Below, one piece after another: positions 1 to 64,000 of a stretch of 64,000 bases of DNA. Below the pieces are notes generated by a model. The model did no database searches. It was not told where the DNA came from and was given only the letters and a program-made list of their open reading frames with translations. Numbering within the stretch: position 1 is the first letter of the stretch; every line of letters begins with the position of its first letter. The DNA comes from Thermoanaerobaculia bacterium (lineage in GTDB: Bacteria > Acidobacteriota > Thermoanaerobaculia > Multivoradales > Multivoraceae). Both the position numbers and the translations under genes were made by a program. The stretch covers positions 832,001-896,000 of the forward strand of contig OY761158.1 of assembly GCA_963664405.1 (NCBI GenBank). The letters run 5' to 3'.

Positions 1-1283
1 CTGATGGTGATCACAATCGCACCGCGCCGGCGAAACCACGCCGAGCTGCGGGCGACAGCCTCCTCTCGCAGCCACCATTTCAAAGGTGGCAAGGCGAGCG
101 CCGGTCTGCCGAGCCAACGACCCACCCAGAACATAAGTACGTCACCGACGAAGATACCGACCGCGCACGCGATCACCGCGGACGAGAACGGCAAGCGCCC
201 TTCCGCGACCAGAAGACCGGCGCCAATGCAGGTCAGATCTTCGCTGATCAGAGTCGCCGTAGCGAGCAGAGCCATCATCACCAGCAGAGCCGGGCCCGTC
301 CAGCGAGGCGCATCTAGAGGGTCGAAGGGTGCCTCCGCCAGGCGTAGACGAGCCGCCTCCGCGCGGCTCCGATCCGGCGCCTCGCCGCGCTCGACTCGGC
401 TCCAGAACTCACCCAGGCTCGGAGCGATATCCGGTTCCTGGGTAAAGACGAAAAAGTGATTGGCGTCGAGCATCAGGAGCTCGCTGTGAGGCACGATTCG
501 GTGGTGCTCCAGCGCGGCCTCTCGAGGCACCAGAAAGTCTTCGCGACCGTGCACGATCAGAACCGGCATTTGGAGCCGAGACAAGATTTCGCGGAGTGGG
601 CGCTGGTCGCTATCGTAGAAGTTGCGCGCGTAGGCGTGATCGAGGGGGAACTGGGAGAGGAGTCCCATATGTGGCACTGCCTCCTGCAACAACCACAGTG
701 CTCCGACTTGGAGCCCGTGCAGGAGGTGGTTGAGTCGGTAGTTGCCCAGAAGCTCCATCTCCTGTACCCCAATCGAGGACAGCAGCGCCAGAGACATCAC
801 CCGCTGCGGCACCATTCTCGCCAGTTCCAGAGCTACCCCACCGCCCATGCTGAAGCCGACGAGGTGAAAGCGATCGACTCCGACCTCGTGCAGCCAGTCC
901 CGTACATAGCCCGCGTGGGCAAGAATCGAATAGTCCGGCAGTTCGCCGCTCGAGGCACCGAAGCCGGGAAGATCGGGGGCGAGTAACCAACGGCCTCCGG
1001 CCAAGGCGGGCGCGAGGCGGCGAAAGTCCCGCAGGCCACCGGGGCTCCCATGCAGAAGCACAACAGGCTCGCCGTCGCGATGCCGAGCCCCCCACTCGCC
1101 CCAGCTCATCTGGACTCGAGCCGCCAACCTCTCCTCCCCGCGGATGGCAGCGAGGCCGATTGACTCAGGACCGGTTGGGGGCGACGATCGCCGACCCCGC
1201 TCGACGAAGTGCGAGAGGCCAAGGAGGGCCAGGTAGAGAGCCAAGACCGACCACAGTCGCAGACGACGTCTACCCAAGAACAT
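1..1283 (-). CDS. alpha/beta-fold hydrolase fused to a DedA/VTT membrane domain (3'-partial, runs off left edge)
   Basis: Not in ORF track; hand translation from ATG 1283 gives MFLGRRRLRL...VVLLHGSPG...PDLPGFG...GFSMGG...HGREDFLVP, then LATATLISEDLTCIGAGLLV...GIFVGDVLMFWVGR (DedA-like). Confidence 0.85.
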   Translation of the reverse strand, partial: MFLGRRRLRLWSVLALYLALLGLSHFVERGRRSSPPTGPESIGLAAIRGEERLAARVQMSWGEWGARHRDGEPVVLLHGSPGGLRDFRRLAPALAGGRWLLAPDLPGFGASSGELPDYSILAHAGYVRDWLHEVGVDRFHLVGFSMGGGVALELARMVPQRVMSLALLSSIGVQEMELLGNYRLNHLLHGLQVGALWLLQEAVPHMGLLSQFPLDHAYARNFYDSDQRPLREILSRLQMPVLIVHGREDFLVPREAALEHHRIVPHSELLMLDANHFFVFTQEPDIAPSLGEFWSRVERGEAPDRSRAEAARLRLAEAPFDPLDAPRWTGPALLVMMALLATATLISEDLTCIGAGLLVAEGRLPFSSAVIACAVGIFVGDVLMFWVGRWLGRPALALPPLKWWLREEAVARSSAWFRRRGAIVITI

Positions 1284-1297
1284 GCCAGAGGGATCCT

Positions 1298-1709
1298 ATC
1301 CTTCGGGAATGATGGGTATCATTCCCTGCGGATAGGGCACATGGCGCCGAGGACGGCGCATCCTGCGGAAATGATGGGTATCATTTCCTCCAGATGCGGA
1401 ACATGGCGCCGAGGACGGCGCATTCCAGACCCTTCGGGAATGATGGGGATCACACTCCCCGGATAGGGAACATGCCGCCGAGGACCGCGCATTCCAGAGC
1501 CTCCGGGAATGATGGGGATCACATTCCCCCCGGACAGGGAACATGCCGCCGAGGACGGCGCATCCTGCGGAAATGATGGGTATCATTTCCTCCAGATGCG
1601 GAACATGGCGCCGAGGACGGCGCATCCTGCGGAAATGATGGGTATCATTTCCTCCAGATGCGGAACATGGCGCCGAGGACGGCGCATCCCGGAGCCTCCG
1701 GGAATCATG
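1298..1709 (+). repeat. tandem array (~6 units, ~62-71 bp) of a two-hairpin REP-like repeat
   Basis: Units contain GGAAATGAT-GGGT-ATCATTTCC and GGCGCCGAGGACGGCGC; three units are identical; no unique spacers. Confidence 0.9.
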
Positions 1710-1786
1710 ACCAAGAGGCTCCAGGGGAGGGAACGGTACATACCACTCCCTCCCCTGGACGTGGGTCGATTCCGACTAGAGGGAGG

Positions 1787-2518
1787 TCAGCCCTGCCGGT
1801 TGTAGACCCTTAGGATCTCGACGCCCGCCATCGGGCCAGTTGAGTTCTTCAACGTCACACTGAGGCTGTCGGCCTCGGGTGAAAGAGTCCAGGTCTCGGT
1901 GAGGCGCGACTTCCGGTCATCCATCTCGACCTTGGTCTGCACCACCAGCTTGCCATTCTTCCAGCGGCTCTTGACCGTCCGCAACGCACCGTTATCGAGA
2001 ATGTCGTCGTCTTCTTTGCCGTCCACGAGGATCTCTCTGCTGATCCCGTCGGCAAAGTTGAATGTCACTGCGTTCCCGGACTGAACGATCTCGACCTGAT
2101 CGGCGCTCAGGAGAGAACGCATCTCGCTCAACCCTGGAGGCCCACCAGGACCGCCGCCACGCCCGCCGCGGCCGCCACCGCCACCGCCTCCACCGCCGCG
2201 GCCACCACCACTGCCGAATCCGCCACCGCCACGACCACGGCCACCGCCGCCACCGCCGGATCCGCCGCCACCGCCACGGCCACGGCCACCTCCGCCGCCG
2301 CCACCGCCGCCGCCGCCGGATCTGGCTTCGCGCATCTTCGCTTGAACGTCGTCGCTCGCCTCGGGGTCGAGCACCCAGCTACCGTTGAGATCCAATGCCT
2401 TTTCTTCGCCGACCGCCGCAGCGGTCACCAGGAACAACGACAGGAGCAGTGCAGAGCACGCGGCCCAGACGAAGCTGGAGCTGGGGGCTCTGCAAGTCTT
2501 CACCGGGACCATGCTCAC
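1787..2518 (-). CDS. exported hypothetical protein with long Gly/Arg-rich insert
   Basis: Signal peptide, DLNGSWVLDPEASDD motif, ~60-aa poly-Gly tract, beta-rich C-terminus; overlaps the upstream gene by 4 bp. Confidence 0.7.
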   Translation of the reverse strand: MSMVPVKTCRAPSSSFVWAACSALLLSLFLVTAAAVGEEKALDLNGSWVLDPEASDDVQAKMREARSGGGGGGGGGGGRGRGGGGGSGGGGGGRGRGGGGFGSGGGRGGGGGGGGGRGGRGGGPGGPPGLSEMRSLLSADQVEIVQSGNAVTFNFADGISREILVDGKEDDDILDNGALRTVKSRWKNGKLVVQTKVEMDDRKSRLTETWTLSPEADSLSVTLKNSTGPMAGVEILRVYNRQG

Positions 2519-3030
2519 TTTTCCTCACCGCCACCGCCCGGACCGCGATGCCCTCTGCCTCCACCTCCACCGCGGGGTCCACCTCTCCGGCCACCCTCGC
2601 GGGATGCCATGAAAGCCTCGTACCTGGCTAGCTGCTCGTCATCGAGAAGGGTAGCAGTGTCTTGCTGAAGCTGCTCCTTTAGGCCCCGCCCCTCCTCGTC
2701 GAGCTGGTGAGAGGAGATCATCGCCTCGCCGACCGTGGTCGCATCCGGAGCTCCGCTGTCGAGCTCCTCCTTGATCAGGGCTCGGAAAGAGCTCATCTCT
2801 TTCATCAGCACTCGCGAAGCCTCGCGCTGATCCTGGTGCAACAGAGTCCACTCCTCCTGCTGTGTCTCGCTGAGCTCGAGGAGCTCGAAGAGAGCCTCTG
2901 GGCCGCGAGGCCGAGGGCCTCCATCACCGCCTCCTCGGCTGATGTGCGTTGGCTGCGCCCCTGCGCTCAGCGAAAGCACGAGTGTCAGGGCACAGGCGGC
3001 CGGAACGATAAGCATCCGGTTCTGGGTCAT
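2515..3030 (-). CDS. Spy/CpxP-family periplasmic protein
   Basis: Signal peptide; LELSETQQ and LLDDEQ (LTxxQ-like) motifs; helical; RBS AAGGAG. Confidence 0.75.
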   Translation of the reverse strand: MTQNRMLIVPAACALTLVLSLSAGAQPTHISRGGGDGGPRPRGPEALFELLELSETQQEEWTLLHQDQREASRVLMKEMSSFRALIKEELDSGAPDATTVGEAMISSHQLDEEGRGLKEQLQQDTATLLDDEQLARYEAFMASREGGRRGGPRGGGGGRGHRGPGGGGEEK

Positions 3031-3154
3031 CTTTATCTCCTTTTGCGTCGTCTTTGTCAGTAGCTATCGGTCGCCTCCTAGATCTCTAGGGCGACCTTTC
3101 GACGAAATCGTAGCGGCCCACTCGCACAAAGTCTTCAAGGTGGGGAAAGGACCC

Positions 3155-3169
3155 TGTAAAGAATGTAAA
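3155..3169. promoter_or_regulatory. candidate CpxR/OmpR-type direct-repeat site
   Basis: TGTAAAGAATGTAAA between divergent spy/cpxP-like and kinase genes; resembles GTAAA-N5-GTAAA but spacer is 4 nt. Confidence 0.4.
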
Positions 3170-3215
3170 CTTCGCCAAGGCGAGTAGCCCCGGAGAGCTG
3201 GGGCGCTAGACTCCC

Positions 3216-4252
3216 TTGGTTGTGATCCCGACTCCTCGCATTCTGATCGCGGCGGCCGCGGCCACTGCCGCCCTCCTCATCACCCTTGCGGTTCTCCAGT
3301 ACAACTGGATCGGGCAGGTAAGCCGCGCCGAGCGCGAAGGCATGCTAAAGAGCCTCCAGCTGGCCGCCGACGGAATCGTCGAAGACTTCGACTTCGAAAT
3401 CGCGCGCGCCTTCTTCTCTTTCCAGACCCCGCCCTCCCGCGACCTCCAGCCGGCGGAGGTTCTCAGCGAGAGCTGGCGTGCCTGGGAGACAACCGCTCTG
3501 GAGCCGGACCTCGTTGACGGCATCTACTACCTCGAGCAAGCGGACCGTCGCTCAGAGCCGGAGATCTTTCGGCTGGAGCCGCAGACCGCGGTGCTGGTGC
3601 CTCACCCCTGGGACCAGAGGTTGGAGCCGCTGAAGAGGGCCTCAGGCATGCAGGCCTCGGATCCCTCGAGGCGGCCGCCCGGCCGCGCCCGGGGACCGGG
3701 TGCCCGATCAAACATCGTGGCGGAGATGCCCGCCCTCCTATTCCCGGTACCGCCTACTCCACCCCCGGAGCGGTCGGATCGCGAGGCAGCGCGGCGTGGC
3801 TCAGGCACTCGAGCGTGGATCGCGATCAGCTTAGACCGAGGAGTCATCACCGATCGATTGCTCCCCGAGCTGATCGAAGCTCGGCTCGGGCCCGAGCCGA
3901 GAGAAGTCGAGGTGGCAATCCTAGACACCGACGGAAGATCTGCGGTCTTCCGGTCGAGCAGCGCAATCTACCCGGTAGCTCAGGGGGACGTCCACCGGCC
4001 CCTGTTTACACTGCGGTTCTTTCCGGAGCTTCGCGCACAGGGGTTCCAGAGGCTGTTCGACGACCCCGAAGAACGGCGACGCCTCGAGACCATGCTTGGT
4101 GCCGAAGAACGGCGACGACGGCGAGCACCCTTTCCCCGCCTCGAGCAAGACGCAGCCTGGACCCTCGTACTGACGCGAGCCGAGGGGTCCCTCGAAGCCG
4201 CCGTCGCGCGCGTTCGGCGACGCAACCTCGCGGTCAGTCTCGCCGTACTAGT
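3216..4252 (+). pseudogene. sensor histidine kinase, 5' part (interrupted by IS1380)
   Basis: N-terminal TM, periplasmic domain, SLEAAVARVRRRNLAVSLAVL; rejoins 6072 in frame when the IS and one ACTAGT are removed. Confidence 0.9.
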
Positions 4253-6065
4253 CCTTGAACAAGCGCTTCCTATGTGGTTGCGATAGCCAGAAAAGGAGAA
4301 AAGCCCCGTTCTTTCAGGTAGTTTCAGGTTGACAGACCCAAAAAACACCGGACGAAAGAGAGGCTTTTCAGGTGAAACAGATTACGGTTGTGCAGAGAGA
4401 AGGTCAAGCGGCGATCAAGGCTCGTTTGGATCCGACCTGGTATCCGGAGACGGATGTCCCGATGCTGTCGGAGGAATCGGTGTATTACCAGATATCGACG
4501 AGGAGCAAGGCGATTGTGTGTGGTGGTCTGGGTCTGGTGCGCCAGCTGGTGAAGCACCTGGGTATCGCCAAGACGTTGGATCGGCGTGTGGAGGTGTTGA
4601 AGCGTCACTTTCCGTACCACGAGTCGGATCACATTTTGAACATGATCTACAACTTGGTTACGGGTGGTTGCACGCTTGAGGACCTGGAGCGACGTCGCCG
4701 CGACCTGGCGTATTTGGACGCAGTGGGTGCGCGCAGGATTCCGGGTCCAACGACCGCCGGGGACTTTCTTCGCCGATTCGACGAAAAGCAGATTGTAGGT
4801 TTGTTGGAAGCGAACCTGGAGATCGGCAAAAGGGCTTGGAAGTGGAAGCGGGGCAAGGGCGAAGCGACGATCGATGTTGACGGGACGATCGCGGAGGTGG
4901 GCGGAGATTGCCGAGAAGGTGCCGACCTGGCGTACAACGGGAAATGGGGTTACGGTCCGTTGCTGGTCACGCTGGCGAACTCCTCGGAGGTGTTGTGGGT
5001 GGAGAATCGCTCCGCCTCTCGTCCTTCTCACGAGGGCTCGGCGGCGGCGCTGGAGCGCTGTGCGCAGGCCGCTCTGGCGCGCGGTTTCAACTCGGTTCTG
5101 TTTCGCGGAGACACCGACTTCACGTCGAGCGCCTCCCTGGATGGCTGGGACCAGAAGGGGTATCGGTTCGTGTTCGGGATGATGGCCCACGCGAAGGCCA
5201 AAAACCTGGCAAACAGCTTGGAAGAGGGGGATTTCAAGCCTTTGAAGCGGCCGGATCGGGTGCCTGCCGGCCTTCGCGCCCGACCGCAGAACCAGCGCCA
5301 GCTGGTGATCTCAGCCAAGGGGTATCTGAACCTCGAGCTCGAAGAAGAGGACGTCGCCGAGATCGAATATCGGCCGAGGAAGTGCCGCCAGAACTATCGC
5401 CTGGTGATCCTGCGAAAAACGATCAAGGTCACCCAGGGACAGCACCTTCTGGAGCCGCAGATCCGCTACTTCTTCTATCTTACGAACCTACCGAAGACGA
5501 GTCACAATGCAGCTGCGATCATTGCCGAAAGCAACCAGCGCTGCGACCAGGAGAACCTGATCGCGCAGCTTAAGAGCCAGATCCAAGCCATGAGGATGCC
5601 GACCAAGAGCTTCCTTGGCAACTGGGCCTACTTGGTGATCGGCTGTCTGGCCTGGAACCTGAAAGCCTGGCTGGCTCTCTCGGTTCCCAAGAAGCTTCGC
5701 CCCTATATCGCCCGCTGCGACTTCCGCACCTTCTACCACGACATCATCCTCGTGCCCGCACAAATCCTCAGGTCCGGACGAAGAATGATCTTTCGCCTCC
5801 TCGGCTTCAGAGACACCGTCCCTTGGCTGCTCGAAGCGCACCACGCCGTCTCATGAAGCTTAGCCCCGACCCACAGCGAAAACCTCCAAGGCCGCCTCGG
5901 TCGACCTGTGTCTCCGAAAGCCTCGATTCCGACCCTCTCCCCACACAAGACCCTGCCGACCGCACCGACTCAGCGTTTCTGCGCCAATTCTTCCCACCCG
6001 AGACGACCTTATGGCCCCTTACATGCGACGAACCGATGCTACAAGCGCGAAGCGCTTGTTTAAGG
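4253..6065 (+). mobile_element. IS1380-family insertion sequence
   Basis: IRs CCTTGAACAAGCGCTTC / GAAGCGCTTGTTTAAGG (16/17); ACTAGT duplicated at 4247-4252 and 6066-6071. Confidence 0.93.
4372..5856 (+). CDS. IS1380-family DDE transposase
   Basis: IDVDGT, YNGKWGYGPL, FRGDTDF, RCDQENLIAQLK motifs. Confidence 0.92.
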   Translation: MKQITVVQREGQAAIKARLDPTWYPETDVPMLSEESVYYQISTRSKAIVCGGLGLVRQLVKHLGIAKTLDRRVEVLKRHFPYHESDHILNMIYNLVTGGCTLEDLERRRRDLAYLDAVGARRIPGPTTAGDFLRRFDEKQIVGLLEANLEIGKRAWKWKRGKGEATIDVDGTIAEVGGDCREGADLAYNGKWGYGPLLVTLANSSEVLWVENRSASRPSHEGSAAALERCAQAALARGFNSVLFRGDTDFTSSASLDGWDQKGYRFVFGMMAHAKAKNLANSLEEGDFKPLKRPDRVPAGLRARPQNQRQLVISAKGYLNLELEEEDVAEIEYRPRKCRQNYRLVILRKTIKVTQGQHLLEPQIRYFFYLTNLPKTSHNAAAIIAESNQRCDQENLIAQLKSQIQAMRMPTKSFLGNWAYLVIGCLAWNLKAWLALSVPKKLRPYIARCDFRTFYHDIILVPAQILRSGRRMIFRLLGFRDTVPWLLEAHHAVS

Positions 6066-6882
6066 ACTAGTACTGCTTGGAGCGACCGTGCTAGCCCTCT
6101 TCTTCTCCGCCCGTCAGGCCCAAGCTCTAGCTCAACGTCAGCTGGAGTTCGTTACCGGCATCACCCATGAGCTGCACACGCCACTCGCCGCGATCGCATC
6201 TGCGGCCGAGAACCTCAGCGACGGCGTAGTCCGCGATCAGGATCAGATCCGCCGCTACGGCCGGATGCTCAAGGGGGAGAGCGGGAGGCTGAGAAACATG
6301 GTCGGGCAAGTGTTGGATCTAGCAAGCACCGCCCGCGCCCCGGAAAGCATGCAGCCACGAGCCCTGAATGTCGTGACGGTCCTAGAATCGGTCCTCGAAG
6401 AGCACGACTGGACCCTGAGCGAAGGCGCCTTCACGATTGAGAAGAACTTCGAGGAAGGCCTTCCTGCGGCTCTCGTCGACCCCGATGCGTTTCATCGTGC
6501 CCTGCACAACGTAGTCGGCAACGCCATAAAGTACGGCGGCAGGCGGGAGAAGTGGGTTGGCCTGAAAGTCGACCGCGAAGCGGCCGGTCGAGAGGGCCGG
6601 CTCTGCATACGGGTGCAGGATCGAGGGCCGGGGATCCCCCGCACCGAGCAGCGGCGAATCTTCGACCCCTTCTACCGCGGTACCGCCGTTGCAGCGGGCC
6701 ACATCCACGGCACCGGCCTCGGCCTGGCGGTCGCCCGCCGCCTCCTGGAGGCCAATGGGGGCAGCCTCGAGCTCGAGCTGAGCGAGCGCGGCAGGGGCTC
6801 GACTTTCGTTGTTCGAGTACCTCAGGCACCCGACACGGTCCCGCAAGAGGAGAAGATCGAAGATGAAGCATCCTCCGTCTGA
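6066..6882 (+). pseudogene. sensor histidine kinase, 3' part (HisKA + HATPase)
   Basis: THELHTPL H-box, NVVGNAIKY, DRGPGI, IFDPFYR, GTGLGL. Confidence 0.92.
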
Positions 6883-7588
6883 CCCCAAGGAGCCGCTAGC
6901 ACAGAGTCCGCGCCGCATCTTGGTGGTCGAGGACGAGGTCAGTCTGATTCTGACCCTCGGCGACAGGCTGCGGAGCGAGGGCTACGAAGTCGAGGCCGTC
7001 GAGGACGGAATCGAAGGCTGGGAACGGGCCCGTACCGGTGACTTCGATCTCATCCTGCTCGACGTCGCCTTGCCTGGGCGCAGCGGGCTCGACGTCTGCC
7101 GCGATCTGCGCCAGGAAGGCGTGGGAACTCCCATCTTGATGCTGACTGCACGGACACAGCTTACCGACAAGGTAGTCGGCCTCAAGATAGGAGCCGACGA
7201 CTACCTCACCAAGCCTTTCGACATGATCGAGCTGCTGGCGCGAGTCGAAGCCCTACTGAGACGCACGGGCCGGCCCCTGGGCGGACCCACGAGCTACGCC
7301 TTCGGCGACATCCGAATCGATACGCGCAGCGCCGAAGTCAAGAGAGGCGGAGAGACGGTGGAGATCTCGAGCCTGGAATTCAAGCTCCTCGCCTACATGG
7401 TCGAGAAACGTGGCGCCGTTCTCTCACGAGACGAGCTACTCGACAAGGTATGGGGCTACGACGCGACGCCGACGACACGAACCGTGGACGTGCACGTCGC
7501 CTCTCTGCGCCAGAAAATCGAGCCTACTCCCTCGCACCCGCGCTACATCCTCACCGTCCACGGCATGGGATACCGCTTCGCCGGCTAG
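6863..7588 (+). CDS. OmpR-family response regulator
   Basis: ILVVEDE, LLDVALPG, GADDYLTKPF, TRTVDVHV, TVHGMGYRF; start taken at ATG 6863. Confidence 0.93.
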   Translation: MKHPPSDPKEPLAQSPRRILVVEDEVSLILTLGDRLRSEGYEVEAVEDGIEGWERARTGDFDLILLDVALPGRSGLDVCRDLRQEGVGTPILMLTARTQLTDKVVGLKIGADDYLTKPFDMIELLARVEALLRRTGRPLGGPTSYAFGDIRIDTRSAEVKRGGETVEISSLEFKLLAYMVEKRGAVLSRDELLDKVWGYDATPTTRTVDVHVASLRQKIEPTPSHPRYILTVHGMGYRFAG

Positions 7589-7611
7589 CCGGCCGTCCAG
7601 GGCACCCCTCC

Positions 7612-8403
7612 TCAGAAGCCGGGGTCGTCGGCCCTGTTTTCTGGACTGACTACCGGCACGAACTCGGCGGCGACGAGGGCGCGAAGCTTGCGCCCGAGAT
7701 CTTTGCGGTCGTCGCTCACCGCAGTCTGATCCGAGAAACGTACTGTCGCCTCGAAACGGGATATGCCGATGAGCTGCCAACCGTGGGGGAAGAACGGGGC
7801 ATCACCCCACCAGCAGACTCCGAGATGGGCGGGAATCTCGCCCGCCGGGGTGCGGTAGCCAATCGCGGCGGCGTGAACCGGCTGCGTCTTGCTCACCGGA
7901 AAGGCCAGCAAGCTACTACGGAAGGGAGCGACCACATCCCCTTGTGTACTCGTGCCTTCGCCAAAGAGAACGATACCGAAACCACGGTCTAGCACGTCCG
8001 CGACCAGCGAGTTGACGCGCACGATATCACGGCGCAGCGCGCGGTCGATGAAGATTGTGCCGGCGGCACGGCACAACCAACCAAAAAAGGGCCAGCTCCG
8101 AATCTCGAGCTTGCCGATGAAGTAGGCCTCCACGCAGGAGCCCAGAACCAAAACATCGACGTAGCTGAGGTGGTTGGACACCAAGAAAAAGGGAGCAACC
8201 GGAGGCGTGCCCTCGACTGTCAGTCGCCCTCCCAGAACGCGCAGAGAGGCCCGGGCCCAGTGGCGAAATAGAAAGTTTCGCGCTCGCCTTCGCAGATCCG
8301 CGAACGGCTGCAACAAGACCTGAGCTATCACCATCAAGCTGAAGCTGATGACGTTTACAAACAACAGTAGGAGAAGCCGAAGGGGCTTTCGAAGCGAGCG
8401 CAC
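7612..8403 (-). CDS. lysophospholipid acyltransferase (PlsC/OlsA-like)
   Basis: NHLSYVD, TIFIDR, FGEGTST motifs; start uncertain (GTG 8403 chosen). Confidence 0.85.
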   Translation of the reverse strand: MRSLRKPLRLLLLLFVNVISFSLMVIAQVLLQPFADLRRRARNFLFRHWARASLRVLGGRLTVEGTPPVAPFFLVSNHLSYVDVLVLGSCVEAYFIGKLEIRSWPFFGWLCRAAGTIFIDRALRRDIVRVNSLVADVLDRGFGIVLFGEGTSTQGDVVAPFRSSLLAFPVSKTQPVHAAAIGYRTPAGEIPAHLGVCWWGDAPFFPHGWQLIGISRFEATVRFSDQTAVSDDRKDLGRKLRALVAAEFVPVVSPENRADDPGF

Positions 8404-8417
8404 GTCGTTGTGAGAGA

Positions 8418-9209
8418 TCAGTTGAAAAACAGTCGATAGGTTCGCGGGTCGAGAGACTCTGAATCTAGCATCACGAAGTAGTCGATGGTCTTGAACTCTC
8501 GGTCGATTGCCGGAGGAGCGCAGACCAACCCGCCGTAACGAAGATAGGTGGCGAAGAGTTGAGGAAGCTCGACCGAGGGCTGCGACTCGACGTCGACGGC
8601 CGCACACTCGCACGCAACGGCCGACCGAGGCTGCAGCGACAAATTCGGATGCAGCTTACCTTGCTCTCCAAGCTGACGGTAGAGCCGAAGACCCTTGCAA
8701 GGATCTTGGGAAGTGAGCGAGCAGCAGCCGAATAAGTAGCGCTTATCGAAAGCTTGAAGATACCTCGCCAGGCCCCTCCACAACAGAAACAGGACCTGTC
8801 GATTGCGGTGTTCCAACGCAATGCAAGCTCGGCCCACTTCGACCGCCTTGCAGAGCATCTCATCAGGGAGATCCTCGAGACCGAACTCACCCGCGGAATA
8901 GAAGGCGCCTACCTCCCCCGCCATCTCCAAGGTCTGCATACGGTAGGTGCCGATCACTGTCGACGTCGTCCGATCTTCCACCAGCAGGTGGTGGCAAACG
9001 TTGTCGAAACCGTCTTCATCACGCTCGGTCGCAAAAGAGGTATCCAGTCCCTCGCCCAGCTCCAAGTTGAAGACTCTGAAGCGAAGATGCTGGATCTCAT
9101 CCAGCTCGTCTCTGCTGCGTACGAAGCGCAACCGATAGCGCCCCTGCTCGAGTTCCACGCTCGGGGCTGGGAGCAAGGCGGAAACAGTCTGTCCTACGGC
9201 TTCGGTCAC
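8418..9209 (-). CDS. GNAT N-acyltransferase, OlsB-like (ornithine lipid)
   Basis: LRFRVFNLELGEG, DEDGFD.VCHHLLV, GTYRM, EVGRACI, YLFGCCS, TYLRYGG, PAIDREF. Confidence 0.85.
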   Translation of the reverse strand: MTEAVGQTVSALLPAPSVELEQGRYRLRFVRSRDELDEIQHLRFRVFNLELGEGLDTSFATERDEDGFDNVCHHLLVEDRTTSTVIGTYRMQTLEMAGEVGAFYSAGEFGLEDLPDEMLCKAVEVGRACIALEHRNRQVLFLLWRGLARYLQAFDKRYLFGCCSLTSQDPCKGLRLYRQLGEQGKLHPNLSLQPRSAVACECAAVDVESQPSVELPQLFATYLRYGGLVCAPPAIDREFKTIDYFVMLDSESLDPRTYRLFFN

Positions 9210-9227
9210 GACTATGCCTTCAGCGAG

Positions 9228-9992
9228 TCAATTCGGTTGCAAAGCGATGTGCTCAAGCTCCGCCTGGAAGATGCGTAGGTCCCCCTGGCGATGGATACGC
9301 CCGCGAAGACGTACCGGTTTCGCGACCCAATCTAGGATCTCTCGGCCCGGAGCCGCTCCTCGAGCATCTTGGAGGAGAAAAATGACGCTCTCACCATCGC
9401 TATTCTCGGCGATAAAGAGAGGCGGTATGCCGCCGCTGATGCAACGCACTGAACAAGAGCGATGGGGCTTGCCTCGGCCCGGCTTCATGACCCCGCTGTA
9501 GCATTTGCTGTCGAGGATTTCGCCCACTAGCTGATACACCCCAAGATCCTCTTCCAACGCGGCATCGACCCTCCCGGCACCCAGATCCATCAGTGAGCCG
9601 GGCTCGATCTCCAGAGTCGCAACCGCGTCACTATAAGCGAGGGCTCCGGCAAGTGACACCCTTCTGCCGTCGAGCCCGCCAACGACAGCCCCAGCGCCGT
9701 GCTTTCCAAAAGTACCGAGAAGAAACGAAGAATGAGCCGACGCCCCTTCGGCCGCAGCCCCGGGGCGATCCACGAGGAGGCGAGGGTAGGGCGCCTCGAG
9801 CAGCGTTCCCGTCCACTCGCGATACTCTCCGTATTCGAAAACAGCGGGAGCGAAAGCACTCTCTCGCGAGATCAAGAGCGAGGCAAGCGCGACGCCGCCG
9901 ACCACCAGACCGAGGGCACAGCGGCGCATCAACCGACCGATGCCTGGAGGCACGTCGAGATAGCCGACGAAGAACTCAGGCTCGGGCTTCAT
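9228..9992 (-). CDS. membrane-anchored hypothetical protein with Cys/His motif
   Basis: One TM; DSKC...HRSCSVRCISGGIPP. Confidence 0.75.
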   Translation of the reverse strand: MKPEPEFFVGYLDVPPGIGRLMRRCALGLVVGGVALASLLISRESAFAPAVFEYGEYREWTGTLLEAPYPRLLVDRPGAAAEGASAHSSFLLGTFGKHGAGAVVGGLDGRRVSLAGALAYSDAVATLEIEPGSLMDLGAGRVDAALEEDLGVYQLVGEILDSKCYSGVMKPGRGKPHRSCSVRCISGGIPPLFIAENSDGESVIFLLQDARGAAPGREILDWVAKPVRLRGRIHRQGDLRIFQAELEHIALQPN

Positions 9993-10005
9993 GGCCCCCC
10001 TCCGC

Positions 10006-11043
10006 TCATACGATCGCAGGCTCCACGTGAGTGCCGGCTGGATTGGGCTGAGGGTGGATCCAAACGCTGCCCTCCTTCACCTTGACCCGAAAGGTCGGAA
10101 TCTTCTCAGTGAAGGGCGGCGGTGAGGCGCCTGTCTCGGGAATGTACTGGTAGCCGTGCCACGGACAGGTCACGCAACCGTCAACGATCTTGCCCTCGCC
10201 GAGGGGACCATTCTGATGCTGGCAGACATTGGAGATTGCAGACAGCTTGCCGTCATAGCGAAAGAGCGCCACTCTCTCTCCGGCCAGGCAAAAGATGCGG
10301 GCTCTATCTTCCGGGACTTCCAGCGGGGTGCAGACCGCTACATACCCCTCCTCGTCGGCGGATGAGATCCCGACCGCACGGTCGCGCCGTCGTTCGCCCA
10401 GAGCTGCCACGAGATGGAGACCGAACACCCAGACCACTCCCAAACCCAGCACCCCCGCCAACACCGGATCGACCTCCATCTGAAGGACGCCGAGGGCTAC
10501 ATGTACTACGAGCAAGCTGTATGCGACATAGACCCCCATATGCAGGGCCTTCCACATCGGCGCGGTCAGGTTGGCGAGCCAGAAGTCGTGACTGGTGGCG
10601 GCCATCAGGAAGAGAATCGTGAGAGCCGCAAGCCCGAGCACCTGAAACGGGAATTGGGCCAGCGAGCCCCAGTCGCCATTGCTGGTGAGAACGCTGAGAA
10701 GGGGGTTGATGTCGCCAACAGCGTGGAACTGGACCATCGAGAAGAGGCCGTGGGCCAAGCCGACGAGAAACATGGTGACGCCGAGATGTCGGCGGTTGTA
10801 GAGCAGCGGGAGAAAACGCGGATCGAGCCGGCTCAGTGGGCCAATCGACAAGATGATGTGGAGGAGCAGGAAGGAGCAGGTGCCCAGAGCGCGGATGAGG
10901 GTCGTCTCGAGCGTCCCGTTAGGTCGCAGCAGAATGCTGAAAACCACAAAGGCGACGAGGTACACAAGCACTCCCCCGAGCAGCACTTGGTCATAGCGCT
11001 TCTTCCATGGGGTCCAGCCAACGCCCCTGTAGCTGACGCTCAT
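10006..11043 (-). CDS. ferric-reductase-like (MsrQ-type) membrane domain + C-terminal Rieske domain
   Basis: NRRHLGV...AH, ATSHDF, WKALH...VVH; CQHQ...CPWHG; start MSVSYRG at 11043. Confidence 0.88.
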   Translation of the reverse strand: MSVSYRGVGWTPWKKRYDQVLLGGVLVYLVAFVVFSILLRPNGTLETTLIRALGTCSFLLLHIILSIGPLSRLDPRFLPLLYNRRHLGVTMFLVGLAHGLFSMVQFHAVGDINPLLSVLTSNGDWGSLAQFPFQVLGLAALTILFLMAATSHDFWLANLTAPMWKALHMGVYVAYSLLVVHVALGVLQMEVDPVLAGVLGLGVVWVFGLHLVAALGERRRDRAVGISSADEEGYVAVCTPLEVPEDRARIFCLAGERVALFRYDGKLSAISNVCQHQNGPLGEGKIVDGCVTCPWHGYQYIPETGASPPPFTEKIPTFRVKVKEGSVWIHPQPNPAGTHVEPAIV

Positions 11044-11501
11044 CCAGCGCCTCCGTCGTCGGACAGCAGCTGGGCACGCCCGAGAACGAGACCATGGCCA
11101 AGGCTGAAAAGAAGAAGCTCGTCTCCAGGAGCGCAACCTCCAGGGAGCGCGAATCGGCGGCGCTCCCCCGGCCGGATGGCGCCGAGGGCCCAGGCGCCAG
11201 TCGGCAAAGACTCTCCCGTCGACGAGCGAGCACAATAGAGAAGCATCTCCGGCGAAACCAGGTCAGGAGAGACTTCGACCGTGACCACAGCCGCCGGCGT
11301 CTCCTCCCACCAGCCCACAACTCCCGATATTGACCAAGCCAGAGGACGGGCGGAGACCTGAGCAGGTGGCGTGAGAAGGCCATCGAGGTCGGCCGCCGGT
11401 ATCGGTGTCCTGGCCCCCAGAGCGAACCCATAGAGAACGGCGACTCCGCAGCCAAGCGTGGCCACCAAGACGCCATGAAGTCTGCGCAGGGGCCGGATCA
11501 C
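11040..11501 (-). CDS. hypothetical protein
   Basis: GTG start overlapping upstream stop; N-terminal TM; overlaps the next gene by 4 bp. Confidence 0.6.
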   Translation of the reverse strand: MIRPLRRLHGVLVATLGCGVAVLYGFALGARTPIPAADLDGLLTPPAQVSARPLAWSISGVVGWWEETPAAVVTVEVSPDLVSPEMLLYCARSSTGESLPTGAWALGAIRPGERRRFALPGGCAPGDELLLFSLGHGLVLGRAQLLSDDGGAG

Positions 11502-11749
11502 CGCCGCACCCGGCCGCGATGGGGGGTCCACTCGGCAGGAGGCCCCTGTCGCCGAATCCAGCGAGCCAGCATCAAGGGCCACAAAGCCACGACTCCTGGC
11601 ACGATGAGGAGCCGAAAGCCCCAGGTGCCTTCGACTGCGCTGGGGTCGATGCGCTTCACCCCACGGGCCACGAAAGGCACAGCGAAGAGAAGGCCGAGCG
11701 CCGAATAAATGCCGACGACCAGCACCAACAGCTCGGGCAAGGTCTTCAC
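11498..11749 (-). CDS. small two-TM membrane protein
   Basis: GVKRIDP...GFRLLIVPG.VALWP; first gene of a coupled operon. Confidence 0.7.
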   Translation of the reverse strand: MKTLPELLVLVVGIYSALGLLFAVPFVARGVKRIDPSAVEGTWGFRLLIVPGVVALWPLMLARWIRRQGPPAEWTPHRGRVRR

Positions 11750-11889
11750 AGAGATCCCAAGCTAGCACAGGCTCGTTGCTCTAGCCGGGAGGCCGTGCTA
11801 GCTTTCGTGTCTGCACAACCGGGACAATCGAAACACAACCGCGCGCGAGAACGCCGTCGACTCCCGGGGCTGCTAAGGGGGTAGGAACA

Positions 11890-13503
11890 ATGCGGAAACA
11901 GAACGTAGCTGTCTGGAGTGAGCTCCCGGATCGCGAGCCGGCACACGCCCTGGTGGAGAACGTCGACCTCGTGGTGGTCCGTTTCGACGACCAGGTCTCG
12001 GTGCTCTATGGGCGTTGCCTGCATCGCGGCGCTCTTCTCGCCGACGGCAGCATCGTCGGAGACGACCTCGTCTGCGGCGTCCACGGTTGGGACTTTCGAT
12101 ACGACACCGGGGTGAGCGCCTACAACCACCGAGAGGTGCTGAACAAGTTCAATGCCTGGGTCGAAGATGGAGCGGTGTGGGTGGATGCGGACGAGATCGC
12201 GGACTGGCAGCGCGAGAACCCGCAGGCCTACGAGCGCGACAGCTACCAGGGTAACTACGCCGACCTCCATGGAACTCCGCAGGAGCCACACACCGGAGTG
12301 ATCCGCGATCTGGCCAACGATGGTCTCTCCAAGGTCGGTCACCATGGGCCGGTTGCCGCGATGGGAGTGCCGCGCCAGGAGCTACCGTCATGGGATCAGA
12401 TTCAATTCGTTACCGGTCAGCTCGCCACCCTGCCCCAGCTCGACGACACCGAAGTCGGATCCGAGCTCGTGATCGGACCCGACGCCAAGAAGCCGCTGCG
12501 TCTGGAGCTCCCTATCTTCGTCTCGGATATGAGTTTTGGCGCCCTTTCGTTCGAAGCCAAGGTGGCGCTCTCCAAGGGCTCAGAGCTGGCCGGCACCGGC
12601 ATCTGCTCGGGAGAAGGCGGCATGCTGCCGGAAGAGCAGGAGGCCTGTAGTCGATACTTCTACGAGCTCGCATCCGCGCGCTTCGGCTACTCCATGGAGA
12701 AAGTGAAACGGGTCCAAGCCTTCCACTTCAAGGGTGGTCAGGGAGCCAAGACCGGCACCGGGGGCCATCTCCCGGGCGCGAAGGTCATAGGCAGGATCGC
12801 CGAAGTCCGCGGGCTCGAAGAGGGGCAATCGGCGGTCTCTCCTCCGCGCTTCCCCGACTGGGACCACGAAGACGACTTCCGCGCCTTCGCCGAAGAGGTG
12901 CGAGAGGCGACCGGCGGCATCCCGATCGGATTCAAACTGTCGGCGCAGCACATCGAAGACGACATCGACGCAGCGCTCCGCATCGGCGTCGACTACATCA
13001 TTCTCGACGGTCGTGGAGGCGGCACTGGCGCTGCCCCACTGCTCTTTCGCGACAACATCTCGGTGCCCACGCTCGCCGCCCTCGCTCGCGCCCGCCGCCA
13101 CCTCGACTGCCTGGGGCGGCGCGAGATCACTCTTATCGTTACCGGCGGCCTGCGAACACCCGCAGACTTCGCCAAAGCCATGGCTCTCGGAGCCGATGGA
13201 GTTGCAGTCTCCAACGCGGCTCTCCAGGCCATCGGTTGCCTCGGTATGCGTGCTTGTCACACCAATAACTGCCCGGTAGGCATCGCTACCCAGCAACCCC
13301 ATTTGCGGGCCCGCCTGCCGGTCGACGAAGCGGCTGAGCGACTGGCGCGTTTCTTTGGAGCTACAGTGGATCTGATGAAGGTTCTGGCTCGCGCCTGCGG
13401 CCACACGCATCTCAACCAGCTGCGCAGCCACGACCTGGTGACCTGGGACCGTGACGTGGCCTATCTCACCGGGGTGACCTACGCGGGAGCAACGCCACTA
13501 TGA
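11890..13503 (+). CDS. Rieske domain + glutamate-synthase-like FMN-binding domain
   Basis: CLHRG...CGVHGW; MSFGALS, SGEGG, GQGAKTGTGGHLP, DGRGGGTGAAP, CLGMRACHTNNCPVG (3Fe-4S). Confidence 0.9.
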   Translation: MRKQNVAVWSELPDREPAHALVENVDLVVVRFDDQVSVLYGRCLHRGALLADGSIVGDDLVCGVHGWDFRYDTGVSAYNHREVLNKFNAWVEDGAVWVDADEIADWQRENPQAYERDSYQGNYADLHGTPQEPHTGVIRDLANDGLSKVGHHGPVAAMGVPRQELPSWDQIQFVTGQLATLPQLDDTEVGSELVIGPDAKKPLRLELPIFVSDMSFGALSFEAKVALSKGSELAGTGICSGEGGMLPEEQEACSRYFYELASARFGYSMEKVKRVQAFHFKGGQGAKTGTGGHLPGAKVIGRIAEVRGLEEGQSAVSPPRFPDWDHEDDFRAFAEEVREATGGIPIGFKLSAQHIEDDIDAALRIGVDYIILDGRGGGTGAAPLLFRDNISVPTLAALARARRHLDCLGRREITLIVTGGLRTPADFAKAMALGADGVAVSNAALQAIGCLGMRACHTNNCPVGIATQQPHLRARLPVDEAAERLARFFGATVDLMKVLARACGHTHLNQLRSHDLVTWDRDVAYLTGVTYAGATPL

Positions 13504-13519
13504 GCAGCGGAGCACGATC

Positions 13520-15469
13520 ATGAGCAACACGACCGACGTCGTATGGCACCGCGTTCTCGCTCCCGACGAGCTTCCGGAGGGGCGCGTTCGCGCCGTCGAC
13601 GCCGCCGGCACCAGTCTGGCGATCACTCACTACGAAGGTACCTACTCGGCCCTCGCCAATGCCTGCCCGCACCAGGGCGGGCCCCTCGGCGAAGGCACTA
13701 TCGAGAACGGCTGGCTGCGCTGCCCGTGGCACGGATGGGACTTTCATCCCTGCACCGGGAAGCCCCCGGGCGGCTACGACGACGGAGTCGCGACCTGTCC
13801 GGTCGAGGCTCGGGACGACGGAATCTATGTCGGCCTCGATCCACAAGCGGCCGCTCACCAGCCGACCGTTTCCGATGTCATGGTGGAGACCATGGTCAAC
13901 TGGGGAGTGACCCACGTCTTCGGAATGGTTGGCCACTCCAACCTCGGCCTCGCCGACGCGATCCGGCGCCAAGAGGAAGCAGGCAAGCTAAAGTTCATCG
14001 GCATTCGTCACGAGGGGGCGGCCTCCTTCGCCGCCTCGGCCTACGCCAAGCTGACGGGGCGCCCGGCCGCCTGCTTTTCGATCGCCGGCCCCGGCGCGAC
14101 CAATCTGCTCACCGGGCTGTGGGACGCCAAGGTGGATCGTGCTCCGATCCTCGCTCTCACCGGACAGGTCGACACTCAGGTGCTCGGGCCCGGCGCCTTC
14201 CAGGAAGTCGATCTCTCGGCCGCCTTCTCGAGCGTCGCCGCATGGAGTCAGACCGTGCTCTCTACCAGTAAGCACGCCGAGCTCATGACCCTGGCCTTGA
14301 AGCACGCCACATTGCGCCGCGACGTCTCCCATCTGATCTTTCCCGACGAGGTCCAAACGCTCCCGTTAGAGGGGGCGTCCGCCTCCGGTCCGACCGGGCG
14401 AGTACCCAACCTCGAAGTCGCCCCGCCCGAGGAGTCTCTCGGGCAGGCGGTCGAGCTCTTGGAGAAGGCGCAGCGACCGCTGATCATCGTCGGCCACGGT
14501 GCTCGCTTCGAAATGGACGGCATCCTCGCTCTCGCCGAGCGCCTCCAATGCCCCGTCGTCACCACCTTCAAGGGCAAGGGAATGGTCTCAGACCATCATC
14601 CTCTGGGCTGCGGCGTCCTCGGCCGCTCCGGCACGCCAATCGCGAGCTGGTTCATGAACGAAGCGGACCTTCTATTGGTGCTTGGCGCCTCGTTCTCGAA
14701 CCACACCGGCATCACCGACAAGAAACCGACCATCCAGGTGGACTATGACCCGTTGGCGCTGGGTAAGTTCCATGCCGTGGATGTCCCGGTGCTTGGCGAG
14801 ATAGGCGTCACCTGTCGCCAGCTCTCCGATCGTCTGCCGGAAGGCCTCGCCGCGCTCGATCTACGCGACGAGATCGCCGAGCGCTGGGCTTTGTGGCGTG
14901 CCGAGAAGACGAAGCGGGAGGGTGAAGATCGGGGGCTGGGAGTCTCGTCGGCGAGTCTCTTCGCGGCGCTCAATCGTCAGCTGCCCGAAGACGCGGTCAT
15001 CGCCGTCGATGTCGGCAACAACACCTACTCCTTCGGGCGTTACTTCGAGTGTGCTCGTCAATCGGTGTTGATGTCGGGCTATCTCGGCTCCATCGGCTTC
15101 GGATTCCCGGCCGCCATGGGCGCCTGGGCCGCAGCGCCCGATCGCCCGATCGTCAGCATCTCGGGTGACGGCGGCTTTGGCCAGTACATGGCCGAGCTCA
15201 ACACCGCGGTCAAATACGAGATGAATCTGACCCACATCCTCTTGAACAACTCCCAGTTGGGAAAAATCTCGAAAGAGCAGCGCTCAGGCGCGTTCGAAGT
15301 CTGGCAGACCTCCCTGAGCAACCCCGACTTCTCTCGCTACGCCGAGAACTGCGGCGCCCTCGGCATCCGAGTCACCGACAAGGCCGAGCTCGACAGCGCT
15401 CTCGAGCGGGCTCTGGCCCACGAAGGCCCCGCCCTGGTCGAGATCATCACCGACGCCGAGCTCGTCTAG
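13520..15469 (+). CDS. Rieske domain + TPP-dependent pyruvate-oxidase/ALS-family enzyme
   Basis: CPHQGG...CPWHGW; RHEGAASF, GPGATN, GDGG...NN TPP motif. Confidence 0.9.
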   Translation: MSNTTDVVWHRVLAPDELPEGRVRAVDAAGTSLAITHYEGTYSALANACPHQGGPLGEGTIENGWLRCPWHGWDFHPCTGKPPGGYDDGVATCPVEARDDGIYVGLDPQAAAHQPTVSDVMVETMVNWGVTHVFGMVGHSNLGLADAIRRQEEAGKLKFIGIRHEGAASFAASAYAKLTGRPAACFSIAGPGATNLLTGLWDAKVDRAPILALTGQVDTQVLGPGAFQEVDLSAAFSSVAAWSQTVLSTSKHAELMTLALKHATLRRDVSHLIFPDEVQTLPLEGASASGPTGRVPNLEVAPPEESLGQAVELLEKAQRPLIIVGHGARFEMDGILALAERLQCPVVTTFKGKGMVSDHHPLGCGVLGRSGTPIASWFMNEADLLLVLGASFSNHTGITDKKPTIQVDYDPLALGKFHAVDVPVLGEIGVTCRQLSDRLPEGLAALDLRDEIAERWALWRAEKTKREGEDRGLGVSSASLFAALNRQLPEDAVIAVDVGNNTYSFGRYFECARQSVLMSGYLGSIGFGFPAAMGAWAAAPDRPIVSISGDGGFGQYMAELNTAVKYEMNLTHILLNNSQLGKISKEQRSGAFEVWQTSLSNPDFSRYAENCGALGIRVTDKAELDSALERALAHEGPALVEIITDAELV

Positions 15470-15473
15470 GCTC

Positions 15474-15575
15474 CAGAAATGATGGCTATCATTTCCTCCG
15501 CCTAGTTGTCTTTTGGCGCCGAGGACGGCGCACTTGGGCGTTGCTTCCTATTCGCTCACGGAAACGGCTCAGGAC
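15474..15575 (+). repeat. single REP-like unit with extended tail
   Basis: GAAATGATGGCTATCATTTC + GGCGCCGAGGACGGCGC + TTGCTTCCTATTCGCTC tail shared with the 31022 copy. Confidence 0.8.
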
Positions 15576-15960
15576 GAATACTCGGACACGGCTCCTAGCC
15601 TGGATTACTCATGAAGCTCCTACTACGGTGCCGCAGCTCGGCGGATTCGGCCGCCGCTCAGAAGTGGAAGACGACAGCGGCCTCTGGGCCGCTGACGGCC
15701 ACGTCATAAACGAAACGATCGGGCCGGCGACGGTCCAGGCACCGCGAAGGGGGCTGTGACGCGTACCCCTACGACCGGATCGACCCATTCCTTCTCGTCT
15801 TCGAAGCCGGCGCCTGCCGGGCCCGTGGTGGTGACGCGGGCATCGATCGAAAGTAACGCGCGCCGAAGAGCACCTCGACGGCGTCCGACACCCGGATTGC
15901 TAGACTCCGCAAGATTCTCCGACCTCAGAACAGTCCGAGCGACGCAACTCTGGAGACCCG

Positions 15961-17391
15961 ATGAAAGATCTCATGGCCATGACCCTCACCGCCGTGGTGC
16001 TTCTCGCCTCGAGCGCACACGCGCAGGAGAAGCCAAACATCGTCCTCGTTTTCATGGACAACTTCGGTTGGGGGGAGCCCGGCTTCAACGGCGGCGGGAT
16101 CATTCGCGGCGCGGCGACGCCACGGCTCGACCAGCTGGCCAGCGAGGGCCTGCGCTTGACCAACTTCAACGTCGAAGCCCAATGTACGCCGTCTCGCTCG
16201 GCAATCTTGACCGGCCGTTACGCGATCCGCAGCGGTAATGGAACCGCCCCCCTTGGCGACGGTGTGTACGGTCTGGTGCAGTGGGAGGTCACGATGGCAG
16301 AGATGCTCTCGGACGCCGGCTACAACACCGCTATGTTCGGGAAGTGGCACCTGGGACGCACCGAGGGCAGGTTCCCGACCGACCAGGGTTTCGATGAATG
16401 GTACGGAATCCAGAACTCCACCGACGAGTCGGCCTACCCCGCGCTCGAGGGATTCTCGGACAGCGGAGTGGCAGAGACCTTCGTCCTGGAAGCACGGAGG
16501 GGTGAAACGCCGCGGAGGGTGCGCCCGTGGAACTTGGAGTATCGCCCGCTCATCGATGGCGACCTGACCGACAAGGCGATCGACTTCATGCAGCGTCAGT
16601 CGAAGAGCGAGAAGCCTTTCTTCCTCTACCTTCCCTACACTGCGACCCACTACCCGACGCGCCCGCACCCGGACTTCGTAGGCACCACAGGCAATGGGAC
16701 CTGGGCGGATCTCCTGCACCAGATCGACACCTACAATGGGAGGTTACTGGATGAGATCGAGGACCTGGGTATCCGCGACAACACCCTCTTTATCTTCACG
16801 GCCGACAACGGGCCGGAGGCGCCGCCACCCGGAACTAACACACTGACAGTCGATACTCCCACCCCGGGATCGGCCGGACCTTGGCGCGGCACCCTGTTCA
16901 CCGGTTTCGAAGCCAGCCTGAGGGTTCCCTTCGCCATCCGCTGGCCTGGAAAGATCCCGCCTGGAGCCAGCAATGAAATCGTTCACGAGATGGATCTCTT
17001 CCCCACACTCGCGCGAATTGTGGGTGGAAAGGTGCCGGAGGACCGCATCATCGACGGGGTAGACCAGACCGATTTCTTCCTCGGCAAACAGCAGAAGTCC
17101 AACCGTGAGGGCGTTATTGTCTACATGGGCGACGAGATTTTTGGGGTCAAGTGGCGCAACTGGAAAGTGAACTTCAAAGAGCTCGACACGGTCTTCGGTG
17201 AGACCAAGGAGTACGGAATGCCGCGGGTCTACAACCTTCTCTCCGACCCGCGCGAAAGCGTGAACGTTCTCTTTCCTAATACCTGGGTGCCCAAGGCGGC
17301 TCTGGGGCAACTGGGAGAGCATGTGGCCTCGTTGAAGGAGTACCCACCCATCCCCACCGGCGCGCCGGACCCCTACGAGCCACCCAAGTGA
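15961..17391 (+). CDS. arylsulfatase (Cys-type formylglycine sulfatase)
   Basis: Signal peptide, KPNIV, CTPSRSAILTG, GKWHLG, DNG. Confidence 0.93.
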   Translation: MKDLMAMTLTAVVLLASSAHAQEKPNIVLVFMDNFGWGEPGFNGGGIIRGAATPRLDQLASEGLRLTNFNVEAQCTPSRSAILTGRYAIRSGNGTAPLGDGVYGLVQWEVTMAEMLSDAGYNTAMFGKWHLGRTEGRFPTDQGFDEWYGIQNSTDESAYPALEGFSDSGVAETFVLEARRGETPRRVRPWNLEYRPLIDGDLTDKAIDFMQRQSKSEKPFFLYLPYTATHYPTRPHPDFVGTTGNGTWADLLHQIDTYNGRLLDEIEDLGIRDNTLFIFTADNGPEAPPPGTNTLTVDTPTPGSAGPWRGTLFTGFEASLRVPFAIRWPGKIPPGASNEIVHEMDLFPTLARIVGGKVPEDRIIDGVDQTDFFLGKQQKSNREGVIVYMGDEIFGVKWRNWKVNFKELDTVFGETKEYGMPRVYNLLSDPRESVNVLFPNTWVPKAALGQLGEHVASLKEYPPIPTGAPDPYEPPK

Positions 17392-17421
17392 TCACCCCAG
17401 GGGGTTTCGAAGTTCGAAGTG

Positions 17422-17696
17422 GTTCCGGATGCGCCGTCCTCGGCGCCATGTAATCAGAAGCGGAGGAAATGATAACCATCATTTCCGTAGATTCCGGATG
17501 CGCCATCCGCGGCGCCATGTAATCAGAACCGGAGGAAATGATAACCATCATTTCCGTAGGTTCCGGATGCGCCATCCGCGGCGCCATGTAATCAGAACCG
17601 GAGGAAATGATAACCATCATTTCCGTAGGTTCCGGATGCGCCGTCCTCGGCGCCATGTTATCTAGCCGCAGGAAATGATAGCGATCATTTCCGTAG
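17422..17696 (-). repeat. 4 x ~69-bp tandem REP-like units (reverse orientation)
   Basis: GCGCC(G/A)TCC(T/G)CGGCGCC and GGAAATGAT-AACC-ATCATTTCC repeated at 69-bp period between convergent genes. Confidence 0.9.
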
Positions 17697-19622
17697 GCTA
17701 GGGGTGTACCAGATGGGAGACGTGTAAGCGCGCTCCTGGTGGCTCATCGGCACCTCCTCCGGCATCTTGATACCGAAGAAGTTCGAGTCGTAGGCCTGCC
17801 AGGTGGGCGTCGGGATCTCCAGCACCCGAGCGTAGTAGACGGCGCGATGATCCGGATTGAAGTCCGGATCGGTCCAAGTCCCCCGCAGTTCGGCATCGCC
17901 GATATTGTTCAGGTAGCTGGCGTCGGCTTCGTCGACCGTGTTTCCGACCGGCTCCCGAGCGCGGCCGTCCGCGCCGATGGCGCGACCGTCGGCGACCGCG
18001 ACGTCGTAGACCCGCTCATGCCGCTCGCCGGAGCCGTCGACCCAGCCTTTGATGATCTGGACACGGTCAAGGTTGCCGGACCACGGGTCCTTGAGCGCCC
18101 CCACCATGAAGACAGGAGCCTTCTTGCCGGCAGGTGCTTCGCGCAGGTCGCCCCCCATGGGAACACCATCTCGGTAGCCGATCGCGACCGCATCGGGCCG
18201 GAACACGTCATCTTCGTCGTAGTCCCAACCGCCGAAGAAACGCACCGTGATGCGGGTACCGGTGGTCGCGTAGGTTTCCTTCTTCTGCATCGCTTCGAAG
18301 AGCGCCTCGCGGGTGTTCTCGCGAGCCCAGACCGCAGCGAGGCCGGAGGCGAGGGTCTCGTACGAATAGGTCGTCAACGCCTCGTCGCCAGCAAGAGACG
18401 CGATCACCACGTGCTCCCAGCGATCGGCAGACGGTTCCATCGTCGGCGTCTTGCTCCAGCTGTTCTCATCCCGGGTGGTGGCCAGCGAGGTGTGCGCGTC
18501 GGTCGACCCGACCATGCCGAACTTGTAAGGGTTGACGCCAAGCTTCTCCTCCTGTTGGAGACCAATCTGCAGCGCGGTGCGCGCGTATTCATACTGAAGC
18601 ATCCAGTCCTCTTTGGGCTTGGCGCCCGCAATGTCGCCCTTGTCCCAGGTGCCGTAATCGGCGAACTCGTCGTTAGGTGACAGGAAGGGATGCGCCTCGC
18701 CGTCGCCCTTCATCTGGGTGACCTCGTATAGCGGCTCCCAACGCATTCGCGTCTCGGCGTACGCCAGGTCGATGGGTTGCCCGTCCAGCCCTTCGAGCGG
18801 AAACATCTGACCATTGGAGACGTTGCCGTTGTGGGCGATGGCGAGAACGCTGCCGCCGGTCTTCTCCTCGTAGGCCGCAAGGTATTCCCACAGATCCTCC
18901 GGATCCGCCGAGTCAGCAGCGCTGAAGGGTAGGACCTGGCCCACCTTGTCGCCGCCGTCCTTGAAGATGACGACCCGATGCAGATTGCCCGGCTTTTCCG
19001 GTTTCGCGATCGATGTCCACTCGAATCCGATCAAGGCGGTGAATCGTCCGGGCTCGTTGTACTGCTCGGCGAAGGCGATCTCCCGATCCCAAACCGTGCG
19101 TGTCACCCTCGGATTGTTGATCGGGTCTACCCCCTTGAAAACGGCATCTGCGATCCACTTCTGGAATGCGCCGCGGCCGTCGCCGGCCTTCACCATGTCG
19201 TGGACCATGCGGCCCCAATCGTTCTTGAGAAGCTCGGAGTTCGACTCTGCGATCATCGGAGCGAGTCCGAGGTTCTCCGCGTGGTCTGCCACCACGAGAA
19301 AGTCCAGGGGGCGGATCAGACGGGCTCGCATTCCGGCGGCAGATAGGACTTCCTCGCCCCTGGCAAAGCGAAATGCCTCTTCAGGCCCCAGCGTGTTTCC
19401 CATCATGCCGGCATCGGTGGAATAGGACGTGTGAAGGTGGGTGTCGCCCCAGTAGACGCCCTCGGCCAAGTTGGCATCGCTGGCCGTCCTTTCGACATAG
19501 GGCGAATAAATCTTCGGTCGCTCGAGTATCTCGTCAGGATTGACGTCCTGCGCAAGCGCGTAGACCGTGGTGCCGAGGACTGCAACCCCGAAGATGGCTA
19601 AGACGCGTGTAATTCTTCTCAT
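17685..19622 (-). CDS. DUF3604 domain protein
   Basis: YWGDTHLHT, LDFLVVADH, NLHRVVIF, EVTQMKGDGEAHP, QERAYTSPIWY; start taken at ATG 19622. Confidence 0.88.
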   Translation of the reverse strand: MRRITRVLAIFGVAVLGTTVYALAQDVNPDEILERPKIYSPYVERTASDANLAEGVYWGDTHLHTSYSTDAGMMGNTLGPEEAFRFARGEEVLSAAGMRARLIRPLDFLVVADHAENLGLAPMIAESNSELLKNDWGRMVHDMVKAGDGRGAFQKWIADAVFKGVDPINNPRVTRTVWDREIAFAEQYNEPGRFTALIGFEWTSIAKPEKPGNLHRVVIFKDGGDKVGQVLPFSAADSADPEDLWEYLAAYEEKTGGSVLAIAHNGNVSNGQMFPLEGLDGQPIDLAYAETRMRWEPLYEVTQMKGDGEAHPFLSPNDEFADYGTWDKGDIAGAKPKEDWMLQYEYARTALQIGLQQEEKLGVNPYKFGMVGSTDAHTSLATTRDENSWSKTPTMEPSADRWEHVVIASLAGDEALTTYSYETLASGLAAVWARENTREALFEAMQKKETYATTGTRITVRFFGGWDYDEDDVFRPDAVAIGYRDGVPMGGDLREAPAGKKAPVFMVGALKDPWSGNLDRVQIIKGWVDGSGERHERVYDVAVADGRAIGADGRAREPVGNTVDEADASYLNNIGDAELRGTWTDPDFNPDHRAVYYARVLEIPTPTWQAYDSNFFGIKMPEEVPMSHQERAYTSPIWYTPSLRK

Positions 19623-19830
19623 CGCTATTCCTTGACCCCCTGATTGATCCGGCCCGGTGAAACCGCCTTCGTAGAGCCTGGCGAGACTAGCATTACGAGA
19701 GGGTACACAGAAGGCAGACCTCTTATCCATCATCGCTATAAGATGTACGCGAACGGCTGCCTCGAAGTACAAATCGGGACTGTTCTCGCTTGATCAAGCG
19801 AGCGCAGCTCTTAAGAAAAAGGAGGGCAAC

Positions 19831-21756
19831 GTGCCCAAGCAAACAAGTGTGATTCTGAGCGCAGCGCTCTTGCTACTCGTGCCGGTTTCGAATTCGGCCG
19901 CGCAGGACGCCGGCACGCCCGACACGGAGGCGCTGGAAGCGGCGCATTCCAAGCGTCCCTATTCGCCCTACGCGGGCGGAGCGATCCCCAACCAGGTCTA
20001 CTGGGGTGATACCCACCTCCACACCTCCTACTCGATGGACGCGGGGGCCTTCGGGGCCCGAATGGGACCCGAGGACGCCTATCGATTCGCCCGCGGCGAA
20101 GAGGTGGATTCGGCTACAGCAGGTCGGGCCCGACTCGCACGCCCGCTCGACTTTCTCGTCGTCGCCGACCATTCGGACAACATGGGCTGGTTCCCCGATC
20201 TTTTCTCGGGTTCTCCTCGGCTCCTCGCCGATCCCACCGGCCGAGAGTGGTACAACAAAGTGCGAGAAGGAAAAGGCATGGAGGTCGCCCTCGCGGTGAT
20301 CGATTCCTTCTCCCGTGGCGAGTTTCCCGAAGCGATGATGTACTACCCCCACACCAAGCCCTACAAAGAGGCTTGGGGAAGAACCATCGACGCGGCCGAG
20401 AAGTACAACGATCCGGGTCAGTTCACCGCCTTCATCGGCTACGAGTGGACCTCCCAGGTACCACCGGGTCAGAACCTGCATCGGGTCGTCATCTACCGTG
20501 ACAACGGCGACAAGGCGAGCCAGACCGTCCCGGCCACCACCTACCCGCCCTACGGCAGCACCGACCCGGAGTACCTGTGGAAGCTGCTGCAGGAGTATGA
20601 AGACAAGACCGGCGGCGACGTTCTCGCCATCGCCCACAACGGCAACCTCTCGAACGGCCTGATGTTCCCGGTGATCAATCCGGTCGACAACCGGCCCTTG
20701 ACGAAGGAGTACGCCGACACCCGTGCCCGCTGGGAGCCTCTCTACGAGGTCACTCAGATCAAGGGAGACGGCGAGGCCCACCCCTTCCTATCGCCCAACG
20801 ACGAGTTCGCCGACTTCGGTACCTGGGACAAGGGCAATCTCAACCTGAGCGCACTCAAAGAAGACGAGATGCTGCAGCGCGAGTACGCACGCAGCGGTCT
20901 CCAGCTTGGCTTGAGCCTCGAGGAGAAGCTAGGCACCAACCCCTACAAATTCGGAATGATCGGCTCCACCGACAGCCACACCGCGATGGCCACCGCCGAC
21001 GACGACAACTTCTTCGGCAAGCATGCGGGCTCGGAGCCGAGCCCCGATCGCCTGCACCACCCCTTCGCCAAATTCGGTGATCTCGAGATCCTCAACTGGG
21101 AGACCCTCGCCTCGGGATATGCCGCGGTTTGGGCGCCCGAGAACACCCGGAAAGCACTGTTCGACGCGATGGAGCGCAAAGAGACCTATGCCACCACCGG
21201 TCCACGCATGTTGGTGCGTTTCTTCGGCGGCTGGGACTTCACCAGCGCCGACGCCAACACCCGCCAGCCGGCGGTGACCGGTTACAAGAAGGGCGTGACG
21301 ATGGGCGGTGATCTCAGCCAGGCGCCGTCCGACGCTTCACCGTCGTTTCTGGTCGCTGCTCTCAAGGATCCGATCGGCGGAAACCTCGACCGGGTACAGA
21401 TCATCAAGGGTTGGAAAGATGGCGACGATCTGAAAGAGCGGGTCTACGACATCGCGGTCTCCGACGGTCGCACCATCGGCTCGGACGGCCGCTGCAAGAC
21501 TCCTGTCGGCAACACGGTCGACGTCGCCAACGCGACCTGGACCAACACCATCGGTGACAGCGAGTTCGTCGCGGTGTGGAAAGACCCCGACTTCGATGCC
21601 GATCAGCGCGCTTTCTACTACGTCCGCGTACTGGAGATCCCGACACCGCGTTGGACGGCCTACGACGCCAAGTACTACGGTCTCGACGTGCCCGACGAGG
21701 TCCCCATGACCACTCAGGAGCGAGCCTACACCTCACCCATCTGGTACACCCCGTAG
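19831..21756 (+). CDS. DUF3604 domain protein (paralog)
   Basis: Same motif series as the divergent paralog; signal peptide; RBS AAGGAGG. Confidence 0.9.
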   Translation: MPKQTSVILSAALLLLVPVSNSAAQDAGTPDTEALEAAHSKRPYSPYAGGAIPNQVYWGDTHLHTSYSMDAGAFGARMGPEDAYRFARGEEVDSATAGRARLARPLDFLVVADHSDNMGWFPDLFSGSPRLLADPTGREWYNKVREGKGMEVALAVIDSFSRGEFPEAMMYYPHTKPYKEAWGRTIDAAEKYNDPGQFTAFIGYEWTSQVPPGQNLHRVVIYRDNGDKASQTVPATTYPPYGSTDPEYLWKLLQEYEDKTGGDVLAIAHNGNLSNGLMFPVINPVDNRPLTKEYADTRARWEPLYEVTQIKGDGEAHPFLSPNDEFADFGTWDKGNLNLSALKEDEMLQREYARSGLQLGLSLEEKLGTNPYKFGMIGSTDSHTAMATADDDNFFGKHAGSEPSPDRLHHPFAKFGDLEILNWETLASGYAAVWAPENTRKALFDAMERKETYATTGPRMLVRFFGGWDFTSADANTRQPAVTGYKKGVTMGGDLSQAPSDASPSFLVAALKDPIGGNLDRVQIIKGWKDGDDLKERVYDIAVSDGRTIGSDGRCKTPVGNTVDVANATWTNTIGDSEFVAVWKDPDFDADQRAFYYVRVLEIPTPRWTAYDAKYYGLDVPDEVPMTTQERAYTSPIWYTP

Positions 21757-22067
21757 TGGCAGAAGCGGCCTCCGACGGCGCGGAGGCTCTCGAGATCCTA
21801 CGCGCGGGCCAACGTTATTCCGCGATCCTCATGGACTGCCAGATGCCGATCATGGACGGCATCGAGGCCACCCGGGTCATCTGCGAAAGCGGTCTGAGCG
21901 ACGCGCCGATCATCGGCCTGACGGCATACGCCATGCTCGGTGATCGCGAACGATGTCTTGCTGCTGGCATGGTGGACTACACCTCCAAGCCAGTGCAGCT
22001 CGACACTCTGCGTCTGATTCTCGATCGTCATGCACCTCGCCACGGCACTGCCAACGCAGACCGGTAG
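21756..22067 (+). pseudogene. receiver-domain fragment of a hybrid kinase
   Basis: DGAEAL...ILMDCQMPIMDG...IIGLTAYAM...AGMVDYTSKP; lacks the N-terminal acidic motif. Confidence 0.7.
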
Positions 22068-23328
22068 AGTCCTCTCCCTGAACCAAACCGGAACTTATCT
22101 CGGCGCCTTTGCGGCTCTGGCAACGTTGACTGCGTCGTCGGCCATCGCACAGTACGAGGAGAAGCACCTCCCCGAGCTTGATGGCGGTGCGTGTCCGCCA
22201 ACTGCCAGCGTTGTTGAAGCGGACGCAGTGAGACTCTTTTCATACGGTGAGCGAGGTCTTCAATTCGACAGCCCGGGGGGCAATAACTCTCTCTGGTTTG
22301 GCGTGCGTCTACAGACGCGGTTTTCCGACGAAGAAGTAGAACAGGACTTGTTGCCTGGGGAGCCGACGGAAACAACTACTGAGACACACGTAAACCGCGG
22401 TCGCTTCAAATTGGGTGGACACCTGATGTCGCCAAAATTGACGGTCTACTCAGAATATGACTTCCCTTCAGATCGATTAATCGATTTGCGAGTGAGCTAT
22501 CAGTTCAATGAACGGTTCAATGTCAGGGTGGGCCAATGGAAGGCCGAGTTCAATCGAGAACGCGTGGACTCTTCCGGTGCTCAACAGTTCGCTGAGCGAT
22601 CGATAGCGACCCCCTGGTTTACTATCGACAGACAACAAGGGGTGGTGGCATCCGGCCGGTTTGCAAACGGCAGCTCCGTCGACTCCAGTTACTGGTTTGG
22701 CTGGCTTAGCGGTGCAGGGCGCGGAGGTTCAACCTCTGACGCTGAAGGTTTGTGGCTGGGGCGCTATCAGTGGAATTTCACCGGTGAATTGCTCGGATTT
22801 AGTCAAAGCGATATCGGTCGGCGAAAGAAGGGTGCCGGTTCCGTCGCCTTAGGCTTGGTTGACGGAAAAACTCAATACACCAGCTTTTCCAGCGCCGGCG
22901 GCGGTCAGCTCCCAGGATTCTCTGACGGCGATTCCGACAGGTATCGTCTTCGTCAGGTAGTTGTGGAGACCGCCTATCAGCGCAATGGTTTCTCCTGGCA
23001 GCAGGAGTGGCATTGGAAGAGCATTGATGATCGACAAACTGGAAGGGAACGGACGATAACCGGCGGCTACGCACAGGCAGGAGTATTCCTCTCCCGCATC
23101 TGGTCTTCGGCCCCAGAGCCCCTGGAATTTGCGTTGAGGGCCGCCACTGTTGATCCGGATTCAGCGATACAGAGGGACTCCGAGCATGAATACTCGCTCG
23201 TAGGCAACTGGTTTTTCAACGGCCACCGCAACAAGCTCACCGCAGATGTTTCCTATGTTGAAAAGAGGTTTGTTCCAGAGACCAATAGTCGAGTGCGTTA
23301 TCGGCTGCAGTGGGATGTCTCGTTTTGA
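22030..23328 (+). CDS. outer-membrane porin (OprO/OprP-like)
   Basis: RGRFKLGGH, VRVGQWK, NWFFNGHRNKL, C-terminal Phe; start uncertain. Confidence 0.75.
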   Translation: MHLATALPTQTGRVLSLNQTGTYLGAFAALATLTASSAIAQYEEKHLPELDGGACPPTASVVEADAVRLFSYGERGLQFDSPGGNNSLWFGVRLQTRFSDEEVEQDLLPGEPTETTTETHVNRGRFKLGGHLMSPKLTVYSEYDFPSDRLIDLRVSYQFNERFNVRVGQWKAEFNRERVDSSGAQQFAERSIATPWFTIDRQQGVVASGRFANGSSVDSSYWFGWLSGAGRGGSTSDAEGLWLGRYQWNFTGELLGFSQSDIGRRKKGAGSVALGLVDGKTQYTSFSSAGGGQLPGFSDGDSDRYRLRQVVVETAYQRNGFSWQQEWHWKSIDDRQTGRERTITGGYAQAGVFLSRIWSSAPEPLEFALRAATVDPDSAIQRDSEHEYSLVGNWFFNGHRNKLTADVSYVEKRFVPETNSRVRYRLQWDVSF

Positions 23329-23805
23329 TCACCAGCTGACGAGGTACTCGACACCGTACTTCTCACCCAAAGCATTCAAGGCCGCAATCAGCGATTCCCT
23401 GTCCCCTGCCGGCTCATCCATGGCCGCGAGTTGATCGAAGAGTCCCTCGATCCCGGCGGGGGCGAAGAAGAACAGCATTCTCGCCACGTCGTTCGAGTTG
23501 TTGCGAAACCGGTGTTTGGCCCCCTTCGGAATATTCAGGTAAGTCCCGGGACCAGCCTCGATCTCACCCTCGTCTCCGTAGAAGGTGAGAGTGCCCTGGA
23601 GAATGTAGAAGGCCTCCTCCTCTCGGGTCTGGATGTGCGGCGGAGGTCCGCCTCCCGGTGGTACCACCGCTTCAACCAAAAAGTACTGCCCATCCGTATC
23701 TGCACCGGTGGCCAAAAAGCGGTACTCATCACCCGCCCCGAACATCACCCTCACCGGATCGTCCGGCCGCACCACCCTGATCTGGGGTCCGCTTCGCTCT
23801 TCCAT
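23329..23805 (-). CDS. cupin-domain protein
   Basis: PPGGGPPPHIQTREEEAFYILQG...IPKGAKHRFRN. Confidence 0.88.
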   Translation of the reverse strand: MEERSGPQIRVVRPDDPVRVMFGAGDEYRFLATGADTDGQYFLVEAVVPPGGGPPPHIQTREEEAFYILQGTLTFYGDEGEIEAGPGTYLNIPKGAKHRFRNNSNDVARMLFFFAPAGIEGLFDQLAAMDEPAGDRESLIAALNALGEKYGVEYLVSW

Positions 23806-24063
23806 TTATCGAGCTCCTTTCCACGAAAACATCCGGGAGCCCGATGTTAGCCGACGGCCGCGTTGAAGACTCTGCCAGCCCTTCCCTCGCCACCGATGTG
23901 GAAAAGGTCAGCCGTCCATGTGCGCTAACATCTGGCACAGAGAACGCAAGAATCGATCCGCGCGGACGGCTGAGGCCGTACGAGGATCAGCTGAGAGTCC
24001 CCTCGCGGGAGTTTTCCGCTTGTCCGATAGGCCCTCGATGCTGGGCGCCGTGGAGGACAGGAG

Positions 24064-24657
24064 ATGGTGGAGCTCGTCAAAATCTCGAAGGTGAGGCCGA
24101 AGGACCAAGAACGGGTCCTTCTAGCCATGACCATGGCCTTCAGCACCGATCCCTTGATGCGGTGGTTCTACCCGGATCCTCACGACTATCTCGAACACTT
24201 TCCGCACCTCCTCCGTGCACACGGAGGCCGTGCTTTCGAGCACGATTCGGCCTATACGACGGCGGACCTCGAGGGCGGCGCATTCTGGCTGCCACCGGGT
24301 GTGGGCCCGGACGAGGAAGCTCTGGGCGAAATCGTCCAGCGAACGGTCGACGAGGAAAAGCGAGAGGATCTCTTCGGCGTGCTGGAGCAGATGGACGAGT
24401 ACCACCCCCACGACAAGGACACCTGGTACTTGCCGGATATCGGGGTCGACCCTTTTCACCAGCGAAAAGGCATCGGCGCCGCGCTTCTTCAGCATCACCT
24501 GCGTAAGTGCGACGAGGCCGGCATCCAGACTTACCTCGAGTCGTCCAACCCCGCCAACATGTCGCTTTACGAACGCCATGGTTTTCGCCTCCTTGGCCGC
24601 ATCGAAGTCGGCACCGCGCCGCCTGTCCACCCGATGTTGAGGCCCATCGGCGGCTGA
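24064..24657 (+). CDS. GNAT acetyltransferase
   Basis: WYLPDIGVDPFHQRKGIG, YLESSNPANMSLYERHGF. Confidence 0.88.
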   Translation: MVELVKISKVRPKDQERVLLAMTMAFSTDPLMRWFYPDPHDYLEHFPHLLRAHGGRAFEHDSAYTTADLEGGAFWLPPGVGPDEEALGEIVQRTVDEEKREDLFGVLEQMDEYHPHDKDTWYLPDIGVDPFHQRKGIGAALLQHHLRKCDEAGIQTYLESSNPANMSLYERHGFRLLGRIEVGTAPPVHPMLRPIGG

Positions 24658-24721
24658 GCCCAGCCTCCTCCACTTGCTCGGCTGTAGTCCGATCCCACTC
24701 CCCGGTAGAATCGGGGACACA

Positions 24722-25081
24722 TTGACGCCCCAAAGCGAAGACAGCAGCATCGACGACCGTCGCAAAGCGCGTCGAGTACTTTTCGTCCGTTCGGTTCGAC
24801 TGCACTTTGACTCTCACGGGGATGCCATCGAAGCGACAACGGTCGACATCTCCCACGGCGGCATGCTGGTCAAGACCGCGTCCTTCAGGAACCCCGGCAC
24901 CAAGCTCGACTTCACGATCGCCCTCTCTGAGGAGAACGCCTCGATCGAGGGGTCTGCCGAGGTGGTACGCGTTCATGGAGGGGATGAGACCAAGCTCCCT
25001 TCCGGCATGGGAATCCACTTCCTGGAATTACGAGGCGCCAGCGCGAAGCTGCTTCGTAGCGTCGTCGAGGGCGACAGCTGA
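24722..25081 (+). CDS. PilZ-domain protein
   Basis: RRKARR and DISHGG motifs, GMGIHF; start uncertain. Confidence 0.8.
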   Translation: MTPQSEDSSIDDRRKARRVLFVRSVRLHFDSHGDAIEATTVDISHGGMLVKTASFRNPGTKLDFTIALSEENASIEGSAEVVRVHGGDETKLPSGMGIHFLELRGASAKLLRSVVEGDS

Positions 25082-25101
25082 GCTCCCGGAGACGGGGGGC
25101 C

Positions 25102-26580
25102 TCAGGGCGATATCTCCACCGTGCTCGAGAAAGTCTTATCGCTCAGCGGGTCGTGAACTGCGATGACGAGCTCGTGCCTTCCCCGGCGTAAAAGGAGCTC
25201 GGTGCTCCACCAGAAGAGCTCGCCGGCCTCGGCGGCCTCGCCCACGATCTCCACCGTATCGACCGAAGACTGGGGAGGACTGCCCTTCTCATCGATGATC
25301 CTGACCACGACCTCTACTTTCCCGGCAAAGCTATCCTGGAAAGGAACCATGGTGATCTCGTCGAGTGGAAAGCCGACGGAGAGGGGGATCGCGACAACCC
25401 CTTTGTGAGGCTTGCCGGTATCGCCGAAACGCACTTCGAGCGGGCGAGTAGACGGTGGGGTGCCGAAGAGGAGTGAGCTCTCGACCATCATCGTCACTTC
25501 CTCCCGCCGAGAGAGATCGACGAAGCCTGCCCGCTGGCGGACGACTACGCCGGGTCTGAGCACTTCCACCTCGACGGTGTGCCGACTGCCGTCGGCCTTG
25601 CGGTCGAGGGTGAAACCCAGCCAGTAGAACGAGCGGATATCTCCGGCAACGGTCTCGAGAGCGCCGAGTCGCTCCTTGTTGATCAGCGCGCGCCCTCCGG
25701 TCTGATCGGCGACCAGCCGGAGGGAGTCCTCTGTACCCTCTTCGCGCTGCTGAATAGGGCCGCCGCCGAGCACAAATCTCGACTTCGCGGCATCTACGCT
25801 CGTGACCGGTGTGACTCCGGGCACATCGACGGGATAGAGAGTGTAGCCAAGTAGATTCGCGGTATCGATGAGAGGGCCAAGGAGGTTTAGGTGGCCGGGA
25901 ATCCCGTGCGTCCCCGCGGCCCTGAACGTAGCATCGGCGATACCCTTGTAGCTGGCCAAGCTGTGCGCCACCGGAGAAATAGGCCAGCCACCCGCTAGCA
26001 CCAGCATTACTCTTCGCCCAGGAGGAGTGGCGAAGCTGCGTAAAGTAGCGGCGGCGGCGCCAACCGCGCGCCCCACCTGCTCCCCGACCTTCATCGCGTA
26101 GTCACGAGCCACCGGAGTGAGGAGGTCATCGAGGACTGCGCTGTTGTCCCGAAAGTAGGCTCGGTCTTCGTCGAATCTTCGCTGCTCCCCAAGTCTCTTC
26201 AGCCCGTCGGCGGGCCGGCCCTTTGCCTGTCTCAGGGCGACCTCGATGGCGCGGTGCTGATGGGTCCAGGTGCTCAGCACCTCGAGGCGCCTGCCATCGT
26301 AGGCCACCACCGCCATGCGATCTCTCGGTCCAAGGAAGTCCAGCTCCGTTGCGAGCCCGTCGAGAACCTTGTTGCGATCGATCCTCTTGGAAAAGTAGTC
26401 GTCGATAAAGAGCAGGTAGCTCGTGCTCGGACCGCCCTCCTCGAGAGCGGGCGCCGCGCTCGGGGCATCGGAGCCTCCTTCAGGCTCGACCACCTCGCCA
26501 CCGAGGATCTCGCTAAAGTAGTCGATAGGCTGGACTTCGCCGTCAACGAGCAGACGAAAGTCTTCCGGGCCAAGACTGTA
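25102..26580 (-). pseudogene. acidobacterial-type VWA protein, 5'-truncated
   Basis: LGPEDFRLLVDGEVQPIDYF, LFIDDYF, YTLYPVD, TGGRA, YWLGF; in-frame TAG just upstream with no N-terminus or signal peptide. Confidence 0.7.
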
Positions 26581-26593
26581 GGGGGCTCTCGAA

Positions 26594-27537
26594 GTGGAGC
26601 TGCACCTCTCCCACGACGACTACGCCTCGGTCCGATACCCGTTCCGATGGCGTGGGCGACCGCTCTTCGATCTCGACTTCGTGATGCGTCGAGTGGGCGA
26701 CTTTGAAGGGTATGGCGAGGAGACCGCCCATTGCGCCCTCGGGGGTACGGTGCTCGATGGGGAGGGGCAACCGATCCCCGGTGTGCAGATCACCTTCGAA
26801 GAGCCGACCGGATCCGGATCTCGCAGCCTCACGACCAATCGGAAGGGCAAGTGGGAGGCCGTCCTGCTGTCGGCGCCGCTCCTCTACCCCTTTCAATTCT
26901 CGAAGGCCGGCTTCGAGACTCTCGTCCTCGACCTGCAGTTGCGGCGACCCGCCCACCCTCAGCTGATGACCTCCGCCGCCTACGAGATCGTGCTCCCAGC
27001 CGAGGGCACCGGTACTCCGGGCGCTCGAAAGCAAGGCTTCGAAGCCAGCTATCGCCGCGGGGTCGAGGCGTTGGAGCGCGACGACCTGCCGGTTGCCGGC
27101 ACCGAGCTCTTGGCCGCAATCCTGGCACAGCCGGTACCGGGAGCGATGGTGCAATTCTCCGCCACTCGAGTGGAGCCGTACCTACCCTATCTGCGCCTCG
27201 GCACCGTAGACCTCTACCTCGGCCGCTCTACGAGGACGCTCTCCAGGCTTTCGGCAGCGAGGAGCACTACGGTGCCATAACACGCTTCGACAGTGAGCTC
27301 GAGGAGCTGCACACCTTCCGTCGCTTCGCACAGGAGCTGGCCGAGGCGGAGAGGGCGGAACACGAGCAGCGCATCGTCGACCGTAGCCTGGCAGACGCCA
27401 AGACCCTGGAAGAGAAAGGTCGCAGCGAAAAGGCGCTGATCGCGCTAGGGCAGGCACTGGCGGCAAAACCGCACGACCTCCGCCTGAACGAAGCTCGCAG
27501 ACGTCTGGAAGCCCAACTCGCCGAGGGTGCCCGGTAG
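26594..27537 (+). pseudogene. carboxypeptidase-regulatory-like + TPR-like protein, frameshifted near 27227
   Basis: GTVLDGEGQPIPGVQITF...TTNRKGKW; reading continues (YEDALQAF...) in another frame after CGC-TC-TAC. Confidence 0.6.
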
Positions 27538-27584
27538 CACTCACTCGAGACGCGCCTAGACCCTCCCTGCGCTACTGTTGGGCG

Positions 27585-28535
27585 GTGAGCGACAGACCGC
27601 AGGACGCCCCGCCAAGCGAAGGCGCGGTGGCTGCACTCCTGGAGCATCTTCCCGTCGGTTGGAGGGAACGGTTGACCGAGATGGTCGATCTCGACACCGG
27701 GCAGGTCGATTGGCTCGGAGGCGAGTCGGCGCGGGTGGGCGGCAATCTGCTGCTCCTCCTCGACCGGGGGTGGCCCGAGATGGTCGCAGTGGGCGGCCGC
27801 ATGGCCGTCTACGCGGTGACCGGTACGCTGCTGGTCGGAGTGGCAACAGCAGTTTTGGGCTGGGCCCTCTATTTGCTCGTTGCCGGCCGACTACTTAAGA
27901 GAGGCTGGAACACTGGGCGTCTAATTGGCTGCATCGCCGCTACAGCGATCGTCCTCAGCGCTGGTGCCGGGGGTTGCTGGGCGGGTCTGTGGCTCGGCGC
28001 CGGCAGAGCGCTCGAAGAGGCGATCGAGCAGAGGTACGTGGTCGAGAGGATGGCTGCCGCCACCTTTCTGGCCTTCACCCTCGACGAGGGAGAGTACCCG
28101 CAGGGAATCGACACCGACGAGGTCGACGCGCTCCTCGATCGCGCCCAGAGTCGCAGCGCCGAGTCATGGGCTTCTTTTCGGGACCGCGCCGAAGCGGTCG
28201 CGGGCGACGCCGGTTTGGAGCAGCCGGGATGGCTGCCGGCAGATCTGATCGTAGGTGCGGTCCAACGGCTCGGCGGCGGCGGTGAGCCCGACTTGATCGC
28301 CCTCCACGGGGTGCTGTCGACCCCCGAGGTGTCAGACCGTGGAGACGCGTTGCCGCAGACGGCAGGGATCAGGAAGCGTGCGGTAGGGCTATTGCGGGGA
28401 ACTGTCTTCATGCAGGTCGCGACGGGGGTGGGGCTCGGCCTCGTTCTACCGCTCGTCGCCCTCGTGCTCTTCGGCCTGCTCGGTTCCGCCTTTCGTCGAG
28501 GCTCGCGCCCAGCGCATGACACCACGAACCGGTAG
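27585..28535 (+). CDS. hypothetical membrane protein
   Basis: 316-aa ORF with three hydrophobic segments, directly upstream of leuS. Confidence 0.65.
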   Translation: MSDRPQDAPPSEGAVAALLEHLPVGWRERLTEMVDLDTGQVDWLGGESARVGGNLLLLLDRGWPEMVAVGGRMAVYAVTGTLLVGVATAVLGWALYLLVAGRLLKRGWNTGRLIGCIAATAIVLSAGAGGCWAGLWLGAGRALEEAIEQRYVVERMAAATFLAFTLDEGEYPQGIDTDEVDALLDRAQSRSAESWASFRDRAEAVAGDAGLEQPGWLPADLIVGAVQRLGGGGEPDLIALHGVLSTPEVSDRGDALPQTAGIRKRAVGLLRGTVFMQVATGVGLGLVLPLVALVLFGLLGSAFRRGSRPAHDTTNR

Positions 28536-28565
28536 AATCTCCGCTCCTCGGAGAAGGGCGAGATC

Positions 28566-31013
<2,448 letters not shown>

Positions 31014-31021
31014 CTTTCGAT

Positions 31022-31125
31022 ATCTTTCGGAAATGATGAATATCATTTCCGAAAGATCTTTGTTTTCTGCGCCGAGGACGGCGCTCTTAGGCCTTGCTTC
31101 CTATTCGCTCCGGGGAACGGCGCAG
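31022..31125 (+). repeat. single REP-like unit with extended tail after leuS
   Basis: ATCTTTCGGAAATGAT-GAAT-ATCATTTCCGAAAGAT, GCGCCGAGGACGGCGC, TTGCTTCCTATTCGCTC. Confidence 0.82.
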
Positions 31126-31141
31126 CCCGATTCTGCGAGTC

Positions 31142-31624
31142 TTAGGGCCGGCCGGCGCCGAGAACCGAGCCGCTGCGTCTGCGCCATAAGACCCACAGTG
31201 CGCCGAGGGTGCCCAGGCTGAGGACACCGGCGTAGCTCGCGAAGAGATCCGCGAGCGAGAAGTTGCGCCCAGGGATGAGCATCTGGCTCACTTCCTCTAG
31301 CGTTACGAAGACGAGGACCAGGGTGAGTGTGCCGAGGACTCCCAATGGACGACCGAGAACGACGACAGACGAAAGGCCGATCACTACGGCAAGAGAGACA
31401 CTGCCCATGACGACGAAGTGCCCCAGCTTGTCTCCGCCGGGAAGGCTCCACAGAGGCAGGAAGAGATGCGGGTGGGTGCTGGCGACCAGGCTGATCACTC
31501 CAGCGCCGAGGACGGCCAGCCATGCCAACCGCCGCGCCAGCACATCAGACGGTCGTGAAGCGGCCGATGGGTCGGGAGACTGACGAGACACTCCGATGGA
31601 CTCTAGCAGTCCCAGATGCTCCAA
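31142..31624 (-). CDS. VanZ-family membrane protein
   Basis: DKLGHF...EEVSQMLIPGRNFSLADL. Confidence 0.8.
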   Translation of the reverse strand: MEHLGLLESIGVSRQSPDPSAASRPSDVLARRLAWLAVLGAGVISLVASTHPHLFLPLWSLPGGDKLGHFVVMGSVSLAVVIGLSSVVVLGRPLGVLGTLTLVLVFVTLEEVSQMLIPGRNFSLADLFASYAGVLSLGTLGALWVLWRRRSGSVLGAGRP

Positions 31625-31650
31625 TGGGGCGCACGCGCTACAATAGAGCC

Positions 31651-31911
31651 ATGCCTGGCGTAGGAAACACGGTCGGTGGCGGCTTGATCGCCCGCCTGCT
31701 CGGCAGACTGCGCTACCCGCAGCTATTCGCCCTGCTTGCCGGCCTCTTTCTGCTCGACTTTCTCATCCCAGATCCCATCCCCTTTGTCGACGAAGTGGCC
31801 CTGGGTGTGCTCACTTTGATGCTGGCGATGTGGAAAGAGCGGCAGTCGGAGATACCGCTCGTCAAGCCGACCGAGAAGAACGTCACACCGGGGCCGAAGC
31901 GGCAGCGTTGA
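31651..31911 (+). CDS. small membrane protein (DUF6116-like)
   Basis: RLRYPQLF...DFLIPDPIPFVDE. Confidence 0.7.
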   Translation: MPGVGNTVGGGLIARLLGRLRYPQLFALLAGLFLLDFLIPDPIPFVDEVALGVLTLMLAMWKERQSEIPLVKPTEKNVTPGPKRQR

Positions 31912-31925
31912 AGAGAGTGGCGTGT

Positions 31926-34900
31926 ATGTACCCGCTCACCGAAGCCATCACGACCGTCCTCCTCACGGTCACCGCTTCGGTAGCAGCACCAGCCAGCGAG
32001 GCGGCGCCAACCGTCGACTTCCAGAGGGACGTCCGACCGATCCTCGCCGACAACTGTTTTCAGTGTCACGGCCCCGACGAAGCTGCCCGGCAAGCGGGAC
32101 TGCGGCTAGACACCCGCGACGGCGCGTTTGGCACTCGTGCGCCTTCTGGGCGAGCCACACGGCCGCGCGGGCCGGCCGTGGTGCCGTCAGACGTCGATGC
32201 GAGCCTCCTGCTTCAACGCATCAAGCACGCCGACGCCCATCGCCGCATGCCTCCGGCGGTGTCAAAGAAGGCTTTGGCAGAGGAGCAGATCGAGATTCTG
32301 CAGCGCTGGATCGAGGAGGGCGCCCCCTGGGACCAACACTGGTCCTTTTCGCCCATCGCGCGACCCGCCCCGCCCGCGGTCGAGAACATCGCCTGGGTCC
32401 GCAATCCACTCGACCGTTTCGTTCTCGCAGGTCTCGAGGCCGAAGGTCTGGAGCCGGCTCCTGAGGCGGACAAACCCACCCTGGCCCGCCGCGCGGCGCT
32501 CGATCTGACCGGATTGCCGCCCGACCCGGGGACACTGGCGACATTCCTCGGCGACTCGGCCGAGGGCGCCTACGAGAGGCTGGTCGACCGCTTGCTCGAG
32601 TCCCGCCACTGGGGTGAGCACCGTGCCCGCTACTGGCTCGACGCCGCACGCTACGGCGACACCCACGGCATTCACATCGACAACTACCGCGAGATGTATG
32701 CCTATCGCGATTGGGTGATCAGGGCCTTCAACCAGAACAAGCCCTTCGACGAGTTCACCGTCGAGCAGATCGCCGGTGATCTGCTGAAGGACCCGACCCT
32801 CGACCAGCTGATCGCGACGGGATTTCAGCGCAACAACATCACCACCAACGAAGGCGGCGTGGTGCCGGAAGAGTACGAGGCGATCTACGCCAAGGATCGC
32901 GCCGAGACCATCGGCGACGTCTATCTGGGCCTGACCGTCGGCTGTGCCACCTGCCACGACCACAAATTCGACCCGATCTCGCAACGCGAGTTCTACGCCA
33001 TGACCGCGTTCTTCACCAACACGACCCAGTACGTGATGGACGGAAACGTGTCGGACCCACCGCCGATCCTGGTCGTTCCCCGAGACCAAGACCGCGACGC
33101 CTGGTACGAGCTGCGTAAGGAGGCCACCGACGTCGAGACCGCCTTGGTAGCTCGCCAGAGCGCGGTCGATACCGTGCTCGAGGAGTGGCTCGAGGAGGGT
33201 GCGTATCGCGAGCTGCTAACTCCTCTCGAGACCTCCGCCGAGATCCTCTCCTTGGCCCTGGAGGACTCGGAAGCCCCCTCGGTGATCCTCGAGGGCGAGC
33301 TTCGGCCGATCACCCTACAACCGGGCACAACCCTCGAAAGGGGTCCGCGGGGCCACCCGGCCCTGATGTTCGAGGCGGGGGCCTGGGCCGAGCTGCCACC
33401 GCTCGAGCTCGATACCTCGACACCTTTCTCGATCGCACTGTGGCTCTACATGCCGGAAGACGAGGGCTCTTACGCCGTCGCCGGCCAGTACGACCCCGAC
33501 GATGGCCTGCGCGGCTGGTCGCTCACGATCGGGTCGCGTCAGCTGTCGTTTCGCATCACCGGCGCCAGCACCACCTCGATCAGGCCGATCAACACCAAGC
33601 GGTTGGAGACCGGCCAGTGGACGCACATCGTCGTCACCCATGACGGCTCCGGCGAGCGGGCGGGTCTGCACATCTATAGCAATGGCGGCCGGGTCGAGGA
33701 AGAGGGCAGCGAGTTCTTCAAAAATGCCGGAGGCAGCATCCTCACCGACCGGCCGCTCTACCTGGGTCGGGGCGACCTGAGCGGTGACGAAGACACTCGC
33801 TACTTCGCCGGCGGGGGCATCGCCGACTTACGCGTCTTCAATCGGGTGCTGTCGGTCCACGAAGCCAGGGTCGTCTCCCAGGGGTCGACGCTCGCAGCCG
33901 CCGCCGCGAAGTCGCCCGAAGCCCTGACGTCCGAGGAGCGTGAGGTGTTGAGGCTGCGCTACCTCAGCACCGAGGACGACGAATACCGTCGCCTGGTCGC
34001 GCGCAGAAGGGAGATCAACCGCGAGTGGCGAGAGCTGAGACGGCGCGGATCGATCACCCATGTGATGCAGGAGCTCCCCTCGAGCGAGGCCGCAGCCCAT
34101 GTCTTGTATCGGGGTATGTACGACCAGCCCCGCGAGCGGGTGGTAGCAGGAACACCTGCCGTACTGCCGCCGATGCCGGCCTCACTGCCGCGCAACCGAA
34201 TGGGGCTTGCGCAGTGGCTCGTCGACGACGCCAACCCCCTTGTGAGCCGGGTCACCGCGAACCGCTTCTGGCAGCAGGTTTTCGGCTCCGGACTGGTTGC
34301 CACAAGCGACGACTTCGGCGCCCAGGGAGAGGTACCCTCGCACCCCGAGCTCCTCGACTACCTGGCGCTCGAGCTCCGCGACTCGGGCTGGGACACCAAG
34401 AAGCTCTTTCGCACCCTGGTGACCTCGGCGACCTACAGGCAAGCTTCGAGCACGACGCCCGAAAAGGTGGCGCTCGACCCCGACAATCGCCTGCTCTCGC
34501 GCGGGCCGCGATTCCGCATGGATGCAGAGATGGTGCGCGACTACGCACTCGCGGCCAGCGGCATCCTGGTACGGACCATCGGCGGCCCGAGCGTCAAGCC
34601 TTATCAGCCGGAGGGCGTCTGGTCGAGAGTGGCGATGAATCAGAGTAATACCAGCCGCTATCAGCGAGACACGGGAGACAACCTCTACCGGCGCAGCCTC
34701 TACACATTTTGGAAGCGCGCTGCGCCCCCTCCCTCGATGACGATCTTCAACGCCCCCAGCCGAGAACACTCGACTGTGCGTCGGGAGCGCACCAATACCC
34801 CGCTCCAGGCGCTGGTCACAATGAACGACATTCAGTTCGTCGAGGCGTCGCGTTTCCTTGCCCAGCGCTCGATGCGAGAAGCCGGGGACGATTTCGACCG

Positions 34901-35141
34901 GCGGCTCGACTACGTCACGACCCGGCTGCTTGCGCGAATTTTCAGCGACGCCGAGCGCGCCATTGCAAAACGGACCTACGACGGACTCGTAGACATCTAT
35001 GGAGCGGATGAGGCCGAAGCGCGAAGTCTCTTGGAGGTGGGTGAGTCGCCCTACGATGCCGCCCTGCCGGCCAAAGAGTCGGCAGCCTGGACCTTGCTCG
35101 CCAGTCAGTTGATGAACCTGGACGAGGCTCTGAACAAATAA
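31926..35141 (+). CDS. planctomycete cytochrome c / DUF1549 / LamG / DUF1553 (PSD1) protein
   Basis: VRPILADNCFQCHGPD, WLDAARYGDT, GCATCHDHKFDP, SHPELLD, RTNTPLQAL. Confidence 0.92.
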   Translation: MYPLTEAITTVLLTVTASVAAPASEAAPTVDFQRDVRPILADNCFQCHGPDEAARQAGLRLDTRDGAFGTRAPSGRATRPRGPAVVPSDVDASLLLQRIKHADAHRRMPPAVSKKALAEEQIEILQRWIEEGAPWDQHWSFSPIARPAPPAVENIAWVRNPLDRFVLAGLEAEGLEPAPEADKPTLARRAALDLTGLPPDPGTLATFLGDSAEGAYERLVDRLLESRHWGEHRARYWLDAARYGDTHGIHIDNYREMYAYRDWVIRAFNQNKPFDEFTVEQIAGDLLKDPTLDQLIATGFQRNNITTNEGGVVPEEYEAIYAKDRAETIGDVYLGLTVGCATCHDHKFDPISQREFYAMTAFFTNTTQYVMDGNVSDPPPILVVPRDQDRDAWYELRKEATDVETALVARQSAVDTVLEEWLEEGAYRELLTPLETSAEILSLALEDSEAPSVILEGELRPITLQPGTTLERGPRGHPALMFEAGAWAELPPLELDTSTPFSIALWLYMPEDEGSYAVAGQYDPDDGLRGWSLTIGSRQLSFRITGASTTSIRPINTKRLETGQWTHIVVTHDGSGERAGLHIYSNGGRVEEEGSEFFKNAGGSILTDRPLYLGRGDLSGDEDTRYFAGGGIADLRVFNRVLSVHEARVVSQGSTLAAAAAKSPEALTSEEREVLRLRYLSTEDDEYRRLVARRREINREWRELRRRGSITHVMQELPSSEAAAHVLYRGMYDQPRERVVAGTPAVLPPMPASLPRNRMGLAQWLVDDANPLVSRVTANRFWQQVFGSGLVATSDDFGAQGEVPSHPELLDYLALELRDSGWDTKKLFRTLVTSATYRQASSTTPEKVALDPDNRLLSRGPRFRMDAEMVRDYALAASGILVRTIGGPSVKPYQPEGVWSRVAMNQSNTSRYQRDTGDNLYRRSLYTFWKRAAPPPSMTIFNAPSREHSTVRRERTNTPLQALVTMNDIQFVEASRFLAQRSMREAGDDFDRRLDYVTTRLLARIFSDAERAIAKRTYDGLVDIYGADEAEARSLLEVGESPYDAALPAKESAAWTLLASQLMNLDEALNK

Positions 35142-35155
35142 CCCGGAGGAGTCGG

Positions 35156-36622
35156 ATGAGCCCATTCAAAGAGGTCCTTCGAGCGGAGACCCGGCGCCAG
35201 TTCTTCGGCACCGCGGCCCGGGGGATAGGCGGCCTCGCGCTCGCCAATTTGTTGGCTGAAGACGCCTACCCCCTTCCCCACACCGAAGAGAGAGTCGGCG
35301 GTCTGCCGGAGCTGCCGCACTTCGCCCCCAAAGCGAAGCGGTGTATCTACCTGCACATGATGGGTGCCCCGCCGCAGATGGACCTGCTCGACTACAAGCC
35401 GAAGATGAAGGACTTCTACGACACAGACCTGCCCGACTCCATCCGCCAGGGGCAGCGTCTCACGACCATGACCTCCGGGCAGTCGCGCTTTCCGATCGCT
35501 CCCTCGGTATTCGAGTTCTCGCAACATGGCGAGAGTGGCGCGTGGTTCTCCGAGCTCCTGCCCCACACCGCGTCGATGGCCGACGACATTGCCGTCATTC
35601 GATCGATGCACACCGACGCGATCAATCACGAGCCAGGCATCACTTTCATTCAAACCGGTCAACAGATCCCGGGTCGGCCTTGTATCGGCTCCTGGTTCGC
35701 CTACGGCCTCGGCAGCATGAACGAGGACCTGCCCACTTTCGTCGTCATGAACGCCGAGCGCAGCCACCCTCGGGCAGGCCTACAGGCGATCTCGGCGAAG
35801 CTGTGGAGCGCCGGATTCCTATCGCCGGAGTACGCCGGAGTGGGGCTGCAGACCGGAACCGAGCCCGTGCTCTACCTCAAAGACCCCGCCGGAGTGTCCA
35901 CCGATGCGAGGCGCCGAATGCTCGACGGTTTGGGGGAGCTCAACCGACTGCGCTACCAGCAGGTTGGTGACCCCGAGACCCTCGCGCGCATCGAACAGTA
36001 TGAAATGGCCTTCCGCATGCAGTCATCGGTGCCCGAGATGGCCGACCTGTCCAGCGAGCCGGCCAGTACTTTCGAGCGATGGGGCGAGGAGGCCAAACAA
36101 CCCGGCAAGTTTCAGAACGCAGCCCTGATGGCCAGACGACTGGTCGAGCGTGGAGTGAGATTCGTGCAGATCTATCACCGGGGCTGGGACGTGCACTCGA
36201 TTCTGCCAACCGTTCTGCCGGCGCAGGCCCGTGACGTCGACCGCGCCGCCTGGGCGCTCGTCCAGGACCTCAAGGAGCGCGGTCTCTTCGACGAAACTCT
36301 GGTCATCTGGGGAGGCGAATTCGGACGCACGATTTATTCACAGGGACGACTTACCGCGACCGACTACGGCCGCGATCACCATCCTCGCTGCTACAGCCTG
36401 TGGATGGCCGGCGGCGGAGTCAAAGGCGGAGTCGTCTATGGTGAGACCGACGACTTCTCGTACAACATCGTCAAAGATCCGGTCCACGTCCGCGACTTCC
36501 AGGCCACGATTCTCCACCTCTTCGGCATCGACCACGAGCGATTCACCCACAAGCACCGTGGCCTCGATGCCCGATTGACCGGCGTTGAAGAAGCCCGAGT
36601 GGTACACGAAGTGTTGGCCTAG
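35156..36622 (+). CDS. DUF1501 protein (Tat signal)
   Basis: TRRQFF, HFAPKAKR, ERGVRFVQ, GGEFGRT, GRDHHP; usual partner of PSD1 genes. Confidence 0.92.
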   Translation: MSPFKEVLRAETRRQFFGTAARGIGGLALANLLAEDAYPLPHTEERVGGLPELPHFAPKAKRCIYLHMMGAPPQMDLLDYKPKMKDFYDTDLPDSIRQGQRLTTMTSGQSRFPIAPSVFEFSQHGESGAWFSELLPHTASMADDIAVIRSMHTDAINHEPGITFIQTGQQIPGRPCIGSWFAYGLGSMNEDLPTFVVMNAERSHPRAGLQAISAKLWSAGFLSPEYAGVGLQTGTEPVLYLKDPAGVSTDARRRMLDGLGELNRLRYQQVGDPETLARIEQYEMAFRMQSSVPEMADLSSEPASTFERWGEEAKQPGKFQNAALMARRLVERGVRFVQIYHRGWDVHSILPTVLPAQARDVDRAAWALVQDLKERGLFDETLVIWGGEFGRTIYSQGRLTATDYGRDHHPRCYSLWMAGGGVKGGVVYGETDDFSYNIVKDPVHVRDFQATILHLFGIDHERFTHKHRGLDARLTGVEEARVVHEVLA

Positions 36623-36624
36623 CA

Positions 36625-36752
36625 TCCTACGGAAGTGATCGGTATCACTTCCTTCGGATGCCGAACATGGCGCCGAGGACGGCGCATCCTGCGGAAGTGA
36701 TGAGTATCACTTCCTTCGGATGCGGAATATGGCGCCGAGGACGGCGCATCCT
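36625..36752 (+). repeat. 2 tandem REP-like units, cut off by the MITE
   Basis: GGAAGTGAT-N4-ATCACTTCC + GGCGCCGAGGACGGCGC. Confidence 0.88.
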
Positions 36753-37164
36753 GGATCTGCGGGGGCATTTGAACGAAAACTTACGGTTCCGGTCGCTCGG
36801 AGGTAGTGGCCAGTTGGTCGGTCCCAATTGCCCAGCCCTTGGTACGGTTCCGCGTTCTTCGCCTATCGTGTTCGTTATCTTATCTAGCTTCAAGAAGAGC
36901 GTGTTGGGCTAGTGTAGTCCGACCTTGAAACCGCACCCGAGCCCTCTGGCTCCTGAGTATCAGGCGCTACGCGTCCCGGTCACCGCTCTCATGAGGCGCC
37001 ACGAACGAGGACTGCTCTGAACAATCCAGGGGGTGATCGGCATGAGTGAAAACCGTCCTCCTCCGGAACGCTTTCTCTCGGGCCGCCAGCGACGCCACTC
37101 GGTTGCGGGAACGAACTCGAGCGACCGGAACCGTAAGTTTTCGTTCAAATGCCCCCGCTGGTCC
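36753..37164. mobile_element. 412-bp MITE, copy 1
   Basis: 47-bp TIRs (45/47) GGATCTGCGGGGGCATTTGAACGAAAACTTACGG...; near-identical copy at 62113-62524. Confidence 0.88.
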
Positions 37165-37462
37165 AATACGCACAAATCAATGTATCGCCATGCACCTTCC
37201 ACTAGAAAAGGTGACTGCAGCGAGAGCCCTGGACGACTGCTAGCCTTAGGCCACTGATGGTCAGGCTCGGTTTCGCCCACCCCCCAAACTCTGCATGGCC
37301 CTACTGCTGAGAGCTGTGTGACAGCGAAAGGGTGTTGATTTGAGCGAGCCGACCCCCGTTCCCGTCCAAGAATTCATTGTCACCCATCGGCAAGAGCCGT
37401 CTACAGCTGGCCCACTCGATACCCTTGAGCAGGCAGCGAAGATCTTGTCTCTGCTTGGGGTA

Positions 37463-37683
37463 TCAGGCCCGAACGAGCGGGAGTCGGGCTCCTCCAGGCT
37501 GACGTACTGGTGATTCGCGAAGCACGCCTTGACCAGGGTCGTCTTCCCCGATTGACGCGGACCGGTCAAGGTCACTACCGGGTAGTGGCGTGCGCGATCT
37601 CTGAGAACGAGGCTGAGGGCTCTGGGAATCGTGGCGCGTCTCCTTGGTAGGGGCTGCCTGGTGTCGACGTGCCGAAGTATCAT
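37463..37683 (-). pseudogene. AAA+ ATPase (DUF4143-type) N-terminal fragment
   Basis: YPVVTLTGPRQSGKTTLV...YVSLEEPD, then similarity is lost. Confidence 0.75.
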
Positions 37684-37733
37684 GTTGATTGAACTTCAAA
37701 AATTCAATTTACAAGATTTGGCCTCCAGACGAG

Positions 37734-37768
37734 AAAAAAACACCGGCGGCCGCCGCCACCGGTGTTTT
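37734..37768 (-). terminator. intrinsic terminator of the TonB receptor gene
   Basis: AAAACACCGG...CCGGTGTTTT stem with A7 run (U7 on minus), ~35 bp past the stop. Confidence 0.75.
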
Positions 37769-37803
37769 GGGATCTCAGCTGAGCCGATCGTGCTTCGACG
37801 TGC

Positions 37804-40494
37804 TCAGAATCGGATACCGAGCTTGAGGCGATACTCCCGCGTGAACTGGAAAGTATCGAGGCCGGTTCGAGGTCGGCCGTTCCTGATGTTGATCCGAATC
37901 AGAACCTGCTCGTTGGTGACGTTGGCAACCTCGCCGCCGATAATGCCTTGCACCCCACCCCTGATCGGGAACTGGTAGGTGGCATTCAAGTTGAGCGCGA
38001 AGTAGTCCTCGAGCTGCTGGGTGCCTCTCTGCTCGCTGAAGGTGCTGGTGTTGATGGTCTGGCCGGACACCGGGTGCGCAACCTGGGTGGAGGGGTGCAA
38101 TGCCCAGGGCTCGCCGGCGGCCGCACGCAGGCTAGCACTGGTCATGACGTCATGCTTGCCGAACGGCCAGCGCTTCATGCCGATGACGTTGACGACGTGG
38201 TCTCGCTGGTAGTCGATGGGTCCGTACCACAAGGGGCCACTGGTGGGATTGACAATCCCTGTTGAAACCTCGACGCCGCCGAAGCCCTCCAAGTGGTTGT
38301 CGTTGTCGTTGCTGGAGATATTGTTGCCTTCGCTCCAGTCCCTCAAGTAGTTCATCTGCAGCGACCAGTTGTCGCGAAACGCACGGTTGACCTGGAGCAC
38401 GATGCCCTCGTAGTCGCGTTGGTTTTGCGGCCAGTTTCTCAGGTCGCGAACGACTGCGCCCTGCTCGTCGTACTGCAGGCTGGCGTGGAACATGTTATCC
38501 ATCTCCCACGTGGTCACGCGCGAGGTGAAGACCCAGTTCCGGGCGAACTGCCAGTCGAAGCCCACCGAGATCTCGTCCTTGTAGAAGGGGTCGACTTGGG
38601 AGTCCAGGGGGTCACGGGCCTCGATGCGGCGCTGAAAGATATCGTAAAGCTCCGTCGCGGGATTGTACCGGAACTGGTCGTATACATTCCTACCATTGGC
38701 GCCCGAGGTGAACTCCGTGAAGACGACACCGAGGCCGATGAAGTCGTAGTAGCGCCCGGCGGATGCCCGCACCAGCATCTTGCCGTCGGCGTTGATGTCG
38801 TAGACCGCCGACAGGCGCGGCACCACCTTGTCGTAGGACATGACCTGCTCGCCGAGATTGTTGTCGATGTCCTGGGTGTCCTGGCGTAGGCCGAGGTGGA
38901 AAGTGAGCTTGTCACCGACCGTGATTCGGTCCTGGACATAGGCGGCCGTCAAAAAAGTATTGTACTCGGTGATGCAAGGGGTTGGGCAGTCGTAGACCCG
39001 TTTGTTGCTCGGGCGCTCGTAGCCACCGGGTAGGCTGCGGCCGTAGCCGCGGCCGCGATACGCGGTTCCGATGCCTACCGACACCCCATAATAGACGTCC
39101 TGGACGTCGAAGCCGCCCTTGAGCTCGTGGTTGCCCTTGAAGTAGGTCACCGAGCCATTCGCCTGATCGCGCGGAAAGTCGTTCCCCCCAGACCCGTTGC
39201 CCCCCCCGGGACCGTTGTAGCTAAAACCGGTCGCGAGATCGCGGTAGTTAAAGTCGTTGCCGTCGGGTGTGTCAGGAGACGCGCCGGGAAGGATCGGGGC
39301 TGGCTCGGCCCCCACCCGCGCCGTGTTGAGGTCGCGTTGGGCGGCCTTGACCTCGAGGAACGCCGAGTTGGTCATGGCGAAGCTCCAGGTCAGGGTCTCG
39401 ACCCTGTTATTCCACTGATTTCCTATGACCGTGTAGATGTCGCCGGCTCCCCCGGGTGGGTTGTTCCGGGCCGACGGGGAGTCGATAAAGGTAAACGTAA
39501 GCTGGTGGCGGCTCGAAGGCTGGGTGTTGAACTTGCCGATCATCGGCCTCATTTCGCGGTTGGTGTTGTACGCCGAGCCGTCCGGCAGCCTGTCGAGATT
39601 GTTGTCATTCATTTCGTTGTAGGAGGCGAAGAACCAGGCCTTGTCGCGCCAGATCGGGCCACCGAGCGAGGTCTCGAAGCTGTTGATTTGGTCGTCCGGG
39701 CGCGGGGTCCCGAGCCAGTTCTCGGCGCGCCATGCCGGGTTCTGGCCGATATAGAGGAAGTCGCCGTGGAAGTTGTTGGTGCCGGTCTTGATCGTCGTGT
39801 TCTGCACCCCGGCGATCCCTCGGCCGTACTCGGCGTCGAAACCGGCGGATTCCATCTTGTTCTCGGCGATCACGGTCGACGGCATATAGAAGCTGATCTC
39901 GCCGCCGCGACGATTGTGGGAGATGTCGACGCCCTCGAGGAAGTTGACGGTCTCTTGGGCGATGCCACCGTTGACCCCGGCTGAATGATCGCGCTCCTGG
40001 CTTAGTGACACCACACCGGCCATCAGCCTCATGTTCGACCTGTAGCCACGCGTGGTTTGGGGGACGTGCTCGAGCGTCTCTGCCCCGAGGGTGGTGGTGG
40101 CGCCGGTGTCGTACTTCGAGATCAGCGCCGCCTCGGAGGTGACGGTGATGGTCTCGGCAGTGGCGGTCCCGAGCGTGAGGTCGACGTCCTGGCGCCGCCC
40201 CGGGTCGAGGACGACTGCGTGCTCGGCTGAGCCCAGGCCCTCGAGGTTGGCGGTGACGTTGTAGGTACCCGCCTGGAGAAGGGCGAAGCGATAGTCGCCG
40301 TCGGCGTTGGTGATCTCGGTCCTCGGGTTCTGAGGGCCGGTAAGAGTCACGGTGACGCCGGGCAGGCCGCCACCCTGGGCGTCGGTTACGGTGCCGTCGA
40401 TGGTCGATGTCTGCGGGCCGTCGGCCAGAAGTGGCAACGCGCAAACGGCGATGGCGATGATCCAAATAGAAGACCTAAGGGCGGTGGCTTTCAC
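37804..40494 (-). CDS. TonB-dependent receptor (Oar-like, N-terminal carboxypeptidase-regulatory domain)
   Basis: Signal peptide, GTVTDAQGGGLPGVTV, AEYGRG, KTGTNNFHG, SLGGPIWRDKAWFF, C-terminal GIRF. Confidence 0.92.
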   Translation of the reverse strand: MKATALRSSIWIIAIAVCALPLLADGPQTSTIDGTVTDAQGGGLPGVTVTLTGPQNPRTEITNADGDYRFALLQAGTYNVTANLEGLGSAEHAVVLDPGRRQDVDLTLGTATAETITVTSEAALISKYDTGATTTLGAETLEHVPQTTRGYRSNMRLMAGVVSLSQERDHSAGVNGGIAQETVNFLEGVDISHNRRGGEISFYMPSTVIAENKMESAGFDAEYGRGIAGVQNTTIKTGTNNFHGDFLYIGQNPAWRAENWLGTPRPDDQINSFETSLGGPIWRDKAWFFASYNEMNDNNLDRLPDGSAYNTNREMRPMIGKFNTQPSSRHQLTFTFIDSPSARNNPPGGAGDIYTVIGNQWNNRVETLTWSFAMTNSAFLEVKAAQRDLNTARVGAEPAPILPGASPDTPDGNDFNYRDLATGFSYNGPGGGNGSGGNDFPRDQANGSVTYFKGNHELKGGFDVQDVYYGVSVGIGTAYRGRGYGRSLPGGYERPSNKRVYDCPTPCITEYNTFLTAAYVQDRITVGDKLTFHLGLRQDTQDIDNNLGEQVMSYDKVVPRLSAVYDINADGKMLVRASAGRYYDFIGLGVVFTEFTSGANGRNVYDQFRYNPATELYDIFQRRIEARDPLDSQVDPFYKDEISVGFDWQFARNWVFTSRVTTWEMDNMFHASLQYDEQGAVVRDLRNWPQNQRDYEGIVLQVNRAFRDNWSLQMNYLRDWSEGNNISSNDNDNHLEGFGGVEVSTGIVNPTSGPLWYGPIDYQRDHVVNVIGMKRWPFGKHDVMTSASLRAAAGEPWALHPSTQVAHPVSGQTINTSTFSEQRGTQQLEDYFALNLNATYQFPIRGGVQGIIGGEVANVTNEQVLIRINIRNGRPRTGLDTFQFTREYRLKLGIRF

Positions 40495-40702
40495 GATTGT
40501 CTCCTCCAGAGTCTTGCGACCCGGTTGAGTCGGGGTCTCTTGAAAGGAGGCCGCCGCCGGGCCGCGCGATGGAAACTACTAACTTGCCTAGAGACTCTCC
40601 CTATCTAAAGACACACTGTGCCTACTTGGCGGTGGTTGACGACGAACAGACATACAGTATACACAGGATACTAACGATCTCTACCCTAGCCTTAGAGCAA
40701 AA

Positions 40703-40756
40703 ATCATACCAACTACATATTGTGTGTAAGAAGGTCGTAGATACTATATATTGTGC
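40703..40756 (-). promoter_or_regulatory. sigma70-type promoter with two tandem NrdR-like boxes
   Basis: CAACTACATATTGTGT (40710-40725) and ATACTATATATTGTGC (40741-40756), 31 bp apart; minus-strand extended -10 TGGTATGAT. Confidence 0.65.
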
Positions 40757-40979
40757 TTTGGCCGAACGGCTCTCTATAAAATTGAATCAGCAGTTCAATG
40801 AATTGGATACTATGGCGTTTTGGGTACGGGAGGAGAGGTGAACATCGACTCAGCTGATAACTCAAACCTTGTTGAAACTGACGTCGGCGCCGAGTATATT
40901 TCAGGCAGTCTGTGGGACTGAGGGTCGAACAGCGGTGCGCGAGGTAGGAGCCTGCTTGGCAGGAGAATGGGGGTGAGCA

Positions 40980-41364
40980 GTGGGAGGCCAGAGAGAGTCA
41001 AACCTTCGTGAGCGCAAGCACAGGATCCTCGACGCAGCGGCGAAGCTGATTGCTTCGGAAGGCGCTGAAGCCTGCACCATGCGTAGGCTTGCGCGTGCCG
41101 CGCAGCTCGATGTGGTCACCCTTTACAACCACTATGGATCAAAGGAAGAGATCCTGGAGGCGCTGCGAAGAAGCGGCGCTCGGTCGCTTCATCGACGTTT
41201 CGAGAGGCTGACTGAAACGGAACCGCTCGATCTCATTCGCGCCATCGTCAAAGTGTCGCTTTTGGAGGGGGCAGCACCGATCGATGTGGCGCGACCCAAG
41301 CTCCTGCCCAGTTCTACTTCGCGACGACTGCACGAAGGACCGTTCCTGGCGGCGGTCAAGGAAC
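40980..41364 (+). pseudogene. TetR-family regulator truncated by a Tn3 end
   Basis: RILDAAAKLI...TMRRLARAA...TLYNHYGSKEEIL; Tn3 IR starts at 41365. Confidence 0.8.
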
Positions 41365-41477
41365 GGGGGTCGAGGAACAATGGAACGGAAACGCACACTA
41401 AGGGGGCACTCCCCAGGGTTCGATACCGTTGCTGGGTGCCTGTTGACTTCCTCAGTGACGACCAAGCGGCGGCATAG
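41365..41477 (+). mobile_element. Tn3-family end relic (38-bp IR + first tnpA codons)
   Basis: GGGGGTCGAGGAACAATGGAACGGAAACGCACACTAAG then VPVDFLSDDQAAA*; homologous to 59083/61128 onward. Confidence 0.78.
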
Positions 41478-42065
41478 GCGACGGCGGAAGCCATGGCTCT
41501 CGATGGCGTCAACCGCGACACGGTGAAGGTCTTCGTCATGGACAAAGAGTTCACGGTCTAGCAAGGCCAAGCACCCGCACAGGCGCTCTAGCACCTATCG
41601 ACGGGTGATGCGCCAACGCTTCTCCGGGTCCTTCTCGATTCGAGACACCGGCTCACTAGCCAGTCGAGCCGTTCAGGTGTCCGTGCGTGCTTGCGCGACG
41701 GCGGCTCGGGATCTGAGGGCTGACTACAGCGGGCTAATCAGAGGCCGATTCACGGTGTCGTGATCCACCGTATAAAGCGACACGCAGGCTCGCAGATCCC
41801 CGTGGATGCTGGATTTCTCGAGCGGCCAAAGGTGAAAAGGCGACACCGTGTCGCCTTTTTTGTAAAGGTGCGACACCTCCTGCTTCCAAAGGTGGGGTGG
41901 GAGCCTATCGTCGCGGGAGTTGTCGAACGATTGCCTTGATAGCTTCGGCAATCTGTTTCGGTTCCTGGCGGGCGTCGCGCTTCTCGGCTCTTACTCGTTG
42001 TCGATCGAGGTGGGCCTGGAGCTCCTCGAGCTCTGGAGGCCTGTCCTTACTCGGAAGAGGCGACT

Positions 42066-42206
42066 TCACCACTTCTCCGCAAACTCATCGACGACGTCCT
42101 GGCCAGAGAGATTGAGATAGATCATCGTCGTCTCGATCCGGTCGTGGCCCAAGGCCATCTGTAGAGCTCGAAGGTTGATGCCCTTCTTCAGTGCGGTCAC
42201 GGCGAG
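42066..42206 (-). pseudogene. tyrosine recombinase C-terminal fragment
   Basis: Hand translation AVTALKKGINLRALQMALGHDRIETTMIYLNLS...EKW*. Confidence 0.8.
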
Positions 42207-42207
42207 C

Positions 42208-42327
42208 CATCGCGGTCCCACACCACCCTCGATCCATCAACATCAGCTCACGCACTCCATACCAGCAGGGGCACATCATGTTGCAGCTGCAGGTCTCGAT
42301 CATCTGAATCTCGAGCTCCATGGTCAT
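42208..42327 (-). pseudogene. DUF1326-like N-terminal fragment
   Basis: IETCSCNMMCPCW...GWC, abruptly joined to the integrase fragment. Confidence 0.6.
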
Positions 42328-42369
42328 GAACGCGGCTCCTCTCTGATTCGAGCAGGATGCTGGGATTTG

Positions 42370-42955
42370 CTAGACCGACTCGGTGACTCCCGGGACCGGG
42401 ATTCGGTAGCGCCCGTTGGCGTCCGGCAGGGATGGTGGATCAGCATCCCAGGCGTACTTCTCCGGAGCGATGCGGATCTCGGACGCCATCGCCTCTTCGA
42501 AGCTGAGACGCTTGCCGGAGTACGTCGCCATCCGGCCGAGAATGGCGGTCATCGTGCTCATCGCGCCATACTCGGTCTCGTTGAAGGGCTCGCCGCGGCG
42601 GATCGCAGCGAAGAGATCGTCGTGCTCCTGCTGGAAGGGGTCGATGTCCCCTTCGCCGTGGCGCCAACCACCTTTCTTGGTCTGCATGGTGCCCTTGGTG
42701 CCGTGGGCGAACTCGGCGACCTGGTTCCAGCAGTTCTTGATGTGGCGGCATTGGCTGAGCATCGTGGTGCCGTCGGCGAAGGTGTACTCGACGGCGTGGT
42801 GGTCGAAGATCTCGCCATGATCCTTCCCGTTGCGCCACTGTCGGCCTCCCTGCCCCTGGGCTGTCACGGGGTAGGCACCCTTGACCCAGTTGCCGACGTC
42901 GAGGTTGTGAATGTGCTGCTCGACGATGTGGTCGCCGCAGAGCCAGTTGAAGCCG
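42370..42955 (-). pseudogene. Gfo/Idh/MocA oxidoreductase C-terminal fragment
   Basis: FNWLCGDHIVEQHIHNLD...STMTAILGRMATYSG; no Rossmann N-terminus. Confidence 0.8.
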
Positions 42956-43330
42956 CATCCACCGGATGTGGACTCACTGGACTTCTTGAAGACCTCCTGG
43001 AAGATGCTGTAAGGCGTGTCCGCCAGCACCACGATTCCGAAAGCCCCGACCAGAAGGGGCAGGTCAGGCCCACTTCGTTGAGCCAACGTTTCTTTTCGGG
43101 GCTCCAGGTACTCTTGGATTCGCTCCAGGTAGCGATTCCCCAGCGAACTCAGGCGAGAGGCGCCGCCGAGTCCAACCAGGACAACTCCGGCAACACCGAG
43201 CCCCAACCGCGAGCACGCCGCGCTGATCCGGGGCGACTGTCGCAGCCCACCAGCGACAGAGCTACAAAGGCCATGAGGCCCGGCACCGTTGATGCTGCAG
43301 CGCAACATCGAATCATGGCGCCTCGGTCGT

Positions 43331-45085
43331 TTAGTCCCGGTCCGGCAGCGCGAACACGAAGAGGTTGTTGCCCGAGCTCGGGCGAAGCTCGGGCGTGATC
43401 GAAAGGTTGGTCCAAGCCGCCGACCAGGCGCCGGTCGAAGCGACGACATACTGACGTCCGTCGACCGCGTAGCTGATCGGAAAACCGGTGACTGGCGAGC
43501 CGAGATTGACCTCCCACAGAATGGCGCCGGTCTCCTGGTCCAAGGCGCGGAATCGCCCATTCACATCGCCGAAGAAGACGAGCCCACCGCCGGTGGCAAA
43601 GAGCGACATGGTTGCAGCTCGCTGCTCGTAGGTCCAGGTCGTCCTGCCTGTCGCTACAGATACTGCGTACACCGTGCCCGCCTGATCGGTGCCGGGGGCC
43701 ACCTGACTGTTGGCGTCGAGGGCGTAGAGCGGGTTTCCCTCGAAGGTAGAGGTTATGCGTGCGCAGGTGTTGCGGAGCGGGTTGTAGATCATGTGCGTCA
43801 GCGGGCTGTAGGCGCCGGCCTGCCAATTCTTGCCGCCTTTGTGGGTCGGACAGACGAGCATCTCCTGCCCCAGCTCGCTGAAGATCACCTCTGTGTTCTC
43901 GGTCACTTCGCCGGTGGCACCGTCGATATTGCTGATCACGTTTTGTAGCACGGTCGGCGTCGCCCACAGAAACTCCCCGGTCTCGCGGTCGAGGGTGTAG
44001 ACCACACCCGTCTTGCCCGGAATCCCGGTCACCACTTTTCGTACCTCGCCCGCCTGCAGTCGCGGATTGATCCACCGCACTTCGCTCACATCAGGCTCCA
44101 CCACGGTGTCGACCAGGATGCGCTCGAAGGGGTGGTCTAAATCCCAATGGTCGTTGAGATGCTGGTAGTACCAAGCGATCTCCCCGGTGTCTACTTCGAG
44201 CGCGAGCGTCGAGTTGTGGTAGAGGTGCTGGAGGTCTGCGCCACCCAGAAGGAACTTCGGCGCCGGCGAGGTCACCGACGTTCCGATGTAGATGAGCTCC
44301 AGCGTCGGATCGTAGCTCGGCGCCATCCAGGCGCCGACGTGCTTGCGCTCTTCGAAGGGCACATCACCCCAGGTCTCGTCACCCGGCTCACCGGGTGCTG
44401 GAATCGTTCGCCGCCGCCACAGCTCCTTGCCGGTTCTGGCGTCGTGCGCCACAATCACACACGCGTCCGGCCCACCGCGCGGCCGGCAGCTGCGCCCCGA
44501 GATCGCTCTGCCGTCGGCAATGATGGGTCCGGAGCCCTGGATCGCAGGCTGTTTCTTGTAATCGAGGATCTCGGTGTCCCAGACCAGCTCCCCCGAAGTC
44601 GCGTCGAGGGCGAAGATGTGGTCGTCGTAGCTGGTATCGATGATCAGACTGCCATAGATCGCGATATTACGGTTGTTGGCACCCAGGCTGCCGACGTGCT
44701 GCACGACGTCGTCGGGAAGGTCGCGCCGGTACTCCCAGATGAGGTCACCGGTCATCGCGTCGATCGCCTGAATGACATCCTTCGGGTTCGGCATGTACAT
44801 GACACCGTCGTAGACCAGCGGCGTCCCCTGCTGGCGGCCCTCGGTCAGACCTCGAGACCAGACCAGGCGCAGATTGTCCACGTTGTCGCGGGTGATCTCT
44901 TCGAGCGGGCTGTAGGCCCAGCCGTCGAGCGTGCGGCGCCACATCAGCCAGTCGGCGTCGCTGGGGCTCTGGAGCATGGCGTCGGTGACCGGGATGAAGT
45001 CGTTCTCCCTCTGGGCCTGGGTGGCGACCTGTCCGCTGGCCGACAGCATGATCGCAACCGCGATCAACAAGCCGAGATTTGCCAT
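43331..45085 (-). CDS. PQQ-binding beta-propeller dehydrogenase-like protein
   Basis: DWLMWRR...YSPL..I...NV, TPLVYDGVMY, DHWDLD, TGGGLVF.GD, ISYAVDGRQYV; first codons lie inside the IS end. Confidence 0.88.
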   Translation of the reverse strand: MANLGLLIAVAIMLSASGQVATQAQRENDFIPVTDAMLQSPSDADWLMWRRTLDGWAYSPLEEITRDNVDNLRLVWSRGLTEGRQQGTPLVYDGVMYMPNPKDVIQAIDAMTGDLIWEYRRDLPDDVVQHVGSLGANNRNIAIYGSLIIDTSYDDHIFALDATSGELVWDTEILDYKKQPAIQGSGPIIADGRAISGRSCRPRGGPDACVIVAHDARTGKELWRRRTIPAPGEPGDETWGDVPFEERKHVGAWMAPSYDPTLELIYIGTSVTSPAPKFLLGGADLQHLYHNSTLALEVDTGEIAWYYQHLNDHWDLDHPFERILVDTVVEPDVSEVRWINPRLQAGEVRKVVTGIPGKTGVVYTLDRETGEFLWATPTVLQNVISNIDGATGEVTENTEVIFSELGQEMLVCPTHKGGKNWQAGAYSPLTHMIYNPLRNTCARITSTFEGNPLYALDANSQVAPGTDQAGTVYAVSVATGRTTWTYEQRAATMSLFATGGGLVFFGDVNGRFRALDQETGAILWEVNLGSPVTGFPISYAVDGRQYVVASTGAWSAAWTNLSITPELRPSSGNNLFVFALPDRD

Positions 45086-46749
45086 TTGGCTCTCTCCTCC
45101 AGTTCCAGACCCAGGATTGGAGGGCATGCTACCACACTCCCCGCCGTGTCTTGGACGAGCCCGCCCCCAGCGAGTCTCCCAGAGCGCCTCCAGAGGCGGG
45201 AAAACCGCTGGTCCGACGGTTTGCACGGCTCTTTCGCTGGGACCGAGCGCACCGGTCCGTCTGCTCGCTGAGCGCGCTCCTTGGTACTCGCTGGCGGGTC
45301 CGTCATCCCGGCTCCAGCAGAGGCAGCATGAGTCGGGAGATTCTGCGGAGGATGGCCCGGAAGAGGCGCTGGGGCACCGCGACCTCCGCCATCTGGAACG
45401 TGACGTACCTGGCTGAAGACACGACCTTCGCACCGATCTTGATGAGCTTGTCCCGTAGCGTCGTCAGCGACCAGTGGCTGACGCCAGGCGGTAGAGCGAC
45501 ACGGCGGAGGAAGTTCCCCAGGTTGTACGCCAGCGCGAACAGCTGGAGACGGACCTGGTTGTCCACGAAGTCGTGGCAGGACAGCTTCGTCCATTTCAAC
45601 GCGTTCTTTCCTTCCTTGATCCATTGCTCCGCCACACCGCGTCCGTTGTAGAATCTCACCACTCCTGCCGCGTCGCGGCGCAGGTTGGTCACGATGAAGC
45701 CAACGCGGGGAAACAGCTCGCCCCTGTGCCACTCCACCTTTGCCACCACGCGGCGCGCCCTGTCCCAACTTTCCGCACGATACGAGAAACTCTCGTACCA
45801 GATGATCGGCTTCTTCGGCGGACGGCCCACGGGGCGAGTCAGCAGATGCTCGATTTCGCGCTGCAGCACCCTATTGGCCGGAAGGCGGATGGCGTAGAGG
45901 TATCTTTCCTGCTCCAGGAACGTGTAGATGTCTGGGTTGGCGAAGGCGGCGTCTCCTCGGAAAAAGCGTCGAAGCTTCTCGTTACGGTAGCGAGCAACCA
46001 CCGGCTCGAGCACCGAGCGCCAGTCGTCCGCGCTGTGGACGTTCCCCTCGCGCAGTATCGCCCGCTCCAGGTCCCCGAATTGGTTGAAGCAGAACAGTGG
46101 ATGGTAGCAGCTACATCGAAAGTGACCGTTGTATGCAGAGCCCTCCTGACGGCCATACGTCTCGCTCACCGAGCTGTCCATGTCGAGGATGATCTCGCGC
46201 TTTGGTTTCCGCTGCCGCAGCCGGTCGATCCACTTTCCCGAAAGGTCCATCAAGGCTTCCAGATTCTCACGCCGAGTGAGGACCGCCGTCTCGAACCTAC
46301 TCATCTGACTGGTCGATGCGGCGTTGCGCTCCTTCGCCCTGCCGCCTACGACATGGCGCATCGCAGGGTCTACCGACAGCCGCTCCGCATCGTTGGTGTC
46401 TTCGTATCCTGCCAGGCGGCTGAACACCGATTGCCGCAACAGGGCCATCATGCTGTGCTGGGTGTTGCTCCCGGTCCGCCAGTCCGCCAACAAACCGCTC
46501 GCTGTAGTAGTCAGTCGCAGCGCCTCGTCCAGTTCTCGGTAGGCCAGCAGACCCGCATCGCTGGTGACCTTGGAGCCGTGGAACTCCAGCTTCAGGCTGC
46601 GGTCGAAAACGACTCTGAGAGCGCCTTTCCCTCTTTCACCCATCAGATTCTCCCGATCTGCTCGCGCCGAAAGCGAGGAAAGCCTTTGTTCATGCGGCCG
46701 ATCCAGGGTTCATTATGCCCGATTCAGCCTCCCATCTGGGAAATCCGGG
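45072..46749 (-). mobile_element. IS1380-family insertion sequence (second, distinct element)
   Basis: Imperfect IRs CCGAGATTTGCCATTTGG / CCCGGATTTCCCAGATGG; no TSD; flanked by truncated genes. Confidence 0.8.
45303..46643 (-). CDS. IS1380-family transposase
   Basis: [26 protein letters not shown]...[25 protein letters not shown]. Confidence 0.93.
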
Positions 46750-46907
46750 ATGAAGTCTTTCCCTGCACCGGCGCTAACAAGTATGGCCTGATCGAAGACA
46801 TCGAGGTCGACGATCGAGGGCTGGTCTACGCGCCCACCGGACCGGGACTCGGCTACGAGATCGATTGGGAGCTGGTGAAACGGGAGCACACAGCCACCGT
46901 CGACTAG
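46750..46907 (+). pseudogene. mandelate racemase/enolase-superfamily C-terminal fragment
   Basis: IEVDDRGLVYAPTGPGLGYEIDWE. Confidence 0.65.
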
Positions 46908-46947
46908 CTGGCGACGCGTCAGGCCTGGTTTGTCGCCAGGAAGGTGA

Positions 46948-48036
46948 CTAACGACCGCTGGGCTCGCCCGCCTCGCGCTCCAAGAGTCGCGAGCCTCGGA
47001 GGATGTTGCCCATCGCGTAGTTGCCTTCGTGACACGCGAACTCGTAGAGACGATCGCCGCTCTTCATCAGCATCACCCCGGTGAAGGGCCTGGTGTACGT
47101 GGCCGGGTCATCGACCGTGAACTCGTAGCGCAAGGTACCTTCGTCGATTCGCTGAAAGCGCTCGGTGACCCGCATGTGCTTGGCGTTGCCGACGGAGGCG
47201 ACGACGTCCGCGGAGAAACTCGTGACCTTCGAGCTGAAGTTGGTCGTCTCCACGACCAGCGTATCGCCGTCCCAGCGCCCCAGCGAAGAGCCCATCCAGG
47301 GCCGGATGTGCATCGGAAGACGACCGCGACCGTCGATCGGCACGATCCTCGCGTCGTGCACCATCTCGTTGAGGATGACCACGTGGTCCTCGGTCTGCAC
47401 GATTCTGATGTTCTGGTTGTAGCCGGCCGGGATGATCGGAGGGCCGGAGTTGAAGCCGAGCAGACAGCGCTCGGCAAGACCGCGGCTCTCGGGTCCGTCG
47501 TTGCCGATCCCTCCGACGCGCAATCGAACGGGTAGATCAGTTGGCAGGTCATCTCCTGTGCTTTGCCCACCGACACTCCGGGAGTGAACATCGTGCTTCT
47601 GGACTCCTGGCTGGGTGGGTGGCAGGCGGCCATTCGGCGGATCGATGATCAGAGACGTGCGACGGTCCGCGCTGACTCTGGCTCCGCTGTCGAACCAGAA
47701 GCTGTTGTAGGCGCCGACGCCTTCGGGCGGAGCCTCTCGATCTGGGTCGCTCGGCTGGTCTCGCTCTGCCGCTCGCGCTGCCGCCTTCGATTCGATCTCG
47801 GCGGCTTCTTCTTCGCTCAGCACCGCCTGCTCGGCCTTGTCCTCGGATCGGATCAGTGGGGTCAGAGTCCGAAAGTCCCAGACCCCTTCGAGATCGGGGC
47901 GGCCGTTCGAGGTGCGCCTCGGCTCAGAAGGGTCGGCCTCGGCCGCAAGGGTCGGCGTCGAGATGAAGAGAAAGGCGAGGCTCAACATCAGGGCCGAGGT
48001 TGCTGCTTTGAATTGGATTCGTTCTTGTCGAGGCAT
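46948..48036 (-). CDS. secreted hypothetical protein
   Basis: Signal peptide; GRPDLEGVW, ERCL, GRWDGDTLVVET, YEFACHEGN. Confidence 0.8.
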   Translation of the reverse strand: MPRQERIQFKAATSALMLSLAFLFISTPTLAAEADPSEPRRTSNGRPDLEGVWDFRTLTPLIRSEDKAEQAVLSEEEAAEIESKAAARAAERDQPSDPDREAPPEGVGAYNSFWFDSGARVSADRRTSLIIDPPNGRLPPTQPGVQKHDVHSRSVGGQSTGDDLPTDLPVRLRVGGIGNDGPESRGLAERCLLGFNSGPPIIPAGYNQNIRIVQTEDHVVILNEMVHDARIVPIDGRGRLPMHIRPWMGSSLGRWDGDTLVVETTNFSSKVTSFSADVVASVGNAKHMRVTERFQRIDEGTLRYEFTVDDPATYTRPFTGVMLMKSGDRLYEFACHEGNYAMGNILRGSRLLEREAGEPSGR

Positions 48037-48374
48037 CGAGCCTCCTTTCGTGGCCGCGCCCGTCTTCCGGATGCGGGTACTGTCGCACCGGCGCTGTCTG
48101 TGCCCCTAGGTTACACGACTGCACTCGATGAGCAAGAGAATCTGCATTCAGGAGTCCTCTTCCTGCCCTGTCGCCGACGAGCAGGAGGTCGTCGCGATTC
48201 GGATCAACACTGGTATACCAGCCTCTAAAGTGTTCTCCGCATTTGATTTAATCTCGATCCATGAGTGAAGCTCAGATCCATACTCCGGGCTGGGGTAGGC
48301 GATAGGTAGGATTTGGGCGGTGATTTCGGGCTCAGGGAGTCAGGTGGTCCTGCCGTGTCCATCATCCGTTGGGC

Positions 48375-48401
48375 AACCCTCGACCTCTTGAATGCCATTC
48401 A
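48375..48401 (-). other. tRNA-Ala(GGC) fragment, probable att-site relic
   Basis: Minus strand TGA-ATGGCAT-TCAAG-AGGTC-GAGGG-TT = anticodon arm to start of T-loop; rest of tRNA absent. Confidence 0.65.
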
Positions 48402-48410
48402 GAGGGCGCC

Positions 48411-48497
48411 GGTTTGCTGGAGTTTGTTGTGGTTTGAGTTTCCTGTTGTTTCGGTCGAAATCTCTTGGTTCGGTTTGCTGTGGTTTGTTGTGGTTTG
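48411..48497. repeat. pair of 26-bp direct repeats with 10-bp-phased GTTTG
   Basis: GGTTTGCTGGAGTTTGTTGTGGTTTG (48411) and GGTTTGCTGTGGTTTGTTGTGGTTTG (48472). Confidence 0.75.
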
Positions 48498-48594
48498 CGT
48501 GCTGGCGATTGCTATGTGATTGCTGAGATGTCGCCAGCTTGTGTGGCGCCAGTGATCTCCAGTCATTCGGAAACGCATCAACAAGCGAAGGCGG

Positions 48595-49083
48595 TTACTC
48601 CCCCTCCGACTGCTCCTCGTTGCCCTCCTGCTCGAGCAGCTGTGCGTCCATCAGATCTTTTGGGCGTCCGGCCGCGAGCTTGTTGCTGACCAATTGCCTA
48701 CGCCCAAGCACCGGCAGTCGCATACCTTCGATCTCAGTCTCGATTGCAAACTCTTCGGCCTCGTCGAACTCGACACCGCTGATAGAGGTCATCACGTCGA
48801 CTCGTCTCGGCGGCAGCCCCATCTGGTAGACGGTGCCCTCCTTCTCGAAGTCTCGCTGCGAGACGCCATGGCTCGCCACCGGTGCCCCGAACACGTCCAG
48901 AGCACGCATCAGTCGAGCGGCGTTCTCGGAGCTTGGCGCGACGAAAACGTCCAGATCTCCCGTTGCTCTCGGGATGCCGTGCACGGCTAACGCGTGTGCG
49001 CCCACGATCACGAAGCGCACGCCCGCTTCCCGCAGGGCGGCCAGTAGGTCCCTGAAGTCGTCGTTCAGGACCGGTTCGCTCAA
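48595..49083 (-). CDS. nucleotidyltransferase-family protein
   Basis: VGAHALAVHGIPRATGDLD...NKLAAGRPKDLMD. Confidence 0.82.
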   Translation of the reverse strand: MSEPVLNDDFRDLLAALREAGVRFVIVGAHALAVHGIPRATGDLDVFVAPSSENAARLMRALDVFGAPVASHGVSQRDFEKEGTVYQMGLPPRRVDVMTSISGVEFDEAEEFAIETEIEGMRLPVLGRRQLVSNKLAAGRPKDLMDAQLLEQEGNEEQSEGE

Positions 49084-49352
49084 TCCGATGTGCCTGATCG
49101 AAGGACCGTACCGGGCATGTCTGCGCGCTCGTAGTCGGGGATGTCGCGACCTGACAGTCGCCAAGAGAGTACGGTCAGAGGCCACATCATCGCCAACCGC
49201 TCACTAGCAGTCGTCTGCGCGCTCAGGTCGTCCGAGGGCTCGACGCCCAGGTTGTAGCGCCGAATCGGCCATTTCTGCCGGGCGCGGCGTCGGTGGTCGC
49301 GAGCCTCGTCCTCTGAGACTGCGGCCCGTCGCTTCGTTGAACGAGCTTTCAC
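49080..49352 (-). CDS. small hypothetical partner of the nucleotidyltransferase
   Basis: TTASERLAMMWPL...W; 4-bp overlap with the downstream gene. Confidence 0.6.
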   Translation of the reverse strand: MKARSTKRRAAVSEDEARDHRRRARQKWPIRRYNLGVEPSDDLSAQTTASERLAMMWPLTVLSWRLSGRDIPDYERADMPGTVLRSGTSD

Positions 49353-49861
49353 TGGTTGATTCTACTAAGCGGCTAAGCTCTGGTCGAACGACCCCTCGGA
49401 AGGAGGGGGAGGGATCGGGATTCCTTTTGATGAGCGTGAGGTCGTCCGTTTGCTGCAGAGGAAGCGGACACCCATCAACAAGCGCAACGTCGCCGCCCAC
49501 GCTAGCAGCAACGCGGGGATGAGAGAGGCCAAGATCGGGTGTCACTTTCTCAACCTTGATTCGACTCGACTCGACGCGGCTCGCAAACCTACGGATTCGC
49601 TTCAAACCACTCCTGTTCCGCCAGCCGCGCCCCGCGCAGCATAGTGAACCCCAGAGTGACACCAGATAGACCGATCACGGTCGGACTGACGAGGAGTCTT
49701 GCGTCTCGCTCCTGTGGCACGATGGGTTTGAATGGCGAGCGCTGCGCGATCGGCGTTATACTTACGCGCGGTATCTCTCAGACGGCAAGGAGCTGCTGTT
49801 CGACAGCGTGGCCGATCCGATACAGTCGAAGGAACCTGGCCAGTCAGAAGGAAGCGTCACA

Positions 49862-51367
49862 ATGAAACGAATTACCCTCTTCATTGCCATCGCCACATTC
49901 ATCGCACCGCTTGCGCACGCAATACAGAAGCGCCCAAACATCGTCGTCTTCCTCGTCGATGACATGGGTTTGATGGACACCTCCGTCCCGTTCCTGACGG
50001 ACACAAACGGAAAACCAGAACGACAACCGCTCAACGATTTCTTCCGAACCCCTTCGATGGAACGCTTGGCCAAACAAGGTATTCGCTTCAGTGACTTTTA
50101 CGCGATGAGCGTGTGTTCACCGACGCGGGTATCGATCATGACCGGCCAGACATCAGCGCGACATCACACAACCCAATTCATCAACCCCGAGAGAGACAAC
50201 CGTGGCGGGCACGGCCCGGACTGGCAGTGGAAGGGAATCTCAAAGACAGACGTGACGCTGCCAGCGCTGTTGCGGAAGGCAGGCTATCGCACGATCCACA
50301 GCGGCAAAGCGCACTTTGGCCCGACCGGATCGTTCGGCGCCGAACCAAAGAACATCGGCTTCGACATCAACATCGCCGGATGCTCGTTCGGCAGACCCGC
50401 GACCTATTACGGGACAGCCAATTTTGGGAACGGAGAGAAGAAGCACGAAGCCATACCTGGCCTGGAGAAGTATCACGGCAAGGACATTTACCTGACCGAA
50501 GCGCTGACCATCGAAATGAACGCCGCGATCAGCCAGAGCGTGAAGGACAAGAAGCCCTTCTTCGCCTACATGTCTCTCTATGCCGTTCACAGTCCTTTTG
50601 AGGCCAATCCGCGCTACGTTGACAACTACAAAACGTTGCCCGAAGGCGCGGAGGGTGAATCCGCTCAAGCGTTTGGCACCATGATCGAGGGCATGGACAC
50701 GTCGCTCGGCGACATCCTCGATCATTTGGACGAACTCGGCGTCGCTGAAGACACGATGGTCTTCTTCCTGGGAGACAACGGCACGGATGCACCGTTCGGC
50801 CCGACCCACACTATCGCCTGCGCGGCGCCATTGCGTGGCAAGAAAGGCACACACTATGAAGGCGGCCTGCGGGTGCCCTTCATCGCGGCCTGGGCCAAAC
50901 CGGATCCATCCAGCGCCTTTCAGAAGCGACGCCCCATTGCGCGGGGCGCCATCATCAGCCAGTTGGGCGCGGTTTACGACCTATTTCCAACGGTGCTCTC
51001 GGTAGCAGGCATCACTCCTCTCGACGAACACACCGTCGATGGTATCGATCTGAGTGACTTTTTGACTGGCGAGGCAAGAAAACGTCAACGCGAGTTCCTG
51101 ATGCACTTCCCGCACGAGCATCGTAGCTCTTATTTCACGAGCTATCGCCGCGGTGAGTGGAAGCTTGTCTACCACTACATGAAGTCAGGCGGCGATCGCT
51201 ATGAGCTCTTCAATCTGACCCAAGATCGTGACGAATCGAACAACCTCGCGTCCAAACAACCAGAGATGCTGCGAGAGATGATGACGGCGATGAACGATTC
51301 ACTGGAAGGGGCAAACGCCCAATACCCGATCAAGGACGGAAAGGCCTTGAGACCGTCGCTGAACTGA
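49862..51367 (+). CDS. sulfatase
   Basis: Signal peptide, RPNIVVFLVDDMG, CSPTRVSIMTG, GKAH, GDNG. Confidence 0.92.
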   Translation: MKRITLFIAIATFIAPLAHAIQKRPNIVVFLVDDMGLMDTSVPFLTDTNGKPERQPLNDFFRTPSMERLAKQGIRFSDFYAMSVCSPTRVSIMTGQTSARHHTTQFINPERDNRGGHGPDWQWKGISKTDVTLPALLRKAGYRTIHSGKAHFGPTGSFGAEPKNIGFDINIAGCSFGRPATYYGTANFGNGEKKHEAIPGLEKYHGKDIYLTEALTIEMNAAISQSVKDKKPFFAYMSLYAVHSPFEANPRYVDNYKTLPEGAEGESAQAFGTMIEGMDTSLGDILDHLDELGVAEDTMVFFLGDNGTDAPFGPTHTIACAAPLRGKKGTHYEGGLRVPFIAAWAKPDPSSAFQKRRPIARGAIISQLGAVYDLFPTVLSVAGITPLDEHTVDGIDLSDFLTGEARKRQREFLMHFPHEHRSSYFTSYRRGEWKLVYHYMKSGGDRYELFNLTQDRDESNNLASKQPEMLREMMTAMNDSLEGANAQYPIKDGKALRPSLN

Positions 51368-51541
51368 CGGACGGCCGCCAGGCATGCCGCAGGCGTGAGC
51401 GCGGAGGAGGCTGCCCGCACCATAGATATGACCCATCACACCGAGATCCCCATCCTAGAGCCGGGCGCGAACCTCCTGGCAGTAGAACGGATGTACATGC
51501 GGCTGGAGAATCCTGACTGAGACACGAAGGAGCGCGTCACG

Positions 51542-52174
51542 ATGAGTAAGAAGCAGACCCGCCGGGAGTTTCTACAGCAGTCTTCTCGCCTGGTCGCCGG
51601 CACTGCCTTGGCGGGGCAGGTCGCGACAGGGGCCGGTGCCCAACAGGAGCGGCCGCCCAACCTCCTCTTCTTCTTCCCCGATCAGCACCGTCCCGACTGG
51701 ATCGGCTACGGTCCCAACGCGCTGCCCATCTCTACGCCCAACCTCGCGCGCCTGGCTCGCACCGGCGTGAGCTTCAACCGGGCCGTCGTCTCCTCGCCCA
51801 TCTGCGCGCCCTCGCGTGCCTGCCTGGCCGGCGGACGCGAGTACGACCGCTGCGGCGTGCGCAAGAACGGCATCCCGTATCCACGAGATCGCACCACCTA
51901 CTACCGTCTGCTGCGAGACGCGGGCTACCACACCATGGGAGTCGGCAAGCTCGACCTGGCGCAAGGCACCAGGGACTGGGGCTCGATACACGCCGACGCC
52001 TGGGGCTTTTCGGCGATGATCAACAACGCCGGCAAGGCCGCGGGCATGGGGGCCTACCTTAGTGACCCGGTCGGACCCAAGGGCCCTTACTACGAATATC
52101 TCGACTCTCTCGAGCCACCTCGAGGCCGCGTCTGCGCCGAAGACCTTGCGCGGCGCAGCTCCAACCGTCCTGAC
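51542..52174 (+). pseudogene. Tat-exported sulfatase, truncated by IS6
   Basis: TRREFL, PNLLFFFPDQHR, CAPSRA; IS6 IR begins at 52175. Confidence 0.85.
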
Positions 52175-52853
52175 GGCACTGTCAAGTTAATCCTGCCGGT
52201 GCGAGCTTGTGCCGCGGACGAGCCTTGATTCCGAGTTCAGCAGACGCACGTCTCCTGTCTCCAAACGCCGAAGGAGCGATCTCGCAGCGTCCGGTGGTTG
52301 GCTGAGCTGACGAGGTGCCGCCCAACGCGGAACAGATTCTGGATGACTGCGTGAGCGGAGAGGAATCGCTGCGCCTGGCCGGGCGACTTGAAGCGGCGCA
52401 TCTGTCGCTCTCGCTGCCGGGTCGGCTGATGGGAGACCTCGGCACCGTTGTTGGCGTACTGGCTCGTATCGTGCCTGACAGAGGGCATAGTGGTCCGGTG
52501 CGCTGCGCCATAGCTCCTCAACTTGTCGGTCACCAGGAGCACCGGCTCTGCCCCTTGGCCCTTCAAGAGCTTGCGGAAGAAGCGTTCCGCTGCTTTTCGA
52601 TCACGGCGTGGCTGCACGAGGATGTCTATGACGTCGCCATCCTGATCGACGGCACGCCACAAGTACTGCCTCTTGCCCTGGATGGTCACGAAGAGCTCGT
52701 CCAAGAACCAGGTGTCACCCAGTCGGCCGCCTCGCCGCTTCAGCTTGCGGGCGTACTCCGTGCCGAACTTCCGGCACCATTGACGGATGGTCTCGTAGGA
52801 GACGACGATTCCTCGCTCCGCCAAGGAGATCCTCCACATCTCGGAAGCTCAGG

Positions 52854-54834
52854 GTAGAGTCGAGAGGTGGCGCGGTGACGAAGGAACGGCCTATCTGTTT
52901 CCGGCCCTTTCGGTTGCCGGTGCCTCACTATCCGCTCCATGCTCCGTTTCCACCTCCCGCTCATCAAACCGGACGTGCGGTTTTCCCGCATCCGGCTTTC
53001 GGACAGAGAATCACGCGTTCGCCCACGGAAGGTTACGCGGTCGCCCTTGCAGCTCGACCAAGCCAAGCTGCTCGTGCAAGTACTCGTCTGAGTAGCGTGT
53101 GATACCCCGACCTTGCACTTTGTGCTTCCGACGCAACCACTGACGAAGCCTTCTTCGGGCATGACGATCCAAGGCCCTGTAGTCGGTGCTGACCGGGCCG
53201 AGGTGGAAGTAGTTCGCCCACCCGACCATCAGCCGGTTGAGACGGGCCACTCGATCTTCGACATCGGTCCGCAACCAACGGCGCTCGGTTGCCTCGCTGA
53301 TCGCTCGGACTACCTTTCGTACTGCCTTTCTTGAAGGTCGGGTACCCAGATAGGCGTGACCCGTTCTCCAGGAGTAGCAACGGCCGATCGTGTAGCCCAA
53401 GAAGTCGAAACTCTCTTCCGGCAGAGAGCACACGCGCGTCTTGCGCTCGTTCACCGTGAGCTCCAACCGATTCATCAGCTTCCGCATCGCCGCCAGCGCC
53501 TCGTCGGCGCGATGGACACAGCAGATCACCAAGTCGTCGGCATAGCACACGATCTCTCCGCCGAATCGGTCGGCATGACCGAGGAGCCTCCAACCTAGAA
53601 TCACGCGACGCATGTAGAGGTTGGCGAGTAGCGGTGAGATTGGAGCACCTTGAGGGCACCCTCGTCTCGTATCTTTCGCTCGAGTCGTCCGACTCTGTCT
53701 CCCGCGCCTGTCGATCTCAATCACCGGTGACTCGAGCCACATCTTGATCAGATGCAGCACGCGACCGTCGCTCACGCGACGGGCTACCGACTTCTTGAGA
53801 CCGGCATGTGGGATGCTGTCGAAATACCCGGCCAGATCCGCATCGACCACCTCTTCGTGCCCCGTGTTGACCAACGAGTGGACCCGACGAACAGCGTCGA
53901 GAGCACTGCGCCCCCGACGGTAGGCGTACTGCTCCAATGGCAGGTCCGCCTCGAAGATCGAGTCCAGAATCAAAGTCACCGCGGTCTGGGTCACGCGGTC
54001 TCGAATCGTGGGAATCCCTAGCGCACGACGACCGCCGTCGGCTTTCGGGATCCACACTCGAAGAACCGGTTGTGAACGGTACCCGCGGCTCCTGAGATCC
54101 TCCGCCAGTCCACCCAACCAACGCTCGTCGCCCGACGACTCGATGTCCTCGAAGCTCTCTCCGTCTACACCCGCGCTTCCACCGTTTTGACGGCAGAGAC
54201 GGTAGGCGAAACGGAGCACATCCTCGCGGAACACTTTGTCGTAGAGAGAGTAGAAGCGATACTCGGGCAGCTCCTTCGCTTTTGCGTGCAACGCTGCTTG
54301 AAGCTTCCGAACGCTTTCTGGAGTTGCTAGGCTCACGCCAATCTCCTCGCTCTTGCTTGCTCAGCGTTGACCCTGAACCAAGGCCCCTTCCCTCCACCTG
54401 AGTTACCAGATCTCACCGGTACTACGGGCCTCTCCGCCACCCTGCCTGGCCGAATCTGCCCCTCACGGGGTCTTCGTTGGACACACGCTGTCCACCTGAC
54501 AGGGCTTCCCGTGTTCCGCACGACTCCCATTTCCATGCATGCCAGCGTCACTACCCCGGCGGAACCCCTCGACCGATGTCGCTCGACAACCGAGGGGCGG
54601 CGGCCTTCCCCAGCTTCTGGGTGGGTCGGCTTCCGCGGCTTACCGTTTCGAGGCCTGCTCAACGTTCACTCATATTCCTGCCTGCATGTTCGCCAGGTCA
54701 CCTTGTGACCTTCTACACCGAAGGCTTCGACGGATTCGTTACCTCCTCCGCCGCTCCGATTGCTACCGGGTGGAGCGACTAGCTCCCGGGTGGGAATTGC
54801 ACCCACTGAGAATCGCCGGCTTTTCACGGCGCAC
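52854..54834 (-). mobile_element. group II intron (IEP lacks endonuclease domain)
   Basis: 5' GTGCG, 3' ...CTCTAC, domain V GAGCCGGATGCGGGAAAACCGCACGTCCGGTTT; EBS1 candidate CAGAAGC complements exon end GCTTCTG. Confidence 0.93.
53011..54336 (-). CDS. ltrA: group II intron reverse transcriptase/maturase
   Basis: IPKADG.RALGIPTIRDRV, DADLAGYFD, GCPQGAPISPLLAN, YADD, FDFLG, GWANYF. Confidence 0.95.
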   Translation of the reverse strand: MSLATPESVRKLQAALHAKAKELPEYRFYSLYDKVFREDVLRFAYRLCRQNGGSAGVDGESFEDIESSGDERWLGGLAEDLRSRGYRSQPVLRVWIPKADGGRRALGIPTIRDRVTQTAVTLILDSIFEADLPLEQYAYRRGRSALDAVRRVHSLVNTGHEEVVDADLAGYFDSIPHAGLKKSVARRVSDGRVLHLIKMWLESPVIEIDRRGRQSRTTRAKDTRRGCPQGAPISPLLANLYMRRVILGWRLLGHADRFGGEIVCYADDLVICCVHRADEALAAMRKLMNRLELTVNERKTRVCSLPEESFDFLGYTIGRCYSWRTGHAYLGTRPSRKAVRKVVRAISEATERRWLRTDVEDRVARLNRLMVGWANYFHLGPVSTDYRALDRHARRRLRQWLRRKHKVQGRGITRYSDEYLHEQLGLVELQGRPRNLPWANA

Positions 54835-55325
54835 CAGAAGCGGTGGTAGAGCCAGACTGCGTGAGTGATGATCTCGGGCGGAAACCGGTGACCGCGGTAG
54901 CTGGGCGTGCTGCTTTTCATGGGCCGACTCTGCCACCCATCGGCTCAACCTGACAGTACCTCGGGCAGGGCCGGAATCAGAACCGACTCGATGCCAAAGG
55001 CCGCAGCGATCTGTTGCTCGGAATCCGAATGCATCCTACCGACAGCCTACCGTGAGCCGGGTCGCGCCAAAAGGCAGGAGGTTCGCCAAGACGCGCCTTT
55101 CTCGATTATCAGCGTTTCCAACTTCCAAGCCTGGCATCTCGACATCGACGTCCGATAAGCGCGGCTTGAACGAAGGCCGCTACGCGGCAGTCTCGGAATC
55201 CGGATCGAAGACGGACGGATACTCCGGCACGGTGGGATCTAGCTTGAGCTAGTCAAGGTCTAGGAAAGTCTCCATCCTCTTGGTTTGGCGTCAATGCCGA
55301 CGCCTGCAACGAGGAGGACCCTGTC

Positions 55326-56186
55326 ATGGGTGCACTGAGAGATCGGATGGAGACGGACATGAAGCTGCACGACTTTCGACCGGCGACCCAATCGCAGTAC
55401 TTGCACTGCGTGCGCCGGCTGGCGAAGCACTACGGGCGCTCGCCCGATGAGCTGTGCGAAGAGGAGGTGCGCAGTTTCCTGCTCTACCTACGCGAGGACC
55501 GTGCTTTGAGCTCGGCGAGTATCAGCACCTACACGGCGGCGCTGAAGTTCTTCTACGGGATCACCCTTCACCGCGAGGAGATGGTGCCCTCGTTAGGCGC
55601 TCCGAAGGTGCGCAGGCAGCTTCCGGTCATCCTCTCGGGCACCGAGGTCGCGGCGGTGCTTGGCGCGATCCGCTCGCACGAGCTGCGTACGTTGGCCACG
55701 GTTCTGTACGCTTCGGGCCTGCGCATCAGCGAAGCGTGCGCGCTGGAGGTGTCAGACATCGACTCCGAGCGCATGCTGATCCATGTGCGCGACGGTAAGG
55801 GCGGCCGCGACCGCTTCGCCCTTCTCAGCCCGCAGCTGCTCAAGGTGCTGCGTCGATACTTCCGCAAAGAGCGCCCCGAGCCGCCCTATCTGTTTCCCGC
55901 TCCGCGCTCCGGCAAGACGTTGCGCCCCGACACGGTGCGTAAGAGCCTGCATCGGGCGGCTTTGCGCTGCGGGATTGTCAAGCGTGTGACCCCACACCTG
56001 CTGCGTCACTGCTTTGGCGCCCACATGCTGGAACTGGGCACTGATATCCGTGTGCTGCAGGCGCTGTTGGGTCACCGCTCGATCCGCACGACCCAGCTGT
56101 ACGTACAGGTCTCCACCCAGCTGATCGCGCGCACCCCAAGCCCGTTGGACCTGCTCGGCACTCCCGCGGGCAAGGTCCTCGGATAA
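55326..56186 (+). CDS. tyrosine recombinase/integrase (N-terminal SAM-like domain)
   Basis: YASGLRISE, GKGGRDR, TPHLLRH, LLGH...TTQLY. Confidence 0.93.
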   Translation: MGALRDRMETDMKLHDFRPATQSQYLHCVRRLAKHYGRSPDELCEEEVRSFLLYLREDRALSSASISTYTAALKFFYGITLHREEMVPSLGAPKVRRQLPVILSGTEVAAVLGAIRSHELRTLATVLYASGLRISEACALEVSDIDSERMLIHVRDGKGGRDRFALLSPQLLKVLRRYFRKERPEPPYLFPAPRSGKTLRPDTVRKSLHRAALRCGIVKRVTPHLLRHCFGAHMLELGTDIRVLQALLGHRSIRTTQLYVQVSTQLIARTPSPLDLLGTPAGKVLG

Positions 56187-56204
56187 CCGCGCGCTACAGC
56201 AACC

Positions 56205-57431
56205 GTGCACCCCCAGCAGGGGTGCGCTCGGCAGCTCGACCGCAAAGCGGGTCGGTCTCGCTATGACCTGGGCGAGATCTTCCGGGCGCACATCGACGCC
56301 TTCCGTGACCGCCACTTCTTGAGTCCTTTACAGGCTCAGGTGGTGCGGGCGATCTGTGCCTGCCGCACCGCGCAGCTGGGCGGGCATCTGGACGTGTGTC
56401 GGGACTGCGGCTATAGGCGCCCTGCGTATAACTCATGCCGGAATCGTCACTGCCCCAAGTGCCAGGCGCTGGATCAGCACCGTTGGCTCGAGCGGCGCCT
56501 GTCTCGCATTCTCCCGGTCGGCTACTTTCACGTCGTCTTCACCCTGCCGGGGGAGCTCGCCTCAGTGGGTCTGCGCAACCGCCGCCTTGTCTACGAGCTG
56601 CTCTTCCGAGCCGCGGCGGAAACGCTTCTGACCCTCGGCAAGGATCCCCAACGGCTCGGAGCCCTGCTCGGCATCACGATGGTGCTGCACACCTGGACTC
56701 GGGACCTGCGTTTCCACCCCCATATCCACGCCATCGTCACCGGCGGAGGACTCAGCCTCGACGGACGGCGGTGGCTCTCGACGGGCGAGAAGTATCTGTT
56801 TGCCGTCAAGCTTCTGGGGAGGCTGTACCGCGGTAAGTTTCTCGGCCACCTGGCCCGTGCCTACAAAGACGGACAGCTCGACCTGCCACGAGATCTGGCC
56901 GAGGACGGTGGCTTCGATCGCCTGCTGTCGAAGCTCTACGCCAAGGACTTCATCGTCTACGCCAAGCGTCCCTTCGCCGGTGCGCAGCAGGTCTTCTCCT
57001 ACCTGGGCCGCTATACCCATCGAGTCGCACTGTCCAACCACAGAATCCTCAACGTCACGGAGCAGGCCATCACCCTCGCCACGCGCGATGGCAAGACCGT
57101 GACGCTCTCTCCCGAGGAGCTCATCCGCCGCTTTGTGCTGCACGTCCTGCCCCGACGATTCCAAAAGATTCGCCACTATGGACTCATGGCCTCGGCCAAC
57201 GTCCACTCTCGCCTCGAGCGAGCCCGCGCTCTGCTCGAGTCCACCGCCACAGCGACCCAGGCCGAAACCTCCCACCCCATCCCCATCGAGTCGGAAACCA
57301 CAAACGAGCTCCTCCAACGCCTCACCGGCATCGACCTCGCGATCTGTCCCGCCTGCCAAGGTCCCCGCCTCCAACGTTTCCCCCTCGACCCTCCTGCCTA
57401 CGCCCGGCCTCCACCGGTGGCGGCCGCGTGA
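56205..57431 (+). CDS. IS91-like (Y2 HUH) transposase with Zn-binding domain
   Basis: CRT..LGG...YNSCRNRHCPKC, FHVVFTLP, HTW...HPHIH, YLGRY, KIRHYG. Confidence 0.93.
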   Translation: MHPQQGCARQLDRKAGRSRYDLGEIFRAHIDAFRDRHFLSPLQAQVVRAICACRTAQLGGHLDVCRDCGYRRPAYNSCRNRHCPKCQALDQHRWLERRLSRILPVGYFHVVFTLPGELASVGLRNRRLVYELLFRAAAETLLTLGKDPQRLGALLGITMVLHTWTRDLRFHPHIHAIVTGGGLSLDGRRWLSTGEKYLFAVKLLGRLYRGKFLGHLARAYKDGQLDLPRDLAEDGGFDRLLSKLYAKDFIVYAKRPFAGAQQVFSYLGRYTHRVALSNHRILNVTEQAITLATRDGKTVTLSPEELIRRFVLHVLPRRFQKIRHYGLMASANVHSRLERARALLESTATATQAETSHPIPIESETTNELLQRLTGIDLAICPACQGPRLQRFPLDPPAYARPPPVAAA

Positions 57432-57764
57432 TCCCACGCCTTTCTCTTCCCGCGCTCCCGGTCCCGCCGCGGACAAGGCGGAGGTGTGCCCGCGGTGGCT
57501 CCGAACCCAAAATCGAGACGCCGGTGGACCTCCCAGGGGCCGCGCAGGCGCCTGACCGCAACCCAGTGCACCTCTGGAACTACCTCACAACCCTCGACCT
57601 GGGGCGCGTCGCGCGCAGCACAGCCTGCCAACGAGGCTGATAACCCCATACACAACCGCTCGTCTGGCGGCCTCCGCTCAAGCCAGGTCTAGCAGAATCC
57701 CGCTCGGGTAGATCCGCGCGACGACGAACCTCCTGCCTCGCGGGACTCTGCGAGATCCTTCTCC

Positions 57765-58164
57765 TTACCGAGCCAGGGTGGTGAGTCAATGAGGACAAAG
57801 TCGTAGTCGTCTTTGATCTTGGCCAGGGCGTCACGAAGCATGGCATTGCCGCTCTTTTTGACGACAGCGCCAATGTCGTGGCGGTGATTCTTGCTCGAGG
57901 CTAGGAGATGCGGATCCACGGTCTCGTTCTTGAGGATGAGCTTTTTCAGCGCCTTCCGGCTCGTGAGTCCGTGATACAGGGTCGTGCCGGCGAGCTCGAG
58001 CTCGTCGGGTTCGTAGCCTGCATATTTGTGAGGCTTGCTTGTGGATCTGTGTCGACCATGAGCACGCGCTTGCCTTGTTGAGACAGGGCATAGGCAAGAT
58101 TGATCGTACTCGTTGTCTTTCCGACACCTCCTTTTTGATTCACGATTGCGATGGTGGTGGTCAT
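57765..58164 (-). pseudogene. ParA/Soj ATPase, frameshifted and truncated
   Basis: [19 protein letters not shown]; frame change near 58026; YDFVLIDSPP then lost. Confidence 0.85.
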
Positions 58165-58173
58165 AAAGTGTGC

Positions 58174-58473
58174 TCACTCGTCGAGGCGGCGCTTCCACAC
58201 TCGTTCGTGGCGGCTGCCGTGCACGACAGCGATAATCTCAAGCCAGTCCTCTTGTGGCGAGTAGTACACGAGGTAAGGGAATGGTCGAGGGAGAAGTGCC
58301 CTCCGGACTTCGGGGAACACCTTCTCTGATGAATTTGGAAACAGTGTGAGCTGCTCGTAGGCGAGCTCGAGCGCCGCGAGAAAACGCGTTCCGAGCCCCG
58401 GTAACGCATGGTCGTAGGCCAAGGCGATCTCCTCAATCTCTACCCTGACACCTGGCCGGTAGCGTAGCTTCAC
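58174..58473 (-). CDS. RelE/ParE-family toxin
   Basis: GLGTRF, PFPYLVYY, IAVVHGSR. Confidence 0.85.
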   Translation of the reverse strand: MKLRYRPGVRVEIEEIALAYDHALPGLGTRFLAALELAYEQLTLFPNSSEKVFPEVRRALLPRPFPYLVYYSPQEDWLEIIAVVHGSRHERVWKRRLDE

Positions 58474-58485
58474 ACGCGATGATGC

Positions 58486-58710
58486 TTACTGCAGTCGCTT
58501 CCGAATTTCTCGGTGCGCGTCCTCGACGGGAACGCCGGCGTCAGGGTTCGCCTTCGCTTCTGCAAGACGAGCCTCCAACATTCCCTTGAGTTCTGGTGTG
58601 AGCCCAAACTCCACATCGCCTGACAGAGAGCTGTACACCTCGTCGGCGATCTCCAACTGTTCATCGCGTGGAAGGCGCTTGACCTCCTTTTGGACTTCGA
58701 TTTTGGTCAT
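58486..58710 (-). CDS. addiction-module antitoxin (TIGR02574-like)
   Basis: LPRDEQLEIADEVYSSL...LEARL...NPDAG; upstream of the toxin. Confidence 0.8.
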   Translation of the reverse strand: MTKIEVQKEVKRLPRDEQLEIADEVYSSLSGDVEFGLTPELKGMLEARLAEAKANPDAGVPVEDAHREIRKRLQ

Positions 58711-59119
58711 ACCCTCTCAGAATAGACCCTCTGGTGAGTGTGTCAAGAGCTGCTAAGAGGAGTGGAGGAACGCCTTTCTGGCAAGCCTGCGTGCCATGCC
58801 TTCCTGCGGCGGCGTTGCCCGCACGACGTCGCCGGCGACGCGCAACCCGCGCTCGTTGTCGATGGAGGTGGGCCTGGAGACTCGTCGAGCTTCGGCGGGC
58901 GGTCTCTTCTTGGGCGTGGCGTGCTCATCTTGCCGAACCGCCGTGCTAGTGAAGCGCGCCGTGGAGAGCGGTGAGTGTGTCTATCCAGAGCTTCAAACCG
59001 GTACGGGTGGCCTCTGCACTTTCAAGCTGGGCCTTCTCGTGTGCGATGTGCGTGTTCCGGAAGTCGTAGGACTCCTGGAGAAGGGGGTCGAGGAACAAGC
59101 GAACGAAATCGTACGCTAA

Positions 59120-61124
59120 GGGTCGGCGCGGAAATAACTTCACATTATCGCCGGAGCGTGTGAGGCCGAGGCGCCACAGGGCGGTCGCTGCATTGGAGGT
59201 GGTGGTGAGCTGAGCCCAGGCTGTGGGGCAAGCTCTTCCTGCTCGGTTCGCGGTCTCGGCGAGAGGGTGTAGTTCCACTTTCCTAGGAAGTCGCTCCTGG
59301 CCACCGCGAGCTGCAGCATTTCCTTGTCCGATACCCTGACTCCTTTCTGGTATTGGCGTTGATCACGGCACGGCTCGACGCGCAGTCCGGTGGATGTCGT
59401 CGTGTTGCGGACGAGGTTGACGAGGATCTCGAAACTCTCGAGAGGAACTCCGGCCCAGTTCTTGCTGATCTCGCTGAACATCCTGTGCTCGATGGGATTC
59501 CATTTACTGGTGCCAGTTGGATAGTGGGCGACGGTGATGATGAGGCCGCACTTGTCTACGAGCTTCTCCTGGAGGTACTTCTTCCAGGCTCGAAGCCGTG
59601 CGCCGTTGCTTGCGCCGCTGTCGGCAAGAATGAGGAGACGCTGAGACGCCGGATAGTGAGATCGACCGTATTTGAGCCACCAGGTCGCGATGCTGTTGAC
59701 AGCGAACTCCGGCGTGTCCGACGACTGTCCGAGGACGAGAACGCCGAAGTTCCTCTGAAGATCGTAGATCCCATAGGGGGAGGCGATGGCGAGAGCTTCG
59801 GACCGGAAGTCGTGATCCTTGACCCGCTTGGCCTCGCGGCACCATGTCTGTCCCTGGTTCTTGAACCGACCGATCAGCTCCTTCTTCTTCGTATCGACGC
59901 TGATGATCGGGTCGCCAGCGCTTGTGAAATCCTCGCGCAGTCGCTTGATGGCCTTGAACTGTGCATCACGATCTGGGGAGTTCCCCGAAGACAGACATTT
60001 CCTATTGCTCTTGAGGGAATAGTTCAGGTCTGCGAGCAATCGACGCACCACCGTAGCCGATACGATGATGTCAAGGCGTTCGGCAAGGCATTGGGCCACC
60101 TTTGCAGCGGTCTCGTGCGTCCATCTTTTTGATGACATGGGATCACCAGCTATATCGGCCTCGAGTATGGAATGGATTCCATCGACTATCTCGGGCGTTT
60201 TTTTTCCACTCGTTGGTTGCCACCGCCTGCTCTTCGAACTCTTCCGCGCTCCACGGAGCCGCCGAAGAGCTCGCGACGTCCTTTTGCGACTGTATGAGGG
60301 TCCAGGTCCAGAAGATCGGCGATCTTCCGGTCGCCGCCATGCCCGAGCTTGGTCGCTTCCAGGCCAGCGAAGAGCCGCCGCTGGCGTTCGTCTAGCAGGC
60401 TGAAGAATAAAACGATGGCAGCCCTGAGCTCCTCGGGGAGCACTTCTGGAACGAGGCTGGCAGCTACATCCTGGAGAGCCTGCCGTTCGTTGCGCATCAG
60501 CTTCTGCTGACGACGGCGCCCTGTTTCCGAGCACAAGTATACGAACCTCTTCCCAACTCTGGATCGTACGATTCTCTTGCGACGAACGAGGTGCAACATC
60601 GCGTGCTTGACCTCGACCTGCAGCAGGAGCTCGAGTTCAGAAGCCGTATAGCCGGCAGCGGACCGGTCCACGGCAGCCACCGCAGTTTCGAGGAGGCTGC
60701 CATGCCGACTGAACCTCGCCGAACCGCACGACCACAAACCCAGATCGTCGAAATCGGGAATCTCGTTCAAGGTATAGAACCGCCCTCGATCCGAGTAGCT
60801 GGCCAAATAGCCCAATCGAGACAGCGAACGGTAGACCGTCATGGTGGCTCGGGTTCCCATGGCGTCCTTGAGCTCATCCATGGTGGCCATCTGTTCGCTC
60901 ATCAAGAGCTCGCGCACTGTTGCATCACGATCTTCGGCTCGTACCATTTGGTATAGTTCCCCTTCCAAAAGAGGTGACAGGGGAAACTATACCAAATGCG
61001 GGCAGGGCTATGCTAGCTCTAAACCTTGCAAACAAGGCGCGTACCGGAGGATTATGCGGTGGCTGAAGAAGGGGGCAGTGGTATGGTCACCCCAGATACT
61101 GGAAACTTATTTCCGCGCCGACCC
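59120..61124 (-). mobile_element. ISAzo13-family insertion sequence
   Basis: IRs GGGTCGGCGCGGAAATAA; TAA duplicated at 59117-59119 and 61125-61127. Confidence 0.88.
59140..60968 (-). CDS. ISAzo13 transposase in two frames (frameshift at A8)
   Basis: LDERQRRLFAG...VEKK / KTPEI...AGDPM, ISVDTKKKE, HYPTGTSKWNPIEHRMF; T8 at 60198-60205 on the + strand. Confidence 0.85.
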
Positions 61125-61158
61125 TAAGGCCCGGTCCGAAGTCCGATACCGTTCTCCG

Positions 61159-61515
61159 GTGCCGACGACCAAGCGGCCGCATACGGCAGCTACCTCGGAG
61201 ACGTAGAAGAAGCAGACCTTCGAAGCTACTTCTTTCTCGACGACGGAGGACCATCGGAACGTGGCGCGCCGGAGAGGCGACGCCAATCGTCTCGGGTACG
61301 CGATTCAGCTCTGCACGGTCAGGGCGCTCGGCAGGTTCTCGCCAAACCCTGGTGATGCTCCTCTCGGCGCGGTCGTGTACCTTGCCGCTCAGCTGGGGCT
61401 TCCGGATGCCACGAGCCTCTCTAGGTACGCAGATCGTGCCGAAACTCATCGGGTGTTGATGGCTGCGAGAAAGCGCATCCCGTTGGCTGCGAGCGCAGTT
61501 TCCGGGGTGGAGTGA
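61159..61515 (+). pseudogene. Tn3 transposase N-terminal (DUF4158) fragment
   Basis: DDQAAAYG...YFFLDD / RRRGDANRLGYAIQLCTVRALGRF, frameshifted. Confidence 0.8.
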
Positions 61516-61980
61516 GCTAAGGGCTTCGCGACCGGGAAAGCTAGGCATTCTTCAGGAGGGCGGCATCATCCCGCCGGGACGGCGGTCCGGGTGCGTGGTC
61601 CCGGCGGCGTGTTTGCGGCCGGAAGAGATGCGTGCGTCGTTGTAAGGGTTTTGCAGTGCGGGCTCTGCTCTGATAGCGCGCTTAGCGTACGATTTCGTTC
61701 GCTTGTTCCTCGACCCCCAACTCGCGACAGGGGACCATGGATGTCAGCCGGTTCGTTTCTTGAGGGCGAGTAGGGGAGTCTTCCACAGAAGTCGCGGAAA
61801 TGTCTGCGGAAAACAGCTGCGGGGGCGGTCGTGAATGTGCACCCCAAGGCGCTTATTCTGGTTTGACCAAGTTCTTGTGCACCCCGCTGGTAGTCCCACA
61901 GATTCGCGACCAGAACCGAGGGAGGCCGCCTCTGTTTTGCGGCACCAACATCTCCGCGAACTCGTCGACGACATGTCGCC

Positions 61981-62112
61981 TCAGATCCGAATTCGCTCGA
62001 TTTCAGCGAGAGAGATGCGCTCAGGATTGCGATTGTAGAGCTGTGTGGTGCGCGTTGAGGCGTGGCCTGCGATCTGCGCGGCTGTCTCCAAGGTTCCACC
62101 ATTGGCGAGATA
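61981..62112 (-). pseudogene. tyrosine recombinase C-terminal fragment cut by the MITE
   Basis: YLANGGTLETAAQIAGHASTRTTQLYNR...EIERIRI*. Confidence 0.82.
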
Positions 62113-62524
62113 GGATCTGCGGGGGCATTTGAACGAAAACTTACGGTTCCGGTCGCTCGGAGGTAGTGGCCAGTTGGTCGGTCCCAATTGCCCAGCCCTT
62201 GGTACGGTTCCGCGTTCTTCGCCTATCGTGTTCGTTATCTTATCTAGCTTCAAGAAGAGCGTGTTGGGCTAGTGTAGTCCGACCTTGAAACCGCACCCGA
62301 GCCCTCTGGCTCCTGAGTATCAGGCGCTACGCGTCCCGGTCACCGCTCTCATGAGGCGCCACGAACGAGGACTGCTCTGAACAATCCAGGGGGTGATCGG
62401 CATCAGTGAAAACCGTCCTCCTCCGGAACGCTTTCTCTCGGGCCGCCAGCGACGCCACTCGGTTGCGGGAACGAACTCGAGCGACCGGAACCGTAAGTTT
62501 TCGTTCAAATGCCCCCGCTGGTCC
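62113..62524. mobile_element. 412-bp MITE, copy 2 (same orientation as copy 1)
   Basis: Matches 36753-37164 except one substitution seen (G37044 vs C62404). Confidence 0.88.
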
Positions 62525-62642
62525 AGGAAAGCGATATCCTACCTTCAAGTTCTCAACAAAATGCCATCTCTGCCACCGTACCGACGTGCTAGTAGCCAGG
62601 CACTCTCTAGATCGCTCCGATAGTCGAGCAGACAGCTACCCG

Positions 62643-64000
62643 GTGAGGAAAGCAGTCACAATCGGTCGAAGCTCGACCACAGCTGCCCTCTTGGTGCTGG
62701 GGTGCAGCAACCTTGAACCCGTCGCGAAGGTCAATGAGACAGCTGCCGGGCAAAACCCGCCACCGCAGGTCGAGCTAGTCACTCAGATCGTACTCGTGCC
62801 GGACGTGACTCTCGACTCTCCCGCTGATTCTGCCGTGGTCAACGACTCTACGGTCTCGTTCACGTGCACCGCGACGGATTCCGCGGGGCTTCAGGACACG
62901 ACCCTCTACCTCAGCAGCAGCTCTACGACGGTCGCCTTCAGCGGACCGACAGAAACCGACGACGCGTACTTCGCCGCCGAGACGCCGGATGCGAACTTCG
63001 GCAGCGACCCAAGCATCAACGACGACAACGCTGCCGCTCACGCGCACGCCGTGATGAAGTTCCCGAACATGATCGGATTGCACCCGGGCCAGGTACCGCC
63101 CGGAGCACGCATCTCGTCGGCGGTGCTGGAGGTGAAATGTGCCAACCGCCGCGCCGACATGGAGATCTACCCATTGACGGAGGACTGGGACGAGGACGAA
63201 GTGACTTGGAACGAGCGTCTGGCCGGGGTGTCGTGGACCTCGCCCGGAGCGGACGGCGCCCACTCTCGGGGCGCGACCTCGTACCCGGCCGATTGCACGT
63301 CGTACGAGGCGCGGTCGATCGACGTCACGGAGATCGTCCAGAGCTGGAGCCTCGGTTCCGCGAGCTACGGCATTCTGTTCATTGACACGGGTGAGGAAAC
63401 CATCGATTTCGACAGCAGCGAGTCGGCGAGCCCTCCCGTTCTGACCGTCACCTTCAGGCCTGACTGGCGACCGATCGACACGAAGAGCATCTCAGGGAAC
63501 AGCGCCACGCTTTCGTTCACCACGACTCTGCCCGATGACCAGGACTATCTGTGGAACTGTCTTGTCACAAACATGCTCGGAGAGCAGTCCTATGCCCGGC
63601 CCGATTCCGTCGTCAACGTCGACAGGAACGCCCCAGACGAGCCCAGCGCGATCGCCCTGGCGGATGGGGCCAGCGGAGTCTTCACGTCCCCCGTCCTGGA
63701 GGTCGACGTCAGGGACCCGAACGGAGACGCGCTCGACGTCACCTTTTTCGGTCGCCCCAAGACCGCCGTGCCAGAGTTTACGATCGTCGTGTTGCCCGAC
63801 ACGCAACACTACGCTGACTCCGCCGCCAACGCAGGGATCTACACCTCGCAAACGCAGTGGATCGTCGACAACGTGTTGACCGAGAATATTGTCTTCGTAA
63901 CGCACGAAGGGGACATCGTCCACAACTGGGATCAGACGATCGAGTGGGAGCGTGCGGACGCGAGCATGACGCTGCTCGACTCAGTCGTCCCCTACGGGAT
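62643..64000 (+). CDS. putative lipoprotein with DNRLRE-like domain and calcineurin-like phosphoesterase (3'-partial)
   Basis: Not in ORF track; LLVLGC lipobox, DAY...PDANFG, WDEDEVTWN, FTIVVLPDTQHY...VTHEGDIV. Confidence 0.75.
   Translation, partial: MRKAVTIGRSSTTAALLVLGCSNLEPVAKVNETAAGQNPPPQVELVTQIVLVPDVTLDSPADSAVVNDSTVSFTCTATDSAGLQDTTLYLSSSSTTVAFSGPTETDDAYFAAETPDANFGSDPSINDDNAAAHAHAVMKFPNMIGLHPGQVPPGARISSAVLEVKCANRRADMEIYPLTEDWDEDEVTWNERLAGVSWTSPGADGAHSRGATSYPADCTSYEARSIDVTEIVQSWSLGSASYGILFIDTGEETIDFDSSESASPPVLTVTFRPDWRPIDTKSISGNSATLSFTTTLPDDQDYLWNCLVTNMLGEQSYARPDSVVNVDRNAPDEPSAIALADGASGVFTSPVLEVDVRDPNGDALDVTFFGRPKTAVPEFTIVVLPDTQHYADSAANAGIYTSQTQWIVDNVLTENIVFVTHEGDIVHNWDQTIEWERADASMTLLDSVVPYG

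Follow-up and report, generated by a model that had tools for sequence, protein, structure and literature searches.

Three Rieske-fusion redox proteins encoded side by side belong to two separable modules that are linked only at times

The known chemistry of glutamate synthase (GltS) runs in the reductive direction, and stand-alone proteins made of the FMN domain of GltS are represented by archaeal GltB and by MgsC of N-methylglutamate synthase. Among Rieske [2Fe-2S] domains, an extra pair of cysteines in the ligand boxes is the mark of the low-potential class. A Rieske-containing FRD architecture is listed as "M4" in Zhang et al. 2013 (PMC3591440). Analysis of the window, the whole stretch of 64,000 nucleotides under study, confirmed that three Rieske-fusion redox proteins are encoded side by side at positions 9228 to 15469. 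No characterised counterpart of this cluster was found in the literature searched, which agrees with the sequence-only reading that no characterised pathway is known to have such an architecture. The cluster consists of two separable, widespread, uncharacterised modules that are linked only at times, and it does not represent a single fixed pathway.

Gene layout and Rieske domains

The cluster comprises two divergent operons separated by an intergenic spacer of 140 bp (positions 11750 to 11889). A consensus promoter scan of this spacer gave no match, and matches across the region were not above those in shuffled sequences. On the minus strand, module A begins with p83 (11498 to 11749), encoding a small membrane protein of 83 aa that has two hydrophobic stretches, followed by p153 (11040 to 11501), the variable member of the module, which encodes an N-terminal TM helix and a beta-sandwich domain. 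The next gene (10006 to 11043) encodes FRD-Rieske, a 345-aa protein with a putative six-TM ferric-reductase/MsrQ-like di-heme b domain and a C-terminal Rieske [2Fe-2S] domain. The last gene, p254 (9228 to 9992), encodes an N-terminal TM anchor and two OB-like beta-barrels with a Cys3-His motif. p83 and p153 overlap in GTGA, p153 and FRD-Rieske overlap in ATGA, and p254 starts 13 bp past the end of FRD-Rieske. In the gene models, translation of p83, p153, and p254 is coupled to that of the FRD gene; the three coupled accessory genes proposed from the sequence alone are real. The open reading frames of 409 aa and 242 aa given in that reading were over-extended; the actual products have 345 aa and 153 aa, and the 83-aa protein is encoded by a separate gene. 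The start of p153 was confirmed by its N-terminus, MIxPLRxxHR, which is conserved in 25 orthologues. On the plus strand, module B consists of Rieske-GltS (11890 to 13503; 537 aa), in which an N-terminal Rieske domain is joined to a glutamate-synthase FMN/3Fe-4S TIM-barrel domain, and, after a gap of 16 bp, Rieske-TPP (13520 to 15469; 649 aa), in which an N-terminal Rieske domain precedes a three-domain TPP enzyme nearest to E. coli PoxB.

Pfam analysis placed the Rieske domain (PF00355) at residues 9 to 81 of Rieske-TPP (E value, 9.5e-18), residues 5 to 74 of Rieske-GltS (1.4e-11), and residues 299 to 370 of the FRD protein in long-ORF numbering (5e-15). The scores of 64.3, 44.5, and 55.6 bits, respectively, exceed the gathering cut-off of 20.3 bits; the TPP-enzyme, Glu_synthase, and Ferric_reduct domains described below likewise exceed their gathering scores. 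Each of the three translations shows the CxH...CxxH boxes, and the ligands of FRD-Rieske (C274, H276, C293, and H296) do not vary among 28 orthologues; both the fusions and the intact ligands had been described in the sequence-only reading, and both held. A search with the FRD-Rieske protein revealed seven Rieske-type places in the 6.78-Mb genome. A stretch of 5.5 kb at this locus holds three of them, which indicates that their clustering is not due to chance. The Rieske domains of the TPP and FRD proteins are close kin (35% identity; E value, 2e-21). The best family matches of the three domains were HcaC, AndAb, and CarAc, ferredoxins of ring-hydroxylating oxygenases, and NirD; the extra Cys pair is absent from both ligand boxes. 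Rieske-GltS and Rieske-TPP lack a signal peptide, their Rieske domains lying at the very start of the proteins, and the loops of FRD-Rieske fit the positive-inside rule in a topology read from the sequence, with the stretch GERRRDR after the last helix. These features suggest a cytoplasmic position for each of the three Rieske domains.

Sequence and structure of the individual proteins

In Rieske-TPP, Pfam detected TPP_enzyme_N, TPP_enzyme_M, and TPP_enzyme_C (PF02776, PF00205, and PF02775) with E values of about 1e-33 to 1e-37, and the translation shows a GDG...NN stretch, the TPP motif. The best PDB match was PoxB (3EYA/3EY9; E value, 2e-71), with residues 115 to 645 aligned to PoxB residues 3 to 528. 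This alignment stops at residue 528 of 572, and Rieske-TPP ends four residues further on, at PoxB position ~532; the C-terminal membrane-binding (alpha-peptide) segment is therefore missing. The protein scored below every NCBIfam equivalog cut-off, including those of its best match, PRK08611 (417 bits versus 742), and of the ubiquinone-dependent PRK09124 (309 bits versus 792).

The Glu_synthase domain (PF01645; E value, 5.5e-90) and the Rieske domain were the only Pfam domains of the 537-aa Rieske-GltS, the class II amidotransferase and GXGXG domains being absent. Its alignment to solved GltS large subunits is confined to their FMN domain (residues ~855 to 1161). A C-x5-C-x4-C stretch is kept at residues ~457 to 468 and aligns with the 3Fe-4S region of GltS. 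Model NF008730 scored 133 bits, below its cut-off of 1047 bits. Orthologues with 63 to 77% identity occur in many phyla.

The Ferric_reduct domain (PF01794) of FRD-Rieske scored 45.2 bits versus a Pfam threshold of 28 (E value, 1.2e-11), and the MsrQ model NF003831 scored 32 bits, below its cut-off of 130 bits. Histidines 86, 98, 168, and 181, together with 107 and 152, are invariant in 28 sequences. Assignment of helices by eye suggests that His 86/98 and His 168/181 are paired on two helices, where they would hold two b hemes. No MsrP-type periplasmic molybdoenzyme gene was found adjoining FRD-Rieske or among the conserved neighbours in 20 relatives. Full or partial copies of FRD-Rieske are present in 49 of 61 relatives.

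Neither p83 nor p153 had a Pfam or NCBIfam match. p83 lies upstream of FRD-Rieske in 20/20 loci of relatives, in 8/8 loci of other phyla, and in 32/32 metagenome loci whose upstream flank measures 2 kb or more. The distance from p83 to FRD is bimodal (at least 407 bp in 42 of 65 loci and at most 257 bp in 23 of 65), and 44 of 55 ORFs in this gap were retrieved by jackhmmer from p153. The AF2 model of p153 (pLDDT, 86.2) gave Cu,Zn-SOD-like sandwiches as the best structural matches (Z, 8.9; rmsd, 2.9; 96 residues aligned; 9% identity); conserved metal ligands were not found in p153 orthologues.

Homologues of p254, which had no Pfam or NCBIfam match, number more than 1467, and every one is unnamed or "hypothetical". 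p254 carries an invariant Cys3-His motif (C164, H177, C180, and C184), and its AF2 model (pLDDT, 88.9) matched only generic OB folds. Wherever both were detected, p254 adjoins FRD-Rieske, as it does in each of the 49 relatives with the two genes, and p254 is preceded by FRD in 45 of 46 metagenome loci. Modeling of the FRD-p254 complex gave a score of 0.77 (0.76 to 0.78 in three runs), and the best of three controls reached 0.21. Of 80 solved complexes, 58 reach the 0.77 mark, as do 2 of 110 mismatched pairs; this calibration is only rough because self-made alignments were used. At least 93% of the contacts agree between the runs, and the partner pLDDT is at least 83. In the model, the p254 helix 17 to 50 meets FRD residues 20 to 63, the motif region 169 to 187 and residues 95 to 98 are listed with the FRD outer loops 105 to 134 and 185 to 198, and the p254 tail 4 to 14 is listed with FRD residues 75 to 82 and the Rieske residues 244 to 247 and 284 to 297. 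This predicted interface is topologically coherent. The model supports binding of p254 to FRD-Rieske, with p254 as its predicted outer-face partner.

Linkage of the modules and possible electron flow

The surveys took in relatives of the same order (61 genomes), other phyla, and metagenomes. Module A, p83-(p153)-FRD-Rieske-p254, is near-invariant, and module B, GltS-Rieske followed by TPP-Rieske, is tight. Among the best 80 TPP-anchored loci, which come from many phyla, GltS-Rieske adjoins TPP-Rieske in 30, or in 24 of the 56 loci whose flanks both reach 3 kb or more, mostly co-directionally and with gaps of tens of bases. In 151 Acidobacteriota genomes, a GltS-like gene was present in 11 of 12 TPP-positive versus 6 of 139 TPP-negative genomes and FRD in 4 to 5 of 12 versus 6 of 139, in tests that ignore kinship and in which the positive genomes represent about six families. 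Within the order, 11 of 34 TPP-positive genomes are without GltS-Rieske, and all 11 have FRD; G040 has TPP and GltS-Rieske without FRD. For G062 and G064, GltS-Rieske was predicted elsewhere in the genome and was then found there. Among 15 TPP-positive genomes outside the order, which were hand-chosen and not sampled, 11 are without the FRD module, and three (G071, G072, and G073) have TPP-Rieske with neither GltS-Rieske nor FRD-Rieske. The rule that a TPP-Rieske genome always has one of these two failed in these three genomes. In two of them, an FMN_red-type flavoprotein gene adjoins the TPP gene, which indicates that other partners exist.

The FRD, GltS, and TPP genes are all linked in 9 of the 61 genomes of the order. 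Only 8 of the best 80 TPP-anchored loci have module A next to module B, in colinear, divergent, and permuted orders; these 8 loci belong to Planctomycetota, Cyanobacteria, Myxococcota, Krumholzibacteriota, Gammaproteobacteria, and Thermoanaerobaculia. Joint recurrence of the two operons in eight further genomes of the order, and in TPP-anchored loci of at least five other phyla, goes far beyond chance. The sequence-only reading had proposed a self-contained chain and had named unlinked operons as a finding that would speak against it. The gene-neighbourhood survey revealed that the operons are unlinked in most genomes and that each module also occurs alone, and a self-contained, obligatory chain is not supported. 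In one well-sampled genus, the FRD module is present in 22 of 22 genomes, TPP in 15, and the GltS-like gene in 7, and none are linked.

We tentatively favor, with a probability of about 0.4, that the two modules communicate via cytoplasmic Rieske adaptors, with the TPP enzyme as donor and the GltS-like enzyme and/or FRD-p254 as alternative acceptors. Within this scheme, we infer cofactor loading, substrates, direction of flow, and Rieske-to-Rieske transfer. The PoxB-like TPP enzyme, probably with FAD, would catalyse the oxidative decarboxylation of a 2-oxo acid, most likely pyruvate. Because the PoxB membrane tail is lost, it would pass electrons singly via its N-terminal Rieske domain; this loss, together with the frequent presence of the TPP enzyme with only one partner, was counted in favor of the donor role. 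The GltS-type enzyme without a glutaminase domain would be wired from Rieske through 3Fe-4S to FMN and, as acceptor, would perform the ammonia-dependent reductive amination of a 2-oxo acid; flow through it could equally be oxidative. FRD-p254, as acceptor, would export electrons to the envelope. Module A would then be a transmembrane electron conduit leading from the cytoplasmic Rieske cluster via two b hemes, held by His pairs of the third and fifth FRD helices, to the periplasm-facing p254. The invariant Cys3-His site of p254 would lie above the heme domain's outer loops; this site could instead represent structural zinc or disulfides. Genomes would combine the two acceptors as needed.

The most frequent neighbour of the FRD module is an OlsB-like aminolipid gene, which was not part of the sequence-only reading. 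Here, the gene for the OlsB-like N-acyltransferase (8418 to 9209, minus strand) lies 18 bp downstream of p254. The listed ORF of the OlsA-like O-acyltransferase (7612 to 8613, minus strand) overlaps the OlsB-like gene, and its start is therefore probably too far upstream. PF13444 and PF01553, respectively, were detected in the two proteins, which remained below the NCBIfam equivalog cut-offs for OlsB (124.5 bits versus 350) and OlsA (122.7 bits versus 300, with the match from residue 73-85). The last gene of this conserved aminolipid-type block encodes an alpha/beta-hydrolase with a VTT/DedA-like membrane domain (hydrolase-VTT; 3 to 1283, minus strand, running off the window) and is parted from the rest of the block here by a transposase and a two-component pair. 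An OlsB-like homologue lies beside p254 in 12 of 20 loci of relatives and in 24 of 49 metagenome loci. The OlsA-like gene is found in 8 of the 20 and hydrolase-VTT in 11 of the 20, usually directly after the acyltransferase, as well as in loci L066, L105, L110, and L112. A term search of a 2026 aminolipid review (PMC12971839) gave no mention of a linkage of aminolipid genes to an FRD-Rieske module. Module A lies far more often alone or near OlsB-like genes than near module B, and its main job may be unrelated to B.

These neighbours would also suit a reading without direct transfer between the modules, in which B forms a closed couple in the cytoplasm or represents two enzymes that work independently and A serves the envelope, perhaps reducing a periplasmic or lipid-linked target tied to aminolipid synthesis. 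Adjacency would then reflect co-regulation or joint horizontal transfer. We regard this as unlikely, though as the strongest of the alternatives. The OlsB-like gene follows or faces p254 in the loci counted above, often with OlsA-like and hydrolase-VTT genes next; of 13 long p254-anchored metagenome loci, only one includes GltS/TPP genes; the TPP enzyme is missing from 6 of 10 FRD-positive Acidobacteriota; and the identity of TPP-Rieske across phyla (64 to 75% in the best 80 loci) fits mobility. However, A-B adjacency recurs in at least six phyla, in differing gene orders, and in the absence of selection gene order usually decays. FRD is, moreover, enriched in TPP-positive genomes, and its Rieske domain needs a cytoplasmic donor, module A having no reductase gene.

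Somewhat less probable still is the linear chain of the sequence-only reading, in which an amino acid or amine would be oxidatively deaminated by the GltS-like enzyme, the resulting 2-oxo acid would be oxidatively decarboxylated by the TPP enzyme, and both enzymes would be donors to FRD-Rieske. In this picture, all four electrons would pass via the Rieske domains to FRD-Rieske and then to the membrane or periplasm. The GltS-then-TPP order with its short gaps suits consecutive steps, and the predicted cytoplasmic position of every Rieske domain and the linkage of the three genes within and outside the order also speak for the chain, but 8 of the 15 hand-chosen TPP-positive genomes outside the order, plus G040, have GltS-Rieske and TPP-Rieske without FRD-Rieske, so that two donors would lack a dedicated acceptor. 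FRD is also absent from about 8 of the 12 TPP-positive Acidobacteriota, and a deaminating GltS would run against its reductive chemistry. That the Rieske domains are not electron carriers, being cluster-less or serving regulation or oligomerisation as in some NirD-type folds, is highly improbable: NirD-type models do match the domains weakly, but none of the three proteins lacks any of the four ligands, which are invariant in the FRD orthologues, and the domains are kept at high identity across phyla.

Comparison with known systems

The enzyme proposed above as the electron donor, Rieske-TPP, has the three TPP-enzyme domains of E. coli PoxB and Lactobacillus pyruvate oxidase; unlike PoxB, it carries an N-terminal Rieske domain of ~105 residues and no C-terminal membrane-binding peptide. 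Rieske-GltS shares the FMN domain (PF01645) and the 3Fe-4S Cys stretch with the large subunits of NADPH- and Fd-GltS but is devoid of their amidotransferase, central, and GXGXG domains. Its Rieske domain occupies the place where a ferredoxin or beta subunit would feed electrons to GltS. The neighbouring acyltransferases resemble OlsB and OlsA of ornithine-lipid synthesis in their Pfam domains and best NCBIfam matches, whereas they reach only roughly one third of the scores set as equivalog cut-offs. In contrast to the ferredoxins of oxygenase systems, the Rieske domains are fused to dehydrogenase-type enzymes and a heme membrane protein, and the cluster contains neither an oxygenase nor a dedicated reductase. 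FRD-Rieske corresponds to MsrQ and the FRD/NOX superfamily in its six helices with conserved His pairs and, like MsrQ/MsrP, is a membrane heme protein paired with a predicted extracytoplasmic partner. This partner, however, is a Pfam-less tandem-OB Cys3-His protein, accompanied by two small membrane proteins, and the cytoplasmic entry to FRD-Rieske would be the fused Rieske domain in place of a flavin/NADPH domain or quinol.

Domains and topology of the three Rieske fusion proteins

Analysis of positions 9228-15469 (G+C content of the window, ~62%) revealed two operons that point apart from a 140-bp spacer. The minus-strand operon (module A) begins with p83 (11498-11749), which encodes a small protein containing two hydrophobic segments, followed by p153 (11040-11501), whose GTG start overlaps the p83 stop (GTGA). 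The next gene (10006-11043), with an ATG that overlaps the p153 stop (ATGA), encodes FRD-Rieske, a ferric-reductase-domain (FRD) di-heme membrane protein of 345 aa with a Rieske domain, and p254 (9228-9992) lies 13 bp past it. An OlsB-like GNAT gene (8418-9209) follows on the same strand 18 bp past p254, and after it comes an OlsA-like acyltransferase gene (7612-8613, minus strand). The plus-strand operon (module B) encodes Rieske-GltS (537 aa, 11890-13503) and, 16 bp further on, Rieske-TPP (649 aa, 13520-15469). The ORFs of 409 and 242 aa proposed in the sequence-only reading of this DNA were over-extended; FRD-Rieske has 345 aa and p153 has 153 aa, the latter start being backed by a conserved N terminus (MIxPLRxxHR) in 25 orthologues. 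A consensus promoter and terminator scan of positions 7400-16000 gave nothing clearly above shuffled sequences and nothing in the divergent spacer.

A Rieske domain was identified by Pfam in all three large proteins (E values of 9.5e-18, 1.4e-11, and 5e-15), together with TPP_enzyme_N/M/C, Glu_synthase (E 5.5e-90), and Ferric_reduct domains. The earlier report of three Rieske fusions side by side proved correct, with complete CxH...CxxH boxes in all three translations. A whole-genome search with FRD-Rieske located seven Rieske-type places in 6.78 Mb, three of them inside these 5.5 kb. The equivalog scores of all three fusions are far under the NCBIfam cut-offs. The GltS-like protein aligns with solved glutamate synthases solely over their FMN domain (residues ~855-1161) and retains a Cys stretch aligning with their 3Fe-4S region; neither an amidotransferase nor a GXGXG domain was found by Pfam. 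The TPP part is nearest to Escherichia coli PoxB (3EYA/3EY9, E 2e-71). The alignment stops at residue 528 of the 572 PoxB residues and the protein ends four residues on, so that the C-terminal membrane peptide of PoxB is absent from Rieske-TPP. In PoxB, this peptide binds membranes and lipids.

Comparison of 28 FRD-Rieske orthologues revealed six invariant histidines (86, 98, 107, 152, 168, and 181) and four invariant Rieske ligands. The histidines are spaced by 12 and 13 residues on two helices, which fits the two-heme FRD pattern. According to the positive-inside rule, the N terminus, loops 71-87 and 153-165, and the "GERRRDR" stretch after helix 6 are cytoplasmic, and the Rieske domain therefore faces the cytoplasm. 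Since Rieske-GltS and Rieske-TPP start without a signal peptide, their Rieske domains are likewise placed in the cytoplasm. Neither ligand box of the Rieske domains carries the extra Cys pair, an absence that marks the low-potential class. The TPP and FRD Rieske domains share 35% identity, which hints at a common origin of the putative adaptor. A dual Sec/Tat Rieske arrangement, as treated in PMC5449189, was rejected for the FRD protein, which has an even helix number and no twin-arginine loop before the last helix.

Module A and its aminolipid-type neighborhood

Among the 61 genomes of the window's own order, Candidatus Multivoradales (Acidobacteriota, class Thermoanaerobaculia), FRD-Rieske occurs at full length in 45 and as a partial copy in 4, and p254 is present in 50. 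According to their coordinates, the two genes are adjacent on the same strand in 49/49 genomes that have both. In all 20 loci fetched from relatives within the order, p83 and p254 lie on either side of FRD-Rieske. An unbiased p254-anchored scan of metagenome contigs placed FRD-Rieske upstream of p254 in 45 of the 46 loci with room for it and p83 upstream in 32 of 32. The gap between p83 and FRD-Rieske is bimodal (at least 407 bp in 42 of 65 loci and at most 257 bp in 23), and 44 of 55 gap ORFs, the query counted, were matched by an iterative profile seeded with the p153 of the window. These results indicate that p153 is a frequent but dispensable member of module A. On the chromosome of Acaryochloris marina (at ~4.19 Mb, locus L128), p83, a p153-like ORF, FRD-Rieske, and p254 are followed by an EamA transporter gene. 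No OlsB-like gene occurs within 8 kb of this module A, whose flanks encode a cytochrome P450 and a 2OG-Fe(II) oxygenase.

Searches of Pfam (E up to 10) and NCBIfam with p83, p153, and p254 gave no match, and each of the more than 1467 p254 homologues is unnamed or "hypothetical." Alignment of 44 p254 sequences revealed an invariant block, GEIVDSKC...PG..K.H(R).C...C.SGG.PP, which includes C164, H177, C180, and C184. The AF2 model of p254 (pLDDT 88.9) predicts a transmembrane helix at residues 18-43 followed by two beta-barrels. Foldseek found no PDB match to this model at E ≤ 0.001 (matches at E ≥ 4e-3); structural matches were generic OB folds only (best VIA-align Z, 7.6), and the ESM Atlas returned unnamed clusters and one auto-labelled "DUF5666." The family consensus has an "RR" right before the transmembrane helix (LARxxRRxV, residues ~20-24), which is not invariant. 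It may represent a twin-arginine signal anchor that is not cleaved, which, if so, would suit a periplasmic domain bearing a cofactor. For p153, the model (pLDDT 86.2) predicts a transmembrane helix and a beta-sandwich closest to Cu,Zn-SOD-like folds (Z 8.9, rmsd 2.9, 96 residues aligned, 9% identity). A SOD-like assignment was rejected, as the Z score is near the background of the tool and p153 has no conserved metal ligands.

Modelling of FRD-Rieske with p254 gave a complex score of 0.77 (runs, 0.76-0.78), compared to 0.21 for the best control. In the calibration set, 58 of 80 solved complexes attained this mark, as did 2 of 110 mismatched pairs; the calibration applies only roughly here, since the analyst's own alignments went into the prediction. 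The runs share at least 93% of contacts, with a partner pLDDT of at least 83. The contacts of least expected error are predicted between helices (FRD 24-63 with p254 29-41). The modelled interface also lists the p254 motif region 169-187 and residues 95-98 along with the outer FRD loops 105-134 and 185-198, and the N-terminal tail of p254 (4-14) along with FRD 75-82 and Rieske residues 244-247 and 284-297. This interface fits the deduced topology, and the prediction supports binding of p254 by FRD-Rieske.

The usual neighbors of module A are aminolipid-type genes rather than module B. In 12 of the 20 loci of relatives and in 24 of 49 metagenome loci, p254 is followed or faced by an OlsB-like gene. 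OlsA-like genes (8/20) and alpha/beta-hydrolase-VTT genes (11/20) also occur in the loci of relatives, often after the OlsB-like gene; OlsB and OlsA NCBIfam scores are about one-third of the equivalog cut-offs. In the window, the hydrolase-VTT gene (3-1283, minus strand) is cut off from the aminolipid-type block by a DDE transposase gene (PF13701; 4372-5856, plus strand) and a histidine-kinase/OmpR-type response-regulator pair (6088-7588, plus strand). Because the OlsA-like and hydrolase-VTT genes are contiguous in relatives, these genes look like an insertion into the block. The TPP gene is followed downstream by a sulfatase gene (15961-17391, plus strand), two divergent DUF3604 genes (17685-19772, minus strand, and 19831-21756, plus strand; E 1e-232 and 2e-243), and a gene for a phosphate-selective porin O/P homologue (22030-23328, plus strand). 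It may be speculated that these and the aminolipid-type genes form a phosphate-limitation neighborhood. A term search of a 2026 aminolipid review (PMC12971839) found none of the words "Rieske," "ferric reductase," and "DedA." The link to OlsB-like genes offers a candidate redox lead for aminolipid research.

Distribution of module B and its linkage to module A

An anchored scan with one genome per species revealed at least 589 confirmed relatives of TPP-Rieske, which, like the number of p254 homologues, shows that the fusions and accessory proteins are not rare. The best 80 of these loci (L047-L126) encode proteins with 64-75% identity to that of the window and belong to Acidobacteriota, Gemmatimonadota, Poribacteria, Planctomycetota, Cyanobacteria, Myxococcota, Gammaproteobacteria, Nitrospirales, Solirubrobacterales, Chloroflexi, and others, including the cultured Acaryochloris marina MBIC11017 and Engelhardtia mirabilis Pla133. 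Such identity across many phyla may reflect either unusually high conservation or horizontal spread. GltS-Rieske adjoins TPP-Rieske in 30 of the 80 best loci (24 of the 56 whose two flanks each span 3 kb or more), for the most part immediately upstream and in the same orientation. Among 151 evenly sampled Acidobacteriota genomes (completeness, ≥90%), TPP-Rieske was found in 12, FRD-Rieske in 10, and a GltS-like relative in 17, of which 4 were matched from near residue 127, without the Rieske part. The GltS-like gene is present in 11 of the 12 TPP-positive genomes compared to 6 of the 139 others (Fisher p 9e-12, with shared ancestry ignored and the positives drawn from about six families).

Further genes recur beside TPP-Rieske. 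Family X (P0124, ~300 aa, no Pfam assignment) is encoded beside TPP-Rieske, or between it and GltS-Rieske, in 15 of the 80 loci (L055, L056, L057, L059, L069, L074, L087, L091, L092, L098, L099, L101, L107, L110, and L114), and one member has a weak DUF5996 match (E 2.5e-4). It was rejected as part of the window locus; a 33%-identical copy lies elsewhere in the host genome (G000:C1:4728363-4729166) beside unrelated genes. An FMN_red-type gene directly follows TPP-Rieske in seven cyanobacterial, Solirubrobacterales, and (one) Gemmatimonadota loci (L070, L090, L096, L097, L104, L124, and L126; PF03358, E 3.8e-7 in L090), and its product could be another redox partner for TPP-Rieske. Immediately upstream of TPP-Rieske, three Poribacteria loci (L049, L054, and L071) carry genes for a class-III aminotransferase and a PALP-family enzyme. 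In five genomes of two acidobacterial families (G077, G112, G128, G164, and G188), the TPP-Rieske frame comprises 878-923 aa, ~230 more than here, and the Rieske-less GltS-like matches occur in G077, G112, G095, and G208; both may be variant architectures. In a well-sampled genus, the neighbors of unlinked GltS-Rieske and TPP-Rieske genes (TonB receptor, M24 peptidase, ThiG, TsaD, and acyl-CoA dehydrogenases) are unrelated housekeeping or uptake genes common to that genus only and gave no functional lead.

In the order, 9 of the 61 genomes, among them the one containing the window, have all three fusion genes linked. Other genomes of the order have GltS and TPP without FRD nearby (G037 and G040), FRD and GltS together, the TPP gene lying elsewhere or going undetected (G006, G042, G055, G057, and G060), or FRD and TPP without GltS (G049). 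Within a genus represented by 22 genomes, all 22 have FRD, 15 have TPP, and 7 have GltS, and in none are the genes linked. Beyond the order, 8 of the 80 best loci have module A no more than 10 kb from TPP-Rieske (L058, L066, L091, L103, L105, L109, L110, and L112; 7 of the 42 whose two flanks each span 6 kb or more). The gene orders of these eight are colinear, divergent, or permuted, and four also carry the OlsB/OlsA/hydrolase block; in Engelhardtia mirabilis Pla133 (L109), the colinear order is GltS-TPP-p83-p153-FRD-p254. Among the Acidobacteriota, FRD-Rieske is present in 4 of the 12 TPP-positive genomes (5 with a contig-end fragment in G051) compared to 6 of the 139 TPP-negative ones (p 0.004 and 0.0005, respectively). 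The linkage of the two operons, on which the sequence-only reading had built a self-contained electron-transfer chain, is thus real and recurrent but facultative.

Possible electron routes through the Rieske domains

The preferred reading, to which a probability of about 0.4 is assigned, is that the Rieske domains act as cytoplasmic adaptors through which the PoxB-like enzyme passes 2-oxo-acid electrons to the GltS-like enzyme or to FRD-Rieske/p254. As one-electron adaptors, they would allow the PoxB-like enzyme, which would oxidize a 2-oxo acid but has no lipid-binding tail, to hand electrons on via its own Rieske domain to any acceptor with a Rieske domain that the genome encodes. In the GltS-like enzyme, the electrons would run from the Rieske cluster via 3Fe-4S to FMN and drive reductive amination with free ammonia; in the FRD-Rieske/p254 conduit, they would cross the membrane to the Cys3-His site. 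The rule that a genome with TPP-Rieske always has GltS-Rieske or FRD-Rieske was obeyed throughout the order and by 12 of 15 hand-picked TPP-positive genomes outside it (five chromosome-level assemblies and ten without an adjacent partner; FRD-Rieske in 4, GltS-Rieske in 9, neither in 3). In G062 and G064, which lack FRD-Rieske and an adjacent GltS-Rieske, a GltS-Rieske gene was predicted elsewhere and is present in both. The rule was rejected as universal, since it failed in G071, G072, and G073; the first two have an FMN_red-type gene straight after TPP-Rieske, as in five other loci.

It is also possible that both soluble enzymes are electron donors to the membrane, as originally proposed, but this chain is harder to reconcile with the many genomes that have the GltS/TPP pair and no FRD module. 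A third reading, functionally independent modules with module A serving envelope or aminolipid chemistry, is favored by the neighbor statistics of module A, whereas the repeated re-creation of the A-B adjacency in different orders across phyla speaks against it.

An extension of the adaptor reading, a widespread and hitherto unrecognized Rieske plug-and-socket system of electron distribution, is considered unlikely. Here, a PoxB-type pyruvate oxidase would have swapped its lipid-binding tail for a Rieske plug and would send pyruvate-derived electrons to one of two acceptors. One would be an ammonia-dependent glutamate synthase that has no glutaminase and would represent a third type of GOGAT, powered by pyruvate instead of NADPH or ferredoxin. 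The other would be a NOX/MsrQ-like di-heme conduit with a new Cys3-His tandem-OB metalloprotein (p254) as its outer cap, which would bring reducing power to the envelope, possibly for aminolipid-related chemistry.

A characterized member was not found for the three fusions or for p83, p153, and p254, and the main texts of the literature searched yielded no characterized Rieske-TPP, Rieske-GltS, or p254-type protein. The FRD architecture with a Rieske domain is included in a 2013 survey (PMC3591440), and the architecture listing in that survey was the only place in these main texts where any of the fusions was found. The catalytic domain families of the cluster are all known from textbooks, and there is a moderate chance that the cluster conceals a new electron-distribution logic. 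If the Rieske domains are docking adaptors, a PoxB-type enzyme could function without membrane contact, a glutamate-synthase-type flavoenzyme would have a new feed route, and the MsrQ/NOX superfamily would gain a new class of partners.
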